52,686 nt of DNA from Minisyncoccota bacterium (GCA_041675045.1 JBAYUP010000002.1:1-52686); one strand, 5' to 3'; positions 1 through 52,686 are shown, counted from the first letter of the stretch. Notes: generated by a model not told the origin, from the letters alone. Program-made: numbers and translations.

Positions 1-5
1 GCGCA

Positions 6-35
6 TTGACAAAAAGAGCATTAAAGAGTGATAAT
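6..35 (+). promoter_or_regulatory. Sigma-70-type promoter candidate (TTGACA-N17-TGATAA/GATAAT)
   Basis: TTGACA at 6-11, a 17-nt spacer, then TGATAAT at 29-35. The exact 11-mer TTGACAAAAAG recurs at 3456-3466 (+) and 28069-28079 (-). It lies upstream of the 111/126 ORF. Confidence 0.45.
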
Positions 36-110
36 GCATCCGAAGCCCCCTCTTCCTATCCACTTTGATAGATTATTGCACTACGGGATAGTGTGGTAAT
101 TAAATAAAAT

Positions 111-692
111 TTGAACCTTAAAAACATGACCATGACAAGATCGATTAGAGTACAGTGGCGTCTACCAAACGACATTCACATTGTACACAAACACCTGCCA
201 ACACTCTCCTTAATACATGGAGGCAGATGGAGTCCCCCACAAGTAAAACCAACCAAGATAACAAGAACACGAGACTGTTATTGGATTGAAACGCTTGAAA
301 GTGACTTTCATATTGATTTGAGTAATACGGATACATACTTTACCAAAGAGCTTAAAGTTCTTGTTAAAATATGGGGAAAGCTCAAAACATACCGAGCCCG
401 AAGTAGTGAAGGAAAAGAGCGGTTGAAATATCTCAAAAATGAGTTTGTGGAAGCATTAGCGCTCCGTGCAGGAGAAAATCAATGCTCTCCATCTGAGAGA
501 CATCAACTATTTTTCCTTGCAACATACAAAGTAACACCCACCCACTTTTACTCAATCTACACGAACGAAAATGACACTCTGCTTTTTGTTATTCCTGAAG
601 GATATGACCCAGCAAGCTATTCCCTTGGAAAAATAAAAAGCATAAAAAATCATTGCGTTCCTAATCATCAAAAAGAGTACACGCACATCTAA
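111..692 (+). CDS. Hypothetical protein (193 aa from TTG at 111; first ATG at 126)
   Basis: Long ORF flanked by a promoter-like site and a hairpin terminator, ending in TAA. I recognise no family motif. Confidence 0.5.
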   Translation: MNLKNMTMTRSIRVQWRLPNDIHIVHKHLPTLSLIHGGRWSPPQVKPTKITRTRDCYWIETLESDFHIDLSNTDTYFTKELKVLVKIWGKLKTYRARSSEGKERLKYLKNEFVEALALRAGENQCSPSERHQLFFLATYKVTPTHFYSIYTNENDTLLFVIPEGYDPASYSLGKIKSIKNHCVPNHQKEYTHI

Positions 693-711
693 TACAAATA
701 CTATGTGCAAC

Positions 712-742
712 AAAAAAGGCGCTCCCTCGAGCGCCTTTTTTT
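712..742. terminator. Bidirectional intrinsic terminator between convergent genes
   Basis: A-run, GGCGCTC stem (718-724), GAGCGCC stem (729-735), then a T-run. It sits between the 111-692 ORF (+) and uvrA (-). Confidence 0.7.
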
Positions 743-3347
743 ATTTCTTACGTAATACTTTCTTTAGATACTTTCCTGTATGACTTGCGGGGGTATTTGC
801 AACTTCCTCTGGCGTACCACGTGCCACTATCTTACCACCACCTTTTCCACCCTCGGGCCCAATATCAATGATGTAATCAGCGCATTTAATAATATCCATA
901 TTGTGTTCAATAAGAATCACACTATTGCCTTTATCGACAAGTTTATTGAGGACTTCAAGAAGCTTCGCGACGTCATCATAGTGCAGTCCCACTGTCGGTT
1001 CATCGAGAAGATAAATCGTCTTTTCTAAATGCGGACGATAGAGTTCAGAAGATATTTTTACACGTTGCGCTTCTCCACCAGAGAGTGTCGTTGCTGATTG
1101 ACCGAGTGTGATATACCCGAGACCAACGTCCATAAGTGTTTTCAATCGGTCATAAATCGCTGGAATTTCCTCAAAGAATACAACGGCTTCTTCGATGGTA
1201 AGCTGGAGCACTTCGTACACGTTCTTCTTTTTATATTTAACAGTCAGTGTTTCTTTGTCGAAACGTTTACCATTACATACATCACAAGTCACATAGACAG
1301 TTGGCAGGAAGTGCATTTCAACAGCAATCTCGCCGTTACCCTCACACGCTTCACAGCGACCGCCTTTTACATTGAAAGAGAAACGATTTGATTTCCATCC
1401 ACGCAAACGCGCTTCTTCACTCGACGCAAATAAATCACGTATATGTGTGAATGCTCCTGTATAGGTAGCGATGTTCGAGCGTGGGGTTCTGCCGATTGGA
1501 GATTGATCAATCAAGATCGCGCGAGAAAGATATTCTGTACCAGTAAATGACGCGCAGTTGAAAATCTTTGCTGTACGAAACTTGCGGTCATAGCGACCTT
1601 GCAAATTTTTATGCAAAATCTCATACATAAATGAACTCTTGCCTGAGCCAGACACACCCGTAATCGTAACGAGCTTACCGAGTGGCACTTCAGCATTTAA
1701 GTTGTCGATATTAAATACTTTTCCTCCAACAATTTTGAGTGAACCCTTCTCGCTTGTTCGGCGTTTTTCTGGAATTTCAATTCGTATTTCATTACGCAAA
1801 TACGCAAGTGTGCGTGATTTTGACGGATTTGTTTTTGCAGAAAGAAGAGGGTCGAGATAGTCAGCTACGATTACTTGCCCGCCGTGCACACCTGCCTTCG
1901 GCCCAATATCAACAATATAATCAGACGCGAAGATAGTATCCTCGTCGTGCTCAACAACGATAATCGTGTTACCAAGGTCACGTAAATCTTCGAGAGTTTT
2001 AATCAGGCGTTCGTTGTCGCGCTGATGAAGTCCAATTGTCGGCTCATCGAGCACATAGAGCGCGCCAACGAGACGTGAGCCAAGCTGTGAAGCAAGGCGG
2101 ATACGCTGTGATTCCCCACCAGAAAGTGTATTCGCCTTGCGATCAAGCGACAAATACTCAAGTCCGACATTGAGCAGAAATTGTAATCGGGCCTCGATTT
2201 CCTTTATCACCACTTTGGCAATTTCTTTTTCTTGTTCATTTAATTCAAGCTCGATGAAAAAATCCGCCGCACCAGAGATAGATAAATGAGTAACCGTCAC
2301 GATATTGTGGCGATTCTTACCTTTCCCGAGGAATACATTCAGTGCTTCTGGTCGCAAACGTGCACCCTGACATACGTCACAGGCTTCTGTGCCACCAAAA
2401 TACTTTGTACCGAGACCATTACATTCTGGACATGCACCAGCTGGTGAATTGAATGAGAAAAGACGTGGCTCAACTTCAGGAAATGAGAAACCATCTTTCG
2501 GACAAGCAAATTTTGATGAGAGGAGAAATTCCTCGTCACCGACTTTAATAACAACGAGGCCGTCTGATTCGACAAGTCCACGCTCGATTGCCTCAGCGAG
2601 ACGCATGCGTGCATCATTCGGATTATCCTTGAACTCGTGAACTGCAAATGTATCGACGAGCACATCAATATCGTGCTTTGCCGTTTTCTTCATATCAATT
2701 CGTTCACGAAGATTCTTCATGTCACCATCAAGACGAATTTTCTGAAAACCCTTATTGAGTAAATCGTAGAGCAACTGGTAGTACTCACCTTTTCGTCCAC
2801 GAACGACAGGAGAAAAAATAGTGAGAGGTGTCTCATCCCATTCGACACCGAGAACTTTTTTAGAATCCTTACCTTTCGTCATTTCTTTTTCACGTGCCTT
2901 TATTTTCCCAAGAGCGAAAGCCACGATTTCTTCATTTGAAAGTTTCTTGATTTCATCACCACAAATAGGACAATGTGGTCGCCCAATACGCGCGTAGAGC
3001 ACACGGAGATAGTCATAGATTTCTGTAATAGTTGCAACTGTTGAACGCGGATTATTTGAACGAGATTTCTGGTCGATAGAAATTGCTGGAGAGAGGCCTG
3101 TGATTTCATCAACATCGGGCTTCGGCATTTGATTCAAGAATTGTCGCGCGTACGCAGAGAGTGACTCGACATATCGACGCTGACCTTCAGCAAAGATGGT
3201 ATCAAAGGCAAGGGATGATTTACCTGATCCTGACATGCCAGTAATAACCACCATTTTATTTCGTGGCATTTCAACATTGATATTTTTCAGATTATGGGTG
3301 CGAGCACCTTTAACTATGATTGATTCGTTTTTGTTTATCTTACTCAT
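741..3347 (-). CDS. uvrA: Excinuclease ABC subunit A (UvrA), 868 aa
   Basis: Two ABC ATPase modules with Walker [15 protein letters not shown] and GVSGSGKSS, and signatures LSGGESQR and LSGGEAQR. Zn-module Cys pairs are present ([13 protein letters not shown]...[14 protein letters not shown]...CDVCNG). Confidence 0.97.
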
Positions 3348-3455
3348 TTTTATATGGGCTTGCCCCGTTTGAAGTAGGCGTTAAATTCCCGCCGCTTGCT
3401 CTAACGGTGGGTGTATCAATATGTAACTAAACACATAGTAACACAAAACTCATGT

Positions 3456-3484
3456 TTGACAAAAAGGATTTAAAGTAGTAATTT
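3456..3484 (+). promoter_or_regulatory. Promoter candidate TTGACA-N17-TAATTT
   Basis: TTGACAAAAAG at 3456-3466 and TAATTT at 3479-3484, about 80 nt upstream of the 3567 ORF. Confidence 0.4.
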
Positions 3485-3500
3485 TCTTTTAAAGGTTCCG

Positions 3501-3558
3501 TCTTTTATTGGTGACTCTAGGAGAGAAATAATTCTCTTTTATGGCCACCAATAAAAGA
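3501..3558 (+). repeat. Nested inverted repeat (13-bp outer stem, 6-bp inner stem) in the leader of the 3567 ORF
   Basis: TCTTTTATTGGTG (3501-3513) is the exact reverse complement of CACCAATAAAAGA (3546-3558). An inner AGAGAA/TTCTCT stem lies at 3522-3537. The structure ends 8 nt before the ATG. Confidence 0.6.
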
Positions 3559-3566
3559 TAAACGCC

Positions 3567-3917
3567 ATGATACAATTACGACTCAGAAAAAAAATCACCT
3601 CTTTGCAAAAAGATGATGAGATTAAAATAGAAGCCAAACGAAACTTGAAACCTGGCTTCTATAAAGTAAAAATTACATTCTGGAGAGGAAAGCAAAAATT
3701 ACTATCAGAACCACAACAGGTAGCAAGACTGGAAAGGTATTTCAACAACGAACGCATGTTCCTTCCTCGAGTTGTTGCAAAAGTAGCTGAATTAAAATTC
3801 CTCATAGCTACATTAAGTAACACAAAAATAGAAGGAGGTATCTCAGTCAAAGACACAACTACTCCGGATAAAAAAGCATGGAAAGTAGTTTTTGTCTTAA
3901 AAGTAAAAGACATTTAA
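3567..3917 (+). CDS. Hypothetical small basic protein (116 aa)
   Basis: ORF with an upstream promoter-like site and a downstream terminator, ending in TAA. No recognisable motif. Confidence 0.5.
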   Translation: MIQLRLRKKITSLQKDDEIKIEAKRNLKPGFYKVKITFWRGKQKLLSEPQQVARLERYFNNERMFLPRVVAKVAELKFLIATLSNTKIEGGISVKDTTTPDKKAWKVVFVLKVKDI

Positions 3918-3939
3918 AACATTTGTGCACAATCATTCT

Positions 3940-3970
3940 AAAAGTAGCCTCCTGTGGGGCTACTTTTTTA
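3940..3970. terminator. Bidirectional intrinsic terminator
   Basis: AAAAGTAGCC...GGCTACTTTTTT hairpin between the 3567 ORF (+) and uvrB (-). Confidence 0.7.
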
Positions 3971-3980
3971 GTTAGCTATT

Positions 3981-6068
3981 TTACTTTTCTTTGATTAGTT
4001 TGTCAGTTAGTACAATTATCTCGTCTCTTAAAATAGCTGCTGTTTCAAAATCCAACTCTTTCACTGCGCGATTCATTTCTTTTTCTTTCATTTTAATTAT
4101 CTTTTCATAAATCGCATTTTCATATTCAGAATCAGAAAGCATTGCAAGTTTCCCTTTTTTCTTTTCTTTCACGAGCGTTTTCTTGAAAAGTTCAATATCA
4201 ATACCAAGTTCGGCATTCACAGCCTTCTCATGTTTATTCTCAAGTTCTTCGGTAATATCTTTAATTTTTTTCAAAATAGTTTTTGGAGTGATACCGTGTT
4301 CTTTGTTGTACGCTACCTGAATAGCACGGCGACGATTTGTCTCACCTATCGCCCGCTCAAGAGAACCTGTCATCACGTCAGCATATAGCAACACTTTTCC
4401 ATTTACGTTACGTGCAGCACGACCAATCGTTTGAATCAGTGATGTTTCTGAACGAAGAAATCCCTCTTTGTCAGCATCGAGAATTCCAATAAGTGCCACT
4501 TCAGGCAAGTCCAAACCTTCACGAAGTAGGTTCACACCAACAAGCACATCCATCTGCCCTTTTCGGAATGCGGTGAGAATCTGAATACGTTCAATTGTCT
4601 TGATTTCACTATGGAGATACTCTGCTTTGATTCCTTTATCTTTTAAATAAATAGAGAGATCTTCTGCCATCCGCTTTGTGAGTGTTGTCGCGAGCACACG
4701 GTATCCTTTCTTGATTGTCGCTTCGGCTTCAATAATAAAATCTTGCACTTGCCCCTTGTATTCATTTTTTGCGGACACTGGTCGTACGATTATTTCTGGA
4801 TCAATAAGTCCTGTTGGGCGAATAATTTGCTCAACGATTTGTTCGCTGACTTCCCGTTCAAGTTTCGATGGTGTCGCAGACACATATACAACCTGTCCGA
4901 TACGTTTTTCAAATTCAGGGTATTTGAGCGGGCGATTATCTTTTGCACTCGGCAAGCGAAAACCGAATTCAACAAGAGTGCTCTTGCGAGAAGCATCTCC
5001 AGCGTACATTCCATTTAATTGTGGAAGTGTTACGTGGGATTCATCGATAATAGTCAGGAAACCACCTTTTGCTTCAGATGGAAAGTAAGAAAGAAGTGTC
5101 TCTGGGGCTTCGCCTTCTTTTTTACCAGAGAGATGCCTGGAATAGTTTTCAATTCCATTACAGTATCCAATCTCACGAATCATCGCGAGGTCATAATTTG
5201 TTCGACGCTTGATACGTTCGGCTTCGAGAAGTTTACCTTCTTTTTCAAATTTTTTGAGCTGTGTGGCAAGCTCGGCTTTGATATTTTTCACCGCCTTTTC
5301 CACTTGCCCTTTTTCCGTAATAAAGTGCTTTGCAGGAAAAAGGAAAATTCCCTCTTCCTCAGCGAGAACGTGTGATGATACTGGATCAACTTTTGCAATG
5401 CGAGAAATTACTCCACCAGCAAATTCTATTTGATATATAAATGTTTCAGAGATTGGCATTACTTCGACTTTCGGACCAATCGAACGAAATTGTCCGGGAT
5501 TGATATCTGCATTCGTACGCTCAAAATGAACTTCGATGAGTTTCTTCATCAAGGTGATACGGTCAATCTTCATATCTTTCGTTATTTTCAAATTAACCTT
5601 TTCGTATTCTTCTGGACTACCCAAACCATAAATACAAGAAACCGAAGCGACAATAATCACATCTTTTCGGGTAAGAAGTGCTTGTGTTGTCGCATGACGA
5701 AGACGGTCAATCTCTTTATTGATTTGTGCATCCTTTTCTATATACGTATCACTCGCTGGCATATATGCTTCTGGCTGATAGTAGTCGTAATACGAGACGA
5801 AATAATGTACCGCAGCATCAGGGAAAAATTCACGGAATTCTTGGGCAAGCTGAGCAGCGAGTGTTTTGTTGTGGGCAATAACGAGCGTTGGTTTGTTGTG
5901 CTCGGCAATGACATTAGCCATTGTAAATGTCTTTCCTGTACCTGTGGCACCGAGAAGTGTTTGCTTCATCATTCCCTTCTTCAATCCTTTCAGCAACTCC
6001 GAAATCGCCTTCGGCTGATCTCCCGCTGGTTTATATTCACTCTTTAAATTAAATACTTTATTAGACAT
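3981..6068 (-). CDS. uvrB: Excinuclease ABC subunit B (UvrB), 695 aa
   Basis: Helicase motif I GATGTGKT, IIDESHVT (DEAD/DESH box), motif VI QTIGRAARN, and a C-terminal UVR domain (LDFETAAILRDEI). Confidence 0.97.
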   Translation of the reverse strand: MSNKVFNLKSEYKPAGDQPKAISELLKGLKKGMMKQTLLGATGTGKTFTMANVIAEHNKPTLVIAHNKTLAAQLAQEFREFFPDAAVHYFVSYYDYYQPEAYMPASDTYIEKDAQINKEIDRLRHATTQALLTRKDVIIVASVSCIYGLGSPEEYEKVNLKITKDMKIDRITLMKKLIEVHFERTNADINPGQFRSIGPKVEVMPISETFIYQIEFAGGVISRIAKVDPVSSHVLAEEEGIFLFPAKHFITEKGQVEKAVKNIKAELATQLKKFEKEGKLLEAERIKRRTNYDLAMIREIGYCNGIENYSRHLSGKKEGEAPETLLSYFPSEAKGGFLTIIDESHVTLPQLNGMYAGDASRKSTLVEFGFRLPSAKDNRPLKYPEFEKRIGQVVYVSATPSKLEREVSEQIVEQIIRPTGLIDPEIIVRPVSAKNEYKGQVQDFIIEAEATIKKGYRVLATTLTKRMAEDLSIYLKDKGIKAEYLHSEIKTIERIQILTAFRKGQMDVLVGVNLLREGLDLPEVALIGILDADKEGFLRSETSLIQTIGRAARNVNGKVLLYADVMTGSLERAIGETNRRRAIQVAYNKEHGITPKTILKKIKDITEELENKHEKAVNAELGIDIELFKKTLVKEKKKGKLAMLSDSEYENAIYEKIIKMKEKEMNRAVKELDFETAAILRDEIIVLTDKLIKEK

Positions 6069-6100
6069 ATACCTTTGTAGCGTACATTATTTTGGGAAAT

Positions 6101-6128
6101 AAAAAAAGCCGTGATTTTCACCACGGCT
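6101..6128 (-). terminator. Intrinsic terminator downstream of the DUF1653-like gene
   Basis: AGCCGTG/CACGGCT stem. On the minus strand it is followed by a T7 run. Confidence 0.65.
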
Positions 6129-6227
6129 TACAAAATCTTACTTAGTAAGAATAGGACAATAATCCCTTCAGATTTTTATAACAAGCCAAAGAACAAATAA
6201 AAGGCGAACCTCGCAAGGGTAAATTTT

Positions 6228-6563
6228 TCACCTTTGGGAACTAGTATACATTTGATTTTTTATTTCCACAAGTTCGGCAATAATTTTCTCATCAGTAATT
6301 TTTGTAAATCGTGGGAAGGTTTTTCCATCTTTTGCAACCTCCTCCATAAACATCGCAAGTGGTCGAACATCGTAATGCTTCCCTATTTTATATACTCCTG
6401 CACTTTCATAAAGCGGTCGATAGATGACCATCGCACTTTCCTCGAGTCCTTCTATTTCAGTATGATGACCAATACCTACGACTTCATACGCGAAATTATT
6501 TACCGAATCATCAGTATGTTTGTAATGGTAATAAAATGCTCCGATTTCTGGTTGCATATTCAT
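6228..6563 (-). CDS. DUF1653-like small protein (111 aa); the only CDS in the window ending in TGA
   Basis: The pattern YYHYKH...YEVVGIGHHTEIEG..MVIYRPLY...VRPLAMFMEEV...PRFTKI resembles the DUF1653 consensus as I recall it. Confidence 0.6.
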   Translation of the reverse strand: MNMQPEIGAFYYHYKHTDDSVNNFAYEVVGIGHHTEIEGLEESAMVIYRPLYESAGVYKIGKHYDVRPLAMFMEEVAKDGKTFPRFTKITDEKIIAELVEIKNQMYTSSQR

Positions 6564-6567
6564 GAAA

Positions 6568-6930
6568 TTATTTATTTATAATTAATAATTGAATACAGAT
6601 TGAAAGAATTAAAAACGTAACAGACAAAATCTCAAGTAATTTAGAATTAACTCTAATTCTTGTATATCTAAAGACATAATAAATTAAAAAAGAATAATCA
6701 TAATCTAGATTTGGTTGTAATTTTTTTCTGAGGGAAAATTCCCATTTTGTAAGTAGGCAGTAATGAAAGTAAAGTTCAGTAACAAGTGTAATTACCAATA
6801 GTACTTGATATATTAGAATATATGGTTGACTAAAGGACCATCCAAACAAAAGAACACCGACAATTACTACATGAAGAAATGCCACAATATTGGCAAGGAT
6901 ATTAATTTGAAGTTTTTTAATTTTTGACAT
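6568..6930 (-). CDS. Integral membrane protein, DUF2784-like (120 aa)
   Basis: Three to four hydrophobic helices. HYCLLTKWEFSLRKK resembles the CPLTxxExxLR motif of DUF2784. Overlaps the tgt stop by 14 nt. Confidence 0.5.
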   Translation of the reverse strand: MSKIKKLQINILANIVAFLHVVIVGVLLFGWSFSQPYILIYQVLLVITLVTELYFHYCLLTKWEFSLRKKLQPNLDYDYSFLIYYVFRYTRIRVNSKLLEILSVTFLILSICIQLLIINK

Positions 6931-8188
6931 TATATTCTTTTAAAAATTTTTCCTTAAATTCAAAAAATGTTCCGTCTAAAATGCTCGCACGCATATCGGC
7001 AACGAGTTTGTTTATAAAATAAATATTGTGAATTGTTGCCAGTGTTCCTGCTTCCATTTCTTTGGCACGGAAAAGATGCGAGAGATATGCACGGGTATAG
7101 TTGATACAACTATAACATTCACATCCTTCATCAATAGAAGTAAAATCATTCACAAATTGCGCATTTAAAAGATTTATTTTTCCTTTTTTAGTAAATAATG
7201 TTCCATTACGAGCAATACGTGTCGGTCCAACGCAGTCAAACAAATCAACACCATTCTCAACTCCCATAAATAAATCTTCTGGTTCACCGATACCGAGGAG
7301 ATGGCGAGGTTTGTCTTCAGGTAATACTTCATTTACCCATTTCACTGCGGTGCTCATATCTTCTTTGGCAAATGAACCGCCAATACCGAAACCATCAAAT
7401 CCCGTGCGAAGCGACGGCAATGTACCATTACCTGCTTCTAACGGGACAGGTCCATCTACGGTCATATCTCTTAAAATTTGTGCGGACTTCTTGCGTAATT
7501 CTTCGCTTCGTCCACCTTGAACAATGCCAAATAAAGCAATTTGCTTTTGGTTATCAGCCTTTAACTTTTGATGATGCTCAAGCGAACGCTTGGCCCATGC
7601 ATGTGTTCGATCAAGTGCTTCACGTTGGTATCGGTCATCTTCTTGTGGTGAGGTACATTCATCAAATGCAAAAATAATATCTGCACCAAGATTATGCTGA
7701 ATCTCGATTGATTTCTCGGGAGTAATATAATGAAGTGAACCATCAAGATGAGACTTAAATGATACGCCATCATTCCCTATTTTTGCGAGAGGGTCTTCAC
7801 CGCTTGATGAACGTTCAGGAATAAGAAAATTTGGATCAGTAATAGAAACAACTTTTGAGATATCTTTTCCGTATGCGGCACCAAGTGAGAAGACTTGAAA
7901 ACCTCCCGAATCAGTCATTGTGGGGCCTGACCACTTCATAAAATCACCAAGACCACCTGCGTCACGAATAATTTCATCTCCTGGCTGTAGATAGAGATGG
8001 TATGTATTAGCGAGTACGACTTGTGTCCCTGCCTCACGCACCTGCTCAGGAGTAAGTGCTTTAACGCTTGCTTTTGTGCCGACCACAACAAACGATGGAG
8101 TATGAATCACCCCATGCGAAGTCTCAAGTGTTCCCGCACGACCAAGGGCGCCGTCGAGCTTTTTTTCGATTGTAAAACGTATAGACAT
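6917..8188 (-). CDS. tgt: Queuine tRNA-ribosyltransferase (tRNA-guanine transglycosylase), 423 aa
   Basis: Motifs GGFQVFSLG, FAFDECT and LFGIVQGG, plus the Zn site CECYSC...H (CxCxxC-H). Confidence 0.93.
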   Translation of the reverse strand: MSIRFTIEKKLDGALGRAGTLETSHGVIHTPSFVVVGTKASVKALTPEQVREAGTQVVLANTYHLYLQPGDEIIRDAGGLGDFMKWSGPTMTDSGGFQVFSLGAAYGKDISKVVSITDPNFLIPERSSSGEDPLAKIGNDGVSFKSHLDGSLHYITPEKSIEIQHNLGADIIFAFDECTSPQEDDRYQREALDRTHAWAKRSLEHHQKLKADNQKQIALFGIVQGGRSEELRKKSAQILRDMTVDGPVPLEAGNGTLPSLRTGFDGFGIGGSFAKEDMSTAVKWVNEVLPEDKPRHLLGIGEPEDLFMGVENGVDLFDCVGPTRIARNGTLFTKKGKINLLNAQFVNDFTSIDEGCECYSCINYTRAYLSHLFRAKEMEAGTLATIHNIYFINKLVADMRASILDGTFFEFKEKFLKEYNVKN

Positions 8189-8211
8189 TTCAGTTTAATT
8201 TTATAGATAAC

Positions 8212-9006
8212 TTACTTTTTAACTTGAAGCCATTTAACACTCTGAATATTTACTGGGGAACGAAGTAACACTTTTTTGAGCGGGTCAGTCGGAGAAGAAA
8301 TAATATCTTCTACAACAGCAATAACATGCGATGATAAACCTGGGAACACTACATGAGCACCCTTATCAGAAACTAAATCAATTGGAATACTCATTTCAAA
8401 ATTTCCACCACCACGACCGAGAAGCGAGACGGTTGCATTCGAACCGTCGAGTATTGCCTCTGTCGTCTGACCTGGATTTGAATACAATGTCACAAGAGAC
8501 GTTGTGTCATACACCTTACTAATGACTCCGACAGGAATTTCACCATATACAAAAACTTTTTCACCTTCTTTAACACCAACATTCATACCAGCGTCAATAA
8601 TAACAGTATCGTACGGAGATTGATTTGGCTTTGCGAGAATTGCCGTGAGAATAAACGAGCTATTTTCAGGTAGCCGACCGAGAAGTTCCTTGAGTTCTGT
8701 GTTCTCTCGAACAACAAGCTCATGGTCAATCATTTTTATTTTTAAATCAGTATTTTCTGTAATTAAATTTTGATTCTCTCGAAAGACACTTACTTTTGTG
8801 CGAACAAGATGAAGTGAGTCCGTGGTAACCTCAGTAATACCATTACGTGCTTTCCAAAGAGGAATTCCAAGCTGATGAAAAAAACCACCCGACCACAACA
8901 CGAACCCCGAAATAAATATCACAATAAAAACACTCGCCCACACCGTGGTACGAATAATTCGTCTACGACGAAGAACTGATTTTTTATCGCGGAACTGAGA
9001 TATCAT
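8212..9006 (-). CDS. mreC: Rod shape-determining protein MreC (264 aa)
   Basis: N-terminal TM helix, a coiled segment, then a beta-rich domain. It lies immediately downstream of mreB and overlaps it. Confidence 0.8.
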   Translation of the reverse strand: MISQFRDKKSVLRRRRIIRTTVWASVFIVIFISGFVLWSGGFFHQLGIPLWKARNGITEVTTDSLHLVRTKVSVFRENQNLITENTDLKIKMIDHELVVRENTELKELLGRLPENSSFILTAILAKPNQSPYDTVIIDAGMNVGVKEGEKVFVYGEIPVGVISKVYDTTSLVTLYSNPGQTTEAILDGSNATVSLLGRGGGNFEMSIPIDLVSDKGAHVVFPGLSSHVIAVVEDIISSPTDPLKKVLLRSPVNIQSVKWLQVKK

Positions 9007-10030
9007 CGGTGTGTACTAATACTTCCTCATAATTATCAAAATCATCAAGAATCACACCTGTGCCACGCGCGACGGCAGTAAGTGGATCCTCCGCAACATA
9101 AATAGGAATTTTAATCGCACTTTGTATAAGCGTATCAAGCCCACGAAGAAGTGCCCCGCCTCCAGTAATAATAAGTCCGCGATGAATAATATCTGAAAGG
9201 AGCTCAGGTGGTGTCGTTTCAAGTACTTCTTTGATTCCATCAACAAGAGAAATAATAGATGGCATAATTGCTTCACGAATATCAGAATCAGTTACAATCA
9301 CCTGTCGAGGAAGTCCTGTCACCATGTCACGACCCCTGACTTCAGCTTCCATTGGAACACCTTCAGCGACAGAGCCAATGGCGATTTTCACGTTCTCGGC
9401 TGTCTTCTCACCAATGAGTAATTTAAATTCATCTTTCATGTAATTCATGATGTCAGTATTCAAAACATCACCAGCAATTTTTAAATTCTTTGAACGGACA
9501 ACTCCAGAAAGTGAGATCACAGCAACGTCGGTTGTACCTCCGCCAATATCGACAATGACAGTACCAACTGCTTCTTTGACAGGAAGACGAATACCTACAG
9601 CAGCAGCCATTGGCTCCTCTACAATATGCACCTCGCGTGCACCCGCAGAACGAGCAGCATCTTCAACTGCACGAATTTCCACATTTGTAATACCTGTCGG
9701 CACGCCGACAAGAACACGAGGGCGAATAAATTTCTTCGACATTTTTTCTGCCTTACTGATCAGGTATGCAAGCATTTCTTCTGTCACTTCAAAATCAGAA
9801 ATAACACCATCAACAATCGGGCGGACAGCACGCACATGTCCCGGAGTACGACCAAGCATCATCTTGGCAGTTGCACCGACTGCAACAATTTGTCCTGTTT
9901 TTTGATTTACTACTACAACTGATGGCTCATTGATAACTATACCGTGACCCTTCAAATACACGAGCGTATTCGCTGTGCCAAGGTCGATACCGATATCATT
10001 TGAGAACATGCTGTAGAGTTTTTTAAACAT
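8984..10030 (-). CDS. mreB: Rod shape-determining actin homologue MreB (348 aa)
   Basis: Actin-fold phosphate and adenosine motifs: IGIDLGTANT, VIVDIGGGTTDVAV, ITGGGALLRGLD. Confidence 0.96.
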   Translation of the reverse strand: MFKKLYSMFSNDIGIDLGTANTLVYLKGHGIVINEPSVVVVNQKTGQIVAVGATAKMMLGRTPGHVRAVRPIVDGVISDFEVTEEMLAYLISKAEKMSKKFIRPRVLVGVPTGITNVEIRAVEDAARSAGAREVHIVEEPMAAAVGIRLPVKEAVGTVIVDIGGGTTDVAVISLSGVVRSKNLKIAGDVLNTDIMNYMKDEFKLLIGEKTAENVKIAIGSVAEGVPMEAEVRGRDMVTGLPRQVIVTDSDIREAIMPSIISLVDGIKEVLETTPPELLSDIIHRGLIITGGGALLRGLDTLIQSAIKIPIYVAEDPLTAVARGTGVILDDFDNYEEVLVHTDDISVPR

Positions 10031-10048
10031 AAAGGTAGCTTCTAGTGC

Positions 10049-11320
10049 TTAGCCATTGGCTTTTAGTAGATTCAATAATTCATCAAGAGCGACAATTTTT
10101 CCATTCTCTTCTGTACGTTTTTTTACTTCATATCCACCATCTGCAATGCTTCGCTTTGAAGCAACAACACGGTATGGGATACCGATCAAATCTGCATCTG
10201 CAAATTTTTCACCAGCACTCACATCAGGGCGGTCATCAAAGAGTACTTCGATTCCCTTTTCAGTTAACTCAGTGTAAAGTTTTTCGGCTTCAGCACGAAT
10301 AGTATCGTCTTCACCAAGTACAAGGAGGTGCACTTGAAATGGGGCAACTGATTCTGGCCAGATAAGACCGTTGTCATCAGAAAAAATTTCCGCAAGAACG
10401 CCCATAGTTCGACTCACTCCAATTCCATAACAACCAGAAATGATAGACTTCTTTTCTCCATTTTCGTCAGTATAGTACACATTAAGAGCATCGGTGTATT
10501 TACTTTCGAGTGGAAAAATATTCCCCACTTCGATTGATCGTCTTTCTACAAGCTTCTCCTTATCGAGACCGAGCTTTGCCAAATTTTCATCAGTATATAT
10601 TTCCTTGTTAACAGCAATATTCTTTTCTTCATCAAGATAAATAGTGTCTTCACCTACACCAGAGAGTGTCTGAAATTCATGACTGAATTTCTTTGTGAAA
10701 ATTCCCCCGTCGGCGTGCGTGCGGTACGTAATATGTCCGATGCCCAAGCGCTTGTACACACGATGATATGCCTGTGCAACTTCTTCATAAATTTTTAAAT
10801 GCTCTTCTTCTGTGCGCGCAAAAGAATACATATCTTTCATGATAAATTCACGACCTCGCAAAATACCACTCTTTGCACGAAGTTCGTTTCGAAATTTGTT
10901 TTGGATTTGATAGATAGAAATTGGAAGATCACGATATGAAGATACGTATTCACTAAGTGCATCCACAATCGGTTCTTCGTGCGTGAGTCCAACGCCGAGC
11001 TCTTCTCCACTCTTCAGCTTTGTCTTAAACCAGTTGTCCACCTTGGAATCATCCCAGCGGTCGGTCTTTTCCCAAATGTCGCGAGGTTGCAAGGTTGTCA
11101 TATAAACTTCCTGCCCCCCCACAGCATTCATTTCTTCGCGAATGATGTTTTTTATCTTTTCAATTACGCGAAACCCAAGCGGTAAAAATGCATATACACC
11201 AGCCATTTCCTTATGAATAAATCCGCCACGAATAAGCAATTCAGCGTTGCGTGCCTGCTCATCTGCTGGTGCCTCTTTGCGTGTTTTTGTAAATAGATGT
11301 GATTGCTTCATATCCCTCAT
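10049..11320 (-). CDS. proS: Prolyl-tRNA synthetase, compact form without the INS editing domain (423 aa; alternative start at Met4, 11311)
   Basis: Class II motifs are present (REFIMKDMYSF, GCYGIGVSR) with a C-terminal anticodon-binding domain. Only a short segment separates motifs 2 and 3. Confidence 0.9.
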   Translation of the reverse strand: MRDMKQSHLFTKTRKEAPADEQARNAELLIRGGFIHKEMAGVYAFLPLGFRVIEKIKNIIREEMNAVGGQEVYMTTLQPRDIWEKTDRWDDSKVDNWFKTKLKSGEELGVGLTHEEPIVDALSEYVSSYRDLPISIYQIQNKFRNELRAKSGILRGREFIMKDMYSFARTEEEHLKIYEEVAQAYHRVYKRLGIGHITYRTHADGGIFTKKFSHEFQTLSGVGEDTIYLDEEKNIAVNKEIYTDENLAKLGLDKEKLVERRSIEVGNIFPLESKYTDALNVYYTDENGEKKSIISGCYGIGVSRTMGVLAEIFSDDNGLIWPESVAPFQVHLLVLGEDDTIRAEAEKLYTELTEKGIEVLFDDRPDVSAGEKFADADLIGIPYRVVASKRSIADGGYEVKKRTEENGKIVALDELLNLLKANG

Positions 11321-11340
11321 ACTACCCTAAAAACCCTTTT

Positions 11341-11382
11341 GTGGCAAAAAGAAAACCCGCCAGTAAAAATCTACTGGACGGG
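11341..11382 (-). terminator. Intrinsic terminator after the 11403-11864 ORF
   Basis: CCCGCCAGTA...TACTGG(A)CGGG hairpin with T-rich runs on both strands. Confidence 0.6.
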
Positions 11383-11402
11383 CACTTTTTTCTTTTCTTT
11401 AC

Positions 11403-11864
11403 TTAATTCTCTGAAACAATTTGTGCATCATGTGGAACAAGTAACGCATAGCATACGTCTTTGAAAATCGCATACTTCACAGTAATGGGATACAACACAG
11501 ATTTCTCATCGATAGACGCGTTTCCTTCTTTAGCAAATAGGACATTTGCCATTTTGGTGCCTGATTCACTGAGGTAGAGAATCATGACTGGCCTTCGCCC
11601 AGAAAAAAGCTCTCTCATCAAAGGTTTCTCTTTTTGTAAAACCTGAATAGCTTCACCACGCGTAGCCCAGTAAAAACTGTCATCAATGAATACGCTACTA
11701 AGTGAGGGGAAGTCTTTTTTAATTTCAAGAATTTGACTTTCCTCAGCTTCTGAAACTTCAGTAGCCTGAAGTGCTCTTTTGCGATCACGTAGCTTAAAAT
11801 AATGTTCAATGCGTTCTTTCTGTTCTTCAGAAATTTGTGGGGACTCCTGAGTTGCTGTTCTCAT
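11403..11864 (-). CDS. Hypothetical protein (153 aa)
   Basis: ORF bracketed by a near-consensus promoter (11913-11940) and a terminator. No recognisable motif. Confidence 0.55.
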   Translation of the reverse strand: MRTATQESPQISEEQKERIEHYFKLRDRKRALQATEVSEAEESQILEIKKDFPSLSSVFIDDSFYWATRGEAIQVLQKEKPLMRELFSGRRPVMILYLSESGTKMANVLFAKEGNASIDEKSVLYPITVKYAIFKDVCYALLVPHDAQIVSEN

Positions 11865-11912
11865 ACGAATTAAGGGGGTTTAAATTGTTTATGGTACTGT
11901 TGTTTTGCTCTG

Positions 11913-11940
11913 ATTATAGCTTAAATATAGCATTTGTCAA
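11913..11940 (-). promoter_or_regulatory. Near-consensus sigma-70 promoter TTGACA-N16-TATAAT
   Basis: The minus strand reads TTGACA (11940-11935), a 16-nt spacer, then TATAAT (11918-11913), about 45 nt upstream of the 11864 start. Confidence 0.65.
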
Positions 11941-12100
11941 CATAGCTAAAACCAGAATTTCATGCTATTATTTTGCTAGTTCCGTGAAGGGGCTTTTTCA
12001 TTTAAAGACCCTTTGTAGATAAGCTGGAATGCTTAAAAACGGAGCAATTATTATCTATTCGCCCGAAGCGAATCAATCAATCAATTAACCATAGAACACT

Positions 12101-12790
12101 ATGAGTACACAAATAGACAAAATGTTCGAAGCTGGTGCACACTACGGATACTCAAAAAGCCGTCGTCACCCTTCAACAAGTGCCTACATCTTCAGCACGA
12201 AGAATGGTATCGATATTATCAACCTTGAAAAGATAGTTGCACCTTTTGAGACAGCAATGGCAGAAATCACTAGATTAGCTGCAAGTGGAAAAACAATTCT
12301 TTTCGTCGGAACAAAAGCTGAAGCACGACAACAAATTACAGAAACAGCATTATTGCTCGGCATGCCCTATGTTAGTGAACGTTGGGTTGGCGGTGCACTC
12401 ACAAACTTCCCTGAAATCAAAAAACGTATCACAAAACTCCTCGATCTTCGAAAGCAAAAAGAAGAAGGAGGACTTGATAAGTACACCAAAAAGGAACGAT
12501 TGCTTATCGATCGAGAAATGGATGATATGACTAAAAACTTCCAAGGTATTGTCGGTATGAACCGCGCACCTGACGCAATTTTTGTCATTGATCCAAAGAA
12601 AGAACACATTGCAGTTACAGAAGCTCACAAAATGGGTATTCCTGTTATCGGTATCTTAAATACTGACTCAAACACAAAACAAGTTGAGTTCCCTATTGTG
12701 GCTAATGATGCGTCAGTTGCAAGTATTGGATTCTTCCTCGCACAAGTAAAAGACGCATACACAAGTGGTCTTACTGGTGAGAAAAAATAA
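12101..12790 (+). CDS. rpsB: 30S ribosomal protein S2 (229 aa)
   Basis: S2-typical sequence (MFEAGAHYGYSKSRRHP, ILFVGTK, WVGGALTN) and conserved rpsB-tsf synteny. Confidence 0.95.
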   Translation: MSTQIDKMFEAGAHYGYSKSRRHPSTSAYIFSTKNGIDIINLEKIVAPFETAMAEITRLAASGKTILFVGTKAEARQQITETALLLGMPYVSERWVGGALTNFPEIKKRITKLLDLRKQKEEGGLDKYTKKERLLIDREMDDMTKNFQGIVGMNRAPDAIFVIDPKKEHIAVTEAHKMGIPVIGILNTDSNTKQVEFPIVANDASVASIGFFLAQVKDAYTSGLTGEKK

Positions 12791-12833
12791 TATTTCTATT
12801 TATTAAATAATTTACAACTTTGTACATTACACT

Positions 12834-13616
12834 ATGTCTACACCAATCACAGCAGAATTAGTAAAACAATTACGTGACGCAACAGGAGTCTCAGTTATGC
12901 AATGCAAAAATGCACTTACTGAAGCCGACGGCGACATGGAAAAAGCGCTTATTATCCTCAAACAGAAATCAAGTTCTATCGCAATGAAAAAAGCTGACCG
13001 CGAAGCGCATGATGGTACTATTGTTGTTGCGTCAGGGGCTGGAAAAAGTATCCTCCTCACTCTCCACTCAGAAACTGATTTCGTAGCAAAGAATAGTGAC
13101 TTTACAACACTTGCAGATAAACTCGCCCATATCGCACTTGAAAAAGGCGTAGAGGCAATGAAAGATGAATCGGCAAACATGATCAACGAGGTTGTTCAGA
13201 AAGTTGGAGAAAAAATAGAACTCGGGACTGTTGAAGAAATCACAGGAACAACTATCGGTGCGTATGTTCATGCTGGAAAGAGTGCTGTGGTTGTTTCTCT
13301 TACTGGTGGAACTGAAGAGCTCGCAAAAGACGTCGCGATGCATATCGCAGCGATGAAGCCAGTTTATACAACAAGTGCTGATATCACAGACGCTGACAAG
13401 GCAAAAGTACAAGAAGTTATTGAAAAAGAAGTTGCTGAAAGTGATAAACCAGAAGAAATTAAAAAGAAAATGCTCGAGGGTAAGATTGGTACATACTTCA
13501 AAGAGCAAACACTTATGGATCAATCATTCATTAAGAATCCGGATGTTACTGTGGGCACACTTCTTGCCAACGCAGGTGCTTCTTTGGTACGATTTACTCG
13601 TGCAATGATTGGCTAA
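12834..13616 (+). CDS. tsf: Translation elongation factor Ts (260 aa)
   Basis: N-terminal UBA-like ITAELVKQLRDATGVSVMQCKNALTEADGDMEKA. Located downstream of rpsB. Confidence 0.93.
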   Translation: MSTPITAELVKQLRDATGVSVMQCKNALTEADGDMEKALIILKQKSSSIAMKKADREAHDGTIVVASGAGKSILLTLHSETDFVAKNSDFTTLADKLAHIALEKGVEAMKDESANMINEVVQKVGEKIELGTVEEITGTTIGAYVHAGKSAVVVSLTGGTEELAKDVAMHIAAMKPVYTTSADITDADKAKVQEVIEKEVAESDKPEEIKKKMLEGKIGTYFKEQTLMDQSFIKNPDVTVGTLLANAGASLVRFTRAMIG

Positions 13617-13627
13617 ATAATTAAACC

Positions 13628-14029
13628 ATGATCCTTCCCATTACCATTTTTGTTATAGCTATCGCAACAGCATTTGGAATGCTCACTTTTCGAGCATGGG
13701 AACTTCGCACAGGAAGAGTCAAGGAGGGTGTTTTTGAAGAACATACACTTCCCTCATTCTCCTTTAGACAATTTGAACGGACTATGCTATATTTGGCAAA
13801 GCATATTATCCAATGGATTGTGCTCTTCCTTGTGAAGCATTGGTTTATCCTTGTTACAAAGGTAAAGAAACTGGTTGCAGACAAGTGGCCAAAGATTCAT
13901 TCGTACCTTGAACCAAAGGTATCAGAATCCCCTACGCCAACCAAGATATCATTCGTAAAGCGAGCGGTACTTGAGTCAAAAGCCAAAATCAAGCGAATCA
14001 AGGAGAAGGTGAAAGAAGAACACGAATAG
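13628..14029 (+). CDS. Hypothetical membrane protein (133 aa) with a Lys/Glu-rich C-terminus
   Basis: Two hydrophobic helices near the N-terminus. Tightly follows tsf. Ends in TAG. Confidence 0.5.
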   Translation: MILPITIFVIAIATAFGMLTFRAWELRTGRVKEGVFEEHTLPSFSFRQFERTMLYLAKHIIQWIVLFLVKHWFILVTKVKKLVADKWPKIHSYLEPKVSESPTPTKISFVKRAVLESKAKIKRIKEKVKEEHE

Positions 14030-14040
14030 GTTATAATAAA

Positions 14041-14078
14041 AAACAAAATACATGTCGCTTTAGCTGTTTGGTGGCAAG
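14041..14078 (+). repeat. Decayed duplicate of the tRNA-Thr 5' end plus its upstream flank
   Basis: AACAAAATACATGTCGCTTTAGCTG (14041-14065) matches AACAAAATACATGCCGCTTTAGCTC (14111-14135) at 23 of 25 positions, exactly 70 nt upstream. Similarity decays after that. Confidence 0.6.
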
Positions 14079-14122
14079 AAAGATTCGGAATAAGGAAACA
14101 GTAGTTTATAAACAAAATACAT

Positions 14123-14198
14123 GCCGCTTTAGCTCAGTTGGTAGAGCAACGCTTTTGTAAAGCGAAGGTCCTCAGTTCAAGTCTGAGAAGCGGCTCCA
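14123..14198 (+). tRNA. tRNA-Thr (anticodon UGU), CCA encoded
   Basis: Hand-folded cloverleaf. Acceptor stem GCCGCTT/AAGCGGC, D arm GCTC-AGTTGGTA-GAGC, anticodon arm CGCT-TTTGTAA-AGCG, T arm CTCAG-TTCAAGT-CTGAG, then T-CCA. It closely resembles bacterial tRNA-Thr. Confidence 0.92.
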
Positions 14199-14240
14199 AT
14201 GTAAAACCCCCACAAGTATGACTTGTGGGGGTTTTACATT
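14198..14240. terminator. Perfect 20-bp hairpin terminator after the tRNA
   Basis: AATGTAAAACCCCCACAAGT, loop ATG, ACTTGTGGGGGTTTTACATT. It separates the tRNA (+) from the convergent 14247 gene (-). Confidence 0.75.
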
Positions 14241-14246
14241 TCCTTA

Positions 14247-14948
14247 TTACGCACTCTTTTTAGTTGTTTCTTTTGATTCAGGTATTTCTTTCTTCTTTAG
14301 AGTTTTGAGTTGTGGGAAATTCTTCTCAACAGTTTCGATGCTTTGGAAACCAGAGTACACCTTGCCATTAATTACAAGCGCTGGCATTTTGTCTGGAACA
14401 TTATAAATAGAAATCATTGCTTTGATCGCAGACAAATCAAGATTGTAATCAAATGAATACACTCGAAGTGCTGGATACTTTTCTTTTAAACTGGTCAGTA
14501 CATACCCCTGCTTTGTACAATCTGCACAGGTATCATTGTCATAAAAATACAAGACGAACACTGATTTCTGTCCGCATCGTTCAGTAATACGCTTCATCAA
14601 GAGATAATCTTTAATTTCAAGAATTGAATAGTATTTCTTTAGACTGACAACATTAGAATTCTCAGTACCAATATTACTCTCACTATATGAAATCTTCTCT
14701 GCCAAAGAATTAAGCTCAGATGAGAGCGCGTTTGTGGAGACATCTTTACATGACATTTCCTGTAAGAGTGAGAACTGAATTTCAGATGACATGAGGTCAA
14801 GTGAAATTTTATCTTCAGCAATTTTTACCTGATCAATCTTACGTCCAGTAAAATAATTCGATACCCAAAACGCCGACAAGAAAAGTGCGCCTGTAACGAG
14901 GAATGTGATTATATATTTCTTCCAATCATTTGGTTCAAAATGTTGCAT
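14247..14948 (-). CDS. Membrane-anchored thioredoxin/glutaredoxin-fold protein with a CxxC motif (233 aa)
   Basis: N-terminal TM helix. The C-terminal region FVLYFYDNDTCADCTKQG...PALVINGKVY has the spacing of a thioredoxin-like fold. Confidence 0.6.
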   Translation of the reverse strand: MQHFEPNDWKKYIITFLVTGALFLSAFWVSNYFTGRKIDQVKIAEDKISLDLMSSEIQFSLLQEMSCKDVSTNALSSELNSLAEKISYSESNIGTENSNVVSLKKYYSILEIKDYLLMKRITERCGQKSVFVLYFYDNDTCADCTKQGYVLTSLKEKYPALRVYSFDYNLDLSAIKAMISIYNVPDKMPALVINGKVYSGFQSIETVEKNFPQLKTLKKKEIPESKETTKKSA

Positions 14949-14951
14949 AAG

Positions 14952-16223
14952 TTATTTAGCCTCCGTCGCTGATTGTCGTTCAAATGTCCAACTTGATTCG
15001 TGGGAACGAATTGCATTGTAAATAGCCCGTAACAGCCAGAATGGCGCGATAATACTGTAAATTATAATGAAATAAAAGATAGTCAGTGAGAACCCAGCCC
15101 TACCCTCTGCCATGCGTCTCCCGAGTACTACAGATACAATAACTAGTATATATAGAATTACCGAGAAGAACAAGGCGGCCTGTGTATTCACGAAAAACCA
15201 ATCAAAATGGAAACTGGGAGTCCCTTCAATCCCTACAGTCTGTATTTGCACAAATTTACGTGAAGCATAACTACCAATATTATAAATAACGGTCCCAAAC
15301 AAAAAGATAGCTCCTAAGATTGAAATAAAACCTGAAGGCAATGTAAAGAGCGCAATTGTGCCGTACTTCTTTTTAAAAATAAGACGACGATAATCAATGA
15401 GATTTTTTATAAAACCGTAAATCCACCGAATACGTTGACGGTATAATTTCAGTACGGAATTAGGCGCAACAGTATACACATAGGCATCCGGGCAATGATC
15501 GATTTTATAGCCATGTTCTTGCATACGAAGAGCAATCTCTTGGTCTTCGGTATTATGCGCTTTGCGATATGGACCGAGATCATCAAAAACTTTCTTTCGG
15601 AAGATTGAAAACGGCCCTGGTGTCACATGGATACCACCCATAAACCCAAGCATCTTTTTTGTGTACACAGCCATATCATACTCAATTTTCTGAGCAGTCT
15701 GGAGAATATTCTTTGGGTTGTACACAATAATCGAAGGGGCAATCGCCATTGTTTTTGGATAACTCTCAAATGTCTTCATAATACGTTTAAGCGCCTGCGG
15801 ATGCACAAAAGAATCAGCATCGAGACATCCAACAAATTCAGATACAGCATGTACCAACCCGATATTCAAAGCGGTGTGCTTTCCCCCATTTTCCTTGTGG
15901 AAAATTTTTATATTTGGGTGTGATTCAAATTCTTTAATTTTCTGCCATGTCGTATCTGTACTTCCATCATCAACTAGAAAAATTGTTAATTTATCTTTTG
16001 GATAATCGAGTGCCAAAAGAGACTTCACTGTTTTATCAATCGTATTTTCTTCGTTGAAACACGGAACTGTTACGGTCACACTTGGATATGATGCTAGCTC
16101 GAGATTGTCAGCATGATACACTATTTGTTTTCTCTTTTGTAAGAATGTAATCAAGAAAAAGACCTGCACATATACTGACAGGAACGAGAGCACGTAAAAA
16201 ACGATAGTATAGAGGGAATCCAT
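14952..16223 (-). CDS. Processive family-2 glycosyltransferase (PgaC/IcaA/NodC-like polysaccharide synthase), 423 aa
   Basis: Motifs VPCFNEE, LVDDGSTD, CLDADS, EDQEIALR and QRIRW, with an N-terminal TM helix and several C-terminal TM helices. Confidence 0.85.
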   Translation of the reverse strand: MDSLYTIVFYVLSFLSVYVQVFFLITFLQKRKQIVYHADNLELASYPSVTVTVPCFNEENTIDKTVKSLLALDYPKDKLTIFLVDDGSTDTTWQKIKEFESHPNIKIFHKENGGKHTALNIGLVHAVSEFVGCLDADSFVHPQALKRIMKTFESYPKTMAIAPSIIVYNPKNILQTAQKIEYDMAVYTKKMLGFMGGIHVTPGPFSIFRKKVFDDLGPYRKAHNTEDQEIALRMQEHGYKIDHCPDAYVYTVAPNSVLKLYRQRIRWIYGFIKNLIDYRRLIFKKKYGTIALFTLPSGFISILGAIFLFGTVIYNIGSYASRKFVQIQTVGIEGTPSFHFDWFFVNTQAALFFSVILYILVIVSVVLGRRMAEGRAGFSLTIFYFIIIYSIIAPFWLLRAIYNAIRSHESSWTFERQSATEAK

Positions 16224-16235
16224 AATAATTTATCG

Positions 16236-16244
16236 ATTATAGCA
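16236..16244 (-). promoter_or_regulatory. Extended -10 box TGcTATAAT, 12 nt upstream of the GT2 ATG
   Basis: The minus strand reads TGCTATAAT-CGATAAATTATT-ATG. Confidence 0.45.
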
Positions 16245-16315
16245 TAATAAGCCATATTTTTCAACGTAAAACACCTCCCTCTGGATAGAACAGAGAGAGG
16301 TGTTTTTGAAAACAA

Positions 16316-16588
16316 TTACATTGTTTTTGTTTCAACAGAACATGAAGCGCATCCTTCTTTACACTTTTTACATGGGCATCCAAAGACACTCACAAGTGCA
16401 CAGATACCTACAACGAGGTATACGATTGCTTCAACTGTAGGCATTCCACCGAAAATCATGTTTACAAGGTTCCATGATGAACCCATGAGCATTCCTGCTC
16501 CAACAAGACCCCAGTTAAGACCGCCAACGAGCACGAGGTACCACGCGATTTTCGAAGTACCACACTTACCGTGACAATTACATGACAT
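16316..16588 (-). CDS. DUF378-like two-TM membrane protein with Cys-rich termini (90 aa)
   Basis: Core IAWYLVLVGGLNWGLVG...VEAIVYLVVGICAL resembles DUF378. It is flanked by MSCNCHGKCG and CPCKKCKEGCASC. Confidence 0.6.
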   Translation of the reverse strand: MSCNCHGKCGTSKIAWYLVLVGGLNWGLVGAGMLMGSSWNLVNMIFGGMPTVEAIVYLVVGICALVSVFGCPCKKCKEGCASCSVETKTM

Positions 16589-16681
16589 AGAGCAATAATT
16601 ATTTGTACTTAAATAATAATATAAGACCTTTACCTTACAAGTATACCATGGAATGCACTGTAGTAGACAATAGATTGGCTA

Positions 16682-16690
16682 TGATATACT
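16682..16690 (+). promoter_or_regulatory. Extended -10 box TGaTATACT, 6 nt upstream of the ATG (leaderless candidate)
   Basis: TGATATACT-GGTGGG-ATG. The arrangement matches the ones before thrS and rnr. Confidence 0.45.
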
Positions 16691-16696
16691 GGTGGG

Positions 16697-17401
16697 ATGG
16701 AAAACGAAACAAAAAAACTTCAATTAACAACACCCCAAGCAATCCTCGTCGTAGGCATCTTGATTACTATCGCAATTTTTGTCACTCAAAAAGGTATCCC
16801 CTCTTCTGGTTCATCAAAAACACTCTCTGAACAAGTTCGTGTTTCAAAAGATGAACTTACTGCGTGCTTGAAAGATATCGATGCCCAGACACTCAATACA
16901 AACATCCAAACAAGCGTATCACGAGCAATGAAGGCAGTTCCTGAAGGTGAACGTGGAACTCCCTACAGTATCGTTATTGGGAAAGACGGAGTAAAAACCG
17001 ACATCCGTGGAGCAGAATCATACGAATACATTAAGGCGGTTACTGACGGAGCGCTCATTGGAAAAGTTGCGACAGCATACAAAGGTGACATCCCTCTCCC
17101 CGAATCCACTGATCACATCTATGGCAACCCAAATGCACAGGTAACTATCATTGAATACTCTGACTACGAATGTCCGTTCTGTAAAAGAATTCATAGTACG
17201 CTCAAAAAGGTTGTCGATGAATCGAACGGCAACGTGAACTGGATATACCGACACTGGCCACTCCACCAGCATTCATTTGAGAAATTAGTTGCTGCAGAAT
17301 GTGTGGCACAAATAAAAGGCAATGATGCCTTCTGGAAATACAGTGATCTACTCTTTGGGCTTCTTAAAACTGGAGATGAACCTGTAACAGAGCAGTTATA
17401 A
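16697..17401 (+). CDS. Membrane-anchored DsbA-family thiol:disulfide oxidoreductase (234 aa)
   Basis: N-terminal TM helix. Thioredoxin-fold active site YSDYECPFCKRIH, with PLHQHSF downstream. Confidence 0.85.
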   Translation: MENETKKLQLTTPQAILVVGILITIAIFVTQKGIPSSGSSKTLSEQVRVSKDELTACLKDIDAQTLNTNIQTSVSRAMKAVPEGERGTPYSIVIGKDGVKTDIRGAESYEYIKAVTDGALIGKVATAYKGDIPLPESTDHIYGNPNAQVTIIEYSDYECPFCKRIHSTLKKVVDESNGNVNWIYRHWPLHQHSFEKLVAAECVAQIKGNDAFWKYSDLLFGLLKTGDEPVTEQL

Positions 17402-17410
17402 TTCCTCAAC

Positions 17411-17448
17411 AAAACACCCGCATATGCGGGTGTTTTGTTTTTTTTTTT
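17411..17448 (+). terminator. Intrinsic terminator
   Basis: AAAACACCCGCATATGCGGGTGTTTT hairpin followed by a long T-run. Confidence 0.85.
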
Positions 17449-17492
17449 GATTTAAAAATACAAATGTGTTATAAACATAAAAACAATTTGTT

Positions 17493-17837
17493 ATGGATTA
17501 TATACTTCCAATCAGTGTATGGACTGCTGTTGTTATTACCTTTTTTGTGACTTATAGAATAAGAAAAAGATGGGCAAAGAGAGATGTGGCTCTTTCTAAA
17601 TTCAGAAAAACAAAGCAAGCTCTTGTGCTCTGGAGACAAGAGCATGAAGGGTATGAATATGAAGATCAATTTGAAGAATTTCACAAACTAAAGAAAGAAC
17701 ACAAAGAAGCATGTGACTCTCTTTTGAAGCTAAACTTGTCGAAAAAATACCTAATAACAATTCTCGATGAGATTGATGACGAAGAGGCCTACAGCAGATT
17801 CCTGGCTATTATTTTTAATATCAAAAATAATAGTTAA
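17493..17837 (+). CDS. Hypothetical protein with an N-terminal TM helix (114 aa)
   Basis: ORF preceded by TGtTATAAA (17467-17475) and followed by a terminator. No known motif. Confidence 0.5.
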   Translation: MDYILPISVWTAVVITFFVTYRIRKRWAKRDVALSKFRKTKQALVLWRQEHEGYEYEDQFEEFHKLKKEHKEACDSLLKLNLSKKYLITILDEIDDEEAYSRFLAIIFNIKNNS

Positions 17838-17840
17838 ATA

Positions 17841-17875
17841 AAAAAGATGGCTACCACATGGTAGCCATCTTTTTT
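17841..17875. terminator. Bidirectional intrinsic terminator
   Basis: AAAAAAGATGGCTACCACATGGTAGCCATCTTTTTT between the 17493 ORF (+) and rpoD (-). Confidence 0.85.
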
Positions 17876-17877
17876 AT

Positions 17878-19179
17878 TTAATCAAAATAATTCTTTAATC
17901 GTGCGATCTTTTCATTACTACGAAGCTTCTCATGCACCTTGGCTTCAATCTGACGAATACGCTCACGAGTGACACCAAAGTCCTGTCCTACCTCTTCGAG
18001 TGTGTGTTGGATACCATCATTGAGCCCATAGCGAAGCTCTAGAATTTTACGTTCCTTTGGAGAGAGTGTATCGAGAACTTCTTTAATCTGGTCAGAAAGG
18101 ATGCGACGAGCGGCTTCTTGGTCAGGACGAAGAATCTTGTCATCAGCAATAAATTCCCCTCGAGTTGATTTCTCATCGTCATCACCTATTGGCTGTTCAA
18201 GAGAAACTGTTTCTTGATTGATTTGTTCAATCACATGAATTTTCTCAACATCAAGATTCATTTCTGTGGCAATTTCTTCTACAAGAGGTTCTCGCCCGAG
18301 ATCTTGAGAAAGACGACGAACAACTTGTTTGTATTTTGAAATTGTTTCCACCATGTGCACAGGAATACGGATAGTGCGCGACTGATCGGCAAGCGCACGA
18401 GTAATAGACTGACGAATCCACCATGTTGCGTATGTTGAGAACTTGTATCCTTTTGTCCAATCAAATTTCTCAACCGCTTTAAAGAGACCTAAGTTCCCTT
18501 CTTGGATCAAATCGAGAAGCGTGAGATCAGAACTACGACCAACATATTTCTTTGCAATAGATACTACGAGACGTAAGTTTGCACGAGCAAGTAAGTTCTT
18601 GGCTTCTTCATCCCCTTTTTCAATACGTCGAGCAAGTTCTTTTTCTTGGTTTGCAGAGATAAGAGAGTATTGTCCAATTTCTTTTAAATAAATCTGAATT
18701 GAATCATACGATGGTGCATCTTTTGTATACTTAAGAGCTGCTTTTTCAACATCACCATCAACATCAAGAAGATTTCCACCCTCAAGAACATCAACACCTG
18801 ACGCAGAAAGTTTTTCATATAATTCATCTAAGAAAAGAATATTATTTTCGATATCAGGAAAAACTTTAATAATCTCATCGTATGTTACGAATCCACGTTT
18901 CTTGCCCTTTTCAATCATTTCGTCAGCCTTCACAACAAGGTCAGCTGCTTTGCGTTCAGCGGCATTTTGTTTAACAGGACGAACCTTAGGAGCTTTCTTG
19001 GCTACAGGCCTCTTTGCAGGTTTGACTGCTTTTTTCTTTGCAACCTTTTTTGCAATCTTTTTAACTGGTTTTTTCTTTGCAGGAAGCTTCTTTTTAGCTG
19101 GTGCTTTTTTTGCTTTCTTTACGGGCTTTTTCACCACCTTCTTCTTAAGATTCTTTTTGTTTTTTGTTTTCGTAGTCAT
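17878..19179 (-). CDS. rpoD: Primary-type RNA polymerase sigma-70 factor with a Lys/Ala/Pro-rich basic N-terminal extension (433 aa)
   Basis: Regions 2.3-2.4 ([16 protein letters not shown]), region 3, and region 4.2 HTH ([20 protein letters not shown]). The first ~75 aa are [15 protein letters not shown]-type repeats. Confidence 0.92.
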
Positions 19180-19254
19180 ATGTCCGTCTAAATTTTTATA
19201 AATTGATAAGAATATTTTTTCTAATATATACCGCCTGAACTCTTCCCATATACA

Positions 19255-20994
19255 CTATTTCTGCGAACGATGATGTTTAATCTCTTCAATACGTTTATTT
19301 ATATTTGTATGCGCGACCAATTTTTCATCTGTATCAAGCGGGTGTAATCCGCGTTTTTTGTCATGTAAAATTTCTTCTTCAAGATTCAGTAGTATTTCTT
19401 CAAGATCATTCCCTAGTGTTGCGATTTTTTCACCATACCACATTTCAGCCTCGAAACAAAGCGTCGCAGAGTTTGGAACATGACGCTCATGTATCTCCAT
19501 AAATACGTCCGTACCGATACGAACTTTAAACGCGTCAATGAGGGCCTGTTGTGTTTCTTGTATTTCTCCTCCATTCTCATTCCAAAAAATAATCCCGAAC
19601 AATCGTTCCTCAAGTCGAGACCGGCGAGACAATCCAGAAGAATTCAGAACTTCTCTTGATGAGTGTTGTTTCACCTCGAGAGAAGTATGAGTTTTTTCAT
19701 AATCTCTGAAGTCATCAATCACTGCCTGTTCTCCAATACCTGTTTTTAGATAGATATCATGGACATATGCCGAACGTTCAATCGCACTCGATACCATAGA
19801 AAGAAATGGGAACACAATCTCACGAATTTTTCTACCTCGAACACGTACATCTGTCGTCTCCGCACAAATACGATCAAGATGAAAAGAAACAAGATTTACT
19901 GATGTTTTAATATATTCTTTCCACGCATCTTGGCTTTCATGAATAATATCAGCAGGATCTTTCCCCTCTGGTAAACATGTTGTTTTGACTTGCATATCAA
20001 GAGAAAAAGCAATCATCGCCGCGCGACTCGTCGCACGAATACCAGCATTGTCGCCATCAAAGGCAAAAATAATATTAGGAGACAATCTACGGATAAGCCC
20101 TAAGTTTGTAATTTTTGATTGTGTATTATCTGTTGTGTCAGAAAATGCGGTACCAGATGTTGCGACAGTATTCGTAAACCCAGCTTGATGAGAAAGGAGC
20201 AAATCCATTTGTCCTTCAACGATAATACTGTACCCGCGAGTACGTATTGCTGTTTTGGCTTTATCTATGCCGTACAAAACAGAGGCTTTGTTAAAAAGCG
20301 GAGTCTCGGGACTATTGAGATATTTAGCTTCTTCTGTGTCATCTTTACCGAAAATTCTTCCAGAAAATGCAATAACTCTCCCGCTTGAATCACAAATAGG
20401 AAACATTATTCGTGAACGAAATCGGTCATAGGAATGATCAGCTTGTTTTGCTGATGGCTTTGTGAGTCCAACAGTTTCAATATCTTTTTTTGAATATCCT
20501 TTTTTTGTTAAATGGTCAGACACAGCTCGCCACGCATCAGGAGCAAATCCGATTCGAAATGCACGCATCGTCGCATCAGTGAGTCCCCGACCTAACAGAT
20601 ATGCGCGTGCTTCTTTGTTCGCCAGAAATTGAGATTCAAAGAAAAGAGTCGCATCTTCAATGATTGAGTAGAGACGTTCTTTTTCGTCACGCGTGTCTTT
20701 TGAAAATGAAGTATTTTCAAGCGTTACGCCCGCTTTATCAGCGAGAAGTTTTAGAGCGCCACGAAAATCCGTTCCCTCAAAATGTTCTACAAATGAGAAT
20801 ATGTCCCCTTTTGCACCACAACCGAAGCAGTAGTAACTACCTCGGTCAGGTGAAATAAAGAATGATGGGGTTTTCTCGTTGTGGAATGGGCAACGTGCTC
20901 TATAATTCCTCCCTGCTTGCTCCACAGAAAGATATGATGAAATGACATCAACAATAGAAAGTCGGTCTTTAATTGTTTGTACGGATCCATTCAT
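19255..20994 (-). CDS. dnaG: DNA primase DnaG (579 aa from the ATG at 20994; the ORF extends to a TTG at 21012)
   Basis: Zn ribbon CPFHNEKTPSFFISPDRGSYYCFGCGAKGD and TOPRIM motifs IIVEGQMD and FDGDNAG. Confidence 0.93.
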   Translation of the reverse strand: MNGSVQTIKDRLSIVDVISSYLSVEQAGRNYRARCPFHNEKTPSFFISPDRGSYYCFGCGAKGDIFSFVEHFEGTDFRGALKLLADKAGVTLENTSFSKDTRDEKERLYSIIEDATLFFESQFLANKEARAYLLGRGLTDATMRAFRIGFAPDAWRAVSDHLTKKGYSKKDIETVGLTKPSAKQADHSYDRFRSRIMFPICDSSGRVIAFSGRIFGKDDTEEAKYLNSPETPLFNKASVLYGIDKAKTAIRTRGYSIIVEGQMDLLLSHQAGFTNTVATSGTAFSDTTDNTQSKITNLGLIRRLSPNIIFAFDGDNAGIRATSRAAMIAFSLDMQVKTTCLPEGKDPADIIHESQDAWKEYIKTSVNLVSFHLDRICAETTDVRVRGRKIREIVFPFLSMVSSAIERSAYVHDIYLKTGIGEQAVIDDFRDYEKTHTSLEVKQHSSREVLNSSGLSRRSRLEERLFGIIFWNENGGEIQETQQALIDAFKVRIGTDVFMEIHERHVPNSATLCFEAEMWYGEKIATLGNDLEEILLNLEEEILHDKKRGLHPLDTDEKLVAHTNINKRIEEIKHHRSQK

Positions 20995-21018
20995 ATATTT
21001 AATTGTGAACAAGAGAGA

Positions 21019-24000
21019 TTATGCTTCGTCTGCACCACTGTTGTCTGAAGGAGCTACCTTGCGAGCTTTCTTTACACCAAAACCAGTACCCGCAGGAATC
21101 AAGTTACCGATGATAACATTTTCCTTGAGTCCTCGAAGATTGTCGACACCACCACGAATTGCATTGTTGATAAGCACGCGGTTTGTGTTCTGGAATGACG
21201 CAGCAGAGAGCCAACTTTTTGTTGTGAGAGAAACTTCTGTAATACCAAGTACGATAGTATCGGCCACAGCTGGCTTGCCGTTTTCATCTTCAACACGAGC
21301 GTTTTCTTCGATAAGTTCGATTGTTTCAACAATTTCACTTGGTGAGAATGTTGTATCACCTGCATCTTTAATCTTCTTTCGAGAGAACATCTGACGAATA
21401 ATGATTTCAATATGCTTACGAGAAATTGATGCACCCTGAAGGTCATACACCTTGTTGATTTCATCAATAATATATTCTTCAGCTTTTTCTTTACCACCGT
21501 ATTTAACAATTTCTGTAATCTCAGCAGAACCATCAGTAAGTAATTCACCTTTGATGATTTTTGCACCAGCTTTCACAACAGGTTGTCGGCGGAATGGTAC
21601 AACATACTCCATCTCATTTGATTTACCATCAACTTTTGAGTCAGAGAGTACTTTGATAACTTTTTCTTTACCATTATCAGTAACCTCAAGGACCTCACCA
21701 TCAGTCTGTGAGACGATAGCTGGATTTTTTGGAATACGTCGTTCGAAGATTTCTTCAACACGAGGGAGACCTTGTGTAATATCAGATCCACCTGCCACAC
21801 CTCCGGCGTGGAATGTTCGAAGAGTCAACTGAGTACCTGGTTCACCAATCGCCTGCGCCGCAATAATACCAACAGCCTGACCACGTTCAATGAGACAGTT
21901 TCGACCGAGGTCGAGACCATAACACATTCGGCAGATACCATGAGTAACATCACATGAAAGCGGAGTACGAACATGGGCTTCTGTAACACCTGCTTTTTCG
22001 AGCATACGTGCGTCTTCTTTCATCACGAGTGTTCCCTTCTTCATCAAGACCTTTCCTTCAGCGTCTTTTACATCAGCAAGGAGGACACGTCCATTGATAA
22101 ATTTTGCAAATGTTCCATCAACAGCAACAACTTTCTTGCCGTTCTTTGTTCCGCAATCCTCATCAGAGATGATGACATCTTGAGCCACATCAACGAGACG
22201 ACGAGTGAGATATCCGGCCTTCGCAGTGTTAAGCGCGGTGTCAGCAGTACCCTTACGAGAACCGTGCGTTGTAATGAAGTATTCAAGAGGAGACAATCCT
22301 TCAATGTATGATGGAATAATTGGGAAATCGAGTGTCGCACCTGAAGTATTAACAATCAAACCTTTCATACCACACATCTGAACAAGTGACCCCATATTTC
22401 CTCGAGCTCCTGAAGTGATGAGGTCGTACGTTGAACTTCGTGAATCAAGTGTATCAGGAATTATTTTTTCAATATCTTTCTTCGCATGTTCCCAGATTTC
22501 AATAATCTTTTGGTACCGTTCATCTTCAGAAAGAAGACCGTCATCGAATTGACCACGAACAGTTTCTTCTTCTTTGCGTGCGCGAGTAACGATATCTTTT
22601 TTTCCTTCTGGAACAGTCACGTTATCAATACCCCATGTGACACCAGAATACGTCGCATATTGGAAACCAAATTCCTTTATCTTGTCGAGCACCTTTGGAG
22701 TTGCATCAATACCGTAATGCATGATGAGTTCATCAACGAGAAGTGACATACGCTTGATAGTGATTTCTTCGTTCATGAATGGGAAATCATCTGGGAAAAT
22801 ACTATTGAAGAATAGTCGGCCAACAGTTGTTTCAAATGGCTTGCCTTCAAATCGAGCATAGCGCTCCTTCTCACTACCGAGAACTTTGATTTTTGCACGG
22901 AATGTAATCGCTCCGAGATCAAACGCAGTAATTGCTTGGTTCGGGTTTGCAAATGCCATACCTTCACCTTTTTCTCCGTCAACTGATTTTGTCATCCAGT
23001 AACATCCAAGAATCATATCCATCTTTGGCATGACAATAGGAGCACCGTCTTGTGGCTTAAGCAAGTTTTTGTTTGCAGCCATATAGTCGCGTGCCTCACC
23101 TTGAGCTTCTTCTGAAAGTGGAACATACACGGCCATTTGGTCTCCGTCGAAGTCAGCGTTGAATCCTGTACATACGAGTGGGTGAACCTGAACAGCGTTT
23201 CCTTCAATAAGAATTGGGTTGAACGCCTGAATACCGAGACGGTGAAGCGTAGGAGCACGGTTCAAGAGAACGTACTTACCGCGAATCACTTCTTCGAGGA
23301 TTGCCCATACTTCTGGGATACCTTCTTCAATAAGACGGTTTGCTCCACGAATATTAAATGCGAGTTCTGTTTCAAGAATTTTTGAGATTACGAATGGACG
23401 GAAGAGTTCGAGCGCCATGTGCTTTGGAAGACCACACTGATTGAGTTTCAAGTTTGGACCAACCACAATAACAGAACGACCAGAGTAGTCCACACGCTTA
23501 CCGAGCAAGTTCTGACGGAAGAGACCTTGTTTTGATTTCAAGTTATCAGAAAGTGATTTGAGTGCACGCTTCTGTGATGTTGAAACAGCTTGTGAATCGT
23601 TTTGCTTTGCGATTGAGTTATCAATAAGCGCGTCACATGCTTCCTGAAGAATACGCTTTTCGTTACGGAGAATAACATCAGGTGCACCGATTTCCTTCAA
23701 TTTCTTCAAGCGGTTATTACGGTTGATTACGCGACGATACAAGTCATTCAAGTCAGATGTCGCATGACGACCACCATCAAGAGCAACCATAGGGCGGAGT
23801 GCTGGTGGAATCACAGGAATACGAGTAAGGAACATCCACTCAGGACGGATACCTGAATGAATCATTGAACGAATGAGAGACATTCGCTTCTCTAGCTTTT
23901 CCTTATCAAGAGAACTTGCTTTTGGAATATGTGCGAGTGTTTCTTCTTTGAGTTTCTCGAGATCAAGATTTTTGAAAAGTGTATAAATTGCCTCAGCACC

Positions 24001-24639
24001 GATTGATGCTTCAAAACAACTTCCGTATTTCAATCCGTAGTGATGATACGCAATTTCATTAAGAACCTTACCAACAGCGATTTCATTAATTTCACGCTTT
24101 GTATTTGTTAAAAGTTCTTTTAGTTTTTCTTTGCCTTCTTCATCAGCAGCACTTTTGATTTTTGCCTTGAATTCACTTTCGAGATTCTTGATGATTTCTT
24201 CTTTCTCATCTTTGTGAACAGTAGTGATTATATATCCAGCGAAATAAATCACTTTTTCGAGATCATTTACTGGGATGTTAAGAAGAACTGACATTCGTGA
24301 TGGAACACCACGAAGGAACCAGATGTGTGCAACAGGAGACGCAAGGTCGATGTGACCCATACGTTCACGTCGAACGATTGAGCGTGTTACTTCAACGCCA
24401 CATTTTTCACAGATAATATCCTTGTAACGGATTCGGCGGTATTTTCCACAGTAACATTCATAATCCTTTTCTGGACCGAAAATACGTTCATCGAATAACC
24501 CTGATCGCTCAGAGCGACCAGTTCGATAGTTAATTGTTTCTGGCTTGGTGACTTCACCATATGACCATTCAGCAATTCTCTCAGGAGATGCGAGAGACAG
24601 TGTGATTGAATCAAAATCTGTTGTATCAATTGTTTTCAT
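21019..24639 (-). CDS. rpoC: DNA-directed RNA polymerase subunit beta-prime (1206 aa)
   Basis: Catalytic [11 protein letters not shown], the N-terminal Zn motif CYCGKY...CEKCGVEV, and bridge-helix and trigger-loop regions. Confidence 0.98.
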
Positions 24640-24663
24640 ACGATTGTGATAGTTTAGGAGTAA

Positions 24664-25017
<354 letters not shown>

Positions 25018-27837
25018 TCAAATAGCGATATCCTGATCGAAAGCATCACCTGTTCGTCCGTCATAGAGTGTCACCTTTCCACTTTCTGGCATTCCCGCCT
25101 TAACGAGCTCTGCTTTGATTTCTGGAACAGTTGCTGATGAAAATGGAGGTACGATTGCCTGATATCCGAGGACATGTGCAGCATAACCCAAGTGCATTTC
25201 AAGAATCTGTCCAAGGTTCATACGAGATGGCACACCGAGTGGAGTAAGAATGATATCGATTGGTGTACCGTCAGCCATAAATGGCATTTCTTCTTCTGGA
25301 AGAATAACAGAGATAACACCCTTGTTACCGTGGCGACCAGCAAGCTTGTCACCCACAGAGATATTTCTGATTTGAGCGATTTCAACAATAATCTTTTTGA
25401 TGATTCCTGATTCAAGATTGTGTCCTTGGTCTCGAGAGAAAATCTTCACACCAACAACACGACCTTTTTTGCCGTGCTCAAGACGAAGTGATGTATCTTT
25501 CACATCACGTGCTTTTTCTGTAAAGATTGATCGGAGAAGGCGTTCTTCTGGAGTGAGTTCTGTTTCGCCCTTTGGTGTAATTTTACCAACGAGAATATCA
25601 TTCTCGCGAACTTCTGCGCCGACAACAATAATACCGTCTTCATCGAGATCCTTTAATTTATTTTCACCAACGTTTGGAATATCGCGTGTTGTGACTTCAG
25701 CACCGAGTTTTGTGTCACGAACATTACATACGAATTCAGTTACATAGATACTTGTAAATTTACTCTGCTTTACGAGTCGTTCTGAGAGAATAATCGCGTC
25801 TTCGTAGTTTGCTCCACCCCATGACATAAAGGCCACGAGCGCGTTCTGCCCGAGTGCAATTTGTCCACGGTCGGTTGTTGATGTATCAGCAATAACTTGA
25901 CCCTTCTTCACATGATCACCGAGAGACACACTTGGTCGCTGGTGCAAAATCGAGAAGTTGTTTGTACGAGAAAATGTAACCAATGGATATGTATGATCTT
26001 TGTTCTTGTCGTCCTTAATAGTGATTTTCTTTGCATCAACATACGAAATCGTACCTGAAACTTCGGCAACAATAAGACGTCCTGAGTCACGTGATGCAAG
26101 CTCTTCCATACCTGTCGCTACAAGTGGCGCTTCAGGAATAATACATGGGAGGGCCTGCTTCTGCATGTTACTTCCCATGAGTGTTCGGTGAGCATCATCG
26201 TGTTCAAGGAATGGAATCATTGAAGTCGCAATAGAGAATGCTTGGTTTGTCGCAACATCAATATAATCAACATCTTTTTTGTCGATAAGTCCTGGGTTTG
26301 TAGAAAGACGTGCCTCAACTTTTTCATCGAGGATATTACCCTTCTCATCATAGTTCGTACCCGCGTGCGCGATGTTTACTCGCTCTTCCTCAAGCGCGTT
26401 TAAGTAGACAACTTCACTAGTGATCTTGCCGTTCTTAACCTTGATATATGGTGTTTCGATAATACCGAATGAATTAATTTTCGCGTATGTTGAGAGGTGA
26501 AGGATGAGACCGATGTTCGGACCTTCTGGAGTGTGAATAGGACACACACGACCATAGTGCGATGTATGCACGTCACGAACTTCGAGACCTGCACGTTCAC
26601 GAGTAAGACCTCCTGGTCCAAGCGCAGAGAGCGTACGAAGGTGTTCGACTTCGGCCATCACGTTTTCTTGGTTCATGAATTGTGAAAGCTGGTTCGCAGT
26701 AAAGAATTCTTTAATACGAGCTTGGAGTGGTCGCTGGTTGATGATTTGAATAGGCATTGTTGTGCCGACATCAATAGTCGACATGCGATCTTGAATATTA
26801 CGCTTAATCTGCGCCATACCCATACGAACTTTCTGCTGGAGCATTTCACCTACATAACGAACACGACGCTGACCCAAGTGGTCGATATCATCAGCTGTTG
26901 CGTGAGGTGTATTGTTTAGCTCTATAATATGAGAAACGATTGCGACAACATCATCACCAGAGATAGTGCGACGTTCCATTTCTTTGTCTGCCATACTCTT
27001 GTCGAAACGCTTGTTGAATCGGAAACGACCAACAGGAGAAAGGTCGTAACGTTCACCAGAAAGAAGCGCGGTGATAAATTCACGTGCGTTATCAGGTGTT
27101 GCGAGGTCGCCATCACGAAGTCGCTTGTATATTTCAATATATGAGTCAGAGAGAGTTTTTGCAGGGTCTTTTTCGAGACAGATTTTAAGTGCCTTGATAA
27201 CTTCCTCGTTCTTACCGAAAGCCTTGGTCATAGCTTCATCAGTTGTAAGTCCGAGTACACGAAGAAGAGACGCAACAGAGAATTTGCGCTTTTTGTCGAT
27301 ACGAACATAGACTGCTCCATCCGCATCTGATTCTATTTCAATCCATACTCCACGAGCTGGAATAATTTTTGCACCAAAATATCGCTTACCCTTTTGTTCT
27401 TGTTCTGTGAAAAATACACCGAATGAACGAGTAAGCTGTGGGACAATAACACGCTCAACACCATTGATGATGAATGTACCGTGCTTTGTCATGAGTGGCA
27501 CATCTGCCATAAAAATTTCTTGTTCTTTTGATGTACCGATACTCTTGTTGAGCAAACGAACGCGCGCCTTGAGCGGACCTTCGTATGTCAATTTATTTAT
27601 TTTTGTATACTCTTCATCAAACTTTGGCTCACCAAGTGAGAATGACGCGAAGTCGAGTTGAAACTTTTTCTCTGAATAATCATTAATGGGAGAAAATTCT
27701 TTAAACACTTCCTTAAGTCCACTTTCAACCAACCAATTGAATGAGACAAGCTGATTCTCAATCAAATTAGGAAACTCGACCAACGGTTTTTTGTACCGTG
27801 AAAAATACTTCTTCTCTCGTGTTGCTGTTTTTTTCAT
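25018..27837 (-). CDS. rpoB: RNA polymerase beta subunit, N-terminal 939 codons ending at an in-frame TGA (25018-25020). The full gene is 24664-27837 if the TGA is decoded.
   Basis: Conserved beta motifs throughout: FIINGVERVIV, GPGGLTRERAG, HYGRVCPIHTPEGPNIGLI, NMQKQALP, AGRHGNKGVIS. The ORF stops at ...DAFDQDIAI, where homologues continue with G-[YI]-MYM. Confidence 0.95.
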   Translation of the reverse strand: MKKTATREKKYFSRYKKPLVEFPNLIENQLVSFNWLVESGLKEVFKEFSPINDYSEKKFQLDFASFSLGEPKFDEEYTKINKLTYEGPLKARVRLLNKSIGTSKEQEIFMADVPLMTKHGTFIINGVERVIVPQLTRSFGVFFTEQEQKGKRYFGAKIIPARGVWIEIESDADGAVYVRIDKKRKFSVASLLRVLGLTTDEAMTKAFGKNEEVIKALKICLEKDPAKTLSDSYIEIYKRLRDGDLATPDNAREFITALLSGERYDLSPVGRFRFNKRFDKSMADKEMERRTISGDDVVAIVSHIIELNNTPHATADDIDHLGQRRVRYVGEMLQQKVRMGMAQIKRNIQDRMSTIDVGTTMPIQIINQRPLQARIKEFFTANQLSQFMNQENVMAEVEHLRTLSALGPGGLTRERAGLEVRDVHTSHYGRVCPIHTPEGPNIGLILHLSTYAKINSFGIIETPYIKVKNGKITSEVVYLNALEEERVNIAHAGTNYDEKGNILDEKVEARLSTNPGLIDKKDVDYIDVATNQAFSIATSMIPFLEHDDAHRTLMGSNMQKQALPCIIPEAPLVATGMEELASRDSGRLIVAEVSGTISYVDAKKITIKDDKNKDHTYPLVTFSRTNNFSILHQRPSVSLGDHVKKGQVIADTSTTDRGQIALGQNALVAFMSWGGANYEDAIILSERLVKQSKFTSIYVTEFVCNVRDTKLGAEVTTRDIPNVGENKLKDLDEDGIIVVGAEVRENDILVGKITPKGETELTPEERLLRSIFTEKARDVKDTSLRLEHGKKGRVVGVKIFSRDQGHNLESGIIKKIIVEIAQIRNISVGDKLAGRHGNKGVISVILPEEEMPFMADGTPIDIILTPLGVPSRMNLGQILEMHLGYAAHVLGYQAIVPPFSSATVPEIKAELVKAGMPESGKVTLYDGRTGDAFDQDIAI

Positions 27838-28050
27838 ATCGATAAGAAAATCAAAATCAAATATACGACACCAAAATACATGGTGCTACATACTTAATTT
27901 TAAACACAAAAAAGCACTAAGGTGACCAAACCTTATTGCTGGGGTTCTATATAATTGGCAGTTTTATTGTTTTTTAACACAAGTGTGCCATTACACGCTT
28001 ATAAATAGTGATCGGTACTGCCATAACTCAATCGGTGTTCACTGGGGATA

Positions 28051-28079
28051 ATCCTATCTTAATTCTATCTTTTTGTCAA
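28051..28079 (-). promoter_or_regulatory. Weak promoter candidate for rpoB (TTGACAAAAAG ... TAGGAT)
   Basis: The minus strand reads TTGACA (28079-28074), a 17-nt spacer, then TAGGAT (28056-28051). It shares the 11-mer with the promoters at 6 and 3456 and implies a ~200-nt leader. Confidence 0.3.
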
Positions 28080-28094
28080 ATACGATATAGTCAC

Positions 28095-28126
28095 CAAAGA
28101 AAAGCCACCTCTTTTGAGAAGGTGGC
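28095..28126 (-). terminator. Intrinsic terminator after the 87-aa membrane-protein gene
   Basis: GCCACCT/AGGTGGC stem, followed on the minus strand by TTTTCTTTGG. Confidence 0.65.
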
Positions 28127-28147
28127 GATTCAATACTATTTTTAAAT

Positions 28148-28411
28148 TTAGAAGCCAGAAAAGGGCAAACATACAACCACCACTACTCCTAAACTTATGA
28201 TTGAGTAGCCGATGATGCGTCCATTCCGATCAATGTTCTTGTGCTTTAAAAGATACACTCCAAGACCAATAGCCATCAATCCTTTGCTTAAGAAAAAATA
28301 AAAGACTGACAAAAACTGGTCGTCCAAGATAAAGCTAATCGCATTAGGGATGAACATCATAGCACCTATAACAACAAGTGCCATTGCAAAAAATTTTAAT
28401 GATTTTTCCAT
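28148..28411 (-). CDS. Hypothetical small membrane protein (87 aa, 3 predicted TM helices)
   Basis: Strongly hydrophobic ORF with its own consensus promoter and terminator. Confidence 0.55.
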   Translation of the reverse strand: MEKSLKFFAMALVVIGAMMFIPNAISFILDDQFLSVFYFFLSKGLMAIGLGVYLLKHKNIDRNGRIIGYSIISLGVVVVVCLPFSGF

Positions 28412-28434
28412 TTTGTTAGGAGATTAAATAAATA

Positions 28435-28488
28435 ATTTTGAAAGTTATCAGAAAAAATAATCATACTTCCTCTGATAACTTTCAAAAT
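28435..28488 (-). repeat. Perfect 18-bp inverted repeat with an 18-nt loop in the 5' leader of the 87-aa gene
   Basis: ATTTTGAAAGTTATCAGA (28435-28452) is the exact reverse complement of TCTGATAACTTTCAAAAT (28471-28488). It lies between the promoter at 28523-28551 and the start at 28411. Confidence 0.8.
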
Positions 28489-28522
28489 CTTAATCCCTAA
28501 AAACAGAATCACTCTTGGGTAT

Positions 28523-28551
28523 ATTATAGCATAATGGAAGATAAAAGTCAA
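28523..28551 (-). promoter_or_regulatory. Consensus-like promoter TTGACT-N17-TATAAT
   Basis: The minus strand reads TTGACT (28551-28546), a 17-nt spacer, then TATAAT (28528-28523). Confidence 0.65.
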
Positions 28552-28600
28552 GTTAAAGGACCTCCGAGTAGAAGGTCCTTTTGTGCTTATGGTTACAGTC

Positions 28601-28987
28601 TTAAATATGAGCGGGCTCCCCTTTTTGAGCAGATAAAATCACGCTGGAAATATCCTCGATATACACAAATGGTAAGTGTATTTTTGCGGGCAAAAGAGCA
28701 CTGTTGAAAGGAATATATCCTTTTCCTGGTTCTTCTGATTTTTTCAATAGAGAAACTTCGATAACTTCAAGGGAAGATTGGGTTGCATTAACCTCCTCAA
28801 TTTTTATTATTAAACCGGCAGAATATTCATCTAGAGCAAATGGGTGCTCTAACTTTGCCTTTAAAAATTCCTTCCCGTTTTTATTCAATTGAATAATGGC
28901 AGAAATTTTTTGTTCACATAAAAACTTCAGAATGGCCAACTTCCCCAATGGGGTTGATTGAGAAAAAACACTTTGCGATTCGTTCAT
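28601..28987 (-). CDS. Hypothetical protein (128 aa)
   Basis: ORF with its own promoter (29031-29059). No recognisable motif. Confidence 0.5.
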   Translation of the reverse strand: MNESQSVFSQSTPLGKLAILKFLCEQKISAIIQLNKNGKEFLKAKLEHPFALDEYSAGLIIKIEEVNATQSSLEVIEVSLLKKSEEPGKGYIPFNSALLPAKIHLPFVYIEDISSVILSAQKGEPAHI

Positions 28988-29030
28988 GATTCATTTGTAT
29001 TTAGGGTTTGACTTTAGAAAATTTAACTGT

Positions 29031-29059
29031 ATTTTACATCCTAAATAGATAAATGTCAA
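29031..29059 (-). promoter_or_regulatory. Promoter TTGACA-N17-TAAAAT
   Basis: The minus strand reads TTGACA (29059-29054), a 17-nt spacer, then TAAAAT (29036-29031), about 40 nt upstream of the 28987 start. Confidence 0.6.
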
Positions 29060-29092
29060 ATTGCCTGATTGAAGAATTCTTCACACAAGATG

Positions 29093-29127
29093 AAAGCCGC
29101 ACATGCTAAATTATGTGCGGCTTTTTA
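29093..29127. terminator. Intrinsic terminator after the 172-aa ORF
   Basis: AAAGCCGCACAT...ATGTGCGGCTTT hairpin of 12 bp with flanking T/A runs. Confidence 0.7.
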
Positions 29128-29146
29128 TGTAATGATGATTAATAAT

Positions 29147-29665
29147 TTAACCTAAAATAGGACAATAAACTCTTGAAAGGATTTTGGTGTTATCAAGAAA
29201 AATAGCACGAGAACTCGGATTCCAAAAGCCATCATAAAGGATTCCTGAAGCTCGAATGATTGGTTTATTATCCAATAAGTAGATAGTTCCACCGTATGCA
29301 ATATCACTGCCAAGTTTAATTTGATCTTCATCCCAACGTCTGTCATTTTCAAAATAGGTTCCATTCCATTGTACATATTCAAGGACTGCAGCATTAAGAG
29401 GATTATGCTTCTTAAACCTTTCAAGTACTAGTTCGCGATTCAATGAACCATTTTGATTAAGAACATCTTTAAAAATTTCTAGAGCAGAAACTATTTTGAA
29501 CTTTTTAGGATTCCATTCAATAGTTCCAATAGAATGATGGACTTCAATAACCAGATTATGCTTATTAAAGTTTGTTTCAGGATATTTTTCGGTATCAATT
29601 TGGTACCGGTCGGGTCTTTTTCTAAAGCTTATCGCCCCGAGCTCGTAATCTAATCCCATTCCCAT
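29147..29665 (-). CDS. Hypothetical protein (172 aa)
   Basis: ORF with a downstream terminator. Trp/Asn-rich and soluble-looking, with no recognisable motif. Confidence 0.5.
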   Translation of the reverse strand: MGMGLDYELGAISFRKRPDRYQIDTEKYPETNFNKHNLVIEVHHSIGTIEWNPKKFKIVSALEIFKDVLNQNGSLNRELVLERFKKHNPLNAAVLEYVQWNGTYFENDRRWDEDQIKLGSDIAYGGTIYLLDNKPIIRASGILYDGFWNPSSRAIFLDNTKILSRVYCPILG

Positions 29666-29752
29666 ATTTTTATTATTTAATTAAATTATTGTTTATCAAA
29701 GAATTATAGTTAAGATTACACTATAATTTATTTTGTGTTCTGTCAAATCAGC

Positions 29753-30436
29753 TTATTTTTGAGATTGTTTCCACTCTGCTATGTCCTTATGACTACCTGA
29801 AAGCAATACTTTTGGAACCTTATATTTCTTACCTTTGTGTTCAAAAATTTCTGGGCGTGTGTATACCTTACTCGAGGAGACACGTTCCTCTTCGCGAGAA
29901 TCAAAGTTTCCAAGCACGCCATTTATTTGACGAGAAATTGAATCAATAAGAATCATTGCTGGTAATTCCCCTCCTGTAAGCACATAGTCCCCAATTGAAA
30001 TCTGTTTTGTTTTAAGGATGGTGTCCACACGGGCATCAATCCCCTCGTAGCGTCCACAGATAAAGATAATATCGGTATATTTTTTTGAAAAGTTTTTTGC
30101 AAGAGCTGTTGTGAATTTCTCAGCGCTTGGAATAAAATTAACAATAAGGACTTTTGTATTTTTCTTTTTGGAAATTTTCTTATTGATTGATTCAATGGCT
30201 TTGATGATAGGTTCGGCGCGCATGACCATACCAGGACCACCAGCATAAGGTCTGTCATCAACCTGAAGTGAGACATTGCCATCAGGCCATACTTTCTTAT
30301 ATTTACCTGTGACAAATTTTCGAGGATTTACAAACGAGACAGAAATTTTCTTCTCCTTTATCGCCCGCCCTAAAATAGACTCACCAAGATACGAGTCGAA
30401 CATTTCAGGAAATAATGTAATTATGTGGAAATTCAT
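29753..30436 (-). CDS. trmD: tRNA (guanine37-N1)-methyltransferase TrmD (227 aa from MNFHIITLFPEMF; the ORF-track start at 30487 adds 17 hydrophobic codons)
   Basis: Motifs ITLFPEMF, ICGRYEGIDARV and SIGDYVLTGGELPAM. A hairpin terminator overlaps the longer ORF start, which favours Met18. Confidence 0.92.
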   Translation of the reverse strand: MNFHIITLFPEMFDSYLGESILGRAIKEKKISVSFVNPRKFVTGKYKKVWPDGNVSLQVDDRPYAGGPGMVMRAEPIIKAIESINKKISKKKNTKVLIVNFIPSAEKFTTALAKNFSKKYTDIIFICGRYEGIDARVDTILKTKQISIGDYVLTGGELPAMILIDSISRQINGVLGNFDSREEERVSSSKVYTRPEIFEHKGKKYKVPKVLLSGSHKDIAEWKQSQK

Positions 30437-30486
30437 AGATATAGTTAGTAACAAGTAGATAGTAGTAAGTAGTAAGAAAAAATGCA

Positions 30487-30520
30487 AGTAAAAACTCGGA
30501 TGCTATCCGAGTTTTTACTT
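30487..30520 (-). terminator. 14-bp hairpin with a T-run between the KH gene and trmD (terminator or attenuator)
   Basis: AGTAAAAACTCGGA / TCCGAGTTTTTACT. On the minus strand it is followed by TGCATTTTTTC. Confidence 0.6.
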
Positions 30521-30663
30521 TATTTACTATTTCAAATTCAAAAAATTAAATATATGACACCAAATACGAGGCACGGATGAGGACTGCGAGAGAGATGTAG
30601 TTGACCTACATTGACCGAGCAACCGGAATCCGTAACGAAGTAGATGATGTTAGATAATTAATT

Positions 30664-30993
30664 TTAGATTCCCTTAAGGTCTTCGAGTGCAGCATCCACT
30701 GACTTCGAAGCTTCACTTCCACTAACTGGCGCCTGATATGAACCACCTTCTGGTTCATTAATCTTCAAGTTAACACGAGCGTTGTTCTTCATACCAATCA
30801 CACGAAGGAGTGTACGGATTGCTTTTGCAGTGTTACCTTGCCTGCCGATAATTTTACCCATATCTGCTGGATTAACACTCATAGTAATAAGAACACCCAT
30901 TTCATCAACTGTTCGGTCGATTTTCACATCATTCGGGAAATCAACCAATGACTTAACAATATATTCAAGAAATGCTTTATCGTCTGCCATCAT
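30664..30993 (-). CDS. KH-domain RNA-binding protein (YlqC/UPF0109-like), 109 aa from the MMADDK start
   Basis: GXXG motif in GKIIGRQGNTAKAIRTLL. It holds the canonical position downstream of rpsP. The longer 195-aa ORF would overlap rpsP and a terminator. Confidence 0.8.
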   Translation of the reverse strand: MMADDKAFLEYIVKSLVDFPNDVKIDRTVDEMGVLITMSVNPADMGKIIGRQGNTAKAIRTLLRVIGMKNNARVNLKINEPEGGSYQAPVSGSEASKSVDAALEDLKGI

Positions 30994-31080
30994 AATCGTT
31001 ATCGTTTTATTCTTAAAATCACGCAGTGTATCGACTACAACCTGCTTCGTATAAAGTATACCAAACGGACTTTTTGTAGA

Positions 31081-31129
31081 CAAGCATAAAAAAGAAAACC
31101 CCGACATGGGGTTTTCTTTTTTATGCTTG
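31081..31129. terminator. 49-nt perfect palindrome (22-bp stem) overlapping the rpsP stop codon
   Basis: CAAGCATAAAAAAGAAAACCCC-GACAT-GGGGTTTTCTTTTTTATGCTTG. Confidence 0.75.
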
Positions 31130-31426
31130 CTTGAGTTCTTTGCGAGTTTTTGTTGGACTCTTTTTAGAGAGTACATTTTTCTTTTTTCCTTCGATAATCT
31201 TTTGCGCAACGAGGAAATTATGTACAGTTGCTGAAACTTGCGCCCCAACACTTATCCAATATTTAATACGGTCACCCTTAAAGATAGCTTCACCTCCTTT
31301 CACATTATATGAACCGAGGATTTCATTAAACTTACCGCTCTTTGCGGCATTCTTTGAATCAGTCAAAACAACCCGGAAAGCCGGATTATTCTTGCGTCCT
31401 GTTCGTTGTAGTCGAATCATTAACAT
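31121..31426 (-). CDS. rpsP: 30S ribosomal protein S16 (101 aa)
   Basis: MLMIRLQRTGRKNNPAFRVVLTD matches the S16 N-terminal consensus. Confidence 0.93.
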   Translation of the reverse strand: MLMIRLQRTGRKNNPAFRVVLTDSKNAAKSGKFNEILGSYNVKGGEAIFKGDRIKYWISVGAQVSATVHNFLVAQKIIEGKKKNVLSKKSPTKTRKELKQA

Positions 31427-31477
31427 AGGGCTATCCTACCACAAGTCCATATCATAATCAAGTATGAGAGAATCCTG

Positions 31478-31486
31478 TGCTATAAT
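31478..31486 (+). promoter_or_regulatory. Extended -10 box TGcTATAAT, 6 nt upstream of the rnr ATG (leaderless candidate)
   Basis: TGCTATAAT-GCCTTT-ATG. Confidence 0.5.
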
Positions 31487-31492
31487 GCCTTT

Positions 31493-33427
31493 ATGAAAAA
31501 AGGACCTATTGAAAAAACCCCTACAAATAGATACATGGAAGGCACCATACATATTTCACACAAAGGAGCAGGAACAGTCCGTATCCCCCACACGAATGAA
31601 ATGATAGAAATCGAGCATAGCTTCCTCCATACTGCCTGTAACGGCGACACTGTCCGAGTGCTTTTGCATGCAAAAAAGAAAGACGGAGGTCAAACAGGAC
31701 GCGTGGAAACAATTCTTCGTCGTTCAAACAAAGGATTCTCTGGTGTTATTGAAAAAGAAAATAATATGTACTTTCTTATTCCGAGCGACCTCAAGATGTA
31801 CACAGATATTATCATCCCCGAAGAAAAACTCGCTGGTGCCAAGGTAGGACAGAAGGTGTTTGTTGAAATCACACAGTGGGATGACCCAAAGAAAGCTCCT
31901 GTCGGTGAAGTTACAAAAATTCTCGGTTCGCCAATGGAGCACAATGCGGAAATGGAAGCGATTGCTCTTGAAAAAGGGTTCGACGCTCTCTTCCCTCCCT
32001 CTGTAGCAGAAGAAGCTCGCAAAATAGCAGAGCGTGGAATTACAAAAGATGACATTGAAAATCGCCGAGATATTCGAGAGACAACAACCTTTACCATTGA
32101 CCCAGAAGATGCAAAAGATTTCGACGATGCACTCTCATTTAAAAAACTCCCGAACGGAAATTATGAAATCGGTATCCATATTGCTGATGTTTCTCACTAT
32201 GTCCGCGAAACAACAGCACTCGGTCAAGAAGCGCGTAGACGCGGGACGTCTGTCTATCTCGTAGACAGAACGATACCAATGCTCCCCGAGGAGCTCTCTA
32301 ATGGCCTTTGTAGTTTAAACCCTAACGTCGACCGATTAACCTTTTCATCAATTTTTGAAATGGATAGCAGTGGAGTGGTTCATAGTGAGTGGTTTGGACG
32401 AACCGTCATCCATTCAGACAAAAGATTCACCTACGAAAATGCGCAGGCAGTACTCGATGAAAAAAAGGGTGAATTTTATGCTGAGCTTTCAACGCTTAAT
32501 GCAATTGCGAAAAAACTTTTAAAGAAGAGGTTTAACGACGGGGCAATTTCACTTGAACAAGAAGAGGTGAAATTCAAGCTAGATTCAAATGGTGTACCAA
32601 CCTCGGTATACACAAAAGTTCGTGGGGATACTCATAAGCTCATCGAAGAGTTTATGCTTCTTGCAAATCGCCGTGTCGCTGAATACATGTCTCAAAAAGG
32701 CAAAAAAGGTGGAGTATTTGTCTACCGTATTCACGATTTACCGAACAAAGAAAAAATGCAGGACTTGGTAATGTTCCTCCGAAAACTCGGATACCATATG
32801 AAATTAAAAGATGGAATTATACCCTCAGAAGAAATCAACGCACTCGTTGGCAAACTTGAACACAATCCCCTTCGTGATACTGTACACACAGCAATCATTC
32901 GTACTATGACAAAAGCAATTTATTCTACAAAAAATATCGGGCACTATGGTCTCGGGTTTAAATTCTATACACACTTCACCTCACCTATCCGTAGATACCC
33001 CGATGTAATTGTTCATCGTTTACTTGCTGACTTTATTGCTGGTAAAACAATCCCAAAGGAACGCTGGCAAGAATACGAAACGATGAGCCAAGAAGCATCA
33101 CTCCGCGAAAAAGAAGCAGCTGAAGCTGAACGTGCTTCTATTAAATACAAACAAGTCGAATACATGTCGACACGAATTGGAGAGGTATATGAAGGTGTTA
33201 TCACTGGTGTCACTGAATGGGGTCTCTATATCGAAGAAAAAACAACAAAATGTGAAGGTATGGTCCGTATGCGCGATCTTATTGATGACTACTATACATT
33301 CGACAAAAAATATATGTCTATAAAGGGATCGAAAACAAAAAAGAAATATACACTAGGAGACAAAGTTAGGTTTAAAGTCGAAAACGCTGATAGAAATAAA
33401 AAAACAATCGATTATCGATTGGTATAA
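31493..33427 (+). CDS. rnr: Ribonuclease R / RNase II-family 3'-5' exoribonuclease (644 aa)
   Basis: RNB catalytic motifs (FTIDPEDAKDFDDA, HYGLGFKFYTHFTSPIRRYPD), N-terminal cold-shock-like region, C-terminal S1 domain (GEVYEGVITGVTEWGLYI). Confidence 0.92.
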   Translation: MKKGPIEKTPTNRYMEGTIHISHKGAGTVRIPHTNEMIEIEHSFLHTACNGDTVRVLLHAKKKDGGQTGRVETILRRSNKGFSGVIEKENNMYFLIPSDLKMYTDIIIPEEKLAGAKVGQKVFVEITQWDDPKKAPVGEVTKILGSPMEHNAEMEAIALEKGFDALFPPSVAEEARKIAERGITKDDIENRRDIRETTTFTIDPEDAKDFDDALSFKKLPNGNYEIGIHIADVSHYVRETTALGQEARRRGTSVYLVDRTIPMLPEELSNGLCSLNPNVDRLTFSSIFEMDSSGVVHSEWFGRTVIHSDKRFTYENAQAVLDEKKGEFYAELSTLNAIAKKLLKKRFNDGAISLEQEEVKFKLDSNGVPTSVYTKVRGDTHKLIEEFMLLANRRVAEYMSQKGKKGGVFVYRIHDLPNKEKMQDLVMFLRKLGYHMKLKDGIIPSEEINALVGKLEHNPLRDTVHTAIIRTMTKAIYSTKNIGHYGLGFKFYTHFTSPIRRYPDVIVHRLLADFIAGKTIPKERWQEYETMSQEASLREKEAAEAERASIKYKQVEYMSTRIGEVYEGVITGVTEWGLYIEEKTTKCEGMVRMRDLIDDYYTFDKKYMSIKGSKTKKKYTLGDKVRFKVENADRNKKTIDYRLV

Positions 33428-33430
33428 ATC

Positions 33431-34204
33431 GTGACACGCAAAAAGAAATTAATTATCATCGGAATATTTTTAATCGCCATAATTTTCTTTTGTATTTTTA
33501 CTTTGCGAGCTGGGACACTGAAACCTACCGTACAAACCGAGGACATCACGCAAACCTCACCTCGAGCACACACCCAAGAGTTATATAAAATAGTAAAAGA
33601 TGCGGTAATCGTTCCCGTTTCCCCACAGGGAAACAAAAAAGTGATTCTCTTGACCATTGACGACGGTCCAACCGCACGGACTCTTTCGATAATGGAAACA
33701 CTTAAAGCGCACAATGCGGGAGCTATTTTCTTTATCAATGGTATTCACCATGCGACACACCCTTTGGTTATCAAAGAATTACACAAAAACGGATTTGCAG
33801 TAGGTAATCACACATGGAGTCATCGTGATTTACGAAAAGAGAAAAATAAAGAAACCGCACTCGCAGAAATAGATACCACTACAAACCTTATCGAGCAAGA
33901 GACCGGTGAACTCCCGAAATTCTTTCGCGCTCCGTATGGAATGATTACCTTAGATTTACGGACACACATAAAAGAAAAAGGCATGCTGTATATTGACTGG
34001 TCAGCATCAGTAAAAGATTGGCAAAAAAAATCTAGAGAACGTGATGTGTTTATTAGACACGCTATGGATGAAATACACGCGGGGTCAATTATCCTTATTC
34101 ATGAGTATCCGTGGTCAGCGACACATCTCGACGCTCTCCTTACTGCTATCGAAGAAAAGGGATACTCCTTTGCTGATCCACACAGTCTTACAAAAATCGA
34201 CTAG
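33431..34204 (+). CDS. Polysaccharide deacetylase (NodB homology domain), membrane-anchored (257 aa, GTG start)
   Basis: Motifs LTIDDGP, FFINGIH and GNHTWSH, with an N-terminal TM helix. Confidence 0.85.
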   Translation: MTRKKKLIIIGIFLIAIIFFCIFTLRAGTLKPTVQTEDITQTSPRAHTQELYKIVKDAVIVPVSPQGNKKVILLTIDDGPTARTLSIMETLKAHNAGAIFFINGIHHATHPLVIKELHKNGFAVGNHTWSHRDLRKEKNKETALAEIDTTTNLIEQETGELPKFFRAPYGMITLDLRTHIKEKGMLYIDWSASVKDWQKKSRERDVFIRHAMDEIHAGSIILIHEYPWSATHLDALLTAIEEKGYSFADPHSLTKID

Positions 34205-34225
34205 GGATATCCCTAGTCGATTTTT
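34192..34225. terminator. Bidirectional hairpin terminator
   Basis: AAAAATCGACTAGGGATATCCCTAGTCGATTTTT between the deacetylase gene (+) and the smc-like gene (-). Confidence 0.8.
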
Positions 34226-34232
34226 GTAAGAC

Positions 34233-36491
34233 TTATTTTGCGTACATGCTCGCATCTTCAAGATGAATAGAGAGTAGTTTCGATGCGCCCTCAGCGCCCA
34301 TGGTCACACCGTAGAGAATCTGAGCTCGAGACATCGTTTCTCGATTATGTGTTACCACAATAAGTTCTGAGAATTTTGAGAGATTTTCAAGCATATTCCC
34401 ATATTTACGAGAGTTCGCTTCATCAAGCGCAGCGTCTGTCTCATCAAGTACGAGAAATGGTGGTGGATTAACCTGTGACATCGCAAAGAGAAGTGCAATC
34501 GAAGTAAGTGAACGCTCTCCACCTGAGAGCATATTTAAATCTTTTACTTTTTTCTGAGGCAAGCTCACATGGATTTCTATACCTCGTTCAAATCCCAAAG
34601 TGCTGTCTGTTTCCTCATCAAGCATTTCATTGCCTTCTTCCATTTCGTCAGATTTTTTTGGTTTCTTGTGCTCCATTACAACAGAGAGAAAGGCTGATCC
34701 TCCTCCAAACATAAGAGCGAAAAATTCTTGAAACTGACGATTGATTTTCTCAACACCAGTTTTGAATTCACGATCAAGAGTTTCTTTTAATTCGAGGATC
34801 ACATCGCGAAGTGTTCGAATACTTGTATTTAAATCATCAATTTCGCGAGCAAGAAATCGGTCTCGTTCTTCGGTGTCTTCATATTCTTTCATTATTTCAG
34901 AACTATTCCCTGTTCCACTATCTTCAAGTTTTATCTTAATACGCTCAATCTTGCGACGAAGCTCATCTTGATTTTGACGAAGAATTTCCCCCACCATTTC
35001 GGTTCGAGCATAGTCAATCACTTCTCGTCCAATGAGCACACCGGCCTCAGCAAGGTCCGTCTCAAATATTGTTTTTATCATTGATAATTTTTCCTCCTCA
35101 AACACAAGTGAGTGCATACTCGAAGATACTTCATTTCTTTCATTGAGTAATTCATACCTCACCCGTTCACTCTCGCGAGCATGGTTTTGCAACAAAGCGT
35201 CTTTTTGTCGAAACACTTCTATTTGTGAAGTAATTTCTTTTTCTTTCTCAGTGAGTGTGTTCATCTGAACCCCAAGAGCACTTCGTTCTTCGGACAACGA
35301 ATTGAATTCATTCTCAAGTTCTATGTTTCGAACAGGGGCAGATTTCCCTTCTTCATGGAGGACACGAATATGATCTTTTAGGGAACGCAGTATGCTTGAA
35401 ACATGAGTAAAATCATTCGACGAAAGCGCATCATCAATGTGAGATTCAATTGTATGGAGCATCTCACGCCACTCAGTTTCTTTGATTATTTTTTCTGGTT
35501 TTTCTGAAACCCGTGCAAGGTCGCGTTCGATTCGCTCAACGAGACCTTCGATGCGCCCAAGCTTACGACTAATATCATCTTTAGCACTACGAACACGTGA
35601 GAGCTCTTCTTCGAGCAATTTAGCATGTGTCGCGTCTTCGGATAATTCTGTTGTAGTGTCTCCCTTTGGAAGTCGAGAGATTCGATCATCAAGTGAAAGA
35701 ATTTTCTCGTCATACATTCGGCGTTTTTCAGTAAGCCTACCACTTTCACGATTAATATATGTCGCCTCAGCACTAAAATATATCTTATACAGTTCTCTGA
35801 TTTCATCTCGAAGTTCTCGAGCTTTTTCTATCAACTGAACCTGTTTTTTTAAAAAAATAAGATGAGGCGCAACTTCACGACGAAGAGATTGAACTTCTTT
35901 AATGTTCTCCAACGTCTTTTCGAGCTTACGTTCACTTTCACGAATACGATATTGATACACCTTGAGTCCGAGAGCATCTTCAATCATAGCTCGACGGTCT
36001 TTACTTGATGCATTAAGAACTCGGTCCGCCTCTCCTTGAGAAATAATATGGTGACCAGAACTCCCGATATTAACTGAAGCGAGTAAGTCGACAATATCTT
36101 TGAGGCGTACTTCTGTACCATTGATTGAATAGCGGTTTGCACCATCAGCAAACACTTCTCGACTAATAACGATTTCATCGTAATCCAAAGAAACACCGAG
36201 GTCACTATTTGTAAATGAAAAAATCTTTTTACTATTATCAAATGTCATTGAAACCGATGCACGATTCTGAGATGACAATGTTTTTGAACCTTTAAAAATA
36301 AGATCTACTCCACCTTTTCCACGAAGTGATTTCATTGACTGCTCCCCGAGAACAAAACGAATTGCCTCGACGATATTTGATTTTCCAGAACCATTTGGCC
36401 CTACAATACACGTAATCGGTGTTGTAAGTGACAGTGACGTTTTTTTGCCAAATGATTTGAAGCCACTTAGTTCTAAGGTTTTTAAAGTCAT
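34233..36491 (-). CDS. smc: SMC-family chromosome-partition ATPase, shortened form (752 aa) without a recognisable hinge
   Basis: N-terminal head LSGFKSFGKKT...GPNGSGKSNIVEAIRFVLGEQS. C-terminal head LSGGERSLTSIALLFA and FLVLDETDAALD. It follows rnc, the order I recall from Bacillus subtilis. Confidence 0.85.
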   Translation of the reverse strand: MTLKTLELSGFKSFGKKTSLSLTTPITCIVGPNGSGKSNIVEAIRFVLGEQSMKSLRGKGGVDLIFKGSKTLSSQNRASVSMTFDNSKKIFSFTNSDLGVSLDYDEIVISREVFADGANRYSINGTEVRLKDIVDLLASVNIGSSGHHIISQGEADRVLNASSKDRRAMIEDALGLKVYQYRIRESERKLEKTLENIKEVQSLRREVAPHLIFLKKQVQLIEKARELRDEIRELYKIYFSAEATYINRESGRLTEKRRMYDEKILSLDDRISRLPKGDTTTELSEDATHAKLLEEELSRVRSAKDDISRKLGRIEGLVERIERDLARVSEKPEKIIKETEWREMLHTIESHIDDALSSNDFTHVSSILRSLKDHIRVLHEEGKSAPVRNIELENEFNSLSEERSALGVQMNTLTEKEKEITSQIEVFRQKDALLQNHARESERVRYELLNERNEVSSSMHSLVFEEEKLSMIKTIFETDLAEAGVLIGREVIDYARTEMVGEILRQNQDELRRKIERIKIKLEDSGTGNSSEIMKEYEDTEERDRFLAREIDDLNTSIRTLRDVILELKETLDREFKTGVEKINRQFQEFFALMFGGGSAFLSVVMEHKKPKKSDEMEEGNEMLDEETDSTLGFERGIEIHVSLPQKKVKDLNMLSGGERSLTSIALLFAMSQVNPPPFLVLDETDAALDEANSRKYGNMLENLSKFSELIVVTHNRETMSRAQILYGVTMGAEGASKLLSIHLEDASMYAK

Positions 36492-36497
36492 AGAAGA

Positions 36498-37193
36498 TTA
36501 ATCAAGCCAATTTTTTAATTCTAATGCAGAGCGAGCAGCAGATTGTTCTGCTTCCTGCTTACTATGACCCTTTCCTTCGGCAATTTTTTCATCTCCAAAG
36601 AAGATTCCAATAGTGAAGTGTTTATCATGATCAGGACCAGCTTCACTGAGAACCTTATAGGAAGGTGTAACATTCACGTACTCTTGTGCTTTTTCTTGAA
36701 CAAGACTTTTTGCGTCGCGCCACAACTTTTTCGCAACAATAGTATCGATTTTATCAAAAAGTGTTCCTGCAATAAATTTCTCGGCAACATCATACCCTTG
36801 ATCAAGATACACAGCACCCACGTATGCTTCATATGTATTCGCAAGAATATAACTGCGTGCTTTGCCAATATCTTTTGCTTCACCTTTTGAGAGTAAAAGA
36901 TATTCATTCATACCGAGAGCTTGTGCTACTTCGCCAATAATAACAGCGTTCACAAGCGCTGAACGATACGCGGTAAGTTCCCCCTCGTCACAATCAGGAT
37001 ATTTTAAATAAAGATACGACGTTACCACAAGCTCAAGCACAGCATCACCAAGAAACTCTAAACGTTCATTATGAGAAAATTTAGAACCACTATTTTCATT
37101 TATATACGAACGGTGAATAAAAGCTTGTTCGAGTAATTTTTTATTACTAAAGACAATACCTGTTGTCTGTTCAAATTTTGAGAATTCAATCAT
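36498..37193 (-). CDS. rnc: Ribonuclease III (231 aa from Met10; the ORF extends to 37220)
   Basis: Signature NERLEFLGDAVLELV and a C-terminal dsRBD (GPDHDKHFTIGIFFGDEKIAEGKGHSKQEAEQSAA). Confidence 0.93.
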   Translation of the reverse strand: MIEFSKFEQTTGIVFSNKKLLEQAFIHRSYINENSGSKFSHNERLEFLGDAVLELVVTSYLYLKYPDCDEGELTAYRSALVNAVIIGEVAQALGMNEYLLLSKGEAKDIGKARSYILANTYEAYVGAVYLDQGYDVAEKFIAGTLFDKIDTIVAKKLWRDAKSLVQEKAQEYVNVTPSYKVLSEAGPDHDKHFTIGIFFGDEKIAEGKGHSKQEAEQSAARSALELKNWLD

Positions 37194-37261
37194 TGTATTT
37201 GAGCTCTTAGCTCTTAGCAACTAACTTTTAGCACGTAATGCTAGAGGCCAATTGCTAAAAG

Positions 37262-38170
37262 CTAAGCACTTGCTTTTGTTATTATTTCTATTGCTTTTGT
37301 AAGCAAAGGGACCATGTTGTCATACATTTTTAAACTAGGAACTTCATCAATACTAAACCATTGCACACCATCAAGTCCTCCAGATTGATTATAGAGAGTT
37401 ACCTCTCCGTATGGAGCCTCGGCAAGGAAAAAAGTTACCTGTTTGCGAATCTTGCCTTTTTCGGGATGGGTTGCGATATATTCATTCTGTCCAAGTTGGT
37501 CCTTGATGGTAATTGTAATCCCGAGCTCTTCTTTGATTTCACGAATCGCCCCTGCTTTGACATCTTCTCCTTCTTCAACACCTCCTTTTGAGAGTGTCCA
37601 ATAACCAAACACGTCATGAACAAACAAGAATGAGATAGTGTCATTATGTCGGGCGAAAATAACAGCACCTGCTTTTTTCTCAATAGGAAATTTAGCAGGG
37701 TCTGTTTCAAATTGCTTTACCTTCTTTTTACCACTCTCTTCTTTACCAGGTTCTCCGATTTCTTTATAGACACCACCGAGTACGCCGTTTACGAACTTAC
37801 TCGAAGTCTCTCCACCAAAGCTTTTTGATAGCTCAATCGCTTCATTGATTGCGACTTTTGGTGGAACCTGTGTTCGGTCACCAAAAAGAAGCTCGTACAG
37901 TCCAATACGAAGAATGTTACGATCAACAACAGAGATTTTTGCAATAGGCCAATCAGGAGCTGCTTTTTCAATTATTTCATCAATAATTGTTTGCTTTTTT
38001 ACAACACCCAAAAGAATCTCTTTCATAAAAGAAGAATCATTCAACCCTGGACCGAACTCTTCAATATTTCGATCGAGCATTTCCTCTGGAGTTGTGTCTT
38101 TTTCAACTGCAAAATCCCACTCAAAGAGTGTTTGTAAAACAATTGATCTTGAAAGGTGCCTGTTTGCCAT
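37262..38170 (-). CDS. nusB: NusB antitermination factor fused to a C-terminal Nudix hydrolase domain (302 aa)
   Basis: Residues 1-137 are NusB-like (RSIVLQTLFEWDF, VDRNILRIGLYELLF, AINEAIELSKSFGG, FVNGVLG). Residues ~165-302 carry the Nudix box GGVEEGEDVKAGAIREIKEELGI. It is one uninterrupted ORF. Confidence 0.88.
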   Translation of the reverse strand: MANRHLSRSIVLQTLFEWDFAVEKDTTPEEMLDRNIEEFGPGLNDSSFMKEILLGVVKKQTIIDEIIEKAAPDWPIAKISVVDRNILRIGLYELLFGDRTQVPPKVAINEAIELSKSFGGETSSKFVNGVLGGVYKEIGEPGKEESGKKKVKQFETDPAKFPIEKKAGAVIFARHNDTISFLFVHDVFGYWTLSKGGVEEGEDVKAGAIREIKEELGITITIKDQLGQNEYIATHPEKGKIRKQVTFFLAEAPYGEVTLYNQSGGLDGVQWFSIDEVPSLKMYDNMVPLLTKAIEIITKASA

Positions 38171-38183
38171 AAATATATAGTGG

Positions 38184-38226
38184 CTAGGTTCTAGTTGCTA
38201 GGAGCTAGTTATGAACTAGAACCTAG
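38184..38226. repeat. CTAG-rich 13-bp inverted repeat between rpmF and nusB
   Basis: CTAGGTTCTAGTT (38184-38196) pairs with AACTAGAACCTAG (38214-38226). The span contains six CTAG tetramers. Confidence 0.7.
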
Positions 38227-38243
38227 GGACTAAAAACTAAAAA

Positions 38244-38456
38244 CTACTTAGCTTTTTTCTTTGCTTGCTTTTTTTCTACTTTTTTAACCACATCGAGAAC
38301 CTTGCGTCCACGATAAAAACCACACTTCTTACAAACAAGGTGTGTTTCTTTAGGAGCTTCACAGTTTGAACAAACTGCAAAACGCTTGCCTTCGAGGGCA
38401 TGGTGGCTTCGACGATTCCCTGTGTGGGAACGTGTATGTCGCATTCGTGTTACCAT
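38244..38456 (-). CDS. rpmF: 50S ribosomal protein L32 (70 aa from MVTRMRHTRSH; the 124-aa ORF-track version is an upstream extension)
   Basis: MRHTRSHTGNRRSHHAL plus the Zn-ribbon Cys pairs CSNC...CKKC. Confidence 0.88.
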   Translation of the reverse strand: MVTRMRHTRSHTGNRRSHHALEGKRFAVCSNCEAPKETHLVCKKCGFYRGRKVLDVVKKVEKKQAKKKAK

Positions 38457-38543
38457 AAAGAATAGTATACCGATTTTACGCCAAAATGCAAACAATGACC
38501 CATCTCCACCTGAAACTTTGACCCTTACAAAAGGGTCATTTTG

Positions 38544-38552
38544 TGCTATTAT
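38544..38552 (+). promoter_or_regulatory. Extended -10 box TGcTATTAT, 6 nt upstream of the thrS ATG at 38559 (leaderless candidate)
   Basis: TGCTATTAT-AGAAAA-ATG. Confidence 0.45.
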
Positions 38553-38558
38553 AGAAAA

Positions 38559-40307
38559 ATGAAAAACACTGAAAATCTTACCCCCAAACGCCATACACTT
38601 GCACACCTTCTCGCTCAATCTGTAAAAGAAAAATACCCAGAAGCAAAATTAACACTTGGGCCAGCAGTCGATAACGGATTCTACTACGATATTGATTTTG
38701 GGTCAGACAAAATAACTGATGAAGACCTTGTAGTGTTCGAAAACACCATGCGCGCGCAACTCCCCCACTGGACAGCATTCACTCATAGCGTTGCAACAAA
38801 AGATGAAGCTAAGAATATTTTTTCTGGTAATGAATATAAAGAAGAACTTATTGAAGAAATCAGTAGTCGCGGAGAATCGATAACACTCTACACATGTGGA
38901 GGGTTTACTGACCTCTGTCGTGGAGGGCACTCTCTAAATCCGAGTGAAGAAATAAACCCTCTTTCATTTAAGCTTGACCGAGTTGCCGGCGCATACTGGC
39001 GAGGAGATGAGAAGAATAAAATGCTCACCCGCATTTATGGACTTGCTTTTGATACTAAAGAAGAACTTGATGCATACATACTCCAACAAGAAGAAGCAAA
39101 GAAGCGTGACCATCGTAAGATTGGTAAAGAAATGGGTCTCTTTGTTTTCTCTGAACTTATCGGGGGAGGACTCCCTTTGTGGACTCCAAAAGGTACCGTA
39201 ATTCGTGAATTACTCAACGAGTATGTATGGGAGCTACGCAAAGTACATGGATATGAAAAAGTAACGATCCCTCATATTACAAAAAAAGAACTCTACGAGA
39301 CATCAGGCCACTGGGCAAAATATGCTGATGATCTATTCAAAATTCACACACGCGAAGATCACCTCTATGCGATGAAGCCAATGAATTGCCCGCATCACAC
39401 ACAGATTTTTGATGCCGAACCAAAAAGTTATCGTGACATGCCAAAACGCTACTGCGAGACAACAATGGTCTATCGAGATGAGCAATCAGGTGAACTTTCT
39501 GGCCTCTCACGAGTGCTCTCAATTACTCAAGATGATGCACACGTGTTCTGTCGCGAAAATCAAATCGAAACAGAAGCACTTGCTGTCTGGGATATTATCG
39601 AAACATTCTACAAAACATTTGGCTTTGATTTAGAAGTCCGTTTTTCTCGCCACGACCCAGAAACACCAGAGAAATACCTTGGAGGTAAAGAAGTATGGGA
39701 AAAATCAGAGAATGCTCTCAAAAAACTAATGGAACACAAGGACGTTCAATGGATTGATGGTCTTGGTGAAGCAGCGTTCTATGGACCTAAAATTGATTTT
39801 ATCGCGCACGATTCTATTGGACGAGTTCTTCAGGTTGCAACAATCCAACTCGACTTTAATCAACCAAAAAACTTTGGGCTTACCTGCACAAACGAAAAAG
39901 GTGAAAAGGAGCAAGTGGTGATGATTCACTGTGCCGTGATGGGTTCAATTGAACGCTTCATGTCGACTCTTATCGAACATTTAGCAGGCAACTTCCCTCT
40001 CTGGCTTTCTCCAACACAAGTAGCCATCGTACCAGTGAGAGAAACTCATACACCGTACGCAGATGAAATTTTCAAAACTTTAAAAGCTAAGGATATTCGT
40101 GTCACACTTTTAGACGGCGATGATTCCCTTGGCAAACGTATTCGTAAAGCGAAAACTGATAAGGTACCGTATGTGATTGTGATTGGTGACAAAGAAAAAG
40201 AATCCGGAGTGCTTACTATAGAAACGCGAGACGATGCAAAAATTGAACTCGGAGCTGTTGATTTCATTTCTAAAATCGAAGAAGAAATCCAAACAAAGAA
40301 AATTTAA
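38559..40307 (+). CDS. thrS: Threonyl-tRNA synthetase without the N-terminal TGS domain (582 aa from the ATG at 38559; the ORF track starts at a TTG at 38541)
   Basis: Begins at the editing-domain motif RHTLAHLLAQ...GPAVDNGFYYD. Class II core HRKIGKE, MKPMNCPHH and TQDDAHVF, followed by a C-terminal anticodon-binding domain. Confidence 0.93.
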   Translation: MKNTENLTPKRHTLAHLLAQSVKEKYPEAKLTLGPAVDNGFYYDIDFGSDKITDEDLVVFENTMRAQLPHWTAFTHSVATKDEAKNIFSGNEYKEELIEEISSRGESITLYTCGGFTDLCRGGHSLNPSEEINPLSFKLDRVAGAYWRGDEKNKMLTRIYGLAFDTKEELDAYILQQEEAKKRDHRKIGKEMGLFVFSELIGGGLPLWTPKGTVIRELLNEYVWELRKVHGYEKVTIPHITKKELYETSGHWAKYADDLFKIHTREDHLYAMKPMNCPHHTQIFDAEPKSYRDMPKRYCETTMVYRDEQSGELSGLSRVLSITQDDAHVFCRENQIETEALAVWDIIETFYKTFGFDLEVRFSRHDPETPEKYLGGKEVWEKSENALKKLMEHKDVQWIDGLGEAAFYGPKIDFIAHDSIGRVLQVATIQLDFNQPKNFGLTCTNEKGEKEQVVMIHCAVMGSIERFMSTLIEHLAGNFPLWLSPTQVAIVPVRETHTPYADEIFKTLKAKDIRVTLLDGDDSLGKRIRKAKTDKVPYVIVIGDKEKESGVLTIETRDDAKIELGAVDFISKIEEEIQTKKI

Positions 40308-40311
40308 TTAC

Positions 40312-40356
40312 AAAAAAAATCCGCCGTACATATATAATGCATAGCGGATTTTTTTA
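40312..40356. terminator. Bidirectional hairpin terminator
   Basis: AAAAAAATCCGC...GCGGATTTTTTT between thrS (+) and the Nudix gene (-). Confidence 0.7.
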
Positions 40357-40935
40357 TTGTACCTGTGAAGACATGTATTGTTTCTCAAGTAAAAGGAGCT
40401 CTTCGGATTCGCACGGATTAATTTTATGATCAATAATCTTTTTGAAATCAGACGTTCTTCGGAGATATCCTCTAATAGGTCTTCCTGCGAGAACATCTGG
40501 AATAATCAACTCATCTCCGATAATCATTTGATCAAAGGGCAAATTACCAATAGGATACAGCCGAGGATGAATCATTTCCTTAGTTGAAATAGCCATTCCC
40601 TTAAACTTTACACATCGATAAAAGAAAACCTGAGATGATGGACCCCCAAATGAAACGTCTTCTTCTGTCCCATTATAGAAATCAATAACCGCAACAAGTT
40701 CTAAGTCATCAAGATGATCGATAGTAATTCCACCTGATTCCATGTGATTTACATGATTTTCAGGCACACCCCCAGATTCTTCATCTAATTCTCTTCTCGC
40801 GCATTCCTTTAATGATTCACCTGCTTTAGGTTCACCACCGTACCCCTTAAGGCCAATGACAGTCTCTTGTTGATATGCCATCACGACATGTGTGCCACCT
40901 GACACACAATAAACTGCTGTAGCTATTTTCTTCAT
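40354..40935 (-). CDS. Nudix hydrolase with a C-terminal extension (193 aa)
   Basis: Nudix box GGEPKAGESLKECARRELDEESG. Confidence 0.8.
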   Translation of the reverse strand: MKKIATAVYCVSGGTHVVMAYQQETVIGLKGYGGEPKAGESLKECARRELDEESGGVPENHVNHMESGGITIDHLDDLELVAVIDFYNGTEEDVSFGGPSSQVFFYRCVKFKGMAISTKEMIHPRLYPIGNLPFDQMIIGDELIIPDVLAGRPIRGYLRRTSDFKKIIDHKINPCESEELLLLEKQYMSSQVQ

Positions 40936-41004
40936 CGTATTGATTTATTTTAGTTTTTTCTTATTCTAAATGTTTTCAAATAAAAGTAAATAGGTTGGTA
41001 CATA

Positions 41005-41045
41005 CACCAAACAAAACAACCCTTATGGGGTTGTTTTGTTTGGTG
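41005..41045 (-). terminator. Intrinsic terminator after gyrB
   Basis: CACCAAACAAAACAACCC-TTAT-GGGGTTGTTTTGTTTGGTG hairpin. Confidence 0.8.
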
Positions 41046-41054
41046 GTAAATTAT

Positions 41055-43154
41055 TTATATATCCAACCGTGCCATTTTGGCATGAGATTGAATGAAGGCC
41101 TTACGTGGAGGAACCTCAGAGCCCATGAGCATATCAAACACCTTGTCAGCTTCCTGCGCATCAGTCACAGAAACTTGTTTGAGAATACGACGAGCTGGAT
41201 CCATGGTTGTTTCCCAAAGTTCCTCGGCGTTCATTTCTCCAAGACCTTTGTAGCGTTGAACATGAATCTTGCTCGCACGCTTTGCTTTTACATCTTCTTC
41301 GTCCTCTTCTTCTGGCTCTGCTCCCTCTGGTGCATTCTCACTTTCAGCAAGTAATTCTGCGAGATTTACAGCATCTTTGCCGAGCAATTTATCACGTTCC
41401 TCATCAGAGTACGCATACATAATTTCCTTACCTTTCTTTATTTTGAAAAGTGGTGGTTGTGCAATATACACAAAGCCCGCATCAAGTACTGCGCGGAAAT
41501 AGCGGTACATGAGCGTGAGAATAAGTGTACGGATGTGTGCACCGTCAACGTCCGCATCGGTTGCGATAATAATTTTGTGATAGCGCATTTTTTCGAGATC
41601 AAAGGTATCTCCAATCGATGTTCCCATTGCAATAACAAGATTTTTGATTTGTTCTGAGCCAAGCATACGATCAAGACGAGCACGCTCAACGTTCAAGATT
41701 TTACCGCGAAGTGGCAAGATCGCTTGTGTTTTTCGGTCGCGCCCCATCTTTGCAGTACCACCAGCCGAGTCTCCCTCTACGATGAAAAGCTCAGAAAGTG
41801 ACGCCTCTTTAACCTGACAGTCAGCGAGTTTACCAGGAAGTGTCATCCCCTCAAGCGCGCCCTTTCGGAGCACAGAATCTTTTGCAGCTTTTGCGGCCTT
41901 GCGAGCGCGAAGCGCGAGCAAGGATTTATTAATCATTGATTTCGCTTCATCCGGATTTTCTTCGAGGAACATTGTAAAAGCTTCACCAAACGCAGTCGCC
42001 ACAGCACCTTGGGCCTCAGTAGAACCGAGCTTCGCTTTTGTTTGACCTTCGAATTGAATTTCACGAAGTTTTACAGACACTACCGCAACGAGACCTTCGA
42101 GGACATCATCGCCTGTAAATCCACCATCAGCTTCTTTGATGAGATTATTTTTCTTGCCGTATGTATTTAAAATACGAGTAAGGGCAGTTTTAAATCCTGT
42201 AATATGAGTACCACCTTCAGGGTTATAAATATTGTTAGCAAACGGAACAATTTTCGGAGAAAAATCATCCACATACTGAAGTGCCACTTCGACGCCAACA
42301 TCGTCTACTTCTTTATCAGTATAAAATACAGTTGGGTGTATGGCTTTCTGTGATTTGTTGTAAAACTTTACAAGGGAAACAAGACCTCCCTCAAAATAGA
42401 ATGTTGTTGAGGGAACTTCAAGTCCGAGCTCGCTAAACCAAAAAGCATCTTCAAAATTACCCTTTCCTTTCCCACCTGTGAGAGGATCCCATTCGCGTGC
42501 ATCAATGATATCAATACGCAAACCTTTCACGAGATACGCTTGCTGACGCAAATGATTCACAATTGTATTCCAATCAAATCTTATTTGTTTAAAAATCTCT
42601 TCATCTGGCTCAAAAGAAATAATCGTTCCGTTCATTTTTGAAGAACCTACTTTTTTCACCGCAGCTTTTCTTTTACCTTGAGAATACTCTTGCACATGCT
42701 TTCCTCCTTCACGATGAACTTCTGCTTTTGTATAAATAGAGAGCGCATTCACCACAGACGCACCCACACCGTGAAGACCTCCAGAGACTTTGTATCCGCT
42801 CTCATCACCACCGAATTTACCTCCGGCATGGAGTGTCGTCATAACAGTTTCGAGCGCTGAAACTTTTGTTTTAGGATGAATAGCTACTGGAATACCACGA
42901 CCGTTATCAGCAACTCGCACAGAATTGCCTGGAAGTAGAACAACTTCGATGTGATTACAGTGTCCCCCCATCGCCTCATCGCGAGAGTTATCGAAAATTT
43001 CCCACACCAAATGATGGAGTCCATCAATACCAGTTGAACCAATATACATACCAGGACGACGACGAACTGGCTCGAGTCCCTCAAGAACAGAAATGGCTTC
43101 TGCGCCATATGAACCACCTTCTTTTTTTGTCTTTTTTGTATCGTCTTTTGCCAT
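41055..43154 (-). CDS. gyrB: DNA gyrase subunit B (699 aa from MAKDD; the ORF extends to 43175)
   Basis: GHKL ATPase motifs (EIFDNSRDE, GGLHGVGASVVNALS), TOPRIM ELFIVEGDSAGG, PLRGKILNVE, and an acidic insertion EPEEEDEED. Confidence 0.96.
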   Translation of the reverse strand: MAKDDTKKTKKEGGSYGAEAISVLEGLEPVRRRPGMYIGSTGIDGLHHLVWEIFDNSRDEAMGGHCNHIEVVLLPGNSVRVADNGRGIPVAIHPKTKVSALETVMTTLHAGGKFGGDESGYKVSGGLHGVGASVVNALSIYTKAEVHREGGKHVQEYSQGKRKAAVKKVGSSKMNGTIISFEPDEEIFKQIRFDWNTIVNHLRQQAYLVKGLRIDIIDAREWDPLTGGKGKGNFEDAFWFSELGLEVPSTTFYFEGGLVSLVKFYNKSQKAIHPTVFYTDKEVDDVGVEVALQYVDDFSPKIVPFANNIYNPEGGTHITGFKTALTRILNTYGKKNNLIKEADGGFTGDDVLEGLVAVVSVKLREIQFEGQTKAKLGSTEAQGAVATAFGEAFTMFLEENPDEAKSMINKSLLALRARKAAKAAKDSVLRKGALEGMTLPGKLADCQVKEASLSELFIVEGDSAGGTAKMGRDRKTQAILPLRGKILNVERARLDRMLGSEQIKNLVIAMGTSIGDTFDLEKMRYHKIIIATDADVDGAHIRTLILTLMYRYFRAVLDAGFVYIAQPPLFKIKKGKEIMYAYSDEERDKLLGKDAVNLAELLAESENAPEGAEPEEEDEEDVKAKRASKIHVQRYKGLGEMNAEELWETTMDPARRILKQVSVTDAQEADKVFDMLMGSEVPPRKAFIQSHAKMARLDI

Positions 43155-43233
43155 AGTATTAGAGACAGAAAGCATGAATTGCTCTCATATCATGCCTCAA
43201 GTATAGCAAGAAAACAGAATAAAATAAAGCACC

Positions 43234-43271
43234 AAAAAGCCCTTTTGGAGCTTATGGCAAAAGGGCTTTTT
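43234..43271 (-). terminator. Intrinsic terminator closing the surface-protein operon
   Basis: AAAAAGCCCTTTTG...CAAAAGGGCTTTTT hairpin of 14 bp overlapping the stop of the 481-aa gene. Confidence 0.8.
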
Positions 43272-44715
43272 ATTCTTTTTCGATATCTTTAATTTCCTTC
43301 AAGATAACCTTTTCAGCGGATTCAATATCTTTCTTAAATTTCACAAGGAATGTTCGCTCAGTTTCAGAAAGTGGCTTGTGTGCCTTTATTTTACGGAAGA
43401 TATTTATCTGCATATCCATATCCTCTTCGAGTGTTTCAAAACTCTGGGTTATCACTGATTCTGTGGTGACAAGTTTTTTCTTGAGATACGCATGCATCTT
43501 TCGCAAATAATATACTCCATAAATAATAAGTGCGATAAGAACGAGTAACAGCGCAAGAACTGGAGTAACAATAGTTAAATAATTATTTAATTTAGAAAAG
43601 AAATTTCCCCATGCATTTCTCTTAACCTCAATACGGATTGGCTTACCTGGATTGCTTTCAATACCATCTTTTGTGATAGCTTTCGCATTTACTGCATACG
43701 TTCCAAGTTTCATCTTGTCATCAGATACGAAACTCCACTTACCAGAATTGTTTGATTGGATATGTCCGACGAAATATTCAGTTGTCTCAACATTTGTCAC
43801 AGTCACATCAACATCCATGAGAGGATCCGCTGTTCCTTTTATGATAAGAAAATCATTCACATACACAGTTGTAGGATAATCAGTAATAACTGGTGTCGAA
43901 ATAGCGGTTGTTGAAAATTCAGCAAACCCACTCATTGAGACATCAAGAAGGTCGCGCGCCGTCACTTTAATAGTATGAATACCTCGCGCCAAATCTGGTG
44001 CCTCATAGATATGACTACCGTCATCAATCCATGAAATAACATCGAGAGAATCAATCGCCACAATGTACGCACGGTCTTTTACTGCACGTGGTGGAGTAAT
44101 AAGAAAACGCTTTGGTGCATTCTGTTCCCCGCTCTTTTTCAATTCTTCGATTTTAATAACATTATTAGCAGATGGTTTTGATTCCGTCGGTTCTGCTTTT
44201 GCTGGTACACGTTGTGTTGACTGAAGCACAGTGACAGTACTTATGCCTTTAGTTGAACTTAATTCCGTTCCATTTCCATCATTTGCTAAAACCGCTCCTT
44301 GTAAGAATTTAAGCGTTGCAACACCTGGTGCTTTCGCTTTGAAGATTAGCGTTACTACAGTCCCGCCACCACCAGCATAACCGTTGAGAATTACCCCTTC
44401 AAAAGTTGCAGTTCCTGTACTATTTGAATACGACGGTTCCTGTGCCCAGAGATTAATAATCGAGCCAGCTTTTGAAATTGATGTGAGAGAAAGAATTTCA
44501 CTTGGATAACTCACTTTCGCAGAAACAGCATTTATAGACGCATCACTTGAAACTGCTACACGAATACGTACGGCATCACCAACTGAATATGACGAAACTG
44601 AGGGAACAAAGTTCAATGATGCTGCGTGGGACACTTCTGCCGAAGAAAATAACCCTGCGAAAATTAAACAGAAGAGAAAAATAAAACGATTAAAATAATT
44701 TTTTACGACGAGCAT
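43270..44715 (-). CDS. Cohesin-like surface protein (481 aa) with Ig-like modules, a C-terminal TM anchor and a charged cytoplasmic tail
   Basis: Signal peptide ...SHA-AS. Cohesin-like module SLNFVPSVSSYSVGDAVRIRVAVSS...VSYPSEILSL...TFEGVILNGYAG..LIFKAKAPGVATLKF. TM helix LTIVTPVLALLLVLIALIIYGVYY. The family call is by eye. Confidence 0.6.
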   Translation of the reverse strand: MLVVKNYFNRFIFLFCLIFAGLFSSAEVSHAASLNFVPSVSSYSVGDAVRIRVAVSSDASINAVSAKVSYPSEILSLTSISKAGSIINLWAQEPSYSNSTGTATFEGVILNGYAGGGGTVVTLIFKAKAPGVATLKFLQGAVLANDGNGTELSSTKGISTVTVLQSTQRVPAKAEPTESKPSANNVIKIEELKKSGEQNAPKRFLITPPRAVKDRAYIVAIDSLDVISWIDDGSHIYEAPDLARGIHTIKVTARDLLDVSMSGFAEFSTTAISTPVITDYPTTVYVNDFLIIKGTADPLMDVDVTVTNVETTEYFVGHIQSNNSGKWSFVSDDKMKLGTYAVNAKAITKDGIESNPGKPIRIEVKRNAWGNFFSKLNNYLTIVTPVLALLLVLIALIIYGVYYLRKMHAYLKKKLVTTESVITQSFETLEEDMDMQINIFRKIKAHKPLSETERTFLVKFKKDIESAEKVILKEIKDIEKE

Positions 44716-45577
44716 ATTTTATAGCAATCAACACTACAACGAGTCCGAAGAATAGTATGAGTATATTATACACGGAGAAGAGAGGAGATGGAAGCGGTTC
44801 AATCATGGCAAATGCTTTTTTGTCACTAAAACTCACCGCTTGAATAATAATACGCTTGTGCCGAGATTGATCTTCGAGCACATACGGACTCTGTTCAACT
44901 TTTTTCCACTCACGATCACCTTCTTTTACGAGAACTTCTCTAATTCCTGATCCACCATCAGAAGCATTATAGATAAGAACAAATTTGCCCTTATACACAT
45001 CCTTATCTGTTGTCACGTATGCTTCAATCTCAGGAATACTCTCAACTCCTTCTGGAACATATTTTGTTTCCCCTTGGATATTTTTAACAATAATTTTCTG
45101 TGGAGAGGTAGAAAGAGTATGGAGTGTACCAACACCATTATTCTCGGTTGCTGTTGTAGAAATAAACGAAAGTTCACTCGCTCCATGAGAACGACCCTCA
45201 AACACAAGTCGCATCACCCGTCCTGGTGAAGACTTCCCATTACTAAATGGATCAATCACCCCCATAAAACCATTTGGAATAATCCCCGCAAAAGAGACTA
45301 CACCTTCGGTTGAGACATGAGGTTTTTCGATCCATGCGTTCACGATAGATCTCCCCTCCTCGGCCTGAATAAATGTGAGCGTCTCTTTTGAATATGAGAT
45401 TGAACCCTCAATTCCATTATAAGAAACATTTTCAGGGGAAAGAAAAACATCAACATAAAACTGTTCTCCAATCGCAACGCTTGTGCTCGAAGGAACAAAC
45501 GAGAGACTACCTGCATACACAGAAGAAGCACAAAAAAGAAGCACGGCACACAAACATCCACGATATATATATTTCAT
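44690..45577 (-). CDS. Cohesin-like surface protein (295 aa from MKYIYRG; the ORF extends to 45604) with a C-terminal TM anchor
   Basis: Signal peptide ...SVYA-GS. SLSFVPSSTSVAIGEQFYVDVFLS...ISYSKETLTF...SFAGIIPNGFMG...LVFEGRSHGASELSF is paralogous to the 481-aa protein. TM helix ILILFFGLVVVLIAI. Confidence 0.6.
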   Translation of the reverse strand: MKYIYRGCLCAVLLFCASSVYAGSLSFVPSSTSVAIGEQFYVDVFLSPENVSYNGIEGSISYSKETLTFIQAEEGRSIVNAWIEKPHVSTEGVVSFAGIIPNGFMGVIDPFSNGKSSPGRVMRLVFEGRSHGASELSFISTTATENNGVGTLHTLSTSPQKIIVKNIQGETKYVPEGVESIPEIEAYVTTDKDVYKGKFVLIYNASDGGSGIREVLVKEGDREWKKVEQSPYVLEDQSRHKRIIIQAVSFSDKKAFAMIEPLPSPLFSVYNILILFFGLVVVLIAIKYARRKKLF

Positions 45578-45591
45578 ATTAATCATAATAA

Positions 45592-46530
45592 TTATCCTGT
45601 CCAATTAAAGGCCATAATACTAAAGTCAACCAATGTAATTTTTGTATCTTTATTAAGGTCAACACGTGCTGGTGGAGCCGGTCGCTTGTACCAATACGCC
45701 ATGATTGAGAAGTCTACAAGATTCACTCGATCATCACAGTTCAAGTCACCTCGCAATTTCCCACATTCACCAACATCGAGCTTTTTGGAAAGCAAACTGA
45801 CCAAGAATGACAGCGTTGGGCTGATGGCACTGATTTGATCTTCAAGAAATGTTTTTGATTTCACTGTGTGTCCACCGTATTCAAGAGGTGACGTATCCAT
45901 GTCGTATTTATATATTCCAGTATTATCTGTTTTAACCTTGCGACTGATTTCTTCTTCTGAGTGGAATACAACATCCACGTTACTGTTAGGTGTTGTTTGT
46001 CCAAATACCTGGAGTGTATCCCCGCGTTTTACTTCCGATTTATCAATTGAGATAGTCGGAGACAAAAAGATTCCTCCGATATTCACCGTCGTACCAGATG
46101 TGACAAAAATTGGGAATGAAAATGTGAGTGATTTAACTCGATTCGCATCTTCTCCATATACAGAGAAATTATATGTACCCGAGGTAAGACCGGTCACACT
46201 AACTGAAAAGCGCGCGCCGGGATCAGACACGGTCGTAGCAGCAATAGAGCCATTTTTCAAAATAGTTATTTTGGAAGACGGATATCCGAGTCCGGAGAAA
46301 TTCACCGTTCCTTCACCTGTTCCACCTCCGCCGGCACCGCCTCCTCCACCGCCACCTCCTCCACCTCCACCACCTCCACCACCTCCACTACTCGTGGAAA
46401 CAACAGTAGCAGAAATAGTTACGGCGGAATCAACAGTTAAAGAAACGACGAGTCCAGGTAAAACAATAATCGCAATCGCAACAATACAAACTGACACATA
46501 TAATGGTTGTTTTCTCGAAAAAATATTCAT
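45592..46530 (-). CDS. N-terminally anchored protein (312 aa) with a poly-Gly linker, two Ig-like modules and a C-terminal dockerin-like repeat pair
   Basis: TM or signal-anchor helix VCIVAIAIIVLPGLVV, then a Gly run G16-A-G4 (21 residues). The C-terminus GDLNCDDRVNLVDFSIMAYWY...VDLNKDTKITLVDFSIMAFNW looks like a duplicated Ca-binding dockerin segment. Confidence 0.6.
   Translation of the reverse strand: MNIFSRKQPLYVSVCIVAIAIIVLPGLVVSLTVDSAVTISATVVSTSSGGGGGGGGGGGGGGGGGAGGGGTGEGTVNFSGLGYPSSKITILKNGSIAATTVSDPGARFSVSVTGLTSGTYNFSVYGEDANRVKSLTFSFPIFVTSGTTVNIGGIFLSPTISIDKSEVKRGDTLQVFGQTTPNSNVDVVFHSEEEISRKVKTDNTGIYKYDMDTSPLEYGGHTVKSKTFLEDQISAISPTLSFLVSLLSKKLDVGECGKLRGDLNCDDRVNLVDFSIMAYWYKRPAPPARVDLNKDTKITLVDFSIMAFNWTG
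45595..45768 (-). other. Dockerin-like duplicated segment (domain of the 312-aa protein)
   Basis: Two repeats of the form D-L-N-x-D-x-x-[VI]-x-L-V-D-F-S-I-M-A about 32 residues apart. Confidence 0.5.
46324..46386 (-). repeat. (GGN)n low-complexity tract encoding 16 Gly, 1 Ala and 4 Gly
   Basis: The plus strand reads CCACCTCCGCCGGCACCGCCTCCTCCACCGCCACCTCCTCCACCTCCACCACCTCCACCACCTCC. Confidence 0.9.
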
Positions 46531-47531
46531 TACGAAAGAGGTGCCCGTGACCTTTTAATAATATATGTATTATATTTCTTGAGTAATTGACGACCTCCTA
46601 AGAATAGTACTGCGCCAATACATACGACTACAAGCATAAGGTGCCATGGAAATACAAAAAATACGAGATGTTCAATATCGGTCTGTTGTTGATTTCCATA
46701 CACGAGGGAAAGTTTCGCAAAATACGGACCAAGTGCAAAATTCTTCCATTGATACTGGACCGTTCGAAAGAAAGAAGCCGTACGCCCTCCAAAGAATGGC
46801 TCAGAATCATCATGAGAATACTCGAGCCATTGTACTTCAAACAATCTGGTACTCCCGGGCAACACATTACCGAGAGATTGATTCGCATCAATACGTTTTG
46901 TGGGATACCATACAGTATTTCGAATTGTAATCTTCCCTTCTGGTTTTACCCTATCATTTCCATCATTACGAAAACGATACTCAAAATGAACAGGCAATGA
47001 TGTATGAAAAAACTTTTTATTTTTTGTAGCAAAACTAAGTAATCCTCCCGCTTCATTAATATCACCAACAACAGAAAGTAGGACGAGGACACCTGTTTTT
47101 GCAGCAATAGCTACCTGCCCTTCTCGAGTAGCACTTGGCGCAGTTCCAAAAAAGATAGCTCCAAAGTGCCCCCCAGAAGAAGCGTCTTTGGGAATAGAAA
47201 TAGAAACCGAAACGTTTTTTGATCCACCTGGTGGCACCGTAATAGAACTCGGGGCATTCATCCATGTACCAATATCATTTGTAGGTTCAATAAAATGAGG
47301 ACTACCAGTTTCACCCTGTGCCTCAAAATTAGCAAAGGAAATAAAAAATGTTTGTGATGTTGTTTTGTTCTCATTCAAAAGAGTAATGTCTTTGTGAATA
47401 GTGTCACCGGGCTTTCCACTCAACTCAATCCGTGCAGGAGAAACAGTTAGCGCATATACTGTGCTACTTGAAACACCAAAGAACATTATGACTACTAAGA
47501 AATATATTATTTTTTTCATATTTATATACAT
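46530..47531 (-). CDS. DUF916-like (CscA-like, PapD-like Ig-fold) secreted protein with a C-terminal TM anchor (333 aa; likely start at Met5, 47519)
   Basis: Signal peptide ...VYA-LT. LTVSPARIELSGKPGDTIHKDITLLN...WMNAPSSITVPPGGSKNVSVSISIPKDASSGGHFGAIFF. TM helix LMLVVVCIGAVLFLGG. The family call is by eye. Confidence 0.5.
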   Translation of the reverse strand: MYINMKKIIYFLVVIMFFGVSSSTVYALTVSPARIELSGKPGDTIHKDITLLNENKTTSQTFFISFANFEAQGETGSPHFIEPTNDIGTWMNAPSSITVPPGGSKNVSVSISIPKDASSGGHFGAIFFGTAPSATREGQVAIAAKTGVLVLLSVVGDINEAGGLLSFATKNKKFFHTSLPVHFEYRFRNDGNDRVKPEGKITIRNTVWYPTKRIDANQSLGNVLPGSTRLFEVQWLEYSHDDSEPFFGGRTASFFRTVQYQWKNFALGPYFAKLSLVYGNQQQTDIEHLVFFVFPWHLMLVVVCIGAVLFLGGRQLLKKYNTYIIKRSRAPLS

Positions 47532-47537
47532 ATAATA

Positions 47538-48620
47538 TTAAAAATTTGCGGTTGCCACAAAAGTCTGTGTGGTTGAATAACTTCCTGCCTCAGTCGACGA
47601 GCTTATATTGGTAATATACCTAACTGAATATGTGTCTGTTGTTGTGGCCACAGTTGCACTTGCTACTTGGGCTGACGTTGAGGACGTAGCTGTATATGCA
47701 TACCCCGACGCAGCGTACGGTGCAGTAACTGCACCTGATCCACCAGATTGTGTAAGGCGCATACCGAATTGTTCCGAACCTGCTGAAGAGTTTGTGTTCG
47801 CAGGAAGAGCAGTAATAGTATTTAATCCTGAAGTGAGAGTTGCACCTTGTACGGTGAGTGTATACCCTGTTGGGCTGTTTGTATGTGCTGCCATCGAAAA
47901 TGCTTCAGCTTCGCTTGTGGTTGGACAGGTTGTGTCTCCGGGATCAGAGCCTTGTGCAAAACACGCAAATGAAGACGATAGATTTCCGAAAAATATTGTA
48001 GCATCAGAAACAGAAAATGAGAGCGTCTCGTCAACCGTGGCAGATACGGCGACTGCACTATTTGATAGTATAGGAACAGACATAACTCCGGTATCTCCAA
48101 AACTTCCAGTTATCGAAACATATAGTGTACCAGCAGTTCCACTCGTAATACCAAACACACCAGTTGATTGGTTGGTTGCATTTGTTCCGATCTTAAAAGT
48201 AACAACGCTTCCAGCAGTGATTGGAGATGATCCGTTCGTAAATGTAATCACGGTTGCAGATGTTCGTACTACACCCGCTGTTGCACCAGATGGAGTGCTT
48301 GCAAGCGTCAAATCAACTCCATCATCAAGCACATCAATATCTGTATATGTTAGTGAGGAGTGAATTGTCGGTGCGGTAGCAGATGATGAAAACGTAAGGA
48401 TAATAGTTCCACCAGAAGCAACACCTGTCGGAGTCGTAAATACAAGTGTATGATTTGCACTTGTGCTTGCCGATTGAGTATTTAGAGCATCAGAAAGATT
48501 AGTAAGCGATGCTGCTTGCACAAAAGATACGAATGAAAATCCAAAAGTATACACAAAAACAAACACGGTAAATATAAGTTGCGTAACTATTTTATTTGTT
48601 TGTACAGAATGAATAGTCAT
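47538..48620 (-). CDS. Secreted Thr/Ser/Ala-rich beta protein (360 aa) with a WxL-like C-terminal domain; paralogue of 48624-49595
   Basis: Signal peptide ...VQA-AS. C-terminal half LSFSVSDATIFFGNLSS...GYTLTVQGATLTSGLNTITA...FGMRL...GSGAVTAPYAASGYAY...AGSYSTTQTFVATANF. Confidence 0.55.
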   Translation of the reverse strand: MTIHSVQTNKIVTQLIFTVFVFVYTFGFSFVSFVQAASLTNLSDALNTQSASTSANHTLVFTTPTGVASGGTIILTFSSSATAPTIHSSLTYTDIDVLDDGVDLTLASTPSGATAGVVRTSATVITFTNGSSPITAGSVVTFKIGTNATNQSTGVFGITSGTAGTLYVSITGSFGDTGVMSVPILSNSAVAVSATVDETLSFSVSDATIFFGNLSSSFACFAQGSDPGDTTCPTTSEAEAFSMAAHTNSPTGYTLTVQGATLTSGLNTITALPANTNSSAGSEQFGMRLTQSGGSGAVTAPYAASGYAYTATSSTSAQVASATVATTTDTYSVRYITNISSSTEAGSYSTTQTFVATANF

Positions 48621-48623
48621 ATT

Positions 48624-49595
48624 TTAAAATGTTGGCGTGGCGACAAAAGTAAGTGTGGTTGTGTATGACCCAGCAGGCAACACCTGTTCAATCGTCGCCA
48701 CTGAACGGACAGAGTATGTTGTCGTTACATCATCTCCAGTGCTTGCACTTGCAAGTGTTGAAGCGGTTGTCGTTGTTCCAGCATACGCAAAGCCAGACGC
48801 TGAATAAGGAGATGATACGGCACCAGATCCCCCAGTTGCTGTTGCGCGAATACCAAATCTGTTCGTTCCCGCTGTTGGAGTTGTGTTTGTTCCACCGATT
48901 GCAGTAATAGTATTTCCTCCGCTTGTGAGAGTATCTCCCTGCACAGTAAGAATATATCCGTATGGAGCATTTGTATTCACTGTCATATTAAATGCTTCAG
49001 TTTGAGTACTACTCCCCGTTCCATCACCGGTTGCGTACCTAAGTGCCGAAGAAGACAAACTACCGAAACCAATTGTATTGTCAGATACGGTAAACGAAAT
49101 TGCTTGAGAAAAAATATCCGCGCAGATTTTATTTGTGTAAGCACTCGGCCCTCCCGCTTGTGCATTTGTTGGAGTTCCAGACATTGACGCAACTGTTGTA
49201 TCGTACCCCGTACAATCAACAGATTCATACCCAATGGTAATAATGTCGCCAGCGTACACACTCGAGAGACAGGCATTCTGTCCATAATTTGACTCAGTAT
49301 TTTCTTCAACATGCGCGTTCGTCACGCCTGAAAGTTTTGCGAGCACTCCATAATTCCCTGAACATGAATTCCCGAGTCCCGTAACGCCACTACAACAAAT
49401 CACATTACTGTCATATACGGCTGTTGCTTGACTTGGAAGTTCAGCGTGAGCATTATCACTCCCCGAAAGACGAAGAACAACGGTACCACTACAAAGCGCC
49501 GAAGTAGTAAGTGAACACGAGAGCGCCGCATACACAACATGCAACGGCATGCCTATCAACATCAAAGCAACGACGATTGAGAAATTGTTTTTCAT
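48624..49595 (-). CDS. Secreted protein (323 aa from MKNNFS; the ORF extends to 49634) with a Cys-rich N-terminal half and a WxL-like C-terminal domain
   Basis: Signal peptide ...VYA-AL. Eleven Cys after the signal peptide and a duplicated L[RK]LSGxxNAHxE motif. C-terminal ISFTVSDNTIGFGSLSS...GYILTVQGDTLTSGGNTITA...FGIRA...AGSYTTTLTFVATPTF. Confidence 0.55.
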   Translation of the reverse strand: MKNNFSIVVALMLIGMPLHVVYAALSCSLTTSALCSGTVVLRLSGSDNAHAELPSQATAVYDSNVICCSGVTGLGNSCSGNYGVLAKLSGVTNAHVEENTESNYGQNACLSSVYAGDIITIGYESVDCTGYDTTVASMSGTPTNAQAGGPSAYTNKICADIFSQAISFTVSDNTIGFGSLSSSALRYATGDGTGSSTQTEAFNMTVNTNAPYGYILTVQGDTLTSGGNTITAIGGTNTTPTAGTNRFGIRATATGGSGAVSSPYSASGFAYAGTTTTASTLASASTGDDVTTTYSVRSVATIEQVLPAGSYTTTLTFVATPTF

Positions 49596-49596
49596 A

Positions 49597-52500
49597 TTAT
49601 GGTTGTGGTTCACTGGATGATAGAGAAGATGCATCAGAATTTACGGGATCAGACGGAACATTTACATCTCCATCACCAGTTACCGGAGGAAGTGATCCAC
49701 CTGTTCCTTCGTCTACGGTCACATCGTCACCTGAAGATGAATCATCCCCACCGCTTACATCAATACCTGACGCATCGCTCCCATCTGTCCCGCTATTTCC
49801 TGAAGCATCTCCGCCATCTACCACGCCAGATCCATCAGAGGATCCACTTCCACCACCTGAACCTCCACCATTTGACCCATCAGAAATAGTTCCACCTAAA
49901 AGTTCTTTCAATTTTTTCAACTCCTCTCGTGTCACACAGACATCTTCTTCCGCTTCGTCGTCACCAGAAAGACACAATTTCTTTGTGCGGACTTCCCCAA
50001 AGAACACAACCTCAAGAGAATTATCAATATCAGCGAGGAATGTTTTCACAAGAGATGCTACTGAATTTTGATTCTCGAGATCAAGCGACGCGACACCCTC
50101 CACCTTAATATTCAAATCTTGAATTGATTTCACAATAAGTGGAGTGAGTTGACTATAACTCACCTTCCAGTATTCATTTGGATTTGTGGGTGCAAACACC
50201 GCATCAGGATATGATTCGTATAATTCTTGTGCAACGAAACCATGCACGAGATTTTCAGGATTTGCATTGTAGTAGAAGTCTCTAACTTTAATACTCATCA
50301 AGTCAGTAAGACCAATAGTTGTATCTGTAATTGGGTTATTATTTTTCAATCGTTCGTCAGATGGCGCACAGACATTTGCTTGTCCACCGGTATAACAAAT
50401 AGATCCGACATCGCCTCCATCTCCATCATTGAATTGAATCCATTTACCTGCACTTGGTGTATCGGCACCTGCTTGGATGACAATACCGTAACGGTTGTCA
50501 TTGTTACCATCGTTGAAGAAATTAGCAGAGTAGGTTGAAGAGGCATCAGCTCGAACATCAAGACGGTACGAAGGAACGTTTGTACCAATACCTAAATTAT
50601 TTGAAGCATCATTCCAGAAAAAGTTTGTATTATCACCAGCAAAGTTCCCACTGGCATCAACAAAGACAATAGAACCACTCGCATCTGAAAGTGTTAAAGT
50701 CTGTTTCGAAAAAGCAAGCCATCCTGAACCATCATAAAAGTTTGGTACATTTGTACTTGCGTTATAAAGGAAGAGACCTGTCGCAGGAGACGCTATTGCA
50801 TCACGTTGTCCTGTACTCAATCGTGGAGGGAGAAATCCTTGTGTTGTAGAATATATTTCAAAAACCGCAGAAGGAACAGCTCCTGTATTACTATAGTATT
50901 TAGCTGAATCAGTCATAAAGTTTGCCATAAGAATACCTCCACCAGTATTAGAGTCAGATTGAATCATACCAGCCGTATTAATCAACAAACCATAATTTCT
51001 AAGACGAGTACCTGCCCCTGCAATATCAAATACTCCTGCATTCGTCGTCATGTAGCCCCATTTTGACAATACCCCCTCAGAGGTATTTATATCAGAACGG
51101 ATTTCAAGCATCGTATCACCTGTTGTGTTTTTTACTCTCAAGAGATAATCATAGAGTGTCTGTCCTGTAATCTGGAGGTATGCTGTTGGGTTTGATTCTC
51201 GAATACCAATATTTCCATTTCCTTTTACGATTAACCTATCACCACCGGCAAGTGTATATGAAGATCCCGATGCAGTACCTGAAAACGCAACCGAGACAGT
51301 AATATCAGTATCTGAAGTAATTACAGATATGGTTTTTGTTTCAGATCCTGAAGTAGTTGTTACAGTAATCGTATCACCCACTTTGAATGTATTTGTAAAT
51401 TGCGTACCCGAACCAGTAACGGTCGTCGGCGCACCGCCAGTAATCGTCACAGTACCTGTTCCTGCTGTTGGTTGTGTAACTTGGAAATTCGCTGTCGGCG
51501 ATGTTGTGCCAAGACCGAGACGATTGTTGGTGTTGTCAAAGAAAAGACTAGTAGTATCTGAAGTTAGGTTTCCACTTGCATCAGCAAACATGAGTGACCC
51601 CGATGCTGTTTGTGTCTCACCAGCAATGAGTGCTATTTGATTTCTTATTGAAGCTGGGGTGAAATACAATGTCGAACTACTAAATTCAAATGCCCCAGCT
51701 TCTGGCGTTGCCATATTTGTTCCCGTCGTAAGTTTAAGTGGTGCAAAATTCGCACTTCCATCGCCGGCTTTTATATGGAGAAGTGCGGATGCCGTACCAG
51801 AATCACCGATACGAAAATTTCCATTTGCATTAAGATTCATTCGAGCTGTATCATTAGTTCCGAAATATATTCGTGCATTCTCACGATTATAAAAATACGC
51901 ATCAGCTCCATTCACACCAAAGGTAAACCCGTCAGCAGTTGAATTATACCCAGTATCAGTTGTTTGAATTTGATTATACGAAACAGAACCTGTCGAACGC
52001 AGATATAGCTGTATATTTTGATTTGTATAGATGTCGAGAGGCGACGCAGGAGTTGCAGTACCTATTCCTAGATAATTCGAGGATGCGTCCCAGAAGAGAC
52101 TGCTATTGTCTTCAGCGACATATCCACTGGTCGTTGCAAACAAAACTGAGCCCGTCGTAAACGCTGTAGCAGTTGCATTTTGCAAGAGAATATTACGATC
52201 ACTATTTGATGGAGAGAAATAAAGTTGAGTTCCATCGTATTCCACCGCCCCCGCTTCTGCTGTGGTGAGATTTGTTCCAGAAGTAAATTTAAGTGGTGCA
52301 GTTGAAGCAGTTGCTGTACCTGCGGGTAAGTGTAATCGTGCAGTTGCACCCACTGTACCAATCCCCACATTACCAGTAGTTGCTATTCTAATAGCATCAG
52401 TTCCACCATTGATACCAAAGCCGAGCGCAGTGCCACTACTTGCTGAAGTTAAGTACCCGAGAGAAGCTTCGGTTCCGTAGATAACACCATTAAGACTAGA

Positions 52501-52686
52501 ATCGAGGAAGTAAGCAATTTCACCCGTTCCACTTCTTCGAATATCCAAATGCGCCCCCGGACTCGCCGTCCCAACTCCTAATCTGTTGTTCGAATTGTCC
52601 CAGAAGAAGCTTGCATTATCTTGTGTATAGTTTCCACTTGCATCAGCAAAGACAATAGAACCTGGTGTAAATGTAGTAGAGGTTCC
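49597..52686 (-). CDS. Giant tail-fibre-like surface protein, N-terminally truncated by the window edge (at least 1029 aa) with an internal S74 intramolecular-chaperone domain and an acidic Gly/Ser/Asp tail
   Basis: The frame stays open from 52686 with no stop, so the TTG at 52548 is not the true start. A ~40-aa motif GS[IVL]xF[AV]xxSGxxxxDxxxxF[FW][DN]xxxNxLG[IVL]GT occurs four times. The S74-like block is SDERLKNN...GFVAQELYESYPDAV...VSYSQLTPLIVKSIQDL. Confidence 0.75.
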   Translation of the reverse strand, partial: GTSTTFTPGSIVFADASGNYTQDNASFFWDNSNNRLGVGTASPGAHLDIRRSGTGEIAYFLDSSLNGVIYGTEASLGYLTSASSGTALGFGINGGTDAIRIATTGNVGIGTVGATARLHLPAGTATASTAPLKFTSGTNLTTAEAGAVEYDGTQLYFSPSNSDRNILLQNATATAFTTGSVLFATTSGYVAEDNSSLFWDASSNYLGIGTATPASPLDIYTNQNIQLYLRSTGSVSYNQIQTTDTGYNSTADGFTFGVNGADAYFYNRENARIYFGTNDTARMNLNANGNFRIGDSGTASALLHIKAGDGSANFAPLKLTTGTNMATPEAGAFEFSSSTLYFTPASIRNQIALIAGETQTASGSLMFADASGNLTSDTTSLFFDNTNNRLGLGTTSPTANFQVTQPTAGTGTVTITGGAPTTVTGSGTQFTNTFKVGDTITVTTTSGSETKTISVITSDTDITVSVAFSGTASGSSYTLAGGDRLIVKGNGNIGIRESNPTAYLQITGQTLYDYLLRVKNTTGDTMLEIRSDINTSEGVLSKWGYMTTNAGVFDIAGAGTRLRNYGLLINTAGMIQSDSNTGGGILMANFMTDSAKYYSNTGAVPSAVFEIYSTTQGFLPPRLSTGQRDAIASPATGLFLYNASTNVPNFYDGSGWLAFSKQTLTLSDASGSIVFVDASGNFAGDNTNFFWNDASNNLGIGTNVPSYRLDVRADASSTYSANFFNDGNNDNRYGIVIQAGADTPSAGKWIQFNDGDGGDVGSICYTGGQANVCAPSDERLKNNNPITDTTIGLTDLMSIKVRDFYYNANPENLVHGFVAQELYESYPDAVFAPTNPNEYWKVSYSQLTPLIVKSIQDLNIKVEGVASLDLENQNSVASLVKTFLADIDNSLEVVFFGEVRTKKLCLSGDDEAEEDVCVTREELKKLKELLGGTISDGSNGGGSGGGSGSSDGSGVVDGGDASGNSGTDGSDASGIDVSGGDDSSSGDDVTVDEGTGGSLPPVTGDGDVNVPSDPVNSDASSLSSSEPQP
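50095..50367 (-). other. Peptidase S74 / chaperone-of-endosialidase-like autoproteolytic domain
   Basis: CAPSDERLKNNNPITD...LMSIKVRDFYYN...HGFVAQELYESYPDAVF...WKVSYSQLTPLIVKSIQDLN matches the family pattern S-D-x-R-x-K ... G-[FL]-I-A-Q-E ... Y-x-x-L ... I-Q-x-L. Confidence 0.65.

Follow-up and report, generated by a model that had tools for sequence, protein, structure and literature searches.

A candidate Pam-type pilus operon of Paceibacteria that may be anchored by a cohesin-dockerin pair

The Pam pilus of Ca. Mycosynbacter amalyticus, a CPR system described in a 2026 preprint (bioRxiv 10.64898/2026.03.03.709456), comprises the pilins PamA, PamB, and PamE, the chaperones PamC and PamD, the tip PamT, and the terminator PamR. 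[quoted passage not shown] In M. amalyticus, the roles of terminator and anchor are both assigned to PamR, in which a strand at the N-terminus and two FnIII domains are combined with a TM helix, and Pam homologs have been proven to be filaments by cryo-EM (bioRxiv 10.64898/2026.03.03.709456). [quoted passage not shown] Here, we analyse an operon that we consider reasonably likely to be a Paceibacteria-type Pam pilus operon, encoding an usher-less and sortase-less donor-strand-exchange pilus on the outer face of the CPR cytoplasmic membrane. An earlier note on this DNA knew of no characterised system with such a composition, a statement that no longer holds, as the core of pilins, TM-anchored PapD-like chaperone, and tail-fibre-like neighbour is that of the Pam pilus of CPR.

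Operon layout and genomic setting

The window, i.e., the whole stretch of 52,686 nucleotides that was analysed, is a segment of a Paceibacteria (Parcubacteria) chromosome in which seven tightly packed minus-strand ORFs, g1 to g7, are followed by a terminator and then by gyrB:

g1, 49597..52686, minus strand: giant surface protein of tail-fibre-like type, 3' part (1029 codons), running off the window, whose end coincides with that of the contig
g2, 48624..49634 (likely start ATG 49595), minus strand: candidate tip adhesin with a Pam-type acceptor C-terminal domain
g3, 47538..48620, minus strand: putative major Pam-type pilin
g4, 46530..47531, minus strand: predicted membrane-anchored PapD/WxLIP-like chaperone
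g5, 45592..46530, minus strand: proposed pilus terminator/adaptor with dockerin
g6, 44690..45604 (probable start 45586), minus strand: membrane-anchored cohesin-like protein
g7, 43270..44715, minus strand: second membrane-anchored cohesin-like protein
Intrinsic terminator hairpin, 43233..43272, minus strand: followed by a U-rich tract, operon end
gyrB, 41055-43175, beyond the terminator: called gene identified by its Pfam families

As read from the sequence, g1 and g2 are joined by TAA-T-ATG, gaps of 3 and 6 nt separate g2 from g3 and g3 from g4, g4 and g5 overlap in TAATG, about 5 nt lie between g5 and g6, and g6 overlaps g7 by 26 nt. The terminator has a 15-bp stem, a U-rich tail, and a folding energy of -17.9 kcal/mol (z = -2.9), with an equally good structure in only 1 of 200 shuffles; its 10-nt loop is the reason that a consensus scanner did not pick it up. 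The ORFs, the junctions, and the folding of this hairpin confirm the seven-gene minus-strand operon and the strong terminator proposed in the earlier note, while the spacing of 0 to 6 nt given there applies to the junctions from g1 to g6 but not to the overlapping g6 and g7. The products of g2 through g7 each begin with a hydrophobic signal or anchor segment, and g4, g6, and g7 additionally have a C-terminal TM segment. The same note had assigned a signal or anchor to every product, which is correct for g2 to g7 and cannot be verified for g1, because its N-terminus lies beyond the contig end. It had also found no catalytic domain in any of the products; in Pfam and NCBIfam searches this is true of g2 to g7, but g1 has a self-cleaving Peptidase_S74 chaperone domain. 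Searches of the seven products with Pfam and NCBIfam detected no usher domain.

A check of gene order across related loci indicates that a pilin-g4-g5-cohesin core recurs in many CPR species. At the species level, 59 loci extend far enough downstream; 39 of them have the order pilin, g4, g5, cohesin, and a g5 gene found downstream of the pilins is always accompanied by a cohesin gene. The g5 gene is located upstream of the pilin in 12 further loci, and 9 of these 12 also have a cohesin-like gene.

The first gene of the operon encodes a Peptidase_S74 intramolecular chaperone domain at approximately 50197-50361 (29.3 bits in Pfam, where the cut-off is 22), as had been predicted, followed by an acidic tail rich in Gly, Ser, and Asp. 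It matches PHROG tail-fibre families with E values down to 1.3e-23 and has relatives on 24 IMG/VR viral contigs. Such similarities, together with the S74 domain, are what a tail module of prophage or phage origin (for example, a tailocin or a receptor-binding apparatus) would display, and the earlier note had named this alternative in case capsid, terminase, or baseplate genes lay upstream. We find it scarcely credible. No capsid, terminase, or baseplate neighbours are present in the window or in the upstream regions of relatives; the window instead encodes housekeeping proteins (UvrA, UvrB, DnaG, RpoD, RpoC, RpoB, RNase R, SMC, ThrRS, and GyrB), and in relatives with an intact upstream region, a UvrD/AddB-like helicase, PheS, and PheT precede the giant ORF. 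Synteny of the operon with gyrB is kept in 9 loci, IMG/VR contains no relatives of the g3 family, and g2 to g7 lack significant PHROG matches, the best (4.4e-4) being a coiled-coil/TM match in g7.

A different role for g1 is as the pilus shaft itself, with the pilin-like, dockerin, and cohesin proteins as accessory parts for assembly and anchoring. This arrangement, in which the giant fibre named in the earlier note would be the main fibre, is consistent with translational coupling of g1 and g2 through TAA-T-ATG, with the like arrangement in the closest relative (locus L082), and with the central place that the Pam preprint gives to a tail-fibre-like protein in pam neighbourhoods (bioRxiv 10.64898/2026.03.03.709456). 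However, a g1-like match is found in just 7 of 80 related loci, compared with the conserved g3-g4-g5-cohesin module, and the upstream slot in relatives is filled by unrelated giant proteins with Laminin_G_3, PATR, or Bact_surface_Ig-like domains. In g1 itself, Pfam, NCBIfam, and motif scans detected neither the donor motif nor a Pam, cohesin, or dockerin domain. We thus regard a g1 shaft as decidedly improbable; the shaft is most likely a polymer of g3. From its sequence relationships, g1 appears to be phage-derived and loosely associated with the operon, probably as a self-cleaving trimeric fibre that is encoded in a variable upstream "giant adhesin" slot and serves as a surface adhesin in its own right, expressed together with the pilus.

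Putative pilin subunits, chaperone, and donor strands

Three NCBIfam models represent the Pam system (NF058578, NF058579, and NF058581), and the last of these, CPR_Pam_pilin_C ("Pam pilus system pilin subunit"), matches both g2 (71.2 bits) and g3 (80.2 bits) above its cut-off of 55 bits. The C-terminal domains of g2 and g3 share 52% identity (E 2e-41) in an alignment that starts directly behind the donor strand of g3. Following a signal peptide, g3 has an N-terminal beta-sandwich; the donor strand VAVSATV (aa 190-196, nt 48033-48053) lies in the linker that joins this sandwich to the C-terminal acceptor domain, whose last residues are ...VATANF. Its AF2 monomer model (pLDDT 93.1) has two domains, with strands spanning 40-185, an unstructured linker at 186-199, and a C-terminal domain at 200-358, which is the two-domain architecture of Pam pilins. 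More than 1068 homologs of g3 were found, labelled as CPR in all cases with a name. No precomputed Pfam domains were present among the 120 best of these homologs, and a comparison of the g3 model with the PDB returned generic tandem-Ig adhesins only; PamA and PamB were not found in the PDB. We conclude that g3 is most likely the polymerising pilin that forms the fibre shaft, its polymerisation being predicted.

The N-domain of g2 is different. Behind the signal peptide, g2 has a Cys-rich N-domain of three repeats of ~45 aa and then a Pam-type acceptor C-terminal domain with no donor motif, and the N-domains of g2-like proteins are variable, giving total lengths of 313-1338 aa. The PamT equivalog model scores 24 bits against g2 and 34.5 bits against g3, far under its cut-off of 240 bits. 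With an acceptor domain and no donor strand, g2 is, judging from its sequence, a candidate tip adhesin.

In g4, a signal peptide precedes two Ig-like domains, and a TM helix (aa ~296-329) lies towards the C-terminus; an AF2 model with pLDDT 91.3 has this helix at 296-329. Foldseek matches of this model in the PDB include RbmA (2.8e-11), the E. faecium WxLIP structures 9i1y and 9i25 (~5e-11 to 2e-10, TMt 0.48-0.51), and the chaperones CfaA, CsuC, Caf1M, FimC, and PapD (E 5e-10 to 1.5e-7). The Pfam match to WxLIP_PGBD is sub-threshold (23.3 bits against 27.3), and weak matches occur in 22 of 37 family members. The NCBIfam Pam models gave no match to g4, and those models may not include PamC or PamD. 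The modelled fold and the WxLIP matches are in line with the earlier description of g4 as a DUF916-like Ig-fold protein with a TM anchor, and on the strength of the model, g4 is best described as a PapD/WxLIP-like membrane-anchored chaperone, with the fold of the chaperone-usher chaperones and of WxLIP.

The resemblance of g4 to WxLIP raises the alternative of a WxL/Csc-type surface complex, in which g4 would tether a short and a long secreted protein to the cell surface by strand complementation with no polymerisation, a mode that has been proposed for the WxL clusters of Firmicutes. The best g4 matches include a WxLIP bound to a long WxL protein, the sub-threshold WxLIP_PGBD matches in the g4 family point in the same direction, and the complement of a single WxLIP with two WxL proteins is mirrored by g4 with g2 and g3 (PMC10599100). 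However, g2 and g3, called WxL-like in the earlier note, have no Pfam WxL match (E <= 1) and not a single tryptophan, which rules them out as WxL proteins, and they score above the cut-off of the Pam pilin domain; their Pam homologs are filaments, as proven by cryo-EM. The linker strand of g3 is, moreover, conserved and exposed, and its motif recurs at the N-terminus of g5. A WxL/Csc-type complex is therefore unlikely in our assessment.

The recurrence of the strand motif supports the Pam-type reading. The pattern [VI].[VI][STN]A.V is present in 71 of 95 g3-like and 37 of 60 g5-like proteins, always N-terminally in the latter, compared with a rate of 0.5% in shuffled sequences. It is absent from the g2-like (0/34), g4-like (0/76), and g6-like (0/48) proteins and found in 2 of 57 g7-like proteins; the strict motif is missing from 23 of the 60 g5-like proteins. 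A conserved linker strand in g3 that shares its motif with the N-terminus of g5 is hard to explain without strand donation from subunit to subunit.

Proposed dockerin adaptor and cohesin-like anchors

The g5 protein begins with a signal sequence, directly followed by the donor-strand-like VTISATV (aa 37-43, nt 46402-46422). A poly-Gly linker (nt ~46322-46388) leads from there to two Ig-like domains, and a dockerin (aa 261-306, nt 45613-45750) occupies the C-terminus. The Dockerin_1 score of 22.8 bits is 0.1 bit below the Pfam cut-off of 22.9; in the g5 family, 35 of 36 members match Dockerin_1 (best E 1.7e-11) and 32 of 36 match Big_6, so that the dockerin proposed earlier is well founded. A six-frame search of the window found two dockerin F-hand motifs in total, both within g5. 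In a g5 homolog at the related locus L065, a pilin N-terminal domain is fused in front of the Ig domains and dockerin (hhalign probability 97.2%, E 3.8e-11), and the same pilin-Ig-dockerin fusion is found at L068 and L069. Unlike PamR, g5 has no C-terminal TM segment and ends in the dockerin instead, and the PamR model NF058578 gives a weak match in 2 of 36 g5 relatives. We infer that g5 is probably a terminator-adaptor, equivalent to PamR in function and different in architecture.

Downstream of g5, the products of g6 and g7 each start with a signal peptide and continue with a cohesin-like domain, which spans aa ~32-160 in g6 and aa ~31-150 in g7. An Ig-like domain comes next in g6, with a TM segment at the C-terminus (aa 275-293). 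In g7, the next domain is a Big_13-like Ig domain, and the TM segment (aa 380-398, nt 43522-43578) has a charged tail of ~80 aa behind it, presumably cytoplasmic given its position after the TM segment. The N-domains of g6 and g7 are 31% identical (E 7e-21). Neither of the two proteins itself has a Pfam Cohesin match; 9 of 32 members of their family do (best 6.9e-11), and the top PDB matches of the family profile are the cohesins 5aoz, 5m2o, and 5g5d (E 0.004-0.05). By way of these relatives, the assignment of cohesin-like N-domains gains support, and g6 and g7 would belong to a cohesin-related family with TM anchors. The presence of two cohesin-like proteins and one dockerin counts against the proposed anchoring, and the target of the g5 dockerin could be a component of a host or prey surface instead of g6 and g7.

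Cohesin-like and dockerin domains together with membrane anchors might also indicate a miniature cellulosome-like scaffold that shows enzymes on the cell surface. Against this, the single dockerin in the window is carried by a non-catalytic Ig protein that bears the donor-strand motif of the pilins and that in some genomes also includes a pilin N-domain. The anchors contain one cohesin-like domain apiece, and Pfam and NCBIfam searches of the operon found no dockerin-bearing enzymes, multi-cohesin scaffoldin, carbohydrate-binding module (CBM), or glycoside hydrolase domain. We regard such a scaffold as highly improbable.

Proposed assembly and relation to known systems

For assembly of the proposed Pam-type pilus, all subunits would be exported by Sec, and membrane-tethered g4 would use the last strand of its domain 1 to cap g2 and g3 at their open groove. 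The g2 protein, an acceptor without a donor strand whose N-domain is variable, rich in Cys, and lectin-like, would nucleate the filament as the distal tip adhesin. Subunits of g3 would then join at the base, the linker strand VAVSATV of each entering the groove of the preceding subunit, until g5, which has VTISATV at its mature N-terminus and no acceptor domain, inserts into the last g3 and stops growth. The C-terminal Ca-binding dockerin of g5, on its flexible poly-Gly tether, may bind the cohesin domain of g6 and/or g7, which would anchor the finished pilus in the membrane. The terminator and anchor roles combined in the single protein PamR would thereby be split between a dockerin adaptor (g5) and cohesin anchors (g6 and g7). 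This is close to the earlier suggestion of a non-covalent adhesion fibre for which the cohesin proteins serve as membrane anchors.

A pilus base plugged into the cell membrane by a cohesin-dockerin pair, rather than by a TM helix, seems to be undescribed. The dockerin-tipped, strand-donating g5 would be seated on TM-anchored g6 and g7 in place of covalent or transmembrane fastening. If this is true of Paceibacteria and many other CPR lineages, cohesin-dockerin would have a biological use of a new kind, and the pilus an anchor that can be released. A linked reading is that the Pam system of CPR and the WxL/WxLIP (Csc) system of Firmicutes are versions of one usher-less strand-complementation machinery with a TM-anchored two-Ig chaperone; if this kinship is true, WxL clusters may likewise form strand-exchanged assemblies. 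Taken jointly, such a plug in many CPR and the Pam-WxLIP kinship are plausible, and we advance them only tentatively.

The Pam pilus is the described system with which the operon has most in common: restriction to CPR, Sec-exported pilins with a Pam C-terminal acceptor domain, a pilin of two domains whose donor strand lies in an internal linker, a PapD-fold chaperone with a C-terminal TM helix, a first subunit that would offer only an acceptor and a terminator that would offer only a strand, and an operon without usher, ATPase, or sortase that adjoins a tail-fibre-like gene. The differences begin with lineage, which here is Paceibacteria/Parcubacteria, whereas the preprint concerns mainly Saccharimonadia and Microgenomatia. 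The candidate tip g2 has a variable adhesin N-domain and PamT is single-domain, one major pilin takes the place of the PamA/PamB/PamE set, and g5 ends in a dockerin where PamR ends in a TM helix. The two TM-anchored cohesin-like proteins are additional, the preprint making no mention of cohesin or dockerin (bioRxiv 10.64898/2026.03.03.709456), and the operon adjoins gyrB rather than lying in an ATP-synthase neighbourhood.

With the WxL/WxLIP (Csc) system of Firmicutes, the operon shares a two-Ig protein with a TM helix, g4, whose best structural matches include 9i1y and 9i25, and the combination of what would be a TM-anchored strand donor with short and long secreted partners that have a common C-terminal domain. 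It differs in that g2 and g3 lack a WxL domain or W-x-L motif, no LPXTG (CscD-like) protein is encoded, the taxon is another, and WxL proteins are described as peptidoglycan-bound monomers that form no filaments. Chaperone-usher pili (Pap/Fim, CFA/I class 5, and archaic Csu) would be alike in strand complementation, a two-domain Ig chaperone, a tip adhesin with receptor and pilin domains, and a terminator subunit that ends growth (cf. PapH). Here, however, outer membrane and usher are both absent, the chaperone is tethered to the membrane, an internal linker would act as the donor strand where those pili use an N-terminal extension, and anchoring would be by cohesin-dockerin.

Among phage proteins, tail fibres and endosialidases that carry an S74 intramolecular chaperone at the C-terminus resemble g1 in its tail-fibre repeats, its Peptidase_S74 domain from the SDERLK motif onwards, and its relatives on viral contigs, but g1 is encoded on a cellular chromosome without other phage genes and continues behind the S74 domain in its long acidic Gly/Ser/Asp tail. 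Finally, cellulosomal and non-cellulosomal cohesin-dockerin pairs have in common with the operon a dockerin of duplicated Ca-binding F-hands, in g5 the repeats DLNCDDRVNLVDF and DLNKDTKITLVDF, and a putative cohesin-related beta-sandwich on a cell-anchored protein. In contrast to these pairs, the operon has neither enzymes nor a multi-cohesin scaffoldin, TM helices take the place of SLH domains or sortase in anchoring its cohesins, and the proposed cargo is a pilus.

Operon layout and the gene slot upstream

The operon is real and conserved. The earlier note had described seven minus-strand genes closed by a terminator, and this was confirmed by inspection of the window's ORFs (g1-g7, in transcription order), by the tight junctions, and by a hairpin with a 15-bp stem (-17.9 kcal/mol, z = -2.9) and a U-rich tail that ends the unit ahead of gyrB. 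A consensus terminator scan did not pick up this hairpin because its loop is 10 nt. The gaps or overlaps of 0-6 nt claimed previously hold at the other junctions but not at g6/g7. Hydrophobic N-terminal signal segments are present in all of g2-g7, with additional C-terminal transmembrane (TM) segments in g4, g6, and g7; the statement that every product carries a signal peptide or membrane anchor thus stands for g2-g7, while the N-terminus of g1 lies outside the window.

Features in and around the operon
49597-52686, minus strand: g1, S74 tail-fibre-like giant
49597-50100, minus strand: g1 past its S74 domain
49130-49525, minus strand: N-domain of g2, candidate tip adhesin (aa ~37-170)
46322-46388, minus strand: poly-Gly linker of g5, dockerin protein
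45866-46558, plus strand: 230-aa ORF antisense to g5
43270-43520, minus strand: g7 after its TM segment (aa ~400-481)
43233-43272: terminator hairpin

Gene junctions (minus strand, sequence reading)
g1/g2: TAA-T-ATG, with ATG at 49595
g2/g3: 3 nt
g3/g4: 6 nt
g4/g5: TAATG
g5/g6: about 5 nt
g6/g7: 26-nt overlap

Ordinary chromosomal genes make up the rest of the window (UvrA, UvrB, DnaG, RpoD, RpoC, RpoB, RNase R, SMC, ThrRS, GyrB). Homologs of the major pilin g3 number >1068 and those of the chaperone g4 589, and their named sources are all Parcubacteria, Paceibacteria, Nomurabacteria, or Taylorbacteria. Scanning one genome per GTDB species gave 80 loci, and gene order, counted in the 59 having at least 5 kb past the last pilin gene, proved conserved across relatives, with pilin(s), g4, g5, and cohesin gene(s) following one another in 39/59. 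A g5 downstream of the pilins was never observed without a cohesin gene (0 of the 59 loci), g5 lies upstream of a pilin in 12 loci (9/12 with a cohesin-like gene as well), and gyrB follows the operon in nine. An alternative architecture, mostly Kaiserbacteria-labelled (L058-L063, L067, L070-L072, L074, L079, L081), has a dockerin g5-like gene upstream of the pilin, with a Cys-rich 'myxo_disulf_rpt' insert after the N-terminal strand; up to three cohesin-like genes follow, and a g4-like chaperone was not detectable there by tblastn. Six GTDB records with the operon type of CPR (Patescibacteria) bear the titles Bacteroidia, Gammaproteobacteria, or Methylomirabilis (L002, L026, L035, L050, L076, L078), which is more likely due to contaminated bins or automatic mislabelling than to a real presence outside CPR.

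The S74 chaperone domain reported for g1 was upheld (Pfam Peptidase_S74, 29.3 bits versus a cut-off of 22). The PHROGs families matching g1 are tail-fibre families, and IMG/VR viral contigs hold 24 relatives of g1 versus none for the g3 family; a reading of the operon as a prophage module was rejected on that absence and on the housekeeping genes around it. Sequence resembling g1 occurs in only 7/80 related loci, and the slot upstream in other genomes holds unrelated giant ORFs instead, preceded, where visible, by housekeeping genes.

Giant ORFs in the slot upstream of the pilus operon
2578 aa: Bact_surface_Ig-like domain
>2465 aa: Laminin_G_3
>2781 aa: nine PATR repeats
On the same strand as the pilus operon: L004 76-7812; L008 3-7400; L018 27-8372; L012 5213-7981

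Those directly upstream of the pilus operon in relatives range from 922 to >2781 aa, and the giant proteins that relatives have at the tip and upstream yielded few or no Pfam domains. The slot looks like an interchangeable 'giant adhesin' site. Because g1-like genes are so restricted, the slot is otherwise filled by unrelated giants, and the g3 family is absent from IMG/VR, the conserved unit is g2-g7, with g1 a gene of phage origin that occupies a variable adhesin slot.

The g1 frame stays open, with no stop, from 49597 up to the window end, which all but coincides with the end of the source contig. That contig (ENA ERZ27247358 k141_2328093, 79 kb) begins within g1; in the two closest relatives, the contigs begin within g1 (L082) and just upstream of the g3 homolog (L083), and that of L010 also begins in a g1-like gene (breaks in window 49597-52686, L082 1-2998, and L010 1-3652). 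Independent assemblies with a break in the g1-like gene number at least three (this contig, Logan SRR25018345, and a Nomurabacteria GW2011 contig), and in a fourth, NCBI GCA_964469225.1 (L083), the contig ends just downstream of the expected g1 position. These repeated breaks in or near the gene suggest that it is repetitive or hypervariable within populations. Past its S74 domain, g1 continues for ~165 aa, a short helical segment followed by an acidic low-complexity tail rich in Gly, Ser, and Asp; for an intramolecular chaperone that is released, this is unusually long.

Pilins and chaperone

The earlier assignment of g2 and g3 as WxL-like did not survive, as the defining WxL features failed, whereas the NCBIfam model NF058581 ('Pam pilus system pilin subunit') matched both at 71.2 and 80.2 bits, respectively, against a curated cut-off of 55. 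The AlphaFold2 model of g3 (121-sequence alignment, pLDDT 93.1) has two beta domains joined by an unstructured linker (186-199) bearing VAVSATV. Searches of PDB sequences with g3, as a single protein and as a 121-sequence profile, gave no match to PamA/PamB or WxL or otherwise, and Foldseek with the g3 model, run to see whether the Pam C-terminal domain resembles the WxL domain, returned only generic tandem-Ig adhesins. What g2 has in common with g3 is the C-terminal domain alone (52% identity, E 2e-41), the match beginning right after the g3 linker. Among g2-like proteins (313 to 1338 aa in total), this acceptor domain is always C-terminal, while the N-terminal parts range from small and Cys-rich to >1100 residues, and it is this constant acceptor end with a widely variable N-terminal part that gives the layout, as read from sequence, the pattern of a tip adhesin. 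The N-domain of g2 comprises three Cys-bracketed ~45-aa repeats, each with an LSG..NAH core (0/300 shuffles reached the score of repeats 1 and 2 aligned to each other); in its pseudo-threefold layout the domain resembles small lectin folds, and it has no match in Pfam or the PDB.

The description of g4 as a DUF916-like Ig-fold protein with a TM anchor was supported by its model (pLDDT 91.3), which shows a pair of Ig-like sandwiches between a signal helix and a TM helix (296-329). In Foldseek against the PDB, it matched RbmA, the Enterococcus faecium WxLIP structures 9i1y and 9i25 ('bound to long WxL'), and the chaperone-usher chaperones CfaA, CsuC, Caf1M, FimC, and PapD. The Pfam model WxLIP_PGBD (DUF916) is sub-threshold for g4 and for 22/37 relatives; the family profile found nothing useful among PDB sequences, and no Pam-named NCBIfam model matched. 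In the published WxLIP-WxL model, the WxL sandwich is completed by a WxLIP strand (PMC10599100), which formally makes it a chaperone-subunit complex. The Csc/WxL analogy is structurally apt for g4 but not for g2 and g3.

Dockerin, cohesin-like proteins, and proposed assembly

The dockerin in g5 was corroborated by its family: Dockerin_1 is found in 35/36 members (best 1.7e-11) and Big_6 in 32/36, with the window protein itself 0.1 bit under the Dockerin_1 cut-off, and, translated in all six frames, the whole window contains just two F-hand motifs, both in g5. The cohesin-like N-domains of g6 and g7 (31% identity to one another, E 7e-21) have no Pfam match of their own, but the domain type matches Cohesin in 9/32 relatives (best 6.9e-11), and cohesins are the top PDB matches of its profile. 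A reading as a cellulosome-like enzyme scaffold was rejected on the evidence. At the DNA level, the poly-Gly linker of g5 is a 9-nt (GGN)3 unit repeated imperfectly in tandem (4.1 copies, 96% matches), and the plus-strand ORF across it is a poly-Pro antisense artefact; linker length varies widely among homologs, from which we consider that it could change by slippage. The ~80-aa charged tail of g7 reads on inspection as a cytoplasmic coiled coil that could couple the anchor to the cell interior; its PHROG Rz-like spanin match is weak (E 4.4e-4).

The motif [VI].[VI][STN]A.V, in which hydrophobic residues alternate as in donor strands, is concentrated in the g3-like and g5-like proteins.

Occurrence of the motif
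g3-like pilins: 71/95, directly ahead of the C-terminal domain
g5-like: 37/60, always in the first ~90 residues, past the signal peptide
g2-like: 0/34
g4-like: 0/76
g6-like: 0/48
g7-like: 2/57
Shuffled g5 N-termini: 0.5%

The g5 homologs of L065, L068, and L069 are about 615 aa, and in L065, where this was tested, the N-terminal part matched a genuine pilin N-domain in the pilin profile (hhalign probability 97.2%, E 3.8e-11); this homolog is a pilin with Ig domains and a dockerin in place of the acceptor domain. The model for PamR, the Pam terminator, gave weak matches in two g5 relatives, which were not located among ten divergent g5 homologs.

From the motif distribution, the g2-like tip layout, the L065 fusion, and the PamR matches, we infer the following assembly, including every protein-protein contact in it; the domain assignments, the motif distribution, and the synteny are results of the analysis itself. 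Both g2 and g3 would be chaperoned by g4 at the membrane, g2 would start the filament, and g3 would polymerise through linker-strand exchange until the last g3 receives the N-terminal strand of g5, at which point growth would stop because g5 lacks a groove. The g5 dockerin, on its poly-Gly tether, would then dock to the membrane-fixed cohesin of g6 and/or g7. A role for g5 as strand-donating terminator is moderately favoured, and the chances that the pilus is anchored by cohesin and dockerin are about even.

Significance and relation to known systems

The CPR may account for much of bacterial diversity and live attached to host cells; to our knowledge, how they attach is largely unknown beyond a few cultivated Saccharibacteria. 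With >1000 g3 and >580 g4 homologs among public sequences, the operon family seems to be the Pam pilus's counterpart in Paceibacteria, and the variable tip N-domains and interchangeable upstream giant adhesin gene are likely host-specificity determinants. The pilus itself is already known, and the surprise, if true, would be a cohesin-dockerin pilus anchor across dozens of CPR species. Such a base would explain how a monoderm holds a non-covalent pilus without sortase or usher, as well as the easy detachment of Pam pili, and it would offer a simple, testable recombinant domain pair. The structural tie of g4 to WxLIP also suggests that monoderm bacteria have a broader family of surface systems, so far unrecognised, that work by strand complementation without an usher; a Pam-WxLIP relationship would surprise specialists and, like the anchor, is directly testable.

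The Pam system was defined from two Ca. Mycosynbacter amalyticus filaments solved by cryo-EM (bioRxiv 10.64898/2026.03.03.709456). Each of its pilins opens with a beta-sandwich and closes with a truncated-Ig domain, which takes up the single linker strand donated by the neighbouring subunit. The chaperones, PamC and PamD, resemble PapD/FimC and carry a TM helix at the C-terminus; the tip, PamT, has an acceptor only; and the terminator, PamR, combines two FnIII domains with a strand at its N-terminus and a TM helix (same source). Cohesin, dockerin, WxL, and Paceibacteria are not mentioned there, and our literature search found no relevant paper in which dockerin and Patescibacteria, or WxL and donor-strand exchange, come together. 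The earlier note knew of no characterised system of this composition, a view superseded by the Pam pilus: the operon would work like this kind and, judged by the pilin-domain test, belongs to it, and its identity as a Pam-type pilus is highly probable. It is thus not categorically new but of a recently described kind, from which it differs in lineage (Paceibacteria, versus mainly Saccharimonadia and Microgenomatia in bioRxiv 10.64898/2026.03.03.709456), in the adhesin domain on its candidate tip subunit, in its single major pilin, in its genomic neighbourhood, and in its base, where a dockerin adaptor and cohesin anchors appear to share the roles of terminator and anchor.

What the first reader, a model, noticed from the sequence alone, without database searches (positions are those of the whole stretch)
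43270..46530. Cohesin-dockerin pair without any cellulosomal enzyme
Two paralogous proteins each carry one cohesin-like beta-sandwich after the signal peptide and end in a TM helix. The longer one also has a ~70-aa charged cytoplasmic tail. The gene just upstream encodes a protein ending in a duplicated segment (GDLNCDDRVNLVDFSIMAYWY / VDLNKDTKITLVDFSIMAFNW) that resembles the two Ca-binding repeats of type I dockerins. No glycoside hydrolase or carbohydrate-binding module is present. Two anchors and a single dockerin suggest alternative or hetero-oligomeric docking. Here the module would tether a surface structure rather than enzymes.
Basis: partly seen in the sequence, partly recalled or inferred. 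Interest (0 to 1): 0.65.

Follow-up and report, generated by a model that had tools for sequence, protein, structure and literature searches.

The report
Cohesin-dockerin anchor beside CPR pilus genes
Three adjacent genes of an uncultured ultra-small (Patescibacteria/CPR) bacterium encode a secreted protein ending in a calcium-type dockerin "plug" and two membrane-anchored proteins carrying cohesin "sockets"; the trio recurs in hundreds of such genomes and here closes an operon for the recently described Pam pilus, so it most likely fastens a surface fibre to the cell rather than organising enzymes.

Summary
Window 43270-46530 (minus strand) encodes DocP (312 aa), CohS (304 aa) and CohL (481 aa).

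- **DocP:** signal peptide, short N-terminal peptide, poly-Gly linker, two Ig domains, C-terminal dockerin.
- **CohS and CohL:** signal peptide, cohesin-fold sandwich, Ig domain(s), C-terminal TM helix. CohL adds a ~77-aa helical cytoplasmic tail.

The dockerin call rests on a family profile that hits solved dockerins first, and on conserved Ca ligands. The cohesin call rests on a pLDDT-92 model whose best PDB matches are cohesins, and on orthologues that pass Pfam's Cohesin threshold.

The Doc>Coh>Coh order is kept in 63 of 66 informative Patescibacteria loci, from at least 560 species-level genome matches. No glycoside hydrolase or CBM lies in the window.

The four genes upstream are a Pam-type pilus operon: a tail-fibre-like protein, two pilins that pass NCBIfam CPR_Pam_pilin_C, and a WxLIP-like membrane-anchored candidate chaperone.

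DocP's mature N-terminus carries VTISATV, which mimics the shaft pilin's conserved linker VAVSATV. I infer that DocP caps the pilus base by donor-strand insertion and plugs it into the cohesin anchors. Binding itself is untested.

The 2026 Pam preprint mentions neither domain. I rate this a new variant of known kinds.

The parts
43270..44715 (-). CohL, 481 aa. Signal peptide; cohesin-fold sandwich (aa 32-164, nt 44224-44622); two Ig-like domains (aa 188-365, second is Big_13-like); TM helix (aa 380-404, nt 43504-43578); conserved helical cytoplasmic tail (aa 405-481).
   Evidence: ORF. AF2 model pLDDT 92. Foldseek top hits are cohesins. Orthologues pass Pfam Cohesin. Big_13 found in 19 of 22 orthologues. 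Coordinates.
44690..45604 (-). CohS, 304 aa. Signal peptide; cohesin-like sandwich paralogous to CohL (aa ~32-175); one Ig-like domain; TM helix (aa 278-295, nt 44720-44773); short basic tail KYARRKKLF.
   Evidence: ORF. BLASTP to CohL E 7e-21. Homologous gene lies between Doc and CohL in nearly all loci.
45592..46530 (-). DocP, 312 aa. Signal peptide (aa ~1-30); donor-strand-like peptide VTISATV (aa 37-43, nt 46402-46422); poly-Gly linker (aa 49-72, nt 46315-46386); two Ig-like domains (aa 74-245); dockerin (aa 258-312, nt 45595-45759; Ca loops aa 262-273 and 291-302).
   Evidence: Pfam Dockerin_1 22.8 bits. Profile against PDB hits dockerins first. AF2 model pLDDT 86.7 with helices 271-279 and 300-311. 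N-terminal motif and signal-peptide pattern across the family. Ca-ligand conservation. Coordinates.
46530..47531 (-). WxLIP-like two-domain protein, 333 aa, with C-terminal TM helix (aa 298-313). Candidate membrane-anchored pilus chaperone, comparable to PamC/PamD.
   Evidence: Pfam WxLIP_PGBD E 7e-5. 20 of 38 family members hit PF06030. Family profile hits PDB EfmWxLIP1 9i25_C at E 0.006. Lies directly upstream of Doc in 38 of 57 loci. The chaperone role is inferred from the preprint.
47538..48620 (-). Shaft-type Pam pilin, 360 aa. Conserved linker strand VAVSATV (aa 190-196, nt 48033-48053) ahead of the C-terminal pilin domain.
   Evidence: NCBIfam CPR_Pam_pilin_C 80.2 bits against cut-off 55. 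V190, A194 and V196 nearly invariant. Linker motif present in most loci that carry a shaft-type pilin.
48624..49634 (-). Tip-type Pam pilin, 336 aa. Cys-rich N-terminal domain plus Pam C-terminal domain, but no donor-strand linker motif.
   Evidence: NCBIfam CPR_Pam_pilin_C 71.2 bits. Linker absent in the alignment. Replaced by ~2100-aa proteins ending in the same domain in other loci.
49597..52548 (-). Tail-fibre-like surface protein, 983 aa. Peptidase_S74 intramolecular-chaperone domain (aa 730-784, nt 50197-50361) and an acidic Gly/Ser/Asp-rich C-terminus. First gene of the cluster as seen in the window.
   Evidence: Pfam PF13884 29.3 bits against cut-off 22. The preprint reports a tail-fibre-like protein conserved next to pam operons.

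Best explanation
**Layer A: a real cohesin-dockerin docking module (about 0.75).**
The region encodes a non-cellulosomal cohesin-dockerin docking module of the cell envelope of a Patescibacterium.
- DocP is secreted and its signal peptide is removed (inferred).
- Its C-terminal two-repeat Ca-binding dockerin plugs into the cohesin domain of CohS and/or CohL.
- CohS and CohL are held in the cytoplasmic membrane by C-terminal TM helices. CohL also reaches into the cytoplasm with a conserved helical tail.
- The domain identities and the conserved gene trio are shown. The binding is inferred.

**Layer B: the trio anchors the neighbouring pilus (about 0.4).**
In this locus the trio is the last part of a Pam-type donor-strand-exchange pilus operon. 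The parts are:
- a tip-type pilin with an acceptor domain only;
- a shaft pilin with a donor linker (VAVSATV) plus an acceptor domain;
- a membrane-anchored WxLIP-like candidate chaperone;
- DocP, whose mature N-terminus carries a look-alike strand (VTISATV) on a flexible poly-Gly tether and has no acceptor domain.

I infer that DocP's strand fills the groove of the last shaft pilin. This would end polymerisation, and the dockerin-cohesin bond would then fasten the fibre to the membrane. That is the job the Pam preprint assigns to the one-piece protein PamR (N-terminal strand, two FnIII domains, TM helix). Here the job would be split into a plug protein and socket proteins.
For: **Domain identity.**
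- Dockerin.
- Cohesin.

**Partnership.**
- Doc, CohS-like and CohL-like genes are adjacent on one strand in 63 of 66 loci with enough downstream sequence. The other 3 keep one cohesin gene.
- At least 560 species-representative genomes match, and every reliably labelled one is a Patescibacterium.
- In the window the genes overlap by 13 and 26 nt.
- The dockerin helix face LVDFSIMA is nearly invariant in both repeats. The cohesins share invariant W90, P94 and G107, and a nearly invariant LANDGxGT loop.

**Pilus link.**
- Both upstream ~340-aa proteins pass NCBIfam CPR_Pam_pilin_C.
- The preprint 10.64898/2026.03.03.709456 shows that Pam pilins polymerise by inserting the inter-domain linker strand into the next subunit. 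It notes that the linker is among the most conserved parts.
- The shaft pilin linker is V-x-[VI]-[STN]-A-x-V.
- The DocP mature N-terminus is [VIL]-x-[VI]-[ST]-A-x-V.
- The background rate of that pattern is about 2e-4 per position, or about 0.002 for an 18-aa segment.
- With the first motif position relaxed to V/I/L, about 24 DocPs carry the motif and all of them have WxLIP-like and pilin genes upstream. The strict pattern V/I gives 18. 24 of the ~30 DocPs without the motif have neither gene type upstream.
- Tip-type pilins lack the linker.
- In L026 and L082 the tip-type N-terminal domain is fused directly in front of the poly-Gly, Ig, Ig, dockerin stalk. The stalk therefore serves to display pilus-type heads.
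- PamR has the same logic in one chain.
Against: - No cohesin-dockerin or strand-groove complex was predicted or measured.
- The window's own proteins miss the Pfam thresholds: dockerin 22.8 against 22.9 bits, and no cohesin hit.
- Cohesin sequence-profile hits to PDB are weak (E 0.09-0.4).
- About half of the loci have the trio without recognisable pilin genes within 3.5 kb (28 of 57 have them). There DocP carries other N-terminal domains, so the trio is not pilus-specific as a whole.
- The motif match is 7 residues long, was found post hoc, and its link with pilin genes is confounded by phylogeny.
- The preprint on the Saccharimonadia system proposes PamR as anchor and reports no cohesin or dockerin.
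- Signal-peptide cleavage of DocP is inferred from sequence pattern only.
Confidence: 0.5

Rival explanations
1. General surface-display platform. CohS and CohL are generic membrane sockets, and DocP is one of many dockerin-tailed stalks that present variable N-terminal 'cargo'. The neighbouring pilus genes are only co-located surface genes, and DocP's short N-terminal peptide has no donor-strand role.
For: - The trio occurs without nearby pilin or WxLIP genes in 24 of the 54 loci classified.
- In those loci DocP carries FN3-type, Cys-rich, DNDGDG-repeat or other N-terminal domains ahead of the same poly-Gly, Ig, Ig, dockerin stalk.
- L001 combines the trio with extra cohesin genes and a 3249-aa PATR protein.
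Against: - In the window's subfamily the 'cargo' is only ~17 residues, yet it is conserved.
- It matches the pilin linker and co-occurs with pilin and chaperone-like genes in every motif-positive case.
- The genes overlap or abut the pilus genes in one operon.
Confidence: 0.3
2. The look-alike domains do not dock to each other. CohS and CohL are pilus-assembly or envelope factors with a jelly-roll sandwich (chaperone- or platform-like). The dockerin-like tail is a Ca-stabilised module that binds something else, such as peptidoglycan, glycan or a host surface.
For: - Both Coh proteins have 'two or three sandwiches plus a C-terminal TM', the same outline as PamC/PamD chaperones.
- Sequence evidence for cohesin is weak for the window proteins.
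- Many non-cellulosomal dockerins have no known partner (own knowledge).
Against: - Foldseek ranks cohesins first and shows no PapD/FimC in the top 50.
- Orthologues pass the Pfam Cohesin threshold.
- A separate WxLIP-like chaperone candidate is already present.
- The near-obligate Doc>Coh>Coh synteny is what a binding pair predicts.
Confidence: 0.15
3. A minimal cellulosome-like enzyme scaffold, whose dockerin-bearing enzymes are encoded elsewhere in the genome.
For: Cohesin-bearing membrane anchors resemble anchoring scaffoldins. Fold hits include C. thermocellum OlpA and OlpC cohesins 3ul4 and 4dh2.
Against: - No GH or CBM lies in the 52.7-kb window.
- The conserved dockerin partner next door carries only Ig domains.
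- Patescibacteria have small genomes with few polysaccharide-degrading enzymes (own knowledge).
- Each Coh protein has a single cohesin.
Confidence: 0.03

Closest known systems
Cellulosomal type I cohesin-dockerin pairs, especially cell-surface anchoring cohesins (C. thermocellum OlpA/OlpC with Doc918/Doc435, PDB 3ul4 and 4dh2)
   Same: - A ~140-aa nine-strand sandwich plus a ~55-aa duplicated Ca-binding F-hand module.
- Internally symmetric dockerin repeats.
- The cohesin sits on a cell-bound protein and the dockerin on a secreted one.
   Different: - No enzymes, no CBM and no multi-cohesin scaffoldin.
- Anchoring is by C-terminal TM helices, not SLH domains or sortase.
- The recognition positions 10 and 11 hold a hydrophobic Leu-Val pair, where I recall a Ser-Thr pair in type I dockerins.
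- The host is a Patescibacterium.
Non-cellulosomal cohesin-dockerin modules (for example the C. perfringens GH84C cohesin-FN3 construct, PDB 2w1n; scattered cohesin/dockerin genes in archaea and bacteria)
   Same: The docking pair is used outside cellulose degradation. The cohesin is followed by an Ig/FN3 domain, and 2w1n is the second-best fold match.
   Different: - Those pairs join soluble toxins or enzymes, or are orphans.
- Here the pair is a fixed three-gene cassette with two membrane sockets, conserved across at least 560 species-level genome matches and linked to pilus genes.
Pam pilus system of CPR bacteria (PamA/B/E/T pilins, PamC/D chaperones, PamR anchor; bioRxiv 10.64898/2026.03.03.709456)
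   Same: - Two upstream genes pass the NCBIfam Pam pilin model.
- A membrane-anchored two-domain chaperone-like gene and a tail-fibre-like neighbour are present.
- DocP copies PamR's outline of an N-terminal strand plus two Ig/FnIII domains.
   Different: - PamR ends in its own TM helix. DocP ends in a dockerin, and the TM helices sit on separate cohesin proteins.
- The preprint mentions neither cohesin nor dockerin. It maps Pam mainly to Saccharimonadia and Microgenomatia, whereas reliably labelled relatives here are Paceibacterota/Parcubacteria-type lineages.
- No NCBIfam Pam model other than the pilin models hit the window proteins.
WxL / WxLIP (Csc) surface-protein clusters of Firmicutes (PMC10599100; PDB 9i25, 9i1y EfmWxLIP1)
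   Same: - The 333-aa protein belongs with WxLIP/DUF916: two sandwich domains plus a C-terminal TM helix.
- It sits next to a small and a large secreted protein that share a C-terminal domain.
   Different: - The pilins do not hit the Pfam WxL domain.
- As far as I know, WxL clusters contain no cohesin or dockerin genes.
Pilus terminators and anchors: PapH of chaperone-usher pili, and sortase-linked basal pilins of Gram-positive pili
   Same: The proposed role is the same: a last subunit that can donate but not accept, which stops growth and fixes the fibre to the cell.
   Different: Attachment here would be a non-covalent Ca-dependent protein-protein plug to membrane proteins. It would not be retention in an outer-membrane usher or a covalent link to peptidoglycan. 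This role is inferred, not shown.

Membership tests
Dockerin (Pfam PF00404) | Two tandem ~22-residue F-hand segments, each a 12-residue Ca loop followed by a helix | tested here: met
Loops at aa 262-273 and 291-302. AF2 helices at 271-279 and 300-311.
Dockerin (Pfam PF00404) | Ca-ligand residues (Asp/Asn) at loop positions 1, 3, 5, 9, 12 | tested here: met
   - Repeat 1 has D, N, D, N, D, conserved in 115-118 of 118 sequences.
- Repeat 2 has D, N, D, T, D. Positions 1, 5 and 12 are kept in 118 of 118, position 3 in 98 of 118, and position 9 varies among T, N, S and D.
Dockerin (Pfam PF00404) | Profile score at or above the curated threshold | tested here: inconclusive
   - The window protein scores 22.8 bits against a cut-off of 22.9.
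- Most of the 120 listed homologues carry a precomputed PF00404 hit.
- The family profile hits solved dockerins first, at E 2e-4.
Dockerin (Pfam PF00404) | Ca2+-dependent binding to a cohesin | not testable with these tools
   No complex prediction or experiment was possible. Only conserved synteny supports it.
Cohesin (Pfam PF00963) | ~140-residue nine-strand jelly-roll beta-sandwich | tested here: met
   - AF2 places the sandwich at aa 32-164, with block pLDDT above 90 for most of it, falling to 86-89 at its C-terminal end.
- Foldseek gives TM 0.73-0.75 and rmsd 2.7-3.0 to the cohesins 6kgc_A, 6kgf_C and 3ul4_A. The top-ranked hits are cohesin-containing chains.
Cohesin (Pfam PF00963) | Profile score at or above the curated threshold | tested here: inconclusive
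   - Neither window protein hits the profile.
- Orthologues P0007, P0017 and P0025 (40-53% identical) score 28.8-31.9 bits against 24.1, over profile positions ~3-132 of 139, on the same domain.
Cohesin (Pfam PF00963) | Binds a dockerin on its 8-3-6-5 sheet face | not testable with these tools
Cellulosome | Dockerins borne by glycoside hydrolases or other CAZymes | tested here: not met
   DocP has only Ig-like domains. No GH or CBM lies in the window.
Cellulosome | Scaffoldin with several cohesins and a cellulose-binding module | tested here: not met
   There is one cohesin per protein and no CBM.
Pam pilus system (CPR) | Pilins with the Pam C-terminal truncated-Ig domain | tested here: met
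   NCBIfam NF058581 scores 80.2 and 71.2 bits against a cut-off of 55.
Pam pilus system (CPR) | Conserved inter-domain linker strand that is donated to the next subunit | tested here: inconclusive
   The motif V-x-V-x-A-x-V at aa 190-196 of the 360-aa pilin is nearly invariant. That it is the donated strand is inferred from the preprint's description. No structure was available.
Pam pilus system (CPR) | PapD-like chaperone with a C-terminal TM helix (PamC/PamD) | tested here: inconclusive
   The 333-aa protein has two sandwich domains plus a TM helix and is WxLIP-like. No PamC/D model hit it, and no fold comparison was done.
Pam pilus system (CPR) | PamR-type terminator and anchor (N-terminal strand, two FnIII domains, TM helix) | tested here: not met
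   No such one-piece protein lies in the cluster. DocP plus CohS/CohL is proposed as a split equivalent.
WxL / WxLIP cluster | WxLIP (DUF916) protein | tested here: met
   20 of 38 family members hit PF06030, best E 2.9e-7. The family profile hits EfmWxLIP1 at E 0.006. The window protein itself is below threshold, at 23.3 bits against 27.3.
WxL / WxLIP cluster | Proteins with the Pfam WxL domain | tested here: not met
   No Pfam hit for either pilin or for 33 family members. No PDB hit either.

The most novel reading that the evidence does not exclude
A donor-strand-exchange pilus of a wall-bearing, outer-membrane-less bacterium is terminated and held to the cell by a cohesin-dockerin bond.
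- DocP is a 'donor-only' last subunit. Its N-terminal strand caps the shaft pilin.
- Its dockerin plugs into two different membrane cohesins.
- One of these, CohL, couples the fibre to the cytoplasm through a conserved helical tail.

This would be the first cohesin-dockerin pair used as a pilus anchor. It would also be a third way to anchor pili, beside ushers and sortases.
Probability: 0.35. Interest if true: 0.8.

Novelty: new variant of a known kind. Interest (0 to 1): 0.62.

Why it matters
Patescibacteria make up a large share of bacterial diversity and live attached to other cells, yet how their surface fibres are built and held is barely known.

- The only description of Pam pili, a 2026 preprint, leaves anchoring to a predicted protein (PamR). 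It also notes that the pili detach easily.
- A conserved cohesin-dockerin cassette at the end of the operon in Paceibacteria-type lineages offers a concrete, testable anchoring mechanism.
- It also extends the cohesin-dockerin pair, known for high mechanical strength in cellulosomes, to fibre attachment.
- The cassette is found in at least 560 species-level genome matches. It gives three uncharacterised, very common protein families a working annotation.
- The variable N-terminal 'cargo' on the DocP stalk suggests a modular surface-display system that could guide host-recognition studies.

Tried and rejected
1. **Direct PDB sequence searches with the window proteins.** CohL gave nothing. The DocP results were swamped by poly-Gly linkers, with the dockerin 2y3n_B only at E 0.1.
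2. **Foldseek of the DocP model.** The two Ig domains dominate, so it says nothing about the small dockerin.
3. **Link to the essential 'dockerin' protein SEML1_0315 of Southlakia epibionticum (PMC10633639).** That is a stand-alone 927-aa protein with no cohesin neighbours, so it is not an orthologue of DocP.
4. **Are the pilins WxL-domain proteins?** There were no Pfam or PDB hits for them or for 33 relatives. This idea came from memory and is unsupported.
5. **Literature searches.** Cohesin or dockerin combined with Patescibacteria, CPR or Parcubacteria returned nothing describing this cassette.
6. **Is UGA recoded?** An in-frame TGA splits rpoB at a conserved Gly, and no true stop in the window is TGA. 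Every public contig that covers the site, including those of the run holding the whole window, reads GGA. I reject recoding and treat it as a record error or rare variant.
7. **Transcription evidence.** Wastewater runs labelled RNA-Seq hold short contigs on Doc, CohS and CohL. The library type is only guessed, DNA carry-over cannot be excluded, and the peak at 46230-46552 comes from the low-complexity poly-Gly region. I do not use it as proof.
8. **Promoter and terminator scan.** Counts were no higher than in shuffled sequence.

Full report
**What is there**

Window 43270-52548 holds seven tightly packed minus-strand genes:
- 49597-52548 (983 aa)
- 48624-49634 (336 aa)
- 47538-48620 (360 aa)
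- 46530-47531 (333 aa)
- 45592-46530 (312 aa, here DocP)
- 44690-45604 (304 aa, CohS)
- 43270-44715 (481 aa, CohL)

Neighbouring genes overlap or lie within 6 nt of each other. The finding covers the last three. gyrB follows downstream and thrS lies beyond it. The rest of the window is housekeeping: uvrA/B, tgt, mreB/C, rpsB, tsf, rpoD, dnaG, rpoB/C, RNase R, smc, rnc and nusB. There is no glycoside hydrolase or carbohydrate-binding module. GC content is about 40%. The same sequence is held in full by a landfill metagenome run, and close relatives occur in wastewater, sediment and groundwater runs.

**The dockerin**

DocP ends in two look-alike segments, with Ca loops at aa 262-273 and 291-302.
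- Pfam Dockerin_1 scores 22.8 bits against a cut-off of 22.9.
- DocP has 1398 database homologues with E<=0.001. The best 120 are 51-70% identical over the query (residues 72-312), and most of them carry a precomputed PF00404 hit, often with Big_6.
- A profile of 118 of them hits solved dockerins and little else: 2y3n_B at E 2e-4, then 5nrm_B, 5nrk_B, 1daq_A, 2mte_A and 4fl4_A.
- Loop positions 1, 3, 5, 9 and 12 read D, N, D, N, D in repeat 1 (115-118 of 118 sequences). In repeat 2 they read D, N, D, x, D.
- The AF2 model (pLDDT 86.7) shows an N-terminal helix at 10-27, a disordered Gly run, two Ig-like sandwiches at 74-245, and two short helices at 271-279 and 300-311, as expected for a dockerin.

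**The cohesins**

CohS and CohL are paralogues over their first ~150 residues (E 7e-21).
- Neither hits Pfam Cohesin directly.
- The AF2 model of CohL (pLDDT 92.1) has a sandwich at 32-164. Its best PDB matches are cohesins (4fl4_I, 2w1n, 3l8q, 3kcp), and single-cohesin chains score TM 0.73-0.75 at rmsd 2.7-3.0.
- Orthologues at 40-53% identity pass Pfam's Cohesin threshold on that same domain, with 28.8-31.9 bits against 24.1.
- Sequence-profile hits to solved cohesins stay weak, at E 0.09-0.4.

The cohesin call therefore rests on fold plus transitive homology.

After the cohesin domain, CohL has two Ig-like domains (Big_13 in 19 of 22 orthologues). These are followed by a TM helix (380-404) and a conserved helical tail of 77 residues. 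CohS has one Ig-like domain, a TM helix (278-295) and a short basic tail.

**Conservation**

A scan of one genome per species found at least 560 genome stretches that encode a DocP relative. Every reliably labelled one is a Patescibacterium: Paceibacterota, Nomura-, Kaiser-, Portnoy-, Wolfe-, Magasanik- or Veblenbacteria. Some pipeline labels, such as 'Gammaproteobacteria' and 'Saccharibacteria', look generic.

In the 80 fetched loci, plus four from a contig look-up:
- Doc is followed on the same strand by two or more cohesin genes in 63 of 66 loci that have enough downstream DNA. The other three have one. Fourteen have a third.
- A WxLIP-like gene lies directly upstream in 38 of 57 loci.
- Pam-type pilin genes lie within 3.5 kb in 28 of 57 loci.

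**The surroundings: a Pam-type pilus operon**

- NCBIfam's CPR_Pam_pilin_C model hits the 360-aa and 336-aa proteins above threshold, with 80.2 and 71.2 bits against 55.
- The model derives from a June 2026 preprint (10.64898/2026.03.03.709456). There, cryo-EM of Ca. Mycosynbacter amalyticus filaments identified the pilins PamA and PamB. [quoted passage not shown]
- The same operon holds membrane-anchored PapD-like chaperones (PamC/D), a tip pilin (PamT) and PamR. PamR has an N-terminal strand, two FnIII domains and a TM helix, and is proposed to end growth and anchor the fibre. A tail-fibre-like protein is conserved nearby.
- In the window, the 983-aa protein has a Peptidase_S74 domain typical of tail fibres.
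- The 333-aa protein belongs to a large family (5375 clusters). Its members hit Pfam WxLIP_PGBD (20 of 38), and the family profile hits the solved EfmWxLIP1 (E 0.006). It ends in a TM helix.
- The preprint mentions neither cohesin nor dockerin. Literature searches found no description of this cassette.

**The link between the trio and the pilus (inference)**

DocP N-termini across the family look like cleavable signal peptides, with a hydrophobic run, a Pro, and then a small residue such as Ala. In the window's subfamily a short mature peptide follows, holding [VIL]-x-[VI]-[ST]-A-x-V. This is VTISATV at aa 37-43 in the window. A Pro/Ser/Thr stretch and a poly-Gly run come next.

The shaft-type pilin has V-x-[VI]-[STN]-A-x-V between its two domains. 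This is VAVSATV at aa 190-196, and V190, A194 and V196 are nearly invariant. The preprint states that the donated linker is among the most conserved parts of Pam pilins.

- The pattern occurs about 2e-4 times per position in the loci's ORFs, and those counts include the true instances.
- Locus by locus, the shaft pilin has the linker in most loci, while the tip-type pilin lacks it. In some genomes the tip-type pilin is a ~2100-aa protein ending in the Pam domain.
- With the first motif position relaxed to V/I/L, about 24 DocPs carry the motif, and all of them have WxLIP-like and pilin genes upstream. The strict V/I pattern gives 18.
- Of the ~30 DocPs without the motif, 24 have neither gene type upstream. 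They carry other N-terminal domains instead (FN3-type, Cys-rich, DNDGDG repeats). In L026 and L082 the N-terminal domain is the tip-type pilin head itself, fused to the poly-Gly, Ig, Ig, dockerin stalk.

The parts thus form a complete logical set:
- an acceptor-only tip;
- a donor-plus-acceptor shaft;
- a chaperone candidate;
- a donor-only DocP;
- membrane sockets.

DocP plus CohS/CohL would do in three chains what PamR is proposed to do in one.

The association is confounded by relatedness, the motif is short, and no complex was modelled. I therefore put this layer at about 0.4, and the docking pair itself at about 0.75.

**What remains open**

- Whether the dockerin binds CohS, CohL or both. 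The near-perfect symmetry of the two LVDFSIMA helices and the obligate presence of two cohesin paralogues fit alternative or simultaneous binding, but nothing tests this.
- What CohL's conserved cytoplasmic tail contacts.
- What the trio does in genomes without nearby pilins.

**Comparison and novelty**

- The modules belong to the cohesin and dockerin families by fold, profile and Ca-ligand pattern.
- The system fails both defining features of a cellulosome, since it has no enzyme-borne dockerins and no multi-cohesin scaffoldin.
- The pilus genes belong to the Pam system by the curated pilin model, but the anchor differs from PamR.
- Non-cellulosomal cohesin-dockerin pairs are known in general.

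A conserved Doc>Coh>Coh membrane cassette in Patescibacteria, tied to a donor-strand pilus, is to my knowledge undescribed. I rate it a new variant of known kinds.

Noticed in passing
window 25018-25020 (minus strand, inside rpoB): An in-frame TGA splits rpoB (ORFs 25018-27837 and 24664-25014) exactly at the conserved Gly of the VGYMYMLKL motif. All public contigs covering the site, including those of the run that holds the whole window, read GGA. The window record therefore carries an error or a rare variant, and this is not a recoded codon.
   Followed up: yes
whole window, 32 gene ends: Stop-codon use is 28 TAA, 3 TAG and 0 genuine TGA. The only TGA is the rpoB artefact. Strong TGA avoidance may be a trait of the lineage, and I found no evidence of reassignment.
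   Followed up: partly
window 49597-52548: The 983-aa tail-fibre-like protein has a Peptidase_S74 intramolecular-chaperone domain (motif SDERLKNN at aa 730-737) followed by a ~200-aa acidic Gly/Ser/Asp-rich tail. It is the first gene of the pilus cluster. Its relation to the pilus (tip adhesin or a separate fibre) is unknown.
   Followed up: partly
window 48624-49634; loci L016, L018, L023, L025, L031, L048, L049: The 336-aa pilin lacks the donor-linker motif and has a Cys-rich head. At the same position other genomes encode ~2100-aa proteins ending in the Pam C-terminal domain. These look like interchangeable pilus-tip adhesins.
   Followed up: partly
loci L026 (9224-10753) and L082 (8274-9548): In these loci DocP is a fusion. 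The Cys-rich head of the 336-type pilin (45-48% identical to window residues ~12-172) sits directly in front of the poly-Gly, Ig, Ig, dockerin stalk, and no separate pilin or WxLIP gene is nearby.
   Followed up: partly
loci L008, L010, L037, L041, L046, L051, L065, L076 and others: Other DocP variants carry different N-terminal modules ahead of the same stalk. These include an FN3-type domain with an SSxNF...GFLYFP leader, small Cys-rich units (CGDGSCNGSETCxxCxxDCGxC; LGFxxGxLxCxxxCxFxTSxC), and DNDGDGxIDYPxDPGC repeats. This is a modular cargo set of unknown function.
   Followed up: no
window 46530-47531 and 47538-49634: The 333-aa protein is related to Firmicute WxLIP (DUF916). The cluster layout (small and large secreted proteins sharing a C-terminal domain, plus a TM-anchored two-domain protein) parallels WxL clusters. 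Pam operons and WxL clusters may be related, but the pilins gave no WxL hit.
   Followed up: partly
window 45745-45765 (DocP aa 256-262): Two Cys residues flank the start of the first Ca loop (C256, and C265 which is kept in 103 of 118 sequences). This may be a disulphide clasp. An R-G-D tripeptide at aa 260-262 is present in 70 of 118 family members, and its Asp is Ca ligand 1.
   Followed up: no
window 47545-47561 (minus strand): A terminator-like hairpin followed by a T-run overlaps the last codons of the shaft pilin gene. It could set a higher pilin-to-accessory expression ratio, as in other pilus operons. However, terminator-like sites are no more frequent here than in shuffled sequence.
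   Followed up: no
window 43273-43578 (CohL aa 380-481): The TM helix plus long cytoplasmic helix of the CohL family gives weak hits to ATP synthase subunit b (9vkp_b, E 0.06). This is probably helix composition. It is noted only because the Pam preprint reports ATP synthase genes next to pam operons.
   Followed up: no
locus L001 (1-12788): A relative combines the trio with two extra strong-Cohesin genes (437 aa each) and a 3249-aa PATR-repeat protein directly upstream. No pilin genes are present.
   Followed up: no
window 43000-46900, runs X4, X5, X7, X13: Wastewater runs labelled RNA-Seq contain short contigs, some 100% identical, on DocP, CohS and CohL but almost none on the pilin genes. 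This could mean transcription in situ by close relatives, but the library type is uncertain.
   Followed up: partly
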